A stretch of 57,531 nt of DNA, the filler included, from Sphacelaria rigidula (Eukaryota): the NCBI GenBank assembly GCA_964200075.2. It is 5 parts of 5 records of this genome, joined end to end, with 100 filler letters (N's around TTAATTAATTAA, not from the genome) between each part and the next. Parts side by side here need not be neighbours in the genome. Positions count along the whole stretch, not along the records: positions 1 to 11,432 come from CAXNAA020004930.1; 4 more parts are not named here. One strand, 5' to 3'. A program made the position numbers and the translations under genes. The stretch's first letter is position 1. Each line of letters begins with the position of its first letter. Below, in pieces: positions 1-57,531 of this stretch. Below the pieces are notes generated by a model, which had not been told where the DNA came from, did not search any database, and saw only the letters and a program-made list of their open reading frames with translations.

Positions 1-4
1 TGTG

Positions 5-75
5 GGGAAAGCACTGTTTTAGGCTTGAGCCTCATCTCGAAGTTAAACCTCAATTCTCACAATTTGTTGTTGTGC
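5..75 (+). repeat. Repeat at contig end (also 22884-22958 and 34418-34484, reverse orientation)
   Basis: gggaaagcactgttttaggcttgagcctcatctcgaagttaaacctcaattc matches the reverse complement of the ends of contigs 2 and 3. Confidence 0.85.
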
Positions 76-249
76 GTTGATCTCGCCAAAACCTTGACAC
101 GTGAGAACCATGGGACTGCCTGCGGGAAAGGTGGCAATGCTATTTGTATCTGAGATTCCTGCTGGATAATAATCCTTTCCCACGACTTTTCTTTTTCACG
201 ATTAGGTATGTGTGTGGGTTTTGCGCAAGACCTTTTCAACCGAAGCCAT

Positions 250-505
250 GTGGCAGAGGACTTTTTTTTGTCCCCCCTTCTTTTTGTCTTGTTCTGATAA
301 TGCCATTTTTGTTCTTGTTACTTCTTTTTCTTTGTTAACTCTATCTGTCCTACCTTTCCTCTCTGTTTGTTTGTTTTCCTTCACTTTTCTTCAGCGAGAG
401 TTTCCATTTTGTTTGTTTTACCTCGGGTACGTCCATCATGTGGGTAATGACCACAGCTGGATCATGACAACCTGGGGATCGGTGAAGTACGACAGTCAAT
501 CAAAA
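250..505 (+). mobile_element. LINE/SINE 3' end remnant
   Basis: T-rich tract followed by the conserved tail cctcgggtacgtccatcatg...gaccacagctggatc...gacagtcaatca. Confidence 0.7.
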
Positions 506-827
506 CCAGTTAACGGTAGAATTGCGTGCTGCCGTACCGTTGCGCAACTGAGGCCCGGCGATGTACTCGTCGACGTATACTGTTAGCTCACTATAAGATA
601 CGAAGTCTTGGAAAATAGAGATATTCCGCTTGTATTTCCCTCGAAAATGTCAAAGTGTGGTCATCGCTGCAAGTCGCACCGATCGTTGTGGCGAATCAGG
701 GCACCATAGTCAGTAGATGACTCGGGGCCTTGACCAGACTGGCCTTGCGTGCAATGCTTCCGGTACGAACCTCCCCTTTAGCCGCGTCTCTTCATCCATT
801 CTTTTTTATCCCATCTTCCTGTCACAG

Positions 828-953
828 GGGAAGTACGAGAAGGCGCTGCCGTTGTACTGTGAATGCTTGGCCATCAGGGAGAGGGCTTTAGGACCAGAAC
901 ACCCTGAGGTGGCGTCATCTCTATGCAACATCGGCTTGGTGTTTCGACTGCAG
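828..953 (+). CDS. TPR exon 1 GKYEKALPLYCECLAIRERALGPEHPEVASSLCNIGLVFRLQ
   Basis: cag|ggg...cag|gtggga, 126 bp. Confidence 0.92.
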
Positions 954-3900
954 GTGGGAGTTGCTCAGATCGTCTTTGTCGGCGTCCCCTATCCCTTTAG
1001 GCAGTAGGACGATCATCTCGTTGTCGGTTTGTAGACGTGTCGCCACTTTCATCTACAAGGGTGCAACAGTGAGGGAAAATGCTTCGACTACATGTTTCCG
1101 GAATGTGAAGAGCATTGGTTCGAGTTGTTGAAAATTTGCAGTGTGTGTGAGTTTTCTGTCGGCTGTTGTTCCTCGTCATTCGATATGTAGGCTTTTACCC
1201 ATGGGCAGGTCAGGCTTCTCGTGGAAAAAGTTTGCATGCCGAGATTCGTGCTGTTTACGGGTGGACAGCACAGACCATTCGCCAGCATGGTGTTTGTTAT
1301 CAGATGAGGTTCCAGTAGTGCGATGGAGTACAAAGGGTGACTTGGTGCCAAGAGCTCGACGTTCGTCCAGGGCAAAATGTTGTTGAAGGGTAGCGGACAG
1401 CGTTGCAATCCCTCGAGGGCACGAGGTGAAGCACGTTTGAGGAGAATGGTGCCGTCACCGAGCATTTGAGCCCCCTAAACCGACATTGCACTAATACGTG
1501 GTGCTGTCAGCTCTGTGGAGATTGTATTGCACACCGAAAGAGTTTCAACTCATTTTCTACCTCAGGATTTCAAATGGCACTGAACGTGCAGACATTGGTT
1601 GTGCTTCCCGATAACCCCCCGTGCTCCATGCTTCGTGATTGTGTTGCCGTTATGTCCTTGCAAGGGCCATTTCAAGAAAGCGGAGCCGTGGTTCAGGCAA
1701 TCCCTGGATGTCAGAGAGACGGCTTTAGGCCTGGATCACCCTTACGTTGCCGGCTCAACGGATGCCCTGGCTGCCCTGTGCGAGGTGCAGGTGAGGACTA
1801 GGCGGTTGCTTGCTGCTTGTGCCCACGTAAAGAAGAGCGAGCTTTACTTTTGCTGATGTCCGTTTTAGCCTAGAGACGTTCTGCAGACACTGTGGACTCT
1901 CAAACGTGCTATCCAGACCACACGCTTTTCTTAGCTTCCTTACAAAGAGAGTCCATCCTCGACATATTCGTAGCTGGTGGAATGACAGTCACTCGCATTG
2001 TCGGACCATTCTGCAGCCGCTGACTAACGAGAAATTGTGAGATTGGATCCATTTGCTACCTACGCAGCCCCGCTGTGTATCCTCGCAACTAGCTGCTACT
2101 ACCTTGAGTTGATACGCAGGTTTGTTGTGTGCTACCGCATGTTGTCCCCAAGTTCGGTTACCGGTGATTTGAGGGTCACGAAGTAGCTGTGGGAGCACAC
2201 ACTCAGGACGTGAGAAATTTCCAACGGCAAAGAGAACTCTTGAGAATCGATCTGTCGAACGATAGGGTCTGCCGGTAGGTAGCCTGTGTGCCCTACAACA
2301 TGCTACTCGTGCATGTGAAAAGATGCGTATCGCGAGCTACACGTGTCGCCGTTACTCCGTGATATAGATGAGCGGGGCCTCGTGAAATGATTTGAAGGCT
2401 CGACTTACAACACTGAAGAGACCATCTTAGGACAGAAAATTGTTGCTGTCGTAGTTCATTCGTGCATGGATAATGATCTTCATGCTCATCGTACTGCTTG
2501 CCGTTGGGTTCCATACAGGGTCGGTACGACGAAGCACTGCGACTTTATTATCAGTCCTTGTATTTGTGCGAGAGGGTGTTGGGGCCCGAGCATCCTGATG
2601 TGGCCAGTTCGCTGAAGAACATGGGGGGGCTTTTCCGACTGCAGGTATGCTTGAAACGATTGCTTTTGTAGGCGTTAGTACTGAACACGACGTGCGGGTA
2701 AAATTCCGAACACTATGTTCGGTTCAGGACCCCCGGGATGAGATCAAGTTCGCTGACATCGCTACCATGGGTGTGCCTGTGGATTGAGGTATTACGGTGT
2801 ATCGTATCGGAGTTGCTTCGTATAGTTGCGGTGAGATTGTACAACTTAATCGCGGCCCGTCTTCTTGTACGTCTTCCTGTACTCAGGGTAAGTACAAGGA
2901 AGCGCTGCCATTTCTCGAGCGATCCTTGTTCATCCGCGAGAAGGCCCTAGATCCTGAGCACCCTGATCTGACCACGTCACTGAATGACCTGACTGCGCTC
3001 TGGGACATACAGGTGAAGTGCTCTACGATCGTGTATTGATACAGCGTGACCACAGTTATTGTGGCTACTAACATGGGGTTGTTATTTTGAGGGGACTGCG
3101 TGTTTGCTCACAGGAGGTCATTTTTCGTTGCAATAGGTGCTGAAAGGTGCTGGAAGGTGCTGCAGGAAGGAACGAGAAAGGAGTGCGGTGCTTTTTTCTT
3201 CAATCCGATATCTTTGGTGGTGCACAACGATCTAAGCCGGGTTAAGGGCCCGCGTTGTTACGTACCGAATCAAGAAAAGGCTGTAATCGACTTGCCCTGG
3301 TGCCCGTGCCCTCAGGAGGTGCTAACTGAAAACAGTTGTCGTGATACTTTGCGGATCATCATGGTACCCGCCCCCTCCTCCCCTCCCCCGTCTTCCTCAC
3401 AGTCGAGGTGCAGAGCCGGTTTAAACGTATGTTTTGGCGATAATCTTGACGGTCGGCAGCGGCCAAAGGTGGTCTGTTGGTTCTGAGTGCCGACCTGTTT
3501 GTTGGACACTCGCACCCTATGCAATCCATAGGGAAAGTATGACGAGGCTCAGTCACTGTTCGAGCGTTCTCTGAGGATCCGGGAGGAGGCGTTGGGATCT
3601 GGGCACCCTGATGTCCGCACGTCGCTCGGCAACCTGGCGTCCTTACTCTTCACGAAGGTGCGCCCATAATAGCGTGCGTATGGTATGTGCAGAAAGCATT
3701 GGCACCCTTCTCGCTTACGTGTTAACGCATCGTCTATCAGCGGCTTGGTTGAGGGCAGACGTTGTTTTAGACTCAACATGTGGGGAAGGACCGCGCTTGT
3801 GACCACATCAGCAGGTGCGGAAGGCTTTTAGGTGGCAGCCGCGCCACGAGCACGTATGCTGGTGGATTGGGGCAGCGTCTGCGTAGAAGCAGTCACCTTT

Positions 3901-6900
3901 AGTGTCGTTCGTAAGTGCGTAGTTTAGTTGTTTGGCATGTATTGATGGATTCATTATTGTCGCACCTTAACTGACCCTCGAGGACTTCATCCGTGGTATC
4001 ACGATAGACGCACCTAAGGTAAACAAAACGTAAACACTACGTAAACGGAAGGGGGTAGGGTCAACAAAGAAGGATGGGATGGATACAGGAAGTCAAGATG
4101 AAAGGAGGCAGGTGAAATGAGAGGATAAAACAGGAAAAGCACCGAAATAAATCTTGTACCCGTCCCGATGAGATGATTAATAATACTACAATGTAATAGT
4201 CAGATGGAAGACAACGTAATGAATCATTCCAGGCGAGGAGGCAAAACAAGAAAATGAAAAGCAGAAACGAACCGAAAAAGGCCATGGACCCAGGGTTTCG
4301 CTCATCTTTCTGGTAATCCCACGAACTATATCAGAGCGAGACACAAACACTGCTCAAGCACAACAACACCAATATAAAACACCACGAGACAAATGGAGAA
4401 GATAACAGGGAAGGAAGCGCAGGAAAGAAAAAAACACAGAGAGAGCGGAAATAAGAATATGAAGACGAAATGGAACCCAAAGGCGAAGCAGAACGTGTAT
4501 AGAAATGCAGCTGTGGGACATCGCTAGAGTTACACGCCAAGGCAAAAGGTCAGCAATCGATAACAGGAAGCAAGGAGTAGATCAGTTTCCGTGTCCCCCC
4601 TGCCTCTCCTATACTCATCCCCAATCGGTTCAAAACAGGTAGCTATCTCGTTGTTTTGATCCTGTATTCCTCTCGAGCTGTCGCTGTTCTTATTGCGTCA
4701 CCAGTGGCGTTCCTTATGGCGGTTTTCAACGCATCAAGCAACGCAGCAGCCCCTTGCCTGCGTTCTAGGCCGAATTTACGTGTGTCTTCGCAAAGCCACA
4801 TCTGCTCGAACGTTTCCGCCGCTTTTTCGACCCCCAGGTGCCATGTGCCTACGTACTTTGCGGCAGTTACCAGGCCTTATGAGTCATTGATCTCCATACC
4901 GTAGACGAACAATGTCCTTTGTTCTCCCTTGCGTGAAACCATCCCTAGCGCACGCCGTCGGACTCTTTGATCACAAACGCTACATGGAGAGGGGGGTGGA
5001 GGTTAGGTGACAGAGACAATGACGTGTTTAGGATTAAGCTCACTTCGTGTGTGTTGTCAACGGCGTAGAAGCGGGCATTCAGTGCACCGCGATTCCCTCC
5101 CAAGGCAAGGAGGAGGGAATTAACCTTCCCGGCGCCTGTTTATCAACGGGTGAAAATTGTATGCTAAAGGTGGCAAGCAGGTAGCTCCTGTAGTGTCTCC
5201 CTTCATTGAACCACTTTGCCCGTCTCCCTTGCAGGGGCAATTCGACGACACCCTGCCGCTCTACGAACGATCTCTGGCCATCAGGGAGACAGCTTTAGGC
5301 CCTCGTCATCCAAAGGTTGCTACGTCCCTTGCCCACCTGGCGGGGTTGCTTCGCACGCAGGTACTGTCTTTCAGTCTTTGCTTTCGAAGATATGGACTCG
5401 AGACATACGTAAGAGCCGATCCGATGGTATCTTGCTCAAAATAGAGCCCTTTAGTCTCCATTGTTGGTCCCGACCGTAGCAGAGATCGTTTTGTACGAGA
5501 TCTGGTGGAGCTCCAACTCATCGTTGGCGGGATACCTTGTTCTGCACGTCGGCTCGTGGCTTGAGGCAACACCGCACGATACACGCAAGATATGTAAACG
5601 TTCACGAACTGCGCATGGGTATTGTTAGCAATAGCACATGTGTAGTTCATGTCAGCATGTGGTGGGTTCAACACCTTGAATACATGTCAGCGACAACCTC
5701 ATTTCTGTACATGTCCTCTGTGCGCAACCCTGGTGATGTGCTTGCTAGCGCATGACGCACGACAACGCTGATTCTGTTTGGTGTCGCACAGGAATTTCAT
5801 GGTGAAACGACTTTTAGTTCTAACTACCCGATGGGTTCGAATTGCCGACAAAAGCGATCGCTTCATTACGTGATTGCCGATTGTCTTTATGGGAAACAAA
5901 ATGCTGACTGTATTTTTCGTACAGGCCCGATACGACGAAGCGCTACCGATGGAGATCCGGTCTTTGTCGATTCGAGGGGATGTTTTGGGCCCCAAGCACA
6001 TTGATGTGGGTAACTCGTTCAACAGCTTGGGATTACTGTACATAGAGCAAGTGATCATCAACCACTGCTGTAGGTTAATGTGTTGTGTTGGAAATGGATG
6101 CGTTTTTCGGCAGCTGTGAGTATGAAGAGGGTATGCCAGAGCATTGGTCGCGTGCACGCGATGTATACGACTTTTTTCAATCGGCCACGGCTGGACGGTC
6201 GTAGACCAAAACAGAAGTCTCGAAATGGTTACTCTTGTTGCGTGGGATGACTCGTTTCGTTTTGCTTGTGATTAACAAATGGTCGTAGATGGTATTTTGG
6301 ACCAAGATATTTCGATTTTGCTCTCGTGCTTCTTGCCCTTGATTATATTCAGGAACGGTACGGGGGAGCACCGCCGTTGTTTGAACGATCTTTGTCTATT
6401 CGGGAAGAAGCTCTAGGGTCCGATCACGCCGACGTGGCCGCGTCGCTCAACAACCTGGCAGCGCTATGGGAGGCGCAGGTAGGTGACAGAAACAGTACGT
6501 GCGGGGTGTGTGTGTGGCTGTCAAGGACGGTGTTCTGTGGGGTGGTTGTGGAGATTCGTGTGCTGTCTGAGCTTCCGACAGCGTTGAGCAATCGACCTTG
6601 GCTTGACCCCTTCATGCACGGCTGTGGTGCCGGGATGCCTGATCCCTTTGTTCTCGACATCTCATATGCTTGATTCCTGTGTACTCAACATGTTTCATCT
6701 CGGCTCTACTCTCTTGGGTTCCTCGGTCAATTGGGGCGCAGTGTCCGATGTGTTGTAGGTGCGAAATATTTTGGCTTCGTACAAGCGAATCCCGGGGAGC
6801 ACACGCCTTCGACAAGTTTTTCCTGGCTCTAATTTGAAGTTTGACGTGGGAACTCACACCTGTTGGTATGCATTGTATGTATCGTACTCACAATCATGCC

Positions 6901-8842
6901 GGAAGTTTTTCTTCCCTGATTCGCTTCTGTGGTTGAGCTATTCGGACATTTGGTGTCCCTTGTATTATCGGTTATCATTCAATCCATCTGGATGTTGGCA
7001 ATCTGCCTCCGGGGACACACCGAAGAAGGACTCCAGTGCGGTCGTGCGTACCGTACGTACCAGCATGTCTGCAAAGATTTCAGGCTGAAACTTTAAAGGG
7101 TGAAAGGCAACGTTTCGAATGAAGGACTTCGCCTCAGAGCGATCTCCACCACACCTGCAACGGTCCAGCGGAGAAGTCTAAGGGAAGTATAAGTCGAGAC
7201 AGGGGACGAATCAGACGCCTAAACCGGATTTTAAGCCCTCCTGCTGCACTCAGTGGCCCAGGTTAGAAGAAATTATTACAATTGGAAACATTTATGTATT
7301 GGTCAAGTATACTGGAGGTAGTATGAGCAGTATCCGCCTTGTATTTGACGGTTTCTTTTCCATAGCGGATGTGGGTACTGTAGCATTTTGCAAAAGACAG
7401 CTGTGCGATTCGGGTCCAGGCGTTGTCTCCTACTGGTCCCAAGCGCCAAGTGGGTATGTGGTATGCAGTATCTACTATGCTTCGCGTACGTCACAAGAGA
7501 AGTAGCGGCGAAGTAATGTCATGCTTCTTCTTGGGACCAGCTCACGAGGTTGGGATACTGTTTCCGTCTCTAATACCTCTCAGTTGCTGGTATGTACGTT
7601 CCTGGAGGCCGTACAGGACGCCCTTGGGTGGAAGCCTCATGAGCGACTGGTACAATGCCGTGTTGCCACCTGGTTCAATACCATGCAGCTGTGCCGGTTC
7701 GAATCTCTGCCGATAGAGGCACGTGTCGCGAACTTGTTTTGCGTGGTATGGATGTGTTTCGAGGGGTATCACACTGGTGTGTCCGGTACCTTACGGTCGA
7801 TATGCTCTCACAGGGGGGGTACATGAAAGCGCTACCTCTCTACGCGTGGGCTTTGAAGATTTGGGAAGCGGCGCTTGGGCCTGATCACCTTGACGTGGCC
7901 TCGGGACTCAATAACATGGCGTTGATGCTGGAAGCACAAGTGAGAACCGTGCGTAGGTTTTCGTCCCCGACGAGAAAATCCATATTTTTCAAATTTTGCA
8001 TGGCGACGGACGTTGGTGGTACCTTGCATCTTGTTCTTTTGATTTTGACACGTTGACGCCATGTACTCGTCTACTATGTGTACACATCGCAATCGGAGAT
8101 GAACGGGAGGGAACCTAGTGACTTGGAAACGCATCCTCATTCAGAGATATTCCGGCAGCCCGCCGGTGGAAGGCGTGCGTGTTATGTGGACCTAACTTGC
8201 GTCGGCCGTCGTCTCCCCTACAGGAGAAGTACGAAGAAGCGCTTCCGTTGTACGAGCGGTCTCTGTTCATCAGGAAGAGTGTCCTAGGTTCCAATCATCC
8301 TGACGTGGCCGACTCGTTGAACAACCTGGCGGAATTACTTCGAGAGCACGCGAGATTTAGATAAGTATGAGGTCTGTCGGCATCTGCTCACCGGTTAGAT
8401 TTGAGGATTAAGCGTGTAGGGGCGTTGTTGTCAGGTGAGGCATACTTTTTGCGGCGAAGTTAGAGGGTGTTCGACTGTAACGACTGCTCTTGGCCTCGTC
8501 ACATAATCTGATGTTTTCCCCACGGGGGGGAGGGGAGGGGGGGTCGCTTTTCCACGGCTTCTATTGTAGTGCCTCTGCAACATATGGTGTTGCCTATTGG
8601 AGGGATTGTACAGCCAGAAAATTGAGCGATCACTCACGTGGTAGTTTCGGGTTGATGCTCGCGTCTGCCCTTGCCTTCAACCATGACTGTTTATCTCTAT
8701 CGTTGCTGTCGTCCAGGAGCGGTACGAAGAGGCACTCCCGCTTTTCGAACAATCCCTGCCTATTTTGGAGGATACGATGGGACCTCGTCATCCTGACCTC
8801 GCCATATCTCTTAACAACCTGGGATTTCTGTGGAAGGCACAG
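828..8842 (+). CDS. TPR-repeat region of a multi-exon gene (NB-ARC-TPR-type/kinesin-light-chain-like TPR), 11 x 126-bp exons; 5' part outside contig
   Basis: Eleven AG|126 nt|GT (one GC) phase-0 exons with consensus GxYxxALPLxExSLxIRExxLGxxHPDVAxSLxNLAxLxxxQ, all stop-free. No NB-ARC domain is visible in the contig. Confidence 0.9.
1665..1790 (+). CDS. TPR exon 2 GHFKKAEPWFRQSLDVRETALGLDHPYVAGSTDALAALCEVQ
   Basis: aag|ggc...cag|gtgagg, 126 bp. Confidence 0.88.
2519..2644 (+). CDS. TPR exon 3 GRYDEALRLYYQSLYLCERVLGPEHPDVASSLKNMGGLFRLQ
   Basis: cag|ggt...cag|gtatgc, 126 bp; absent from ORF track. Confidence 0.92.
2887..3012 (+). CDS. TPR exon 4 GKYKEALPFLERSLFIREKALDPEHPDLTTSLNDLTALWDIQ
   Basis: cag|ggt...cag|gtgaag, 126 bp. 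Confidence 0.92.
3532..3657 (+). CDS. TPR exon 5 GKYDEAQSLFERSLRIREEALGSGHPDVRTSLGNLASLLFTK
   Basis: tag|gga...aag|gtgcgc, 126 bp. Confidence 0.92.
3945..4975 (-). mobile_element. 5'-truncated RTE-like LINE (ORF C-terminus + 3'UTR) in a TPR intron
   Basis: Minus translation RRALGMVSRK..FVYGMEIND..LVTAAKYVGTWHLGVEKAAETFEQMW is homologous to the 39635 ORF; conserved 3' tail at 3945-4035. Confidence 0.8.
5235..5360 (+). CDS. TPR exon 6 GQFDDTLPLYERSLAIRETALGPRHPKVATSLAHLAGLLRTQ
   Basis: cag|ggg...cag|gtactg, 126 bp. Confidence 0.92.
5925..6050 (+). CDS. TPR exon 7 ARYDEALPMEIRSLSIRGDVLGPKHIDVGNSFNSLGLLYIEQ
   Basis: cag|gcc...caa|gtgatc (weak donor), 126 bp. Confidence 0.87.
6353..6478 (+). 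CDS. TPR exon 8 ERYGGAPPLFERSLSIREEALGSDHADVAASLNNLAALWEAQ
   Basis: cag|gaa...cag|gtaggt, 126 bp. Confidence 0.92.
7814..7939 (+). CDS. TPR exon 9 GGYMKALPLYAWALKIWEAALGPDHLDVASGLNNMALMLEAQ
   Basis: cag|ggg...caa|gtgaga, 126 bp. Confidence 0.9.
8224..8349 (+). CDS. TPR exon 10 EKYEEALPLYERSLFIRKSVLGSNHPDVADSLNNLAELLREH (GC donor)
   Basis: cag|gag...cac|gcgaga; read-through adds ARFR* (stop ends 8364). Confidence 0.85.
8717..8842 (+). CDS. TPR exon 11 ERYEEALPLFEQSLPILEDTMGPRHPDLAISLNNLGFLWKAQ
   Basis: cag|gag...cag|gtggcc, 126 bp. Confidence 0.92.
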
Positions 8843-9039
8843 GTGGCCTTTCTGTGAGGCGCTACTGTACGTGAGAGTCAGGGAAATATATAACTTCAAG
8901 ATCATGTCTATGGTGATTCATCGCATTCGTTTTCATGGTGGACATTAGATCGGAATGGTATGCCGCGACACATGTGTACTGTTCGAGCGCATCGTTGAAG
9001 AATCCGTATGTTTTTCTGCGATTTTTGTATGATACGTCT

Positions 9040-9600
9040 ATTCTCACAGAGCTGATGAATGCACTGATCGATCTAGCCGTGGCCACAAGATAGATGATAG
9101 ATGATAGATGTACCCAATATGAATGGACAGAGACACGCGCTTGACTAAACTCGAGTAGAAGAAAAACACAGAAGTACTAGGAAGAAGGGATAGGACAGGA
9201 GTAGATTGGCAGAGCATCGTAGCTACGAACAGTCCCGAGAGAGATCCCGATAGGTCTCTGGCAGGGCCCCACACAGGAGGTCGTACAAGAATCAAGGTCA
9301 TGAGAGCAGGTAGGGACTAACTTGTCCGAATGCCCCATGATTAGGCAGGAACTCTCGGCTACGGAATTAAGCGGAAAGAGGCAGAAGTACTAACCTAACA
9401 CATTAGGAAAAACAGAGGAGAAGCTGAGATAACAAAAAGAGGAAATCTCGAGGCAGAAGCCAACTTGATAAGGTAATGGCCGACAGGAAAGGACGGCAGT
9501 ATCGACGCGCATTTCCCCCACCCCTCTCATCCCTAGTCGGGGACAAAGCAATCCACTATGTTGGTGGTTCTTGGCGGGTTTTCGTCACCGTTGTTTTGTC
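9040..9600 (-). mobile_element. LINE 3'UTR remnant
   Basis: Reverse strand reads ttgggtacatctatc...gtggccacggctagatc, the same tail core; A/G-rich body on the plus strand. Confidence 0.6.
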
Positions 9601-9737
9601 AACGGAAGCAGTTCTCAGCGCAGCATCCCCTTGGTTGTGATGAAGAGTGGGTGATGAACATCTTGACATGGCCATATGCTCTCGCACTGCTCCACTCATT
9701 CTCGACCCGCTGATGCCATTTCACTCACTCTTAGCAG

Positions 9738-9815
9738 GAGCGCCCCAATCCTGTGTGCCTTGGAGCTGAATATTGGGAAGGAACGATATCTGTCGTTCCC
9801 GTACACGCGGAATAG
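9738..9815 (+). CDS. Possible terminal exon of TPR gene (ERPNPVCLGAEYWEGTISVVPVHAE*)
   Basis: Pyrimidine tract plus tagcag acceptor, phase 0, starts ER like exons 8 and 11; no homology support. Confidence 0.25.
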   Translation, partial: ERPNPVCLGAEYWEGTISVVPVHAE

Positions 9816-10944
9816 TCCCTGGGGGCACGTTTGTCCTCCTGTGCATGCTGTACACGAGTAGATATCACTTCCAGGACCGACCGTGTGAAATTCATCGTGT
9901 CTCTTGCGGCTTGCCATCTCTCATATCGCGTCTTTACCGTCAATGATCGTTCTCGTTATGCACCATGGCCCCACGAACAACGCCATCCCCGATTAGCGGG
10001 ATCGACAAGTGTGAAATGTTGTTTTCGCGCTGATTTTTCCCGCTTAATATCAAGGTAGCCGTCAGGTGTAACAGAGGCTGAATTGGCCCTAATCTCACTA
10101 CGAGTACATGACTGCAGTGCACTGTTCGTCATTGCTCGCACATAAACAGTCGACACTGGGTCAAGTATCGCGTGCGTAGTTTTTAGAAAGAGTTAAGAGT
10201 CTTCACGCGCTGTATCTAAACACTTCAGCTGATGCACGGTGTGTACAAACGTTTAGTGTTCTGAGCAGAGGGCCACAAGAGGCAGGGTAGCACGCGTGGT
10301 GTGTTGGTCGTGCGACGCGTGAGAAGAAATCCTACGACGTATGGGAACGAGAGTACATGCGTATAGATACATGTGTCACTGTAGGTACGTTGTGCGCCTC
10401 ACAGTAGTATTGCGTTTTGCAGCGACTTTTTTGGATTTCGAGTGCTTCACAGCTGCACGTAGTTTGCGATCCCGAGTGGACAGAGAGGCTAGAGTGGATA
10501 TTGTGGATATTGTGGTATTGTGGATATTCTGCCAGTGGAAAGCCGATCATGAAAAGGCAGCGAATACTCATCGCTGGTTTGTGGCGTGATGGGAGGATCA
10601 TGAACGCAAGTACTCTTTTACCCATACAGAACGACGAGTGGTTTGCTCCACAAGTATTGGATGCTGCCTCCGAAGAAAGAGTGCGCCGCAGGTAGTTGAT
10701 GAGCGCATAAGCGTGTCGTCCGACGTTGAACGCTTTCATTGGGGGGAGTCACAGATATTTGGGAGAGCTAACCTCGACTTGTGAAGCTTAGCCACTCCTT
10801 GACTCCTGTCACCAACCCAAACTTCTACATAATTTCAACCCACAAAGTGGAATCGCGACTTACACGCCATGTCCGTCTCTGGGCGTTTGGCCAGATGGGA
10901 ATGTTTATCCACCTCCCGCGAAGCACTCCGAACTTGGAAACGGA

Positions 10945-10948
<4 letters not shown>

Positions 10949-10985
<37 letters not shown>

Positions 10986-11032
10986 CACACACATATATAT
11001 ATATATATATATGGATGTACATATATATAGTC
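10949..11032. repeat. (CT)n/(CA)n/(AT)n compound microsatellite
   Basis: Seen directly. Confidence 0.95.
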
Positions 11033-11432
11033 TATATATGGATCCAAAGAGGTCAACAGCGCCGATTGTGGGGTTGGGAACTACACTTTCGGAGGCGTGC
11101 CGGCGCAGAGCTGATGCGACGCTTGATTTTGATGGAAACATTCGTGAATGTAATGCATATCCAGACAGTCCAAATTCGTGTGGCAACTATATGTCGCAGA
11201 GCCGTCGTGGCGCCTTTACGTGTCTGTACCTTCCCAAAGCTGCCCTCCCGCGTATGTCGCCAGTGGCAATGACGGTACTGAATTGGTATGAATCAGCACC
11301 AAACTCCACATTCTCTCCTAAACCGAACCTGGCCGTCCTCCAAACATGATCCTATAGAGGAAATGTACCAATTAAGATACAGAGCCAATTAAGATACAAG
11401 TGTTTTGAATCGTTCATATCTCCGCGAAATAT

Positions 11433-11532
11433 NNNNNNNNNNNNNNNNNNNNNNNNNNNNNNNNNNNNNNNNNNNNTTAATTAATTAANNNNNNNNNNNN
11501 NNNNNNNNNNNNNNNNNNNNNNNNNNNNNNNN
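11433..11532. other. Artificial contig linker (N44-TTAATTAATTAA-N44); also 22959-23058, 34485-34584, 46009-46108
   Basis: Identical 100-bp spacers carrying a six-frame stop; segment lengths 11432/11426/11426/11424/11423. Confidence 0.98.
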
Positions 11533-11812
11533 TTGTAGGGATGCGAGGTCAATGATCTTATGACTATGGCATGCATGATCATGAGAACACCCTCCCCTTT
11601 CACGCGGTATCACTTGGCCTTTTTATGGGCCATTTCGTGGATGGAATCATGTCTGCCTTTTTTCAATGCGTGCAGCTCCAACTAGACCGACAACTGTGAT
11701 AGCGATCCTTAATCACACAAATAACTGGGAAATTGGACTTTATAATCATAATCAATTTAAATACGCATTCCTCCCACTGTCTTCGCCTCTCCTTGTCTTT
11801 TGACCCACACAG

Positions 11813-12092
11813 GACTATCTTCCGAGACACAACATACGGGCGGGCGCAGCTTCAAGAACAGCCGAGACCCTGTGATGTCACTCAGTTCTACAACCCCCGG
11901 CGAACCTTCAAGTGACGGAGGAGGTGCGACAACTACCTCACGCAAGTCAAACTCGCGCACGCCACCGACCGCCGGGCATCCTCTAGACGTCACCGCGACC
12001 CCAGCCGTTTCCATCAACGCTCCCGCTCCTGCCGACGACGACAGCGATTCCTCGGAAGGCGGCTGGCTCGACCAACCCCTACCCAGCAGCAG

Positions 12093-12124
<32 letters not shown>

Positions 12125-14472
12125 ATACGGCGTCTGTGGGACTTCCAGGCAACGCTACATGGAGGGGAGCAGTCGCTGGACGGGGGTCCGGGATCAATGC
12201 ACCCGTCGGGGTAGCCGCCGGTGCTGGAGCTGGCGGTCGGGGAATGTCCGGAGCCGCGAGCCCCGCTCCGGCGCGACGGTTGCGTGGGCGCGAGGTGGCG
12301 CATGTGCGGGTGCCCACGACGTTGCGGCATCGCATGCAGAGGCTACCTGGTCATGGTGCCGCGGTGGTCCGGCAGTGGGAGCAGGGGCTGACGAAACAGG
12401 TAGCCATATGTGTCTGCATGTGTGTATGCGGGAGTGTGTGTGGCATCATGTTCATGCTTGCTGCAGGCAATGGGTTTGATCAGTGGCTACTGAACTGTGA
12501 CTCGTGCATCTTGTCAAAGATTTCAGGCGCGTAGGTGATTATGGTGATGGGGATAAGGATGATGACGGTGGAGTTGACGTGCTGTGAGCGCTTATGGTTG
12601 ATGTACTGAGTGTGCATTTTGGGCGCTGTGTGCGATTTTGACGGGGCGATGTAGCACTCACCGCTCCCCTACTGAAGCTTGCTCTCAAACGTGGAAGAAA
12701 ATTGCGACAATGTAAACCTCGAGAGTTGAGGTATCTGTTGTTTGCGGTACCCGAAATGCTCAAAGTCAACTCGCAGTAGTAGCGACATGAGTTGTTGTAA
12801 TATAGAGCGTTGAAATATCTCTTCATGTGGTATCCAACACGGCCCGAACGCACGTCAAGTTTTCCCTTTCCCTGATCTACTCAATGCCAATATTTCACAC
12901 ACCCCACGGTGCACGTGACATAACGTAGGAGCGGCTGTTGGAAGGGCGAATGTTTTTCTCGTGCTCCAAAGGGTACCCGTTAATGGTTTCGTCGGTTCTC
13001 CACTACCAGCCAGAAGAAGAGGAAGCGAGGCGGGCACGGCAAAAGTGGATCGACGAGCGAGGAGCCGAAGCCTTCCAAATCCCCCAGAGGTGCGAAACCG
13101 ATAGCGCCCCCCTTCATCGTGAAGAAGCGGCTTTTGCGGCGACTCAACATGTTCTGGCAATTCACACTCATTCCCTTCTCCTTACCCTTCCTTTCGTTTT
13201 GCTTTGTTTCGTCTCTGATTATTGGTGCGGTTTACTCCGTTCGTTCTATCCTCGATCCTCGACCCCTTCCCCCTTCTGGAGAGTCTTCCAGGGAGTGCTG
13301 CCGTTTTGTTAACCTCGGGTCGGTTCATCTCGTGACCACGGCTGGATCCCTTCGGAACCAGTTCATGGGTGGAAGTCGATCAATCAATCAATCAACAGAT
13401 GAAGAACAAACGTTTTCCTCCCTCCAACGAAGCGATCATATCGACGGGAAAAAAATCACGCAAATCACACTCAGACACATAATCCACGAAATGTTGTAGA
13501 GAGCCAGCCCTCTGTGATGTAGTCACAACCGAAAAAATATATATATGCCGCCTCCACAAAACGAATTCAGCCTCCCGTCTCCTCTGCGGCTCGCCCCCTC
13601 CCTCGAGAGTGCGACTATATCGTTTTAACAGCCATGATAGGCAAGACATGGCACACTCCCGCCCCTCCCTCGGCGTCGGTGATTAACTGCGAGCCAGCTC
13701 CAGCGAAAACCCGGTGTGCTCCTTCCCGGCTTGGTAAGGATGCGAGCTCAATGACCCTACGTCTACGGCATGCAAGTTTATAAGCACACCGTGTCCTTGT
13801 TCCGCGTCATTTTGCCAACCCACACACTACAGAGATTGGCGAGGATACAGCTACGCTCATCTCCTACGCCCTTTACAGCACCGGCGAAGCGGTGCAAGTG
13901 GCGGCGGAATAGGCACGAACGGTAACTTAGCAGCCACAACCGCCGCTGCCGCTGCCGCCGAGCTCGGCATGGGCGGTGCCGGCACGACAGTAAGTGGTAC
14001 CGTCGGTGGCATCTCGGGACCTTCGGGGACCGGTGTGTCGGGCGGCGGGACCACGGCTATCCTCGATTGTAGCGATGGAGAGGGGGGTGGGGTGAGCGGG
14101 GGGGATGGGAGCTGCGGGCGGGATGCTGACGGACCAGATACACTCCAATACCGGGCCGGGTTCTTGGATGATCCAGCATTGACGCTGGGGAAGCACCGGC
14201 ATATGACTCGGGGTGATCAAAATACTGGACCTGTGGTGAGCGCGCGTGTTGTGTTGCATGTTTTGTTTGAGAGACAGTGGGAGAGGCAGAAGGAGAGGCA
14301 GAAGGAGCAGCGCGCGTACGCGCTGCTCTTGGTTTTGACGCATTGTGTGCGTGATGGCCGTCCACATCCCCCGAGATATCATTGCGGTTTTTGTCTCTGC
14401 TCAACTTCTTGGTTGATTTGATCGAGTTGAGGGTCTTGGAGTCTGGGGGTCAAAACGAGTATCCTCCAGGAG

Positions 14473-14513
<41 letters not shown>

Positions 14514-14916
14514 TTGTGTGTGTGTTTCCCCCGGTTTGCGATCTGTACGGCTTCCTCGCACAGCTTTGTCGTCCCCATCGCTTCCCGGTAACAACATTCC
14601 GACCACCGTTAACCGTTAACTTCATGTCTCTTGCGTTTTTTTTTTTTCTGTTCGTCTGCTTGTGATATTTTTTCATGCGGCATAAGTTACTTGCTCTCCA
14701 TCCGCCCGCCGGTGGTTTTGCTGTTGTCTTTTTGTTTTTGTGAAAAAAATAAATATGTTCCAGGTGTCTTCGGTACTGCTGTTCGTGAAGCCGCGCGTGC
14801 TGAAGGATGAACTCAACGCACGCTTTCGAGAGAACCACCCGAACCTGCCCCCTTCCCTCACCCTGAGTAAGATCCGCACGGTGAAACGACAGGCCTTGTT
14901 GGGATGCCATCGCGCG
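11813..14916 (+). CDS. CABLES-like (CDK5/ABL1 enzyme substrate, cyclin-box family) protein, internal exons 11813-12399, 12929-13089, 13833-14235, 14764-14916
   Basis: Phase-compatible GT-AG exons. Motifs RMFFSCSKGYPLMVSSVLHY, GYSYAHLL, FLDDPALTLGKHR and VKPRVLKDELNARFRENHP..LTLSKIRTVKR match CABLES signatures. The gene is partial. Confidence 0.85.
13170..13395 (+). mobile_element. LINE/SINE 3' end remnant
   Basis: cctcgggt...gtgaccacggctggatcc...(caat)n tail. Confidence 0.65.
14476..14525. repeat. (TG)n microsatellite
   Basis: Seen directly. Confidence 0.95.
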
Positions 14917-15077
14917 GTAAGCTGCTGCTGCAATACAACTGTGACCTATTTGCCATTTCCGGCTTATTGACTCGATGCCCTGATCTTCATACAGGCCGCC
15001 CTATCCCTAGAACTTCGTCCTGACACCGACGAAAGCAGACCGTGAACTCTCGGGCAGCGAGGGATCCACCCCGACCT

Positions 15078-15620
15078 TGACTGATCGACTGGTTGATTGT
15101 GGCACATGAAGTGATCCTCGAGAAATTCAATTGTGATCATGATCCACATCATAGACGTACCCAAGGTAACAGAACGGAAACGCTCGTTGAAGGAGAGAGA
15201 CTCGGAGGGGAAAATAATGCGATAAATCAGTCGGAGTAGTCTGGGAATGACACGAAGGTTCAAACGAGCAAAAACTAAACTAAACTACACTAGACCAAGC
15301 AGGAACCAAGCAGAGAAGCGGAAGGAAGGCAAAAAAGAGAGCTAGAAGGAAATAGAAGGCCGTGCGCAAAAACAACACATGCATCCATGACAGTGCACAG
15401 AACTGAACGCAAAGGGCGAGGAAGGAGATGATGCTGTAGCCATTGCGGACCATACTATGTGGTATGAGCTCTCACCCGTGAACCCTACGGAAGTACCAAA
15501 CCGCTAGGGCATAACACTGAGAGAAGAGACTCACCGAGAGATTGAGAGAGAACAGAAAAAACAGAGTGGGACAAGAGAAGGCAGCCACGAGACCCAAGAC
15601 GAAGTCGGACATGTACAGGG
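15078..15620 (-). mobile_element. LINE/SINE 3' end remnant
   Basis: Reverse strand gttaccttgggtacgtctatgatgtg...gtgccacaatcaa. Confidence 0.65.
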
Positions 15621-16149
15621 GCGCATCCAACTCCGGTAAAATGCACTGTGACGCGGGCTAATGAGCACTTCGCCCTGCCAACTGCGCTGCCCAGGGTGCC
15701 GTGGTATTTTTCAAAGATCCGTATTTTGAAGGTACCTGCCCCCAAAGTGCAGGCTGTGGTGAACTCTAGCGAGCCTGATACAGTGAAGTCACACGGAAGA
15801 ACCTGCGGAGACGTGAGCATATACTGCAGAGTTTCACTGTTTTGAGTCTCACTGTTCATTTTGTGGGCGGTCTAACTATTCATTTTGTGGCATTTTTTTA
15901 TTTTTTCGTAATTGGCGATTTGCTTGGGCTATTTTCGCTTGCCACTGCTCATCACATAGGGTATCTGAAGATATTTATATTCCCTCCATATTCCAAGTGG
16001 CCAAAGTCAATCATGCTCAATATTGAGTGACTTACGGGCTGACCGGTCATCAAGGATCCTGCCACGTTTCAGCTCAGATTCTTACCCTTCGGCATTTTCG
16101 GTCGATCGAGCATGTCCTGATCATATTTGTGAAGAAATGTGCAGTTTTA

Positions 16150-17100
16150 TTTTTTCGAAATTTTACCTACTCATTGCAATAGAGCCGAAAAACTGTGTTT
16201 CACGGTCAATGACACCCTCCTGATGAACGGGGTATTTACGCGTGTCGCCCGATAACACCAACTGACGCTGACTTGGGTACTGTGTTTTGAGAATGATCTA
16301 TCGAATGTACCAAAATCTACCGTTGCTAGCAATTTCGAGCTCTATCGAAGAGTAGCACGCGAGGAAAATCCCAAAACATTCCTGAATAGTTAGACCGCCC
16401 ATCTCACAGAAAATGGTGCTTTGAGTGTGGATGAGGAAATGGTGCCGTTTTCGACCCGTTTCCCGCGCCCTAGCTGCTGCTCACTGATTGTTTTCAGATG
16501 TCGCCTCCGTACAACATAGTCTACGTCTCTGCGCCAGTCGATGCCAACCTCTAGAATCGGGTACATGTAAATGGATGTATCGGTCCAACGCGAGCTACAA
16601 AGACGTTTCACTTGTCCGGCGTTCCGCCTGTGCTGGCCTTGTTAATGGGTATTGTTTTTGAAGTTATTTATTGTATATAGACTATCCGTTTGGAACGTCT
16701 CCTTCTGTCCTACACTACCGGACCACCCGAATATATATATACATACATACATACATAACTTACGGAATCACAGTTCAATCCTTGTAGCTCGAGCACAGCC
16801 ATTCGTCGTTTCAGAGTTTTTTCACCGTGTTTTTTTTTCCATCTTCTTTCCTGGCTTGCAGCGATGAAATCCGTAGTACAAGCCTGAATTTTGTACCCAC
16901 TCAATCGGGATTTTTTCGCGAATGATTTGCCACCTTAACTCGACAATTTGAGAGTCGATAGTTGTTCGGAAAATGAGTAGTTAGTGCTCAGAGTCGAAAT
17001 ATTCCGGAGTAAAACCCCGTTTACCGAGGGGATGTCATTGATCGTATCTGACAAGAAGGAAATGATTTTTTGCCCGTAAAGCATTGAACATCGACGGGGA
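16150..17100. mobile_element. Diverged inverted-repeat (foldback/MITE-like) element
   Basis: acggtcaatgacaccctcctgatgaacggggtatttac (~16202) is inverted relative to gtaaaaccccgtttaccgaggggatgtcattgatcgt (~17009); outer ends unclear. Confidence 0.45.
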
Positions 17101-18849
17101 AACTCAGGCTCAAAGACATAATTGTTGACTATATCGATCAGAATCGGTTCGGTGGAGAAAAAATACCAGAGTGCGCGAACTGGTGACTCTACGCTCGCAA
17201 GACCCCCAACGACCGGTGCCTGTGAATGTTTGAAAATTGATCGTACTTTCCGTTTTTGTCACCACACCCCGACAATCTCAAGCGCGCGCGGGGGGGGGGG
17301 GTGCATCTGTTCCTTTTAGCTTGCGTTGATTTGCTTTTGTGTTCGAAATCTTTGAAGAAATAAGCGCTATATCTTATGTAAGGAATATATCAGTGACGAG
17401 TACTGAAAAGGCTAGGCTACGTTTGTGACTACCGGTTCGAGAGACTGGGCCATCGCGCGAAAAAATTAAGAAAAAAAAGAAGAACATTAGTTATAGAGTG
17501 GAAGCTAATATCATGTATGTGCGAAGTGATTGCTTTTATGACATGTAAACCGGTGTCAAGGTCAGAACAGGCGCAGGTCCAACCGTGGGCTGTTGGCGAG
17601 GCCCGAAACTCTCATATCTGTACGGCCGAATTCCAGGAACCCTACGATAAGTAACAGATCCAACGGTACAAGCGCTCAACATATCAAGAGCCACTGTGGA
17701 GCCCTGAGGAGTCAGAACAACAACATGAGCTGTTCTGTACCCGGTGCAGGCCGACTTCGAGAGCCTACCACCCAGGCTACGGCCAATCCTTGCCTAATTA
17801 TCAAAGAAGAAAGTCACGCCTTTCACCTTGCGGTTCAACACCGCTCCACATTGGTCATTACCTTGTTCGAAACGATTTCACGTGTACGAAGCAACCGGAG
17901 TGTAGAGTAGAAATAAGGGCGACACCACCCACACACCAAAGGCGATTATGCCAAGCAAGAAAACGCCGCAACAGTACGTGAGGCACGGCGATCAATCAAG
18001 CAGGCCTACCTCTGAAGACGTGGTGACTAGAAATAGCACTCACAGAGATACTGCCCAACCTGCGAATGCACTACCTTATGATACGTCACAAGTCATGGGG
18101 ATGAAAGCGGGTGTAACGGGTAGTCTTGCCGCATCTCACAGCTACTAAATTGAGAGTGCGTGGAACCACCAAGACACTCTAATATTTCACATTCAACAAC
18201 ATGTGAAATGAAGAAGGGGGTGTACAAGTAGCAGCGAATCTGACCCGTACCCAACAATGTATGGAGATAAGGGGGGGTGCAACAAACAGTCGGATAGCAC
18301 TCAGCAGATCGAAAATCAAAAATAGATGTAGCAGACACACCCAAGCATTGTAGATATACCGAGTGCCGGAACGAAATTTTCCAATTCTCAGGTTAGCAGG
18401 CTCGGACAGAACCGCAGTTTTTCCAGTCCAGTGTTACAGCCGCTCCTCCAGTGAGACCATAAAAACAGCCCCACGTTGCGATAGTGGAAGTACAGACCAA
18501 AGTCAAACAGGAACCCAACAGGAGCAACACAGATAAAGAAAGGAGTGCGGTGTATAATGTAGCCTTCCTTCATACTTGGAGATATCCCTAAGCAGCTTTT
18601 GTAATAGCCGTCGAAGAGCGATAAAACAAACACGGATCCCAATCGCTGAGCATAAAGTACAGCTTGTGGAGACTCAAATCATGTTTCATGTTGCGCGGTA
18701 CCCGGAGGGATCGTGACGCTACATCTCATGTTGACGCATGTTCAACCAACCAGCAGAATTAAACGACATGGCTGTAGGCAGCGACCGTTGATTTCGAATC
18801 GAACCTGCCCATAATCAGTCTGAAGTTGATCAGGCCATATCCTAACTTT

Positions 18850-19670
18850 GAAGGTAGCGCCTGGATATATGGACCTGGTTCTTCACAGTTGAAGAAATGC
18901 GGGTAATTTACCGATAAAAAACGGTGGTTTCAGTCGTTTGACCCCCTGGTAGGAGAGCAAACCCTACTAACTCGAAGATATGTTCAAAGCGCTAAGAGCA
19001 GCGCGGGTCGTATATGCTGAAGCCATCGACAGTACAGTCTGGACCAAACAAGCTTCAATTACTGAGACACGCTGCCCGAAGGTAGTATCGAAACAGGAGA
19101 CGATCAAACCGACCAACATCAAACAGTGTCGTTCAGCTCTTGGTACGATAAAGATTAGCTTTGTATTAAATTGCTACCGGACTTGGGGGAGTAATTTTGC
19201 CGTTGGTGAATCTTACAAGAAGAGTCAGCCGAGAAAATGGTGAAAAACGTTGGAAACCTAAACATGACCCAGCCTTCGCAAGACTCAAACGGCTTTTGAT
19301 TAACACTCTGGCATTACACTTGCTAGATTTTTTTCAAGAATTCACCATCCAAGTACATGCTAAGGAAGGGTGCCGGCACGATGCTGCAATCATAGCATAT
19401 TTCAGCCAACGCTTCAACCATGCCCAACGGCATTACTCTGCTGTAAAATACTCGAGAATGACATGCGGTTGTACTAGCAGTACACCAATACACCCCTTTC
19501 TGTGGGGTCGACATTCTATACTTCTTTGAAAGGTCATGCCGCAGAGAGATATCTTTATGAGATGCAGGGCACACAGCAACATGTTGGTCATGTCGGCGAC
19601 AGCACTTTACGACTTCACAGTGCAGCACAAACCGGAAAGTTAAACGACATGTCGGACACTCTGGTCAAAA
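18850..19670 (+). mobile_element. Degenerate Ty3/Gypsy pol (RT end/RNase H) fragment
   Basis: KPTNIKQCRSALG, WKPKHDPAFARLKRLL..LHLLDF..EFTIQV, IAYFSQRFNHAQRHYSA, PFLWGRH; frameshifted. Confidence 0.8.
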
Positions 19671-19742
19671 CGGTTGATTGAAGCCTCCGCAAGTACTCCT
19701 GTGTTCATTACAGTATCCGTATGCCATCGCATGCCAACATTC

Positions 19743-21349
19743 CACACCCTGGACAATACGATATGTTTTCAATATATAGTAGTCCATCATATTGGAATTT
19801 TTCGATATATTGTCGGCGTAATATATATCGGTACCCTTGGACTGCACACGTATTGCGCGCCCAATATATATCGATGTCGTGAGACTGCATACACATTGTT
19901 CCATCAATATAGCAATGTAGGCGAAGGCATATTGCACGTCCAATATATCGTAGGGTCGCATTGGTCAGAACATATCGATCGGTCAATATATATTGGGTCT
20001 GCGTGGGTGCCAATGTATTGGCCGGTCAGTATATACCGGATATTATGAGTATGGTGTACACTTGAAAAAATATCCAGACGCGGTGGATGCCGGAGCCCGT
20101 GCAGATTGGGAAAAGTTTCAAAGGAACATTGCTACGAAGAGTTGTCGAATTCGTTTGATATACATGTAATATATACTGGTCAGAATATATGGTGGCAGAA
20201 GAGGCGACCCGGTATATACGCCTTCTGATACCTATCTGGCCACCGGTACGGGGCCGCCCATCCCCTTCACAGCACGTAATATCTCTTTAGTGAAAACCAC
20301 GACGACGGAAAACGCGGGTCGATATGCGTATTTTGGTACCCCTGTGTCACCGTGGTCACCGGTGCTGTGTTGCTTATACCCTCGACAATGCAATATGTTC
20401 CAGTATGGCACCAATACTTTGTATTGGAAACAGCGCATATTTTGTCTTTTCAATATATGTTGTGCTGAGATGTCCTCGGAGACATTGAAGCAACAACATA
20501 TATTTCCCATGTCGTGATCGTGAAGTAATGCATGACAATGTATGTTTGACAGACATTTGCTTCGGGAACAAAACATTCAATATATATATATTGTGCATGC
20601 CGGTCGTATATGCATTAAAGTGTCAACATATATATAGATATATATATATATATTGAGTCGAAGCTATGGGTAACATATTGTTACCATAACATATATTGAA
20701 CGTAAACAATGCAAAAGCATTGTTTTTCCAACATATATTGCGCACGCTCATCGCATAGCTGTTGTGCAGCCAACATTTATTGAACGCGCTCGGGGAGGAA
20801 TATTTTGAGCGTTTTCGGCATGTGCTGATACATCTTTCATTGGCGCCCTGCAAACATAGAACTGCCCACCATGTTATTTTCAATACTCTCTCCAATCTAC
20901 ATGTTGAAACTCAATACATGTTGCTACACTAATATGGATTGGGACCGCCCCTTCCCTCGTGTATTGTCCGCCCAATATATATTGGACGCATTGACGCACG
21001 ACATATTGGGGCGGCAATATATTCTGGCGCTTCTGGTGTCGAGTATATTGAATTATCAATATATATGTTTTGACCTCGTGTGGCAGCCAATATATTACTC
21101 GACAAGTACATATTAGTGCCTTACCGCACCAACATACTACTCGGCCAATATATATTGAGGTGGCGCGTGTCGTGATGTATTGTTTGATCGGTAAATTTTG
21201 CATGTCGCGAGACTTGACATATTGATGGCACAATATATATTAACCCTCTCCCGTGCCATCATATTGCTCGCCCAATTTATATTGACCACCCGACGCGTCG
21301 AAATATTAAGCGGGCAATATATATTGCATACTGTATTGTCCAGGGTGTG
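19743..21349. mobile_element. Non-autonomous TIR DNA transposon (hAT/P-like), 17-bp perfect TIR, 8-bp TSD
   Basis: CACACCCTGGACAATAC ... GTATTGTCCAGGGTGTG, flanked on both sides by CAACATTC; interior rich in caatatat/atatattg motifs. Confidence 0.9.
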
Positions 21350-21394
21350 CAACATTCCAGCTCAAACGCCATGTCGGAATTTGGGGACTCAACA

Positions 21395-22740
21395 ACAGGC
21401 CGTAAGTCTGTGCGCCAGCCACACATTCGTTTATCTGGAAATGTTCGAACGATGGAAATCCGATCATAGTAGGCCGCGCAGCTGTGGACTCTGCGTGTCC
21501 ACGCAGCAATTTGTGCCGCAGCATCGCTCTAGACCAGTCATGCACGCAGAGGCACACCGAACGGAAATATTTGGAAGCAGCGGAGCTAGTGCTTTTTTTT
21601 GCCTTCAAAATGCGCATCCCCCAGAAGGCGAAGGCTCAATCACACAACGGCTCCCTGCAGTGATGACTTCAGAAAAGGCGGCACGATTTTGAGCCAGGCA
21701 CACGTTTGTTCCGGGAACACCTGCTTGCGCGGACAGGGCGCACTTTTACCACAACAGCCCGCGCACATCTGCCCTCGGCATGTGGATGCAGCAATAATTG
21801 CTGCGGCGTCGTGGTCGAGAAGTCTTGCGCGTTGAGGTACAGAGATAAGAAGGAATTGTAACCGGCGGAAGTGCTGCAGTATATTTTTGAATATGCACAT
21901 GCCACATAAGGCGAAGACGCTATCACACACCGCCTGTACTGTATGAAGAAGCTGGGAACGTTACCGTAGGCCGCGAGATCGAGCGCCAGACACGCTATCT
22001 TTTGGTTGGGGGTGGAATTTGTTTAAACGATGAAAATACGTGCTTACACGGACAGGGCGCACTTCTACCACAGAAACTCGCGCATCTGTGTCCTCTGCAT
22101 GTCGGTGCAGCAATAACAGCTTCAGGATTGTGGTAGATAGGCCAAGCGCGCAGAGGGACGCAACTCGGACAAGACCTGCGTAGCGACATGTGCGGTGTGG
22201 TAAACACCGTGCACATGACACGGGAGAAGACGCGATGATAGAGAGGAAATCTGAAATTGGGGACCGAACACTTGGCAGCACGATTGTGCGGGAGACATAT
22301 ACTCTATTTTGGTGCAGATTTTGTCGAAACGATAGGGACACCCGCTCGCACAGGCAGGGCGCATTCGTGTCACTGCACCGCACGCATCTGCGTCTTCTGC
22401 ATGTCCATGCAGCAGGAGGAGCAGCGGCATCGTCGGGGAAAACTCATGTACGCAGAGGCACACAGGTTGGCAGCAATTTACACTCTCATAAGTGCTCGTG
22501 TAATTTTGAAATTATTGACTAGCCACAGGAAGCCAAGACTCTTCGATACAGGGCCTGTGTGACGTCAGAGATATTACAGTTGGCCGCGCGATGGTGCGGG
22601 AAGCACATGTTATTTGGAAGCAAGAAATCTTCAGACGATCCAAACACGCGGTTACACGGACAGGGTACACTTGGATGGCGGCACGCCACACATCGTTGTC
22701 CTGTGTGTCTCCGTGCACGCACACGACGCTGCAGCGTCAC
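21395..22740 (-). repeat. ~300-bp diverged tandem repeat, about 5 units, with a Cys-rich reading frame
   Basis: ggacagggcgcactt-like core at ~21731, 22051, 22353, 22658; partial unit at ~21400-21560. Confidence 0.75.
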
Positions 22741-24019
22741 GGTAGAGTCAACGAGGAATTTACATCATTTGTTATTCTTGCAAGGTACAAGCGCTACACC
22801 ACTTGACGCACTTCACAGCTTCACTCGTCAACATCCAAAATTGGCGTGTTATTTGCACTTCAAGAGAGTGTACATAATGCCGATTCACCAAATAGCAACA
22901 AATTGTGCGAATTGAGGTTTAACTCCGAGATGATGTTCAAGCCTAAAACAGTGCTTTCNNNNNNNNNNNNNNNNNNNNNNNNNNNNNNNNNNNNNNNNNN
23001 NNTTAATTAATTAANNNNNNNNNNNNNNNNNNNNNNNNNNNNNNNNNNNNNNNNNNNNGATGACAGCCTCCAATGAGTTGCTCTTTTTTCTAGTATCACC
23101 TCTTCCCGAAACAGCCACAGCTTATACACTGCCTCATGGGTGCCTGGAGGGGGGGGTGTACTCGTGATCTTGCATACAGTAGCCATATGACCTACCACTG
23201 ACATATGGCGGGGGGAATGATGAGAGAAGTTGGTTGCAAATTATCCAGAACCGGCTTGTTGTCGAATTCTGTTCGTGGCAATGACAACACCACTTCAACT
23301 TTTCCTGCCTTGAAAGGAAGGGGATCACGGTGGTCGCGGAAATATACTGATAACACCTTTGTGTTTCTGGGGACTGGTCAACCGCTGAAAACCTTTCCTA
23401 TCAACACTGACTGTGGCAGCACGCCGGTGGTGTCCTGAGGCAAGAACGGTGGCCCAGTGTGTGTCGAATATTTTCCTTTTCTGCTCTCAGTCAAAACGTC
23501 CCATGACACTGCACAAACTTTCCATCTATCTGTTTTTACATACTACTAGCAGGAGTTGCTCAGCTACATACATCCTGTTTTCATGTCGCGTATCCGCACT
23601 CTGAAGTCAGTAGACGCCGTGCAGTAGGTCGGCGTTCATCTTCATAGGTGGCATGTTATCTCGAACTCCAGTGTCTAGGAAAACATATCTTCACACTGAT
23701 ATTTACGTGCGAGAAAGGGAAGGATACGAATGTATGATTCGCCAACACTCTATTGCCCCGGGTGAATGTTTCCCGCTCACATCCGAACCACCATGGCTTA
23801 TTGCTTATCGATCAAGGTGTAGCTCGAGGCCAATTTTATGAAGACTTCACAAACGAAGTTCTGCTCAACATCAACCAGAGCAACCGATACTACATAAGGT
23901 GCCCTTCCGGCAGATGCTGCTAGATGGTAGAGCTTTGCGCTAGAAATTAATCATGGTTTACCATTATCAAGGTTGTGAGGCTGAAACGCTCAGGACATTG
24001 TCTGTCTAGAGTCATGGTA

Positions 24020-24250
24020 CGACGGGGGGGGAGTCAATTCCACGAAAAATAGGGATCATAGGTGTGTCACACGACCTAGCACACTCGCGGTGCGCTTGTA
24101 TTTGGGCGAAAAGGGTGTCAAGCAGTATGAATAAGTGTTATCTATCGGTGACAAGCGCATCCGAACAACCATAGTTGACTTAAACGATGATTTGACGTGG
24201 AATTTCGAGGGAGAAATGGCCCAAAATACCCCCCCTCCCCCTCCTATCGC
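24020..24250. repeat. Interspersed repeat (also 31125-31330 inverted and 51290-51450)
   Basis: Shared cacactcgcggtgcgcttgtatttgggcgaaaagggtgtcaagcagtatgaat core. Confidence 0.8.
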
Positions 24251-24486
24251 AGTATTACTCTCCACTGCTCCCCCGGCAAAAGCCGTCGCGACGCTCCTAC
24301 CATGTTCTGCCGCTCATTAAACTCGTCCACGCCGCGAAGAACAATTTTCTTGACGCTTCTCGCTATTCATGGTCCAAACCTCTCTCGTGTTACGCAAGAA
24401 ACGCTCAACAGACGTTGCTAGGGAGCAACGGAAGCCTCAAACCAATAAATGGCTGCAAAAAAACATGTATTTTATCGCATTTTCAC

Positions 24487-27400
24487 CGGCGGTATTGAGC
24501 GATCGAAAACCCAGTGGCGGCGGCTGTTTCTCGTAGAGATCCTCAAGTTCTCCGCGGGCACGCCCACACAGGGCACGCTTTCCCCTTCGCTTGTCTCGCA
24601 GCAGTTTTCCAGTTGCCACGGCAACAAGAGCGGAGAGTATCTGCAGGCTCTCGTCGCCTCGGAGGACATGGAACACCTGCACAATCGCATCACCATACAC
24701 GTGAAACTTGGACAATAGGTACGTGTCTCGCAGTAAGTCATACCGTAAGAACGCCGGATATCCCGCACAAGTGGATGAATATTACACATCCTGGACAATG
24801 TAATCCCTTGTCCAGGGTGTGAGATAGAAATACGGCTTGCAGGATTTGGGGGGGGAAAGTGAATATGCGTCCAATGCTTTTAGGTTTTTATCAATGGAAA
24901 AACTTGAGACGTCGTTATATATAATGTATCTTCCCAAGTCATCAATATGACGTTTTAGCATACATTCACTGTTTTTCATCTTGTCGTCTTACGATGGCTA
25001 CATTGAGCTAAACGCAGTTCCCTCTACCTCTACCTCAAACAAGATTCGCATATCCGGTCTTCCTGGGCGGTACACGCGCGGCTCTCATACTCCCCCTCCT
25101 CGCACTCCGTACACGCCTCACAGGTTCGATCAGAGCCTGCTTCGCACGCTTCGACCTCCCGGGTTCCGAAGGGGCAGGGTGTGCAACCTGTTCCGTACGC
25201 CGTTCCTTCTTTAGACAAACGCCAACGGTACGGTCTCCGTTTTTTTCGAGGGGAAACAATTTGAAAACAAAATAAAAAAACTTGGTCTGTATGAGATCGT
25301 TTTTTCCGGGGGGGGGGATTTGAAAGACAAAAAAACTTCGTCGGTGTGATATCTTGACAATCTAGGCTGTCGTACGATTAAGTTTCTTCAGTATGCCCAG
25401 ATTTTCCAACACCAACGCTGGGCATTTCTGCAAAGGGCTACACGTATTGTTGGACAGGCAAAATTTATCAATGAGTTCCAGCGCGGGAACACTCGAGCAA
25501 CTACGGCACAAACAGAGGGTTTTGAACCACGTCGCTTGATTCAACAGAGTACCGTAGCCTGAGTCACGCCCAGTTGAGAACGCCAAACCCCAGGAGACCA
25601 TGACATATCCGGCACCATGAATATGCTTCTCGATCAAAGAGGCACAGTAGCACTCACGATGGCAATCGAGGTCCGTCTCCGCGGTACAAGGAGATAGAGC
25701 AAACGTGTCCCCTCCCAGGCACGCCTCCGCACAAGATGTGCATGTCGCGTCATACAGATCCGTACAAGGCTCCGATCGGAATGTGCCATTGCCGCATGGT
25801 TGGCAATCTGTTCGCCGGATTTGGTGCACGACGGAAACGGGGAGACAATATAATGCATGCCCGATAGCGATAGTGTTATTTGATTACATACGAGTGGGCA
25901 ATACACTTACACAGTTTCAATATTTTCGAACTTGAGCCGCCATCGCATGCTTTTAAACACATCATTTCGGCAAGACCATTACCGGTGCTCCGATGTGGAC
26001 AATTCAATAGAAAAAGGCGAGAACTTCATGAAGTAAGTGCTGTACGAGCTATGGGGATTTTGGTGCCTTGACAGTCAGTCTGCGTGACGGCATTCGCCGC
26101 CAGTGGTGTGCATGTTTCATCGATCCACGCCGTAGATCCATAATCATGTATTTATATTACACAATTGGATGGTGCTTGTTTTTTCTCCGATCCATAGCAA
26201 ACTGCACCGCGCATGTACCCTTACATGAAACCTACTACTGGTACCAGTATCGCGTATTCAATTGCTCGAAAATAAAATAGTAGATCGGCCGGGTGGTTAG
26301 CCCCTTGACTGCAAAACAGGTCATTTGCGTCACAATAATGTGCCACTGGGGGTCTTCCACTACTTGAACGTATATTTTATTCGTGCAACAAGAGTCTGTC
26401 GGGAGAAGATTTTCGGACACCGAGGGCCTACCCCCCCTCCCGGGGGGCCATTGTCATGACTTTTTATTTGTATTGTTGACGTTGTTGAAGGAATCGATCG
26501 AGAAACACTGACATAAACCGAAGAGCCTGGCGGGTTTCGCGAGGTTCATATATTTGCTTCTGTTTATTGCCCGCTCTGTCCCGATGACCTCGGATGCCAA
26601 CCACGCTCACACACATGCATGCACACAAGCGCACGGTAGCAACAGCCTGCAGCCAAAGCAGTAGCATTATCTCACGCCTCGCCAAACTTGCCCGGGCTAC
26701 TAATAGGTACTCGAGGCACACGACACGTAACATGATTCAATAAATGTAATCATGGTAGCTGATAAGCTGTGGGGGGCGGCGTGTCCGGCATCTCATCCGC
26801 TTCCATGCCAAGGATCTCTGTACACGGTAGCTGACCGCATCCGCCAACGCCTCGAAAATAAACCATGGGACAGTAGGCAGGATGCCCCCCCCTTTCAAAA
26901 ACTCGGATTTTTTATCTTGGGGTCTACGTGCCCAGGAATCATTTTTGACAGGCCCTCGCGTGCAAGTATGGTAGTTGTTGTCAATTCGGGACACTGCTCA
27001 ATACCCGCGCGCCAGACTCTTCCACTAACACTATATTCGTGAGATGCAGAGTGTAGTTTCAGATTCAGAGTCAGGATTTCAAACGGAAGAACTGTTTTGT
27101 TTATGGTCGATTCGTATGCGAAACAGTTCGCGTCACTAATCCTCCAACATTGGAGGCTGTGGAAAACGGATTTCAAACGGAAGAACTGTTTTCTTAGTGG
27201 TCGATTCTTATGGAAAACAGCTCGCGTCATTAATCAACCAATCCGAGTAATTAACGTGCGTGTTTTCACAGCCTCCAATGTTGGTGCATTAGTGACGCGA
27301 AGTGTTTCGCATATGAATCGACCACAAACAAAACAGTTCTTCCGTTTGAAATCCTGACTCTGAATCTGAAACTAAACTCTGAATCTCACGAATATAGTGT

Positions 27401-30400
27401 TTCATTGTGACCAGTAGTGTTAGAGAGCATGCTTCAGTATTGGCTGGACTAGAGGACAACGCTGGTCACACACAAACATATCGATTGTCGCGGTGTCAGC
27501 TATTTCTACGAAACTTCACAATTGTGGCACAAAGACCAACTTTGATTTACCATGTCGAAGTTCTTCGAACAGCTACTCTTCACCGTCATTTACTGAACAA
27601 TTGATAAATGCGTACGACATTTACCCGGAAAAGATTCGGGCATTTTTTGCACCGCGACCAAAGCGTTTTGCGAGCTGGATAGATCCGTCACCATCGCGGA
27701 TGTCGCGTTGACCTGTAACGTGTGTCCAGCGTGCCACCCTTGCTGCTGTATTTCACTTTCGGATGGGAAAACACCCAAATCCACCAGCATATCCCAATCA
27801 CTTGCGTAGCCCCCAGCGTAGTAAAACGCACTGGTGTTGTTTTCCGCGGATGTGGACGACAAAGCTGCCGAACTCGACGGTGAAGAAGATATGGTGGTGA
27901 GGGTGGTGGTGCTTGCGGTTGTCCCCGTCGAATTCGTCGAAGATGAGCCTCCGCTTGTGCTACTACTTGTCGTTAATGCTGGTTCCGACACATTTACCAT
28001 ACTACTGGCATTATATTGAGTTTCCTTGCACGGCTCATCCAATCGTATCAACACTTCGCGGTAGCTCCCGTCGCGCCCTCGCTCCGCTGCAGAACACCCC
28101 ATCGAAACGTTTTGAATGCTTTCTGACTCCAGGTGAGACGTCTCGTTGGGGGAAATGTATATTTGGGATGGGTCCAGGGCGGAGACATCGACGCCCTCTG
28201 AGAAGTAGAGGACAATTTCCCTGCGCGACAAGCTGAGCGTGAACTTGTCCAACGATGGACTGACGGCGAGGTCGGTGGGCGCCAAAGGGCAAGATCAAGT
28301 GACAGTCGGCAGCGATCACGCGCGAGACGTAACCTCGCAGTTCAGACACTTTATTTTTTGCAAGCGGAAGATCTTCGGATCGCGAGATCATCTGCGAGTA
28401 CAGAATGCGGGTGAATGTCCTACGGCATGCCTACGGGTAGCTGCAGAGCCTGGCGCAGGTGGCGGTGAAGCCGACGTAGTAGACATACTGTGCAGCTTGA
28501 GGGCAAGAAGCTTGAGCACAACGAACTATGCGACTCCGGAGTCTAGATAGAATGATATTTGCGGGGGACTCCTTCACATGGCCCTGACAATTCTGTGATA
28601 ACGGCTGCTATACTTGTTCCCCAGCATTCCTCCTTGCACTCCCTGGCATCCGCGATATTCTACTCAAGATATGCAAGGACGGTTTTGCAGCTATTCCCTC
28701 ACCTCACATGACACACCATGTTACCAATCGCTGAAATATTAAGCTGCAGGGCGCTTTTTCTCGGCATGTGTGCTGTGCATGGGGTGTGAAACTCCCCCAA
28801 AACGGTTTGCTGGCATGATCTCTCGGATATTTCGCCTGTCTTCTGGAGGCATGATTACCAACTGTAGCTGGGATATTGTGTTGAAATTTCCTCTTCATTT
28901 TCAACGGAAACAAAAGTTGAAAACTAGAAGAAATGAATGACGATTTGTTCTTGAAAAGGCAGGATGCAAGAATACGAACGCGTGGAGGCAGAACCCGATG
29001 AGGTCAGCATGGCCAGCTATGCACACACACCTCACATTCGTGTTGTATATGCGTGGGTATATTCAAGTCGGTAGCTTCACTCGACGTGAAAATAAGCGGC
29101 GGAGTTCAGGGTTGGGTCGTCTTTCGGACCTACCTAGAGCTATCCTGAACCAGGTCGCTGACACTCATGCCTTGATGCCCGACAACTTGCGTCCCGTAAA
29201 TCGGCTCAGACGTTTCCCCCCCATCGAGCGCCGTAAAGCTTCCTCCTCTTAATGATATCCAAGTAAAACTAGAATTGTCTCCCACATTCGACGCCTTGAC
29301 AAGGTCAAGATCTGTAGGGTGGATGTTGACGGCCAGCGTAAGAGCCGCGTTTGAAGATATCGAGCTGCCCCATCCCGGCTCGCCCTCTGTGTTCCAGAGG
29401 GTGACTTTAATGCCCTCTATACCACTCACATGCGTCCCTAGCGTCACGCCTGGGTATATAGTAGTGAGAAGTGGAAAATGGAACTGTTCAGTTCACGTCT
29501 GATGGAATCACACGTGTTAGTCTTGAGATGGTTGAGGCGTGACGATTGAAGGTCTACACAGAGATAACCATGACATACGGTTGGGGTGAATTTTGCTCTC
29601 TGTAACACTCACGTGCGTCCCAAGAGACGCGTCTGGGCATGCAGTAGTGAGAAGTGGGGAATGAAATTTCAGTTCACGTCTGATACATTCACAAGTACCA
29701 GTCTTGAAGTAGTTGAGGTGTGACGATTGAAAGGTCTGAACAGGGGTGACTACAACATGCAGTGGAGGTGAATTTTTCGAAAGCCGGATTCTACCCCAAA
29801 ACACGCTCTGCCTACCCTCAAAATAACTGTGACCGATGACTTTTTCGTCGACCTACTGCCCCTCGATCGCATGAATATTTGTTTGCTGATGGCTTTCACA
29901 GACTCCACGCTCACAACGCTGAGTGAAAAGAAATTTTGATGCTAAAGTCATCACCCTCAAAACCGAGGCGGAATGACACTATTGTTGGGCGCTCACCTGT
30001 CCAGTCTGTATCGGTCGTGGAGTTCGATACGGCGGCATCAAAGGTTAACGATAAAGCGCCACCTTCAAGATCAAGATCAAAACGTTGCAAAGCTGGGCCT
30101 GCAATTGTCCAACACGGATTCAGGCAATTCAGGCAATTGCACAGAGAAAAATATAAGGATAATACCGAATAAGCACATATCACACCACCAACATTTCGTA
30201 AGTCCTTCCTCAGGGCACCTCATGCTTTACCCTCCCTTCACCTGAAGCTAGCTTTCCCTCCGCGAACTAGGACCCTATAGTACAACTCTCTGGTTTTGAG
30301 GGCAGCCCCACAATCCTGCTGTACTCGGGGCGCGGGGTTGGCGAAACTGCTTCATCAACCGTGCTTTCTACACGGTAGAGGCGCTGGGCACTTTGAATAT

Positions 30401-30703
30401 TTACGGAGGAGAAATACGGTCCACTCAGGTCATGTGCTGAGTATTCACACGCGCCAAACGCTGACCTGCGCCTGACATTGGCATTTACGCTTGACAAACC
30501 GAGATTAAGATCGCGTTCCCAAAATAAGAAAGTGTTCCGTCATGATCCAGCGATCACCCGGAAATCATCTGATATAGATACCATTGTTGTACTGGAACGC
30601 TAGTAGCCTAGACAACGCAGGAGGTGTCGATACCTTGCCCAGTACGAAGGCCCATTCGACAAGCTTGGGCGCAGACATTACCGTGAGTGGTAGTTTAGGG
30701 TCG
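24487..30703 (-). CDS. Putative secreted/cell-surface protein with TNFR/NGFR-like Cys-rich repeats; exons 30634-30703, 29997-30098, 29134-29449, 27625-28259, 25658-25807, 25034-25187, 24487-24676
   Basis: The last six exons are phase-compatible GT-AG. They encode DCQPCGNGTF...CTDLYDATCTSC and CTECEEGEYESRACTAQEDRICESC, recurring PxLxxFxLxL strands and a Ser/Thr-rich linker. One small exon between 30634 and 30098 is unresolved. Confidence 0.8.
26420..27000. repeat. Interspersed repeat (inverted copy at ~43690-44450)
   Basis: ccatgccaaggatctctgtacacggtagctgaccgcatccgcca is near-identical in both copies. Confidence 0.85.
27029..27399. mobile_element. MITE/foldback element with ~140-bp TIRs and CACTA...TAGTG termini
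   Basis: cactatattcgtgaga...gtcaggatttcaaacggaagaactgttttgttt has its reverse complement at the right end; no clean 3-bp TSD. Confidence 0.85.
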
Positions 30704-33539
30704 CTGAAGAGAGATAAGAAGGGGGCAAAGAAACATGATGAGTAATTTGTGCGTTCATCTAGAAACGTGTGTGCTTTTCGCTAGACATGAAGGCTTCGCC
30801 ATGATTTACTGCCGAGAATGACTCTGCGGCAATAACCATTCATCTCAAGAGGCTGAGCATTGTTTACTGTGCACTTTTTCCACCGAAACGTTGGGGTTGG
30901 AAGAATAAAGGTAGGCGAGCCACTTTCTCTCTACCAAATAGTGGATTATACTCACAGTTTATCTTGCCGTCTCAGACGGTATCTGGGTGGTATAAATTTC
31001 ACTTTAAGAAAAATCTCAAGAACGGTAGAGATCGGGAATACCGTCGAGTTGTTGAGGAAAAAACAGGCGAGTTTCCTGCTGGAAGTTATTTGTTCCCGCC
31101 TTTGTCTCTGACTCATCCTACGATAGGGGGGGGGGGGGGGGTTGTTTCTCGCGCGAAAATTCCGCTTCAAATCGTCGTTGAAAGCAGCGACTTTTGTTCG
31201 AACGCGCCTGGTACCAAAAAGACAATTCACTACTTTTGCTTGACACCGTTTTCACCGAAAACACAAGCACACCGCGAGTATGCTAGGTGGTCCAGCACAC
31301 CTATGAGCTCCTGCTTTTCGTCCGATTATATATCCACTCCCCTATCGTAGGATCACTCCTCTCACCAAACACCATGCTCCCATCGAACAAGCTACAAGGG
31401 TGTAAAATGCGATGGAGCTAAGCAGGGTGCGCATGAATCGTCGAACACGCCCATGAATCCCTCTGCTTCGCCCAATCGACATCCCCCCACATTACCCCCT
31501 ACGTCGTTGGATCATTTTATAGCATGTAGAGATGAAAAATTCTCATTTTTGCAACGCCGTCAGTCTAGTTTTGATTGCCATGTGTGCATCCCAAAGCAGT
31601 ATCCTCCGACCGTATCGTTTGCGCTTGCGATAAGCCGCGCAATATCGAAAAAGCGGCGAATTGTGCTTGAAGAGGTCCTCACTCAACTTGCCTACTTTGG
31701 CGTCGGCTGCCCGCTGGGTGCTAGAACTTGGGCACGTGTACCTGCTGAAGCCACGTTCATAACAGCTGCCAGCAGGAAAAGTCGAAGAACTGCAGATATC
31801 TTCTCGGAATACCACGGTTCTGCCGGTAGCCATGTCGGAAACCCATTCATGTTTCGTCGGCGCAGACCTGTCGGACGACGACGACGGTAGCGTTGGTACT
31901 CCTCTTCCCCCGACCTGTGGCGCATCTCACATCCACTAGCACTCCAGCACTACTTCATGGCAGCAAAGCCACTGGGAAGGGCACACCTTCATTCGTGTGT
32001 TGAATGCAAACCAAAACTGATTAGGAAATGTGCGGTGAAATATGTGATACGCCGAGATGAAGAGGATGAAGTATCCAAGACAGATGCGGGGCGATGCCTG
32101 CCGCTTCGTGTATGCAGCGCAAACTGGGAGGGCCGTGATATCCACAGTTAGTTTTCGTCTTGCACTTCTTGTAGTCTGAGACACGAGAATAAAAGATGTT
32201 TAACAAGGTTTCGTGAGACTGAAAGTCAAACTTACGATTGAGAGTCAATAGACTGTCGTTTTCGTGTGTTCCATGAGTGGACGAAATAATGAGTGATGAT
32301 GGGAGTTTGTGGGTGATAACAGTATCGTCTGTGAAAATTATAGATACGAAGGCTTGCAGAATTGAACGATACACGTCGACCTTCTACTGTTGTGTGACAC
32401 ACGACGATGTACGGGTCAAGATTATGCCCATTAATCATTTTCAGGTCGAGTGCATGCGACTTTAACCTCAAAGACGGGCTATTTGTCACACAGCACCCCG
32501 AACAACCAGTCACTGGAGCTCTTCTTTTGGGGACAATATTATGCGGTACGAGTACTGGGTCTAGCTTTGTATCTGGGTAAAACACCGGGGAATCGCGGAA
32601 CACGCCACGCCCCAAGATCGCTAGTTGAGCGGATGGGGATAGTTTCCATGAACAACCCGTCCACAGTAATAGCAACTTCGACGGACGTCACTGTGTTGAA
32701 CACAAACGGCATACTACATACGATGAGCACGAACAAAGGCGTCGACCCTCTCGTCTTTCACCCCCCAAAATTACACGAAGCTCCGAGTAGTGTTGAACAA
32801 GTAAGCGGGGGATCTGATCGCCATGAGCATCTGTACACAGCTTGGTGTGGTTTGTATTCGTCTTTTACATGCATTGTGTCTGTAGCAGCAGTTTACCTGT
32901 TTTGCTGTTCTGTGGCCCTTGTGTTTCACACCACTTTGGTCATCTCCTTCTGCTCTATTCTCTCTTCCGTTCGTTCCCCATCTCTCTCTCTACTACTATG
33001 TGATATTATGTGTCATTCCCTGCCGGTGTATGCAAGAGCACTTTGCTGGTGCCTCGTTTCAGTATAGGGTGCATGGATGAGAGGTTAATACCCAAAATAG
33101 AGTGGTAGTGGATGAGCTGCAGTCTGTTCCCACGGCTTTTTCCCCCCATGACTGGATACGTATAACGGCGTTTTCGCGAGATTGAGAGTAGAGCGCTGAT
33201 TGAGAGTGGCTTTGGTCATTCGCTTTAACTTGGCCATTTTTTTCATCCCGCGTGTGATTTTCCTTGCCTCCATCACTGGCGTGTGCTCACAGCTACACGT
33301 CGATAATATCCTACTCAGGGATATCAAGGGCCTCAGTGACAAGCTACAACAGAACGCATATCAGGTCTCGTGGAGGGGCGTTTCGGAACTGAAACGCTTC
33401 ATTAATAAAATAAATGGCCAATTTTCACTCAATCGTATCCTCTACTCTCAATATCACGAAAATGTTGTTGTATGTGGTTTCTCTGTGGTAGTGAGACCTT
33501 TTCCACCGGACGGAGCCATGTGGCAAAGACCGGCCATTA

Positions 33540-33765
33540 AATGTCTAGTTCTCTATTTTTTCTCTTCTTCTGCCTTCGGGTTCATTTTCTCTTCTTTATG
33601 CGGTATTAGTCAACTAACTCCGTGTGTGTCTCTCTGTTCGACCTTTCTGTTCCCTTCATTTGTCATCTGCGAATGATTCAGTTCTGTTTTTCTCGGGTAC
33701 GTCTATCGTGTGATCACGGCTGGATCCCTGGGGGATTCATGGCGACAATCAAATAAAATAAAATC
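33540..33765 (+). mobile_element. LINE/SINE 3' end remnant
   Basis: ctcgggtacgtctatcgtgtgatcacggctggatccc...gcgacaatcaaa. Confidence 0.7.
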
Positions 33766-35428
33766 GAATCATGCAGATACACAATTTCGCACCCTTTTCT
33801 GCTGGTGTCACCCCGAAGCCCCCTCTGCCTCGGGGCGATTCTGTGATATGGATCGATCCATCTCTGCCCTTGCGTGGTATTGTGTATCGAGAACTACATC
33901 GGAACTACTATCGCGCAGGTCATGGACTTTCGTAGAATCGCCGACGTTCCTCCCACCTGTGTTCACTATTAACGCACTCTCGGACAAGTGGTGGCTAGAA
34001 TATCCACAAAGTTGCGGGCACTAGCGAAAGAGCCCGGACGTTCCGCCTGCTTGGCAACATGTATCACGATCCTCCCTGCCTTTGATCTCCAATTGGTGTG
34101 ACGTGCCGACGACCATGCTCGAAGAATATCCACCAGGACGGCCGATCGAGGTGAGTGAAAAAGTACGGGAAGGAAAGTACGGCGAAGAGTCACGCTACGG
34201 TAGGCGGACATTTGGGCTCAAAACTTTTTTCTCATTCAGGGGTTCCCAAAGTTCGGAGCTACACCAGAATATGGATCAGGTAATTCCCAACAATTTGGAC
34301 CTCTGAAGATAACCGTGCACCCCTGAGAGGTGCTACGTACGGTAGGGGTGGGGTGCACAAATATTTTTTGAGGTTAGAATTGTTAGGAGCCCTTTTTATC
34401 TCATCCAAAACACGACTTAACAACAAATTGTGCGAATTGAGGTTTAACTTCGAGATGAGGCTCAAGCCTAAAACAGTGCTTCCCNNNNNNNNNNNNNNNN
34501 NNNNNNNNNNNNNNNNNNNNNNNNNNNNTTAATTAATTAANNNNNNNNNNNNNNNNNNNNNNNNNNNNNNNNNNNNNNNNNNNNGGATGTCTGACACACT
34601 TATGAGCCTCGTTTTTCGTGCAACCAAATACCACCCCCCCCTATCGTAGGATGACTCTGGGCGCGTGACTATGCATGCCTTCCATCGTGAGTATGTTACT
34701 ATCACTATAACTATTTCCCCTCAGAGTGCATGCCGGATGACTCCCGGGTACACAATAGTTACTCTTTGATTCGTGCGAGATGATAGATTCGATGACAAAG
34801 TCATGGAGATTGTCCCCCTTCGGTGCGTGTGAGATGAATGTAAGGATGAATATGACACCCTTCGAAAAACGCCACTGAATAGATACATGTAAGTCACTAT
34901 TTGCTTCATGCGGGGTGTAGAAGGAGTATGTATTTTCAATCAGTCATCACGCGTACATGAACCATAACCCGTATATGCTTTCCAATTCTCGGTCGCATTA
35001 CACAACGCAGTCGAGGAAAGATGTCCAGCTCGTTACTCGTGCATGACCTTGAGTATACAACTGCATACCTGCAAACCTCCGTGACTTTACGGATGACCCA
35101 AACGTTCACGACTTGTCCTCGAAGGTTCATCGGGAGTCAACTCGTATAAATATTGGTTTGTCCTAACCGTGCATAATTTCTGCTTTTCCTGAGTAGCTTG
35201 AATATCTAGGCTAAAATTGTTGACTTCTTGTAGACAGCATTCTTGCGTTCTTTTCATTTGCTGCATCTACCGTACATGCTACAGAAGGAAGCGTGAGAGA
35301 TCTTTGTTCGATCTCTGTTAGTCGCAAGTGGGAGTGCATAATGTTATCTTTTGCGCAAGTGTTTTTTGCATCAAAATATTCCTCCTGTGGGTTACTTTCC
35401 TTTCAGATGACTTTCCATTGAGGGGGAA

Positions 35429-35767
35429 TGTTGGAATATTCAATGTCAGTCATTGGTAACAACTACTATCTATCGTAGGTTATCGTAAACAAGTAAGAAA
35501 TCATTTGAGTGTTCCAGAAATAGTCTGCGGTATAGTCTGCGGTACATTATGTTTCCAGAACAAGTTGTCGGGGGATTGATCGGGAGTTATCGGCTGTAAT
35601 ATCCCGCGAGTGTTCTAGACGTGTGGAAGTTCTGGAAGTTCATTAGCTGATCCGTAGGCTCGCACACTTGGTGCTCGCCCACCTGATCACTCCTCTACTA
35701 CTTATCTTCCTATACTCTTATCTTCCATGAGTTAGAGTCTTCGGCCACATAAGCGCCAAGTTCAACA
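35429..35767 (+). mobile_element. Possible LTR (Copia-like) with upstream polypurine tract
   Basis: ttgagggggaa|TGTTG ... CAACA termini; very decayed, possibly RNase H-like sequence upstream. Confidence 0.45.
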
Positions 35768-36482
35768 TCTCCATTCTCAAGTCAAGTGACTTAACCACAC
35801 TCTCTGCACCTCTGCATAAACTGCAGAAGACAGTTGCCACATCGGCACACCATCAAGATTGAAGCCATATTCCTTCAGTTCGTTCGTGTTTTTCACGAAT
35901 AAACTTGGATGGTGTGCAGTGGATTGATCAGTGTTGAGTTTTTTTTCGATTAATGTATCAATAATAATAGTTCTCTGATGATTCAAGATGATTCAATCAA
36001 GCAAGTAGGAATGATTACGCCAAATACATAACGCAGATCCTCCGGCTACACCCCGTCAGCCACACTAGTGCGGCCGTTGCAGTGGTTGCTGCGGTCACAG
36101 ACGGGTGAAGGGTTTGTGGTTCGTCGCAACTGCCCCCCTCCCCCGCCTCAATCTCTTGCCCCAACTAATTATTGTCGCCGCGTTTTTGCGAAAAATCATT
36201 GGCTCTGCTTGTTCTGGTGTTATGGTGCCGAACGCAGGTCATATGAATCACTTGGGTTTGCTAGGATTCATGATCAGGTTGCATCAAGCAATGGATCAAG
36301 CGGTTTATGTTCGCTTACACAGCGTACTTCAAGCCCAACACCAAACCAAGACTTGCCGAGACCGCGACTGTTTTGTTTTTTGCTGCTTGTGCTTGGGTGT
36401 GCTCTGCAAGTGAAGTGACTCTTCTCCCCCGTTCAACCCATTCTAAAACCAAGTAACTTGTGGTTGAGCTTGGTTACATTGG

Positions 36483-36648
36483 GTATATAGGATTTAGTAT
36501 AGAACCGGAACCTGTCAGCCCGCTTGGTTGCATTTAGTATATAGGATTTAGTATAGAACCGGAACCTGCCAGCCCGCTTGGTTGCATTGAGTATATAGGA
36601 TTTAGTATAGAACCGGAACCTGCCAGCCCGGACACGGTCCCAACAGTG
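36483..36648. repeat. 54-bp tandem repeat x ~2.7 ending near CAGTG (possible CACTA-type subterminal array)
   Basis: gtatataggatttagtatagaaccggaacctg(t/c)cagcccg at 36483, 36537, 36591. Confidence 0.85.
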
Positions 36649-36720
36649 CTACCCCCCCCCCTACCCCCCCCAATTGGCCCCAAACGGAAAAAAGTGAGTG
36701 TGGGTCCAGGGATATTATTT

Positions 36721-37383
36721 TCACCCGCCCTTGGATGCACTATGAATAGTGTGTTGTTCAAGTCGGTGATACACCGAAGTATATTCCGCGGTCACTACTC
36801 CGTCATTTTTCCATCTAATTGGAGCTTTCACCCTGGCTCTACGCACTGCGAACTGCGGACGCACTCCATATTCAACAACCGCGCCAAACGTCGAAACTGG
36901 GCGAAAAATGATGAATGCAAATGCGCGCTCGCTTTTTCTTTCCTCCATACCAAACAAGGTATAAGTCGGTAGCAGGACCATTTTTTTCTTATTGTCGGCT
37001 ACACAACCAACTATACTCTCCAGACACCTAAACGCCAAAGCAATAGACTTCCAAAGCTTGTAGAAAACACTGGATATGATGAGAGCTGATTTCTTGTCGA
37101 CCAAACGTCTCCATTTCCCGTACTTGAACACGTAGGCTTGGAGGGATGGGTTGTATGGGAAGTCTAAGGGATCCGCTACCTTCGCGGGTAACTCTGCTTG
37201 CCCGCTCTCTCCACTCTTGGTAGAGGGCACTGGGGCGGCCACTGGTGCAGCAGCCGCCGCCGTAGCGGATACAGATACGGACGGTTCGGCAGAAACGTCG
37301 ACCGCAGACTTTGCGCTACCGCCCTTTACAAAGCCGAAAGTCTGAACGCGGCTCATATTGCAGATCGGTGTGGTTCGCAGCAA
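36721..37383 (-). pseudogene. Orphan intronless ORF between poly-C tracts, probably TE-derived
   Basis: 220-aa ORF with Ala/Pro/Ser linker, then PLDFPYNPSLQAYVFKYGKW..FRCLESIVGC; no family recognised. Confidence 0.35.
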
Positions 37384-39429
37384 GTGGCTGTGTGGTGTGT
37401 GGTGTGTGTGGTGAGTGGAGTGTGGTGGGTGGTGGGCAGTGGGGTGATGGGCGGTGGGACGATGTGCTGTCTACCACCCCCCCCCCCCCCGGTAAAATAA
37501 ATAAATAAATATATCGACCACATCAATACGATATTATATCAATACGATATTGATGTCGATATTGATACGTATCGACAAATATTGGATTGAGCAGCGGCGA
37601 TACCGATACGCCGTATCGACGGAGATTATCGAAATCGCATCGAGTATCGATATCCGATTTTCAACACTGGCGAAGAAGCATTTTCGAACGAAAAATCAAG
37701 CCACAATTTCGCGCAGATGGCAGCTGCGCCCAACATCCGACCAGCTTCACTCGAAAAGGGTTGTCTTGTGCTGCGGTGGACTGCGGTCATATCTCAAGGT
37801 GTCAGACGTTTACCTCAGTGTCCGTTGGTGCCGGGGTATCTATCGAAATGCCAAGCACGCGCAGTGTGACGCCGATAGAAAAAAAAACATGTTTTTCCGA
37901 ACCAGCCCGCATACAAGAATCATTGTACACGGAATGAGCTAGCACTAGCTGCAAAGTAGTCGCATGTCGCACGGGTGGCCAACCCTACACGAAGGAGCAC
38001 ATGTCCAACAGGCGGTACCGGTGGAAAGCTTTGTTCAAGGCGGAGTGTCGCTGCCAGTTTTCGGGTGAGAAGAATATTAGTTTCCGCGTTGGCCGATCCA
38101 ACCGGTGATGCTCTGTATGGGTTCCTCGTGGTCTAAATGTCGCGTGATGGTATGCAGATCGGTGACGGCCACGCTAGGAGTCTGAAGGTTGCACGGTGTG
38201 CATGGGGTAGTCTATGACGCATAGAATCCATCTGAAAAAAAGTGTCTCGATTTGTGTGTGGGGCATCACACAAGAGGCGATTGACTGCAAGCATGTCTCA
38301 TGGTAGGCGGGGGCTGCAAACTGCATATAAAATCCAGTATAACAGTTCATGATTCACCGCACAGTCCTGTCATGATGTGTGCTGTAGTTGAATGTCACAG
38401 TATTGCAGAATGTACCGCAAAATAGTACACGCCTTGTGCACGGTCCAGTACGGTATGCGATGGGATGGCAACACACAGGTCATTGTTGCGTGCTGGACTG
38501 TGCTGTTGTGTCGGTACTCGAGTGTCATGTGGTGTGCCGTCATGTACTGTACTGAGATGCGAACTACACGTCTGGTGCGGTGCACTTTTGGGCGACAGAC
38601 AGTACACAACACGATTTGCTGTGGAGCGGTGTGCCGCCATCTGCGGCACTCGATTGTATGGTAATGTGTCGTCCTGTACTGATGAGGGTGGTCCGCGATC
38701 ACGAGTGGGGTCGTGTGCGATGACAACAGAGAACACGCTGTATCGTGCTGCCCGACAGCGTTGGGTGCAGCACTCGACTGTAATCCCCTCCGGTGATATG
38801 TACTGAAAACGATCGCGAACCGCACGCTACGGTGATGCCCTCTGTTGTTTTGTAGGGCACCGGACTGCTTTCTACTTCGCTGCACCGTACTGTAAATTGG
38901 TGTGCACGATCCACCATCATGTACTGTTCGGTATTACCATGTGCACTTGTATCCTGTACTGTACTGTTTTGTGCTTTCCATTACGATACCACCCTGTATT
39001 GTACAATGTAGCTGGATTCCGTAACAATGTACTCCTGTGTGTTGGCCATTGCCTTGGTGAACCAACCCATCGGTAGACGGTCCTGACTGTTGGAAGCTTC
39101 ATGGCACCCGTCCTCACCCGCTGGCGTTCGCAAATTACCTCCAGGTTTGTCAACATGAACACGCCTTGCGAGGGACCTCGCCGGAGAGGGCAGCGGTCAC
39201 CCGAAGACGAGGTACATGGCGCTGCCACACCGGTAAGAGACGCCCCCCTCTAGACATGCACAAGATACCTTTCATGGTCTGTCGCCGCGTCCGATTTTGT
39301 GTCGAAAAGGGGGCACACCGTCGTCGCTGCTGTATTCCTTCCGACGTCATGGGCTCTCACCTAATATGTTGACAATTATACAGTAGTGGGCGCCTGAAGT
39401 GTTTGGGGTTATTTTTGTGGTTTTATCGC

Positions 39430-40290
39430 ATGGTCCTCTTCGATATAACTGTAGAGTGCTAGCGTCGGTATTGGTTAATGAATCTAACAGATCGTCCTCA
39501 GAACACAGTGCCCGAAATGAACAGCGTTTTCGTGGGATTGAAAGTGGAGGATGCGATTGAGAATGATACGCGGTAAATTACGGCATGGTTGATGGGAAGA
39601 TACCCTAAAGGAGAACCTACGTGCGCTAGGGGCCGTGCCGCACAAAGAAGCCCGACGAAAGTGGTTCGTCTACGGTGTAGAGGTTAACGATGCATACGAT
39701 TGGGTCACTGCGGCGAAGGACCTGGGCAAATGGCATATTGGAGTCGAAAAGGGAGCGGAAGAGTTTGAGGGCACGTGGCGACGCGCGGACAAGCGAGAAT
39801 CAGACCGCCGTCACAAGCGAGAGGCTACTGCGTCGCGGGCTGCCAATCGGAAAATCCTGTCCGCTCATATCGGTTGTTGATTATGTCCTTAGTCGGTGGC
39901 TCTGCGGTACCCACTGGTGTGTGTCTGTACCTACTCTGCTGCCCTGAATCCCTTAGGCCTTTTCCTTCCTTTTTTTTCCCCCATCGTGTCACTGTATTTT
40001 ATTTCATTTGCTTTGTACTTCCCTCTTCTTTTTCTTTTTTCGTGTTTTAGGTCGGCCATTTCTTTCTGTGCTTTGCTTGTGTTGACTTTTTTATTGTTTT
40101 TTTTGTCACGACGTAGTTTGCTGTGCCGTTCTGTTTGACCCCTCTTTCTTTTTTCGTTCTCTTCATGTTCCATCTTTTTTTCTCAGAGCGTGTTTCAGTT
40201 TCGTTTTTCTTGGGTACGTCTATCATGAGACCACCGCTGGACCCCTGGGGGGGCAGTTAAAGTGCGACAATCAATCGATGAATCAATCAA
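39430..40290 (+). mobile_element. 5'-truncated RTE-like LINE (ORF C-terminus, T-rich 3'UTR, conserved tail, (caat)n)
   Basis: LRALGAVPHKEARRKWFVYGVEVNDAYDWVTAAKDLGKWHIGVEKGAEEF; tail cttgggtacgtctatcatgagaccaccgctggac...gcgacaatcaatc. Confidence 0.82.
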
Positions 40291-40999
40291 CGCATCAGTG
40301 GCGCTCAAGCCGTAAAAAACCCTCGTGTTTGCTTCTCGAACTGTAATGGGCGCGCCTGACCCCCAAAATGAGCCAAAAAAGTGTCAGCGACCAAAAGCAC
40401 GAACAGACCGGAGATCTCGTTCATCTTCTGACTATGAACGCCGCAAAATCCCTCAAAGTACTTTTGATTCGAGTAGGGTATCCATTCCACGCTTTAGAAG
40501 TTTTCTCGTTCCGGAGGACGAACCACGGCGTGGCTCGGCTACTCACCGGCGTGTATTTGTCCAAGCTACAATCGTACCGGTTGGGTTTACCCAAGACGGT
40601 ACGGTGATCGAGAAAATCGCAAAAAACACATATTTTTTTTCACTTAATTCGTTATAAAACTCGCATCCTGATGAGATAAAGAATATTCAATCGGTACAAC
40701 TGTAGCTGTCGTCTTGGCGCAGATGATGCAAAAAGTCGCATCCCAATCGATGGCGGTGGCGATGAGTATTCTCTGAGACAAATTGGGCTGTGATCGCAAA
40801 CACGCGCCTCCAACCCACGCCAGTCTCCACGAAGCGCGAAAACCTCACCCCTGTCTTACGGCTTCGAAATAGATGAAACCCATGAATGACTCTTGATAGT
40901 GCAGATGGTTGATACATCGGATACGCGGAATGTTGCAGAATTTGAACCTTCGACCGAGCCCCCAGAAGCAAGAATCATGATCGCGACCTCGCAGCAGCG

Positions 41000-41850
41000 G
41001 AGAGAACAAGTTTTAACACTGGCCCTAACGAAGGCATACCGAGAACCATCGGGCGAGGCGGGTGCAACGTGCTTCGTAGGCGAAGGGTGCGTCGCCAGAC
41101 CTCGAATCGGCGCCCCAGGCGCCGATTCAGACAAAAACGCGTTCTGGGACGCTAGGAGAATGCTAGGAGCACAGCCCCCATGAAAGTTCCGGATTTCGGT
41201 TTCACACCAAGATCAAGATTGACCGACTCACGCTCCCGAATGGGAAAGAATACTGCGCCAAGACGATACAAAGTGGTCGGCCCACTTTCGCTGAAGCCAC
41301 ATGGCACCGAAGCCCCAATCATGTCTTTCAGTGGACCCACCCGTCCTAAGACACGCGTCTGTTGTATCGGCAATGGTGGGTGACGGGCGACCGTTTGTTT
41401 TGATTCCCTCTTGCAAAACAACATCTTTGGAGTCCGCTGAACCCTTTGACCGCGAGGATAGTCCATCTGGACCATGCATACTTTTTTCAAGTGAAAAATG
41501 ATGCCGATTCAGCACGCGACCAACCGTTGCGGTCAAAGGGTTAATATCGTATTCATGAGATGAAAAGCCATGCCCACAGGACAACAAATATACTTGCACA
41601 AGGCAAGTCGTTCATCTGTCGAATGATGGCAATCGATGAATCAAGTTCCTCAAAACATGACGAGGTTGTGGACCAACACCGACCCAGCCCACAATACAAA
41701 CCCGGTGACTAATTGTTCTCCGCTCGTCTGTGTAAGGGCCGTCCCCGTTGAAGTTCATAAGTCCATATGGCTCATTTTGGCCCAATTTCGATCCGTATCC
41801 CCTCCCGAAAATGAATCAGCTTGCTGGTTTCAGTTATCGGCGTTGGGCTA
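41000..41850 (-). pseudogene. Decayed intronless ORF with 2OG-Fe(II) oxygenase (AlkB-like) motifs; homologous fragment at 50011-50155 (+)
   Basis: TTCLVQVYLLSCGHGFSSHEYDIN ... GLATHPSPTKHVAPASPDGSRYAFVR across stops and frameshifts. Confidence 0.4.
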
Positions 41851-44800
41851 CAAATGTTCATGGTTGACATTACTTGATTTCAGTGTTACGACGAGAATCG
41901 GAATTTGAGTAGTGCTGACGGTCCCGTACCCTCCTCGGGTGCGCACAACGCGTTTTCGTTGAAATCGGCGCCACAGAAGCCGATTTGGGGTCCACCAAGG
42001 CCTCACTTTCTTCAGGCAATGTATGTACCGCCCTTGCCCGAGTGTTCTCGGGGTGCGTTGGATTGGTTCAACCCAATCAGCCTCCTTGCATGCCAGGGTA
42101 TTGCAAGCGCGGACGAAAGGCGACGCAGTGGCCTGAAATATATGAGGAACAACGGAAATAACGGTAGGGTTCTGATTTTAGACGGCAGTCCACTTTTTTT
42201 CGATATGAATTTTGGATCCATGCCGTTCTCTTCCGATGATGTAAGGCGCATTTTACTCCACACGCCTGGATAAGCCCCAGAAGTCGGTCTGTTCGTGTCT
42301 GTTCGTGATATTGGTCGGTGACACTTTTTTTGCCCATTTTGGGGAGTCAGGCGCGCCCATAACTGTGATGTCGGCCAAAAAGATGCCAGGAGATTGTACC
42401 TTACCGCAAGCAAAGACGAAGTTCTTCACAATTGCTTTTTTTTAATCGTTCTGCGTCAATTGACGGCCCATAAGAGAGATAGGCGGAGTTCGACACGTTA
42501 GATTTACAAGCTCTACTCCTAGACGCGGTTTCACGATGTCTTGGGCGTTTAGCGGTTGCCATTTTTTTTTTGTGCACAAACATCCATTTTTGTTCAAGGA
42601 TGATCACGAACATTCGAATGTAGAAAATGTCGCTATTTTTTTCGGTGGACTTGACCGTCTCTGGGTAAGACAGCTGGTTTGGTGAAAAAAACTGCCGCCA
42701 CTGGGGGATACTTCTGTGTCGTAAAACTCCCAACAGGAGTCGAGGATCCCATTCCAACGTGTAAACCTCCGCCTCTCTTTTGGCCATGTCGGTACCCTCC
42801 TCTTGTGTAACACCCGTAACATAGGATTCAAAGACGAGACAACACTCGTTTCATTGTCCGACTGCCTTGTCCCATGCTTGCCGTCAGTCGTGCCTTTCCC
42901 GTCAGGTGACCGCAGGGATGGGCGCCGAGGGGTGTCGCGGATGATGTACATAAGCTCAGAATTGCGCCAGGCTGGGTACAGTGTTCGTTCCCAACTATGC
43001 TGAGCGAATTGGTCACCCGTGTTTGAAGTGGTGGTTAGGGTACTGGATGTAGATTTCTGCGGCTTTTGTGACGGAGTCGGTGACCAAAGGTCTACTGGGT
43101 GTCCTTTGCCGCGCAATGATGCGGTTCAAGGCGCACGCCATAGCCCGCTATCGATCGACGCCGGAGCGGAATCCATCGTGGCGCCGCCACTTACAGTACA
43201 GCTCGCAGCTGTTTTTGTCATGGCTATGGTTTGGGGGCTATGCGGAGATAAGTTGAGGAGTCAAGTCCTTACTGGCGACGGTCAAGGCAGCACATAGAGT
43301 TGACTTCTTCAGGAAGCGCTCTGTGGGGTATATCGTCTTCATTCATGGTGCTTACAAAGGGAATAATAAGAAATATCTTCACCGGCAAATTCTCTTTCGA
43401 ACCACCGCTGGCGTGATCCGAGCGCGCATTCATGCTCCGGCAGAGGACCGGACTGGAATGTTTGGCGCACATGAGGGTGTGCGGCGTAGCCTGCCAAAAT
43501 CATTCCCCCCTTTCCGCGTATATACCAGGGACCACCATATTCACCAATATCTGTGTGCCTCAATATTGTAGGGGGGCGATGCTGTTGCTCATATTCGTCT
43601 CCCACACATAAGTTGCAGCATTAGTGTAAGTCATCTTCGAGGATAAATTGTATCATTGGGGAGACCGCAGCACCTGGGGGTGGGCGTTGGCTACACCGGG
43701 GCCAGCAATCGTGACTTGTAACATATCCCGAGATAAATTTTTTTTCTCTGATCCTTCGGGGCGCTTTCATATATCAACCAAAGGCCCGGATCCAATGGGG
43801 CAGCCGTAACCACCGACGAGCTTGCGAAACATGTAAAGCAAAAACGTGCAGTCGACAAAATATCTCCAGACACCCCAGGGGGCAGCGAAAAAACAAATAC
43901 GGGGCACGTGGGCCCCAAAATCGAAAAAAAAAGGGGGGGGGAAGGGGGGCACCCAGCCGTCCGTACCCTGGTTTATTGCAGAAGCGCTGGCGGATGCGGT
44001 CAGCTACCGTGGACAGAGATCCTTGGCATGGAGACCTGATGCCATCGGGACGGAGCGGACAAGGAGTAGAAGCAAATATATAAACCACGCAGAGCCCACT
44101 AAACTTTTCGGTCTTTGCCAGTATTTATTGGTCAATTTCGTGCAAACAAAATCAACGGGAAAAAAAATAAATCAAACGGTTTTCCGAAAATATGCCCTCC
44201 GGCATCTGAGGTCATCGGGAAAGAGGGGCAAGGACGAGGAGCAGATATACAAACCCCGCAAAGATCATCAGACTTTTAGATATTTGTTAGCGTTCTTTTC
44301 ATCAATTTCTTGCGACAGAATCGACAGAAAAAAATAAGAACAGTCTTGATTGATCAATTCTGCATTGATAATTTTTTTGCAACAAAGTTGACAAAAACAA
44401 ATAAAGAATATCATGACAGTTTTCAGAAAACTGTCCGCCGGGGGAGGGGGGGCAGGGGCTACGTGTCCGAAACTTTTCTCCGCGCTGCCCCCTGGACGCA
44501 CCCACACTCAGTGTTGCTCCAGATTTCCACCTGCACAACACCTCTGTTTGCATCGAACGATTCTGCGGATACCACTGCAACGGTGCCGCGTCAAAGGGCC
44601 GTATGCAGATCCTTCACACTCACGCAGTCATGTTCTCTTGTGCAGAAACTCTACAGTCATGCTGTCATGTTTTCTTGTGCAAATCTCTCGAGCTGTGCCG
44701 TGTTGCCCAGGGGAGCACATTTGATCCAAGGACGTTGCTGTACGTGGGATATGCGGCGCAACCCCACCTCATGTATTTTGCCACGGTTGACCAGGGTCTT

Positions 44801-46711
44801 TCCCCGCATTTTGTATGCATGTTTGAAAGTGGATTTCTTCACATCGACTGCAAGTCAGTAAGTGAAACATAGAGCACTACTCGGTCACATCACAACTAGC
44901 ATGTTTCCCGGGCGCCGACGCTTGCGGTGGGGCGCCTGAAAGGAGGCGAATTCCGAAATTCGGCAAATCCGGTAAAACGCACTCTAGGCGACCGCCCCGT
45001 TACCCATAAGTGCGTGCACCGTCAGGAAACACACAGGTGAATTTACTCGTCCACTTACTTCGACGTCATCTGCACGTAGGGCGCCGCTACGCTGAGGAAC
45101 GAATGTTGATCTGAACTGGAACACCCGCTGGATAATGACAATCAGTGGGAAACACCGGTGCGCATTGCCTGTAGAGGTGCTCAATTCGGGAAACACGGCA
45201 GCACGCGCGCTGTGGGAGCTGCGAGTCGCTGAAACTTCGCCCATATGTCACCATAACCACATAAAACTACCTCATATAGCTGAATCTGTCGTGGGGCCTT
45301 ACAGCAGCGTGTGCCAGTGAGACGAAAGGTCAGATTCTGTTCCGATTTTATTTTTCTATAGGACTAATGCCGAGATAGCCCCTCCACAAAAAGTGTACCG
45401 GAGATCGTCCGACAAACCGGCTGCGATCCCACTATTGGGCTCGTTTGCAGCAATTTCGCCCCCATGGGAGGCGTGTAGCAGTCCGAAACCAGCTATAACG
45501 CCCAAATGAGTCGCGTCGTGCAGCACACCAGCTCAAACAGCATTTATGATCATCGCCTCCGAGCACGTTTTTGGCCGGTTCAGAGGGGGGCTATCTCGGC
45601 ATCAGTCATCGACGTAACACTGCGCGTTTCTCTTGATATCGCATCACAACCATTGGACTTGCATCTGAATAGCATGGCATTTTCTTGCACCGAATTCTTG
45701 CTCTCGATCGAAAAAAACTGTTCTGTTTCGGGCCATGTTTCGGTAGCGGACGAAGAAACGACGACGAAAAATTGAAGAAATTTTTTGGACAACAACTGAC
45801 GTATCCCCCTCAGAACGGATTTTCCAACTCCTGCCGCTTATCTCGCTACGAAGTAGGGCTAACCGAACAAGAAAAAGGGTTATTCCAAATCAAGTATGAC
45901 AGTCGGTCGCCACGATGCCACCTCCGAAAAACAATCTTTGCGACTGGTACCTGGAACTGTGACGGTAGCAGGTTTGCTAGTACTGCAGCGTCTAAATGCG
46001 GTTGAGGGNNNNNNNNNNNNNNNNNNNNNNNNNNNNNNNNNNNNNNNNNNNNTTAATTAATTAANNNNNNNNNNNNNNNNNNNNNNNNNNNNNNNNNNNN
46101 NNNNNNNNCAATACGTTGTTCCGGTGTGGGGAGGGGGTGGCGGCGGAGGGGGGGTGGGGTGGGCGTGGGGCGAGCCGGCCTCACCAATTGCTTGCTTGCT
46201 ATCAAGCTGTTCGACCACCGACCACGCATACCTCTCGAGGCGGACGGGGAAGGGGAAATATTGTGATGGGTTTGAATCCCGATAGCGAATGGTTTCACTA
46301 CATCGCGGAAAGCGGGGCGTCGTACGTGGGTGAAAAAATCAACGACAACCCGACACGTCGCGCGAGATCTGGTCCAACGGTCGGTAGAAAAGTTATTCAG
46401 CGAAGTAGACTGCCGCGACCCTGTTGTCCAATGGTAAAAGTGACACCATCAGGGTGAGGGGAGAACGGGAGTTCGATTCCCGTCAAAGATACATGCTTAG
46501 TTTGCCTTGTTATCTGGGAAGTGTCTGATGAAAGCGTGAAGATGTGAGTACTGGTATGATACCCTGCTTGACTTTGAGTTTGCAGGACGACAGTCGATGC
46601 GGAGCGCGAGTGCTTGGTCATGATCCAATCCGCGATCGACACCGAAATGTAAGGCGTGTACTGGGGAAGTGGATGTGCTGATCCCTTCAGGCCCTGAACT
46701 CGCCCCGAGGG

Positions 46712-49571
46712 AGGGGGGGGGGGCGTACTCATTTGTTGCTTGCCTTAGTCATTTGACCATTGACCAATCGGGGAGGGGAGGGGTTGCGAGACGGAGAAGG
46801 GGAAAAAAAGTATCGGGGAAAGTAAGTTGTTTCACTTTGGCTACGCACTCGTCCCGAGCGAGGGGGGCAATTCTGCACCAAAAACAACTCATTCTCGGGT
46901 GTCGTCCAAGCGCGAAATGGTTGACAAAGTCGTGCGCAAGTTTGCAAGTGAAGCTGGATCATCTCCAGACAACGGGCTAAGGGTGCTTTCCCTCCATACG
47001 GAACACAACTGAACATGTGGTGAATGACGTGGGCCGGGCAATGATGCGGCAAGAGGCCCACTTACTTTGCGGCACAGGAAGAAATCAGCACCGCTTGCTC
47101 CGTGCTATCGGGATAAAACTGCAACGCTGCTCTCGATCCCCGCTTCAGCGTGCCGTACAACGACGTGAAGAACCGCAGCAGACGTGTCTTTGCCACTTGC
47201 TCGCTTGTTTGCGCGTAGCACAGCCACTGTTGCCCGTTTTCGATGGGAAAGCGCGTTCGATGTACCAAACAATCCAGCGAATCGATCACACGAACAAAGA
47301 TCAACGCAAGAAGGGCAGAGGAGGGCGGGCGTCGTCTATTGTTGTTGTTGTTGTTGTCTCCGCGTCAAAATACGGCTCCGATATTTGAGCAGTACTGTGT
47401 ACTGGGCATCTGATGCCGACGCCTTCCGTGGTCACAGGTTAACTACCCCAAGCTAACGGGGTAAAAAAATCATGAAATAAATCGGACCCAGAAACATTTC
47501 ACATAGACGTGATACAAAAAAAATGAAAATGAAATAAAATAAGATAAAAATACAAGAAAAAAAAAGAGTCTATGCAACAGTTAATCCAATCAATCACACG
47601 TATAAAACCGAGAGAAGGGCAAAGTAGGGTGGGCGTCGCGAAGCAATCTGATTGAAGAGAAATGTGAATAATCATCTACGCAACAGGCCGCCTAGCATAT
47701 CGTAACTCAGGTTGTGCTGTTACACTACAACAAGGCAGAAACAATCAGGCGTGTGGCTCAACTCTTCAAGGGTGAGACGAATAACGATTCGTCTGAGAAT
47801 TACTTGCTCTCTAGTGCATATTGATTCGTACCGTACAGATCAATCCCTGGGTTTTGTTTTCAGCGCCGCACCTCACGCACGCGCACTCCAGGCAGGTGGA
47901 ATGGCGCAAGATTTACGAAAGGCTTCTGTGGCCCGCGGTGAACGTTCTTCCCGCTTCAGGACACAATCAGGCCTAAGAAGCCGTAGATTCGGTTACTCGG
48001 ACCAACAAAAGTTCGTCCGACCCGCGAAAACTTTCTCCGACTTCCCCGAATCGCCCCGCCGGTGGTACATTTTATCCAGTCAGTCACCAGCTCGCCGACA
48101 CCTAAGCTCTCCCGCCCACGAAAGATTGAAGCTACACACCGGGGTTACTTCCACGACTGCTCTTCGGAGGCTGTCGGCAAAAAAATCCTGTTCCAACATA
48201 TCGAAGTCGGCGGTAGACGCAGACAGACCTACCTGCAACGCCGATACACTGATGCAGCCATCGAAGGTGGCCGGTCGGAAGGGCAAACCAGTGCCCATAT
48301 CGTGTTGGCAGAGATCTCCGAAACTGCACCGACGTACAAGCATCACAGATAAACGGAGAGAGGCGCACGAGGAATGGGTACTATTATGACGGTAAGATGC
48401 AATGAATCTTTAAAAGTATATGCAGCAATACCTCTCTCACTGCACCGTCCCATCACACGCTTTCAAGGGTGCTGAGGGTACGATAGGGTAGGGGTAAGGG
48501 TAGGGACTCACCAACGGGCCAATTTTTTCAGATTTTTCCTTCACCCCTTTCCGAAAAATTGGAGAATTTCGCACTCTGGAAAACATGTGGTCAATAGTTG
48601 CAAAAATAAAAATGTACTGCGTATAGTATGGGCCAGTAACAACTATTGCCGGTCCGGACACTCACTTAGACCGGTAATAGTTGTAGTAGGCCCATACTTT
48701 GCGAAGTACCCCGATACCTAGATCGCGATTCATGCTTGGTCGGCGTTCATGCGAAGGTCCTTCTATGTGCTCAATCCTAGCCGCTTTATGCACTCAATCG
48801 CTGAAGCTCGTCGGGTATGTACGGTTGAGTCGACATGCTTTCATGTATCGCTCAGGCCGGAACGTACAGTCACGTAGTCACCGCCGCACTCACGCACCAC
48901 ACAGTCTAAACACGGTACAAATCCCTGTTGACCCTTCCCAACTGTGCCCGGGGCTAACCCCTGCTGCCACACAGAAGAGAATTCCACAGGTGATGCAAAC
49001 TAGACAAGACTTGAGAAAGGCGCGCCCCTCGTGCCCCCTCCCCCCCCCCCCTTCCCCCCCTCCCGCCCTGGCCACCCGTGTCGTGTCTCACTCTGTCTCC
49101 CTCTCGTTCGCAACGTCGAGCATGTCGCGGCTGATGTCAACACCCAGCCACACGTGCCCGTGGTCCTCGAGCGCTTCCCCACTCAAACCGCTCCCGCAAC
49201 CGACGTCCAGGATGAAGCAAGATTTCCCGGGCTGCGGTGCGGTCAATGAAGGGCGGTGGCGGGAGGAGTAGAGTCAAAGGCGATCGATGAGTTTATTGAC
49301 GAGGGTATACTGAATATTACAACCAGCTGAAGTGCAACATTGCGAAGGTTGTTGTGGGAGACGGTGAAAGTGCGACGCCGCGATGGTACTCCCCCCCCCC
49401 TCCCCCCCCCGAACCAGCCTGCAATGTAATACATGGAAGAAACGAAGTGAGCGCCCAAGTGTTTGAGGTGTCGCTACTAGGAGTAGATACAGTGCTCCGT
49501 CTCGAAAGGGATGCGCGATCAATGGTCAAATGGGTGAGGCAGGCAACAAATGAGAACACCCCCCCCCCCCC
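46712..49571. repeat. ~80-bp inverted repeat pair (46712-46797 / 49494-49571) enclosing the BUD23 exons
   Basis: Gn-cgtactcatttgttgcttgccttagtcatttgaccattgacc..cgagacggag versus ctccgtctcg..gatcaatggtcaaatgggtgaggcaggcaacaaatgagaaca-Cn. Confidence 0.8.
47066..49231 (-). CDS. BUD23: 18S rRNA m7G methyltransferase BUD23/WBSCR22, internal exons 49092-49231, 48233-48323, 47066-47226
   Basis: [89 protein letters not shown]. Splice phases are compatible; 5' and 3' exons not found. Confidence 0.93.
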
Positions 49572-51665
49572 AAAAAAAAAAAAACAGCTCCAAGACTGTC
49601 ACGAATAAAATGATCATACAGCGCATGATAGCTGGTTTCAGACTGCATAGTGCACCTCATACTAGCGACATTGGCAAAAACGATCCCAGTACGTGGGAAT
49701 TGCCACCTGCTCGGTGTTCTCGGCTTCCACCACTTTGATTTCTATGAAGATTTTGCCTCCTCAAATCAACCATTGTTCTGGGGAGGCGGGATTATCGCGG
49801 CATCAGGCGAAGTCGGAGTAGGGGTGATTTGGGGGTAGCGATACTCTAGGTACATCGAAATAACCAGTGCTTCGGATGAGTCGATATCAGGGTACTCCGG
49901 GATGCTCGATACTTTCGAAATTCGAGTACTCAAGGTACTCTCTGGGAAATGGAGCATTTTCGGCAGTCGAGTGCTCCAGGTATTCAGTTTTACTCAGTTT
50001 TTCGCTGGCAACCGATAGCTTGAACGCTCAGACAGGGAGAGTAGGTCATCTATTGAATCAGCATCACTTTCACTTGAAACAAGTATACATCATCCGAATG
50101 GACTACCCTCGCGGTCGAAAGGTGAAGGTGCCCGCAAGTACGTTGTATTTCGAGCACAGGGATGATTCTTGTTTTGGGATGTGGAGCGGATGCCTAGTAT
50201 CTCCCGATCCCCAAACTTCGGGATCAAACGTTCACTCGGATGAGCGGTGGCACGCGACAAAACTGTTGGAAATCGCGGACTATGAAAAAATTACAACCCC
50301 CCCCCCCTCTTCAGCTGCAAACTACTGCAGGGATAACACTGTATTACTCGGACGCCGCACATCTACTTCTACGGTACCTCCACTGTGCTTGTGCTTCATA
50401 CGGGTTTTTGTCCATTGTTGCGGCTGGACACTTCCGGTACTGCCAGGGTACTGATTGCTGCAAATGCACCGGAAATCGGGAGTACCGGGGGGTATTGCTC
50501 TCTATCCGAAACGCGATTACACTGTCGCCTTCTTGACACTGACACACGAACCCGCTTGCGGGGTGAGTGTCGGATAAAGTTTCCTCCTTCCTTGAAGAAA
50601 AAAAAAAGAAGCTGAAAAATCATGTTGTCGTAGGACATACGCGAGTTCGAGCGTCAGCGCCCTGAACCCGGGTAACCACAAAGATATCAAGACTCTTTAC
50701 TGCAGGAGAAACTGCCACTAACAAACAGATATTGTGTTGTATGGGCATACGTGAAGTCTCACACTTAGAGCTGTGAACTGGCGCTCTAGCCAATCAAGTT
50801 TAAACTGGCCGCGCCGGCGGCCAGTACATCGATGTTTTTCCAGCTATTTGGAAAAATTGGCGGTGAACGGTGAAGCCGCGAGCCCCGACGCCCCCACTCG
50901 GCTGGTGAGGGGGCCCCGCGGGAGCGCCGCCGGTGGAAAGAAAAATTACGGTATTCAGCCTGTTAGAAGATGTCGGGAAAAAAAAATTGAACTCAGGGAT
51001 AAGCGAAAAACTAATGGATTGTTTACGCTTAAACCCCAGATTTGTTTTATTTTTTCACCAGGTAGACATGGACCGTGGCCCACTTTTCAGGGTTTAGTAT
51101 TTTCTGTTCCGAATATCACGTGGTTGGTGTCATGGGTTAAAGAGGTAAAAGTCGCGCCGTGCTGTTCTGCGTTTGTACTCTGCGCCACCCCATACGGTGC
51201 TACCGTACAGCGCGGAAGAACATGTACAGAGCTGTGCTATGATAGGTTCGGTAATTGATTCCAGGAAGAAAGGACTCACAGGCGTTTCGGACAACCTGAC
51301 ACACTCGCCGTGCGCTAATATTTGGGTAAAACGGCGTCAAGCAGTATGAATGAGCGTTATTTGTCGGCAACACGCGCGTTTGGACGATCATTGCTGCCTA
51401 CAACGATGATTCGAAGTCTAATTTCGTGGAAGCAACGGCCCACAACAACCCCCGTACGATCGTAGCATGACTAGAGTTGTTTATGCTGTCCCCGTACCGT
51501 TGAATACGCGACAGCAGTATCATCAACACAGCCTCCGGGTACGAGCCCGGCACAGTGTCTGTAGTACAAGTGTGCACACGCCTGTTTGTGTGCGTGTGCA
51601 TATTTTGAGAAAGTATACAGTCATTCGAGATGAAGGTTCACTACGCAGTAGTCCTAGCTGCGTGC

Positions 51666-51922
51666 AGGCGACCGGGGAAACAAAGAAACCTGTCGAACTG
51701 GCTAAAGCTGACGCGGAAGGGCGGAAGTGGGCCACTCATGCAGCCGCTACGAGGGCTTCGACAAAATGGCCACCCAACGGTGGTGTTCCTGCGCGAGCTA
51801 ACGCAAGCTCCACGTTGGGTGGCCACTTTATCACGTCCTCGTAGCGGCTGCGTAAGAGGCCGACTCCCGCCCTTTCGCATCATAAGCCACGTCGACAGGT
51901 GTCTCGGCTCCCCCGTTCGCCT
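51666..51922. repeat. Imperfect long hairpin (~110-bp arms, ~33-nt loop)
   Basis: gcagccgctacgagg..tggccacccaacg / cgttgggtggcca..cctcgtagcggctgc; pairing extends out to aggcgaccgggg / ccccgttcgcct. Confidence 0.85.
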
Positions 51923-53918
51923 CAAAGTCTTCTCCGTAGTCTTGGATCACCCTCGTGAACGACCTGCTATCACCAGCGCTGTCGCGGGCGTTCACGGCAT
52001 CCGCCATCGCCCCACTGAATATATTTGTCCTACGGCTGTGTTCTGTAACCTTGGTCGTTATGGGGCAGGGTGTCTAGTTTCGTTTCTTAACCCCGAGTTG
52101 GGCACCAACGCTTTGGGGTGTTCAGCAACTCGAGGTTAATTCGAAAATTTAAAAGTTAATCTTGAGTTGCTGCGCACGTCTCCTCTCAGGGTTCAGTTTT
52201 CGGGATTCAAGTAGGAGAACTCGTCATATCCTGGCCGTAAATCCCAACTTCTTAACCCTAACCCTGAGTTTTCCCGGTCGGCTTTTTGTTTCCCAAACTC
52301 TTTATTTTTCCTCCAAAATGGGGATAGTTGTGAAAAATGTGACCCTCACGTTGAGGAAATATGAGGCTTAGATGACATTAAAACCCCGTTCAAAGCGGTG
52401 AGCGATTCGAAATCATTCATCTGTAGCATGAAGCAGCAGAGACTCTCCATGAGGAGCGGAGGATGGGAACATGCTAGGAAGCCAAGGCCGGCAGCACGTG
52501 GGGACGAGAGCGCAAAATTATTACGTCCGTGCCGATAAAACACGCATGCAGTTGAAGAGAAGGCCATGGTGGAATCTTGTTTTTTGTCGTCGCGGGTTAC
52601 CGTTTGTTATTCTTGTTTTCCGATGTCGTGCAAAGAAACGACAGACCTTGGCATATGTCCGCTTTATCATTTCGAGGTGTAGTAGTATGTGCCGCGTCAT
52701 GTTCAAAACGCTCATAATGCAATTAACAATTGGCAGTTGAGGTTTGGCTTTTGGCAGTTTCACGTCAAGCGTCCCGCCGTATACGAGCCGCGACTCCTAT
52801 TTCTGTCTTCATCTCACACAACAAAATATTTCTCATTAGACGAACCAGTCGCTGACCTACACGCTACGGCCGAAAAAAATGGATAACTGTGGAACCTCGG
52901 GGTACCAACGAAGCGAACAGGACAAAACAAAGCAGAAAACACCCAAGTGCTCAGCTGGGGACTGGCCCAGGGCAAACCAGTTCATGGTTGGGACGAATCA
53001 TCACGCCCAAGAATCGTGAGATCCACGATTTCTTCGGCCTGATTGCCCAAAGGGAGAAAAAACGTTGACCGCTGGTCCAAGGGGTATCCACGCAACTTTT
53101 GCGCCATTCCACGTGTCTGGGCTGCGTGTACCTGGGTTGCAACGCTGAATTTAAGTCAAGCCTAGGGATCGATTCGTCACGAGTCGACTCATTATACTAA
53201 AACCAAGTAATCTCCAGACGAATCATTGATTTGTCCGACCCTTGGAACTTTGCACCATAGAGTCCTGCCTGCCTTGGCTTGGTAGCTTCTTTTTTTCTCG
53301 TGTGACCTTAGCGCTGAGCGTTGTGGTGGAACGTAATTTGGACTTCTTTTACTCCGGTAGCAGTGGCGGCATTAGTGAGAGATAGTAATAGCAGTTGTGA
53401 TTAGCGTATTCGATGAGACGAAATGTTAAGTTGTGCCAGCGGCAGTATGGATGACTGTTTTCGGTTTTCCTCGTTCAGGGTGCACACTCATGCGCGGCGG
53501 GAAAAAAATTAAAGAAGGTACAGCTGTATATGTATGCTCGATTGGCTAATTATGACGTTGTTCGGCCAGCGTCAGACGAAAAATTCCGGAGGAAGAGTCA
53601 TCGACGTGGACGTTGCCGGCGTTGAAGCACGGGTATCTCCCGCAACTGCTCGACGATCGATCAGCCGTATGACCTTTGCGATCTGAAATTGATCTGTGTC
53701 CGTATGGGCCGTTTAGTCTATATATATATATATACATTTCTCGTGTGGTAACCTAAAGAAGCCTGTTGATCTGCGCACGTGGCGTGATGATTGATCTGTA
53801 TTACCCGTGCGATTCGTACACAGACACGCACACACTAAAGAGCAGAAAGCCCCAGGGACACCCCCAACAAACCGTGAAATTGCATTTGATGCTCTACACA
53901 ACGTACCTTTCCCGACAG

Positions 53919-56344
53919 GTGTCCGAGATAGACGGCGACGAAGCTTGTAGGCGCTTGGTCGCCCTCCAGAGAGCGGCGGCCTCCGAAAGGACCGCCAAGA
54001 AGGCGAAAGCCTCGCCGCCCACGCCCCCGCCTTCCCTCCAGCCGCAGTCATCCCCGGCGATGATCAAGAGCACTTCGACCCCTCAAGCGCCTGCCCAACC
54101 TGCGGTTGTTTCCACCGCTGTCACCATGGCAGCAGAGACGGGACGGGCGGGGAGCGGGGGCAGCAGGAGGATTATGTCGGCGAAGCATCTGGAGGGGCAT
54201 GTGGTGGTGCTAGGATTCCCGCCCAGGCCTTCCCACTTGGAGTGCTTCTTGCGTCCGCTCACTGGGTAAGGGGGGTATAGCGTGTGCAAGGCACTTAGTG
54301 TTTGTTGTTGTTGTTGTTGTTGTGTTGGGTGTCGTATGTTGTTGGCGATGGTGATATGATGCTGGCGAAGCTTGTCATGGTCGGGCTCGCTCTTGCGTGA
54401 CTGTCTTCAACAGAAACTGTACCGAACAACGAATGTGCGGGGCTTACAGTAATAAGATGCCGTTGTTGTTATGGTGCACTTGCCCCCATTACGAGGACAA
54501 AGCCGCCGCTAATTTCCACCCTGCTGTTTGTGTGTGTGTGTGTGTTTGTTTCACTAATAAAGTTTATATTTAGTGTCCACTCAATCGGGAGCTTTTTTCC
54601 GCAAACGACTTTTCACTTCCACGCGAACGTTCGAGAGCCGGTAGGCGTGGGAAATCGAAGCAGGTCGTGCTCGGGACGCCTTTCCCAATTCCGTGTCGTC
54701 GGACTAATACGTATATACTAACACAAAACACGATTTTTCAGTATGTAGCACGACGAATACCGCGATAATGAATAAACTGAACCGTAGAATTGTTCATTTT
54801 AATGATTCTTGTCGGTTTCGTCGAGTGAAGATATTAAGCAGCAAAGTTCGGATGTCAGGTGGCGTTGAGAGTCCCGACTGCTCCTACCTAGCGTGTGCAG
54901 AAGGCGTTTTTGTCCAAATCGGCGCAACAAGCACCGTTTCGAGGTCCACCAACGCCACACTTTGCCCATGGAACACTTTGCACCCCCCTCCCCTGGTCGA
55001 GGGTTCTCGTATGGCTTGGTTTCTGTTAGGGTTGGGGTCAAGGTTAGCGTTATGTCAGGGTTATAAATTTCCGGTGGAACTCAGATGGCGGCGGTATGAC
55101 CTCGCGCTGATCCGGTAGAATTATGGTTGATTCATCACTCAAAGAAAATATATATATTTGTGCTGTAATACGTTTACTGTAACAAACAAGGCAATGAATA
55201 GATGAGAGATGTGTGCCGATGGAAATTGAGTTGAGACCCGATGGATATTTATATTCTCTTCTGACGACATTTGCTTGCTGCCAGATTTTGTTTCTGATTT
55301 CCTGTTTTGTGCACGTGTGTCCCTTATGTCCCGGACCGGACCGGATCGAACCGAACGGGACCGGACCGGACCGGAATCTACACAAAGATGGACGGGAGGG
55401 GCAAAACAAGGTGGCCGAGGTCTCGCCGTGGTGATGCTGGAGAACAAGGTGGACCAACTGGAGAGTGCTCTTGGCGTCGTCGAACGTGCCGGAAATGTCG
55501 ACACCAGCGATGTGAGACGTTTTTTTAATCTTATCTTCTTTACTACCCCCCTTTAATACTCTTGGCCCTGTTCCAAGGGTTGGCATCGGTTGGCAACGAC
55601 GCCGTAAAGGACGCCACTCGCTGCCTAAGCAATGACAGGTTTTCGTTTTTTTTTCTTTTTTTCTCGTTTAAGCGGCAATCATGATATGATGGTCGGGTTG
55701 GATCACGTTTATGTGGGGGTGGGAGAACCCTCTCAACTTCGGGCGACGGGGATGGTCGTACTACGTAGTGTTTGAATGGTCAGACACCACGAGGTAGTGT
55801 GTAACCCGTTGCTGTCTCTGAAATTGGCGATACCAGAACATGAGGCAACTCAATATAGGCTGCCCTCCATATGTATGATAAGTCAGGAGGCTTCGGGTCG
55901 AACAATCTTAGCACGATGCAGCTCACCCTTCATATGACTCCCCGAGCGCATCACGACACTTGGAGCTTGGTGATTGATCGCGAGCCTGGTTCGGCTAAAA
56001 CCCGGCGTGCTCCGTCCCGGCTTTGTAGGGATGCCAGGTCAGTGGTCAGATGACCACGGCATGCAAAATCATGAGTACACCCCCCTTTATCGTTTGTATC
56101 TCCGTGAATTGCGCTGACGTTGTCATCCATTCGGTTCCCTTTGTCGTCTATCGATAGGTCTTCCTGATACAAGGGTCGTGCGTCAATCACGCTGACTTGG
56201 AGAATGCAGGGATCCGCACGGCGCAGTCGATCATCGTCATGAAGGACCCGAGGTACGATGCCTTATCACCAGCCTCTCGTTTAGAGATGGAGTAAAGATG
56301 GAGTGGAGATATGCTGGGCAAAACGGGATATCTAGGATTTTTCG

Positions 56345-56432
<88 letters not shown>

Positions 56433-56735
56433 ACATTTCGCAAACACGGCACACACCCTTGTGCTGACCCCGTCGCTGGAGAGGAGGATGGCTTTTGTAG
56501 AGAGACTCGTGAGCAAGTAACGTGAACGTAAAAAAAAGCACACGCGAGCATGTTGTTTACCCAACGACTTCCGCGACGATTCGCATTTCTGCTAGAAATC
56601 AAGTGTATGTGCGTGTGTGTGTTTCTCAAAAGGCGCCGCCAGCAAGAGATCGGGGCGACGGACCAGACCCTGCTGGACGCCGAAGCACTCCTGTCGTTCG
56701 TGAAGATGCAAGATGGCTTGCTTAACGAGAATCAG
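53919..56735 (+). CDS. BK/Slo-type Ca-activated K+ channel, RCK2-region exons 53919-54265, 55388-55511, 56158-56252, 56633-56735 (possible extra exon 53570-53666)
   Basis: LEGHVVVLG..LECFLRPL, VFLIQGSCVNHADLENAGIRTAQSIIVM and DQTLLDAEALL follow the Slo RCK2 motif order; splice phases are compatible. Confidence 0.8.
56344..56432. repeat. (GTT)n microsatellite
   Basis: Seen directly. Confidence 0.97.
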
Positions 56736-56761
56736 GTATGCAGCCACTACTGCTTTCGAGT

Positions 56762-56802
<41 letters not shown>

Positions 56803-57491
56803 ATGGTGGGCGTTGTCATGTTACAATTGACACCATGAGGGTAGAGAGGAATGAAGTTCGATTACCGCCAGGTGCGTCTGGGTTTTTTCTCAGAAGTATC
56901 TGAGACAAGGGAAAACAGCTGTGTAGAGACGACAAAAGGACCAACCAACTAACGTACGATGCATGGGGTTGTATTAGGAACAACCCTCACCGGGACCGGC
57001 GCGAGGGGAGGGGGGAGCACAAAATGATGTCTGGAACAAAATAAATGATGGCGTCAAGGTGGTTGGATTATTGTCGTGGAGTGCTTCGTTCTTGTAGTAG
57101 TATGTGGCCTAGTCATTCTTGGTGACGAGATTGAGCATTGATATGATCGTGCTCTGGCGGTCTCGGACTGTGTGGCCTGAGTGTTGACATTGCTGGGCTG
57201 ATGGTTGATGTTATCGCTTTCTGTTGGAGAGGGGGTCGTTTATTGCGGGTATGGTGAGGTGAAGGTAGTTGTTTGTCATAACGGCCTGTGCGATGACAAA
57301 GCTTAACGTGATTCACACGTACATACGTAGTAGTTTGCCGCATGTTCTGAACGGGAAATAAAATGCGAGGGCGTGCGTGCGACAGAAAATAACTCATATT
57401 TGAATCATGACTATATTCATGAAGTACACCCACACACACACACATGAAAGTGTATTGACCATTGAACCCGCCCCCCCCCCCCCCCCCCTCC

Positions 57492-57527
<36 letters not shown>

Positions 57528-57531
57528 CCCC

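Follow-up and report, generated by a model that had tools for sequence, protein, structure and literature searches.

The TPR array of this Sphacelaria rigidula contig is probably the arm of a germline-encoded gene in which each 126-nt, phase-0 exon carries one KLC-type TPR and the exons are read colinearly, with no shuffling now. The units, their splice junctions, the stop, the colinear unit order in another haplotype or strain and the brown-algal host are all directly visible in the data. On this reading the locus would encode the arm of repeats, serving to bind a ligand or partner, in a gene from a brown-alga family whose best-known members are the Ectocarpus NB-ARC-TPR candidate receptors, and units 1 to 10 would be read constitutively and in genomic order. 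The units would be ancient copies and the visible changes would be losses only: first, the helix-A half of unit 7, through use of an internal donor and second, unit 11, cut off by the dead donor that follows unit 10.

The window, that is the whole stretch of 57,531 nt that was analysed, consists of five ~11.4-kb pieces joined by N linkers, and the array is confined to piece 1 (1-11432). As originally predicted, eleven 126-bp phase-0 TPR units lie at positions 828-8842, all on the + strand and with the borders first proposed (Table 1). All eleven hold an open 42-codon frame free of stops and indels, as had also been claimed, and each is preceded by an AG acceptor with a pyrimidine tract. GT follows directly in 10 of the 11, the exception being unit 10 (CAC|GC). 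Every unit matches both Pfam TPR_12 and TPR_10 at E <= 0.01 (best values 1.8e-11 and 3.3e-10 respectively), unit 1 scoring 38.8 bits against a curated cut-off of 30.1 for TPR_12 and 35.5 against 27.5 for TPR_10, and TPR_NPHP3 is matched by 10 of the 11. A six-frame search of the whole 57.5-kb window with a profile of the units returned these eleven as the only full-length matches; the sole other match covers 13 residues on the - strand at -1.2 bits. An array of eleven such units is far beyond chance. Scans of the window with Rfam and for tRNAs gave zero matches.

Table 1. Features of piece 1, in window coordinates.
Feature	Positions	Strand	Remarks
High-copy repeat, contig start	1-421		Marks the assembly end; outside the gene model
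Transcribed stretch 5' of unit 1	515-827	+	X6 and X7 contigs unspliced over 515-951
TPR unit 1	828-953	+	TPR_12 E 1e-09; joint 953/1665 (GT..AG) in X6, X7, X8; used in RNA
TPR unit 2	1665-1790	+	Joints 953/1665, 1790/2519; used in RNA; profile score 63.1 bits
TPR unit 3	2519-2644	+	Joints 1790/2519, 2644/2887; used in RNA
TPR unit 4	2887-3012	+	Joints 2644/2887, 3012/3532; used in RNA
TPR unit 5	3532-3657	+	Joints 3012/3532, 3657/5235; used in RNA
TPR unit 6	5235-5360	+	Joints 3657/5235, 5360/5925; used in RNA
TPR unit 7, full open frame	5925-6050	+	Present in DNA; RNA uses 5925-6005
TPR unit 7, RNA form	5925-6005	+	81 nt, 27 codons, in frame; joint 6005/6353, GT..AG
TPR unit 7, last 15 codons	6006-6050	+	Open in DNA; spliced out in RNA contigs
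TPR unit 8	6353-6478	+	Joints 6005/6353, 6478/7814; used in RNA
TPR unit 9	7814-7939	+	Joints 6478/7814, 7939/8224; used in RNA
TPR unit 10	8224-8349	+	Last unit in coding frame; no splice at 8349
Unit 10 with read-through	8224-8364	+	Last coding stretch; ARFR, then stop 8362-8364
3'UTR, at least 2.2 kb	8365-10638	+	Unbroken RNA contigs; 3' limits reflect contig ends rather than mapped poly(A) sites
TPR unit 11	8717-8842	+	Intact, 71.8 bits, AG/GT flanks; embedded in 3'UTR

The use of the units was followed in assembled contigs, in which rare variants are dropped, from three RNA-like runs of one study (X6, X7 and X8). These runs are taken to be RNA on the strength of the GT..AG joints in their contigs, nine in each run, which the DNA contig X4 lacks. 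In all three the chain is the same, 1-2-3-4-5-6-7(short)-8-9-10 in genomic order, and no unit is skipped or put out of order by any of the 15 listed joints, five further joints lying outside that list. Splicing takes place between codons, confirming phase 0 and symmetric exons, and the reading frame from 717 to 8364 is open once spliced (446 codons). The expectation of eleven exons stands for units 1-6 and 8-9, which are spliced at exactly the predicted 126-nt borders, and fails for the other three. Unit 7 is shortened at an internal donor, GAT|gtgggt, seen in one contig per run, which omits its helix-A half from the RNA contigs. The donor of unit 10, CAC|gcgaga (GC) at 8349, is unspliced, the frame running on through four further codons to a stop, and the RNA contigs are unbroken from 8224 to 10638 (X6), 10489 (X7) and 10602 (X8). 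Given that unit 10 is unspliced and followed by this early stop, unit 11 lies inside the 3'UTR; it is itself unspliced in the X6-X8 contigs, the frame beyond it stops after four codons (VAFL*), and it is either a stranded exon or a rarely used one. Introns 6 to 9 also appear in low-depth unspliced contigs, indicating some unspliced RNA in these runs.

The coding content of an exon is helix B of a TPR, followed by the GxxHP loop and by helix A of the TPR after it, and in phase 0 this arrangement permits in-frame gain or loss of any unit over evolutionary time. It was this symmetry, with all units 126 nt long and any subset remaining in frame, that suggested a combinatorial cassette receptor, in which exons would be skipped, repeated or recombined through regulated splicing or somatic recombination to diversify a ligand-binding library. 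The RNA does show two departures from a simple chain, the internal donor of unit 7 and the intact unit 11 behind a GC donor, and the joints seen are those listed from contigs that drop rare variants, such that minor isoforms are possible. Alternative splicing of brown-alga NB-ARC-TPR repeat exons is reportedly the subject of Teng et al. 2023 (Plant J 114:246), to judge by its title, and the repeat exons of brown-alga ROCO genes are alternatively spliced (PMC11378527). Nevertheless, this scenario is very unlikely for several reasons. First, as far as the contigs show, there is a single colinear isoform per run. Second, the unit order is kept in X4, a DNA contig from another study. One of the DNA runs that carry the sequence is labelled algae metagenome. 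The X4 contig, of 8040 nt, is ~1.2% diverged from the window and colinear with it over 422-8545, with 94 substitutions, two single-base gaps and 84 intron-1 bases (1059-1142) missing.

Third, the units are, judged from their sequences, old copies. Nucleotide identity between units averages 57% and reaches 65% at most, so none are near-identical, and adjacent pairs are hardly closer than distant ones (57.5% vs 56.8%). Nothing points to recent duplication or conversion among the units or to inverted copies, and the six-frame profile search found no unit copies in the introns or on the - strand; unit 11 alone, in the 3'UTR, looks like an inactivated exon. The introns are mutually unrelated and share no repeats, and X4 depth over them is flat at ~31, with a single outlier bin (3821-4202, at 81); the only intron match to another piece is weak (4805-4954, 69%). 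The original description of the introns as invaded by transposable elements is thus not borne out; the high-copy repeats are at the two contig ends, 1-382 and 11079-11432. Neither the single chain, the order kept in X4 nor the age of the units favours the proposal of diversification by alternative splicing or recombination. A single isoform and a kept exon order had been named at the outset as outcomes that would refute the proposal, and both are what the contigs show, within the limits of contigs.

The variable positions carry no further argument for a cassette receptor. L14 and H25 are the only invariant columns, as predicted, and column 30 has S,G,S,T,T,T,N,A,S,D,I across units 1-11, also as predicted; the proposed list of variable positions was incomplete, entropy at positions 19 and 24 exceeding that at position 33 in the 11-unit alignment. 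Unit positions 32, 35, 36, 39, 6, 10 and 13 correspond to canonical TPR positions 4, 7, 8, 11, 20, 24 and 27, and the variable positions of the array are the generic concave-face variable positions of TPRs (PMC1261162). Bacterial TPR_12 proteins vary to the same degree at these positions. Marked variability at TPR positions 2, 5, 9, 12 and 13 is generic to TPRs and by itself is no immune signature. An excess of nonsynonymous change had been anticipated here, but pN/pS at the variable positions is 0.96, without excess and with synonymous sites saturated (mean pS 0.68; at least 0.75 in 11 of 55 unit pairs), and dN/dS among the units was rejected as a test because of this saturation.

The locus is an ordinary member of the published brown-alga one-TPR-per-exon family. 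The host belongs to the Sphacelariales (Phaeophyceae), and the array has the 126-nt, one-TPR-per-exon layout in 11 units, of which 8 are exact in RNA, one is used in shortened form and one has merged with the terminal exon. An exon on piece 2 is 100% identical to S. rigidula P0121, the next match being Ectocarpus species at 83%. In Zambounis 2012 (PMC3341825), Ectocarpus NB-ARC-TPR genes are described as having 126-nt, 42-aa, phase-0 one-repeat exons in 13 of 24 genes, with 124 such TPR exons at NB-ARC loci, each a 34-residue TPR plus linker; arrays there also hold shorter TPR-like exons and coding-strand exons inactivated by splice-site loss. The assignment to the Ectocarpus NB-ARC-TPR family made at the outset agrees with the host and with the 126-nt layout. 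Brown-alga relatives with the same repeat type include proteins in which NB-ARC precedes the repeats (P0005, P0029), one with TIR and NB-ARC (P0063) and TPR-only proteins (P0002; P0073, partial). The locus may belong to the NB-ARC (STAND) branch, and its repeat arm would have a binding function.

None of five brown-alga or eukprot proteins compared is a colinear orthologue, and the 120 highest-scoring proteins listed, mostly long bacterial arrays, include no native protein or orthologue and no unit match above 73%; a 10-unit native protein would score just below those 120, so its absence there is uninformative. Identity per unit to bacterial TPR_12 proteins is 60-72%, on par with that to algal ones. 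Given that bacterial units are as close as algal units, the family placement rests on gene structure and host and not on a tree. Bacterial CHAT-TPR/TPR_12 arrays (P0004, P0006, P0102) also share variable positions 30, 37, 40 and 41 with the present array, but they are intronless, single uninterrupted genes and their mean internal pair identity is 65-82%, compared with 47% here, although the bacterial list was one chosen by high total score.

Among solved structures the closest are the TPR domains of kinesin light chains 1 and 2 (PDB 7ai4, 3nf1, 3zfw and others; profile E 7e-57 to 7e-47). The array has the same 42-residue TPR subtype, G-x-Y-x-x-A ... L-G-x-x-H-P-x-V-A-x-x-L-N-N-L-A, and this, together with the TPR_NPHP3 matches, raises the possibility that the locus encodes a non-immune housekeeping scaffold with KLC-type TPRs (kinesin light chain or nephrocystin-3-like). 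A kinesin light chain has an N-terminal heptad-repeat region that binds kinesin heavy chain, followed by six TPRs. Such a scaffold is extremely unlikely here: at least 10 units are used in RNA, as against those six, and the match is to a generic 42-aa repeat equally common to bacterial proteins. Furthermore, the two haplotypes differ as much in exons as in introns, unlike in a conserved gene: X4 differs from the window at 6 positions in the 630 nt of units 1-5 and at 29 in about 2806 nt of non-coding sequence. Four of these six differences are nonsynonymous (small numbers), three of them (K5E, L23R, T32M) in unit 2, the most aberrant of the eleven. Equal rates in exons and introns fit weak constraint and could mean that the gene is decaying, a point against the favoured reading as well. 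Finally, one repeat per exon is the hallmark of the brown-alga family (PMC3341825).

What stands upstream of unit 1 bears on whether the arm has a receptor domain before it. The contig, of which 827 nt precede unit 1, contains no NB-ARC or other N-terminal domain. A Pfam scan of the 150 longest of 296 composition-filtered open frames of at least 75 aa in the window gave no NB-ARC match, only TPR, TNFR_c6, RT_RNaseH_2 and one TFIIA match; the other pieces of the window are unrelated contigs. At the contig start, X4 depth is ~393,000 in bin 1-382, compared with ~31 across the gene, many different loose ends occur at 24-73, positions 6-71 have matches of 94-97% in the end regions of pieces 2 and 3, and the single-copy X4 contig begins at 422. 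The first helix of unit 1 is a helix B lacking its helix-A partner, and the unit lies behind an intact pyrimidine tract and CAG acceptor (780-827), and together these argue for an upstream exon, now or recently. In addition, the X8 contig over 520-854 is separate from the main spliced contig, which begins at 825, and this start may mark a branch. That an NB-ARC-type part is encoded upstream, beyond the contig, is a serious possibility that falls just short of an even one.

The same weight is given to a TPR-only product of 446 aa, from a start near 515 and ATG 717. The X6 and X7 RNA is unspliced from 515 and an in-frame TAG at 714-716 directly precedes ATG 717, so that for this RNA form an upstream domain in frame is impossible. 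The stretch 515-827 is either 5'UTR plus a 37-codon leader or else the end of a retained intron. An NB-ARC-type product and a TPR-only product may coexist.

A rival reading is that the gene stands alone, or is a 5'-truncated receptor derivative, and is transcribed from a start of its own close to 515, shortly after the repeat element; its product, 37 leader residues plus 9.6 units, would be an adaptor or decoy without a nucleotide switch. The RNA contigs end at 515 (X6, X7) and 520 (X8), ~95 nt from the boundary of the repeat (422), and continue into unit 1 without a splice, the frame is open from the stop-abutting ATG to 8364, and TPR-only brown-alga proteins exist, as noted above. However, a stand-alone gene is unlikely. 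ATG 717 is a poor start, with two further ATGs upstream of it (560, 647) and a T in the -3 position, and what is read as a 'leader' translates a typical pyrimidine tract and acceptor, without a match in the protein collection (weak evidence). The unpaired helix B of unit 1 also speaks against it, the break of the main X8 contig at 825, beside the acceptor, hints at a second upstream path, and the unspliced contigs over introns 6 to 9 show that unspliced RNA is present in these runs.

It is also conceivable, if quite unlikely, that the locus makes two products, a full receptor from upstream exons and a TPR-only decoy or regulator, with the unit-7 donor and the GC donor acting as regulated switches. 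By these switches the C-terminal cap or the groove used for binding would change, infection being one conceivable trigger, and such a scheme, if true, would amount to the cassette idea on a small and controlled scale.

Combinatorial cassette systems are exemplified by the Dscam exon arrays of arthropods and by VLR assembly in lampreys, which PMC11378527 and PMC3341825 mention. The present array resembles these in its tandem, equal-length, in-frame modules for a binding surface, but neither variable or mutually exclusive exon use nor somatic rearrangement was seen here and there is one colinear product. Brown-alga ROCO (LRR-ROC-COR) genes also have one repeat per symmetric exon, and diversification by exon shuffling and alternative splicing has been proposed for them (PMC11378527, PMC3341825). 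Their repeat, however, is an LRR of 24 aa in 72-nt, phase-2 exons, and they have intact non-coding-strand copies and several splice variants (PMC11378527), neither of which was seen here. The colinear TPR arm favoured here is closest to the Ectocarpus NB-ARC-TPR genes (PMC3341825): both have 126-nt/42-aa phase-0 exons, a TPR_12-type repeat, a brown-alga host, and shortened and splice-dead coding-strand exons, for which compare units 7 and 11. The differences are that this array has no pseudo-exons in its introns and no recent duplication or shuffling, and that its short exon is 81 nt and not 102 nt. The host here is of the Sphacelariales and not the Ectocarpales, and the contig stops before any NB-ARC region.

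The one-TPR-per-exon layout is therefore present outside the Ectocarpales, in an alga of the Sphacelariales. With one of eleven units in the 3'UTR and another only partly used, intact-looking repeat 'exons' need RNA evidence before they are counted. The combinatorial idea for brown-alga repeat exons is already in print, in Zambounis 2012 (PMC3341825) and, by title, in Teng et al. 2023, and a combinatorial reading of this array, if true, would bear on the 2012 question of somatic versus splicing-based receptor diversification in brown algae. The data for this locus point the opposite way, to a germline-encoded array whose order is fixed and colinear and from which units are slowly being lost.

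Between 828 and 8842 the + strand holds eleven open frames that are all exactly 126 bp long, each preceded by a pyrimidine tract and AG and all but one followed by GT, the exception being unit 10 (CAC/GC). Pfam TPR_12 and TPR_10 match all eleven, and L14 and H25 are the sole invariant columns of the 11-unit alignment. TPR domains of kinesin light chains are the nearest matches among solved structures (E 7e-57), which makes the repeat a 42-residue TPR of the kinesin light chain type; unit positions 32, 35, 36, 39, 6, 10 and 13 are positions 4, 7, 8, 11, 20, 24 and 27 of the canonical TPR signature, and in this register each exon spans helix B of one TPR, then the GxxHP loop, then helix A of the following TPR. 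A search of the unit profile against six frames of the entire window, with stops read through, gave no substantial match beyond the eleven units and no decayed copies in introns, on the - strand or in other pieces.

Contigs from three RNA-like runs of one study (X6, X7 and X8), whose RNA nature is only guessed in the run records, are identical in sequence to the window and contain GT..AG splice junctions (joints; see table) absent from the contig of the DNA run X4. The borders of units 1-6, 8 and 9 are exactly as predicted. In the spliced contigs of all three runs unit 7 ends at an internal donor, GAT/gtgggt (6005/6006), leaving an 81-nt in-frame exon that lacks the helix-A half, and no splice follows unit 10, the contigs continuing unbroken from 8224 to 10638 (X6), 10489 (X7) and 10602 (X8). 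As the end of unit 10 is unspliced, the frame reads on through four codons (ARFR) and meets a stop codon at 8362-8364; unit 11, though intact (71.8 bits), falls within a 3'UTR that spans 2.2 kb or more. The original prediction of eleven 126-bp exons thus stands for the units and their coordinates, but in these contigs unit 11 belongs to the 3'UTR and unit 7 is only partly used. Unit skipping or reordering was absent among the joints listed, all but five of those recorded, in contigs from which rare variants drop out. Unspliced RNA-like contigs at 2-6x cover 5570-5849, 6056-6231, 6450-7840 and 7911-8253, parts of introns 6-9; such contigs are absent from introns 1-4, and in intron 5 there are just two short ones, 3862-4078 (X7) and 4657-4807 (X6). 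The pattern suggests either that splicing is incomplete toward the 3' side of the RNA or that small amounts of DNA are present.

Splice joints of the TPR gene and other features of the window
Feature	Position	Strand	Remarks
Joints in X6, X7 and X8	953/1665, 1790/2519, 2644/2887, 3012/3532, 3657/5235	+	
Joints in X6, X7 and X8	5360/5925, 6005/6353, 6478/7814, 7939/8224	+	
Linkers	11433-11532, 22959-23058, 34485-34584, 46009-46108		Between pieces; window is not one locus
Microsatellites, (CT)17 and an (AT) tract	10949-11039		Directly past TPR gene 3'UTR
Homopolymeric codon runs	12060-12120, 56330-56450		Long, CAA/CAG- and ACN-type; pieces 2 and 5
Retrotransposon polyprotein fragment	19170-19529	+	RT_RNaseH_2, E 3e-08
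Cysteine-rich open frames	25030-25883	-	TNFR/NGFR repeat TNFR_c6, E 5e-10; probably exon of a secreted or membrane protein
Candidate open frame	36724-37356	-	211 codons, ATG start; no Pfam family, no usable ESM Atlas match

The window is made up of five pieces of ~11.4 kb, joined by linkers of the form N44-TTAATTAATTAA-N44, that look like entire small contigs of a brown-alga assembly, the host lineage being Phaeophyceae, Sphacelariales. In piece 2 an exon at 12929-13089 (+) is 100% identical to P0121, a partial product of Sphacelaria rigidula, with Ectocarpus species the next matches at 83%; this exon, with its neighbours to ~14200, is part of a gene with Ectocarpus homologues of 936-941 aa that bear a cyclin N-terminal domain (PF00134). 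All eleven TPR units lie in piece 1 (1-11432). Unit 1 begins 827 nt downstream of the true start of piece 1, whose ends are high-copy repeats (1-421 and 11079-11432) with X4 DNA depths of ~393,000 and ~16,000 against ~31 between them; these repeats were also found in RNA-like contigs. Given the very high copy number of the first ~400 bases, and that ~65 nt at positions 6-71 have 94-97% matches at the ends of piece 2 (22896-22958) and piece 3 (34419-34484), the assembly break upstream of unit 1 fell in a repeat.

The helix B at the start of unit 1 lacks a helix A to pair with, suggesting that there is, or once was, an exon upstream. The spliced contigs of X6 and X7 reach back without a splice from unit 1 to 515. 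This transcribed stretch holds an in-frame TAG (714-716) followed by an ATG at 717, with two earlier ATGs, and the joined frame from ATG 717 is open for 446 codons; that the locus starts near 515 and makes a TPR-only product has a little under an even chance. The last 50 bases before unit 1 are a typical pyrimidine tract and CAG, and in X8 the main contig begins at 825, at the unit 1 acceptor, with a separate contig at 520-854; that 515-827 is instead the 3' end of an intron left unspliced in a longer gene is equally likely. Both products may coexist at one locus. No NB-ARC was found in piece 1, or among the window's 150 longest open frames, which come mostly from other, separate contigs. Among the matches listed, relatives from brown algae that share this repeat type include proteins with NB-ARC (P0005 and P0029), with TIR and NB-ARC (P0063) and with neither (P0002 and the partial P0073).

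The eleven units share a mean pairwise identity of 47% (amino acid) and 57% (nucleotide), neighbouring units being no closer (57.5%) than distant ones (56.8%) to any marked degree. Synonymous sites are saturated (mean pS 0.68; at least 0.75 in 11 of 55 pairs), and no similarity was found among the introns of the locus. The units are old copies. Their most variable columns are 15, 19, 30, 41, 24, 37, 40, 4, 39, 11, 33 and 2, of which 30, 33, 37, 40, 41 and 19 are canonical positions 2, 5, 9, 12, 13 and 33, described by Magliery and Regan as the most variable in TPRs generally and as part of the concave ligand-binding face (PMC1261162). In five bacterial TPR_12 proteins, positions 37 and 40 were within the eight most variable in all five, 41 in four and 30 in three. 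pN/pS is 0.96 at five concave positions and 0.37 in the framework; the five are unconstrained and selection is not demonstrable. Given this generic variability and a ratio near one, the pattern fits a binding groove and is not an immune signature.

The X4 contig comes from a separate study, carries the label algae metagenome and represents a second haplotype or strain. It runs colinear with 422-8545, with 94 substitutions, two single-base gaps and unit order unchanged throughout; no structural variation between the two is apparent. To position 3941, where the table of differences is complete, these number 6 in 630 nt of units 1-5 and 29 in ~2806 non-coding nt. Of the six, four change an amino acid (unit 2: K5E, L23R, T32M; unit 5: R29G), none of them at canonical positions 2, 5, 9, 12 or 13, and these small numbers point to weak constraint on the units. 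An 84-nt stretch of intron 1 (1059-1142) is missing from the X4 contig (~1.2% diverged), an indel polymorphism.

Zambounis et al. describe 24 Ectocarpus NB-ARC-TPR genes, 13 with 126-nt, 42-aa TPR exons (124 exons), together with shorter 102-nt TPR-like exons and coding-strand exons that have been inactivated, and hypothesize exon shuffling, even somatic recombination (PMC3341825); a preprint on brown-alga genomes reports expanded ROCO and NB-ARC-TPR orthogroups. The combinatorial library generated by splicing or recombination, as originally predicted, thus restates a published hypothesis, and one colinear chain in X6-X8, the same order in X4 and the age of the units argue against it. The Sphacelaria rigidula locus fits the Ectocarpus family in exon structure and brown-alga host, but the shuffling feature is missing; on present data its behaviour is that of a germline gene, fixed and colinear, with past unit losses, rather than that of a combinatorial library.
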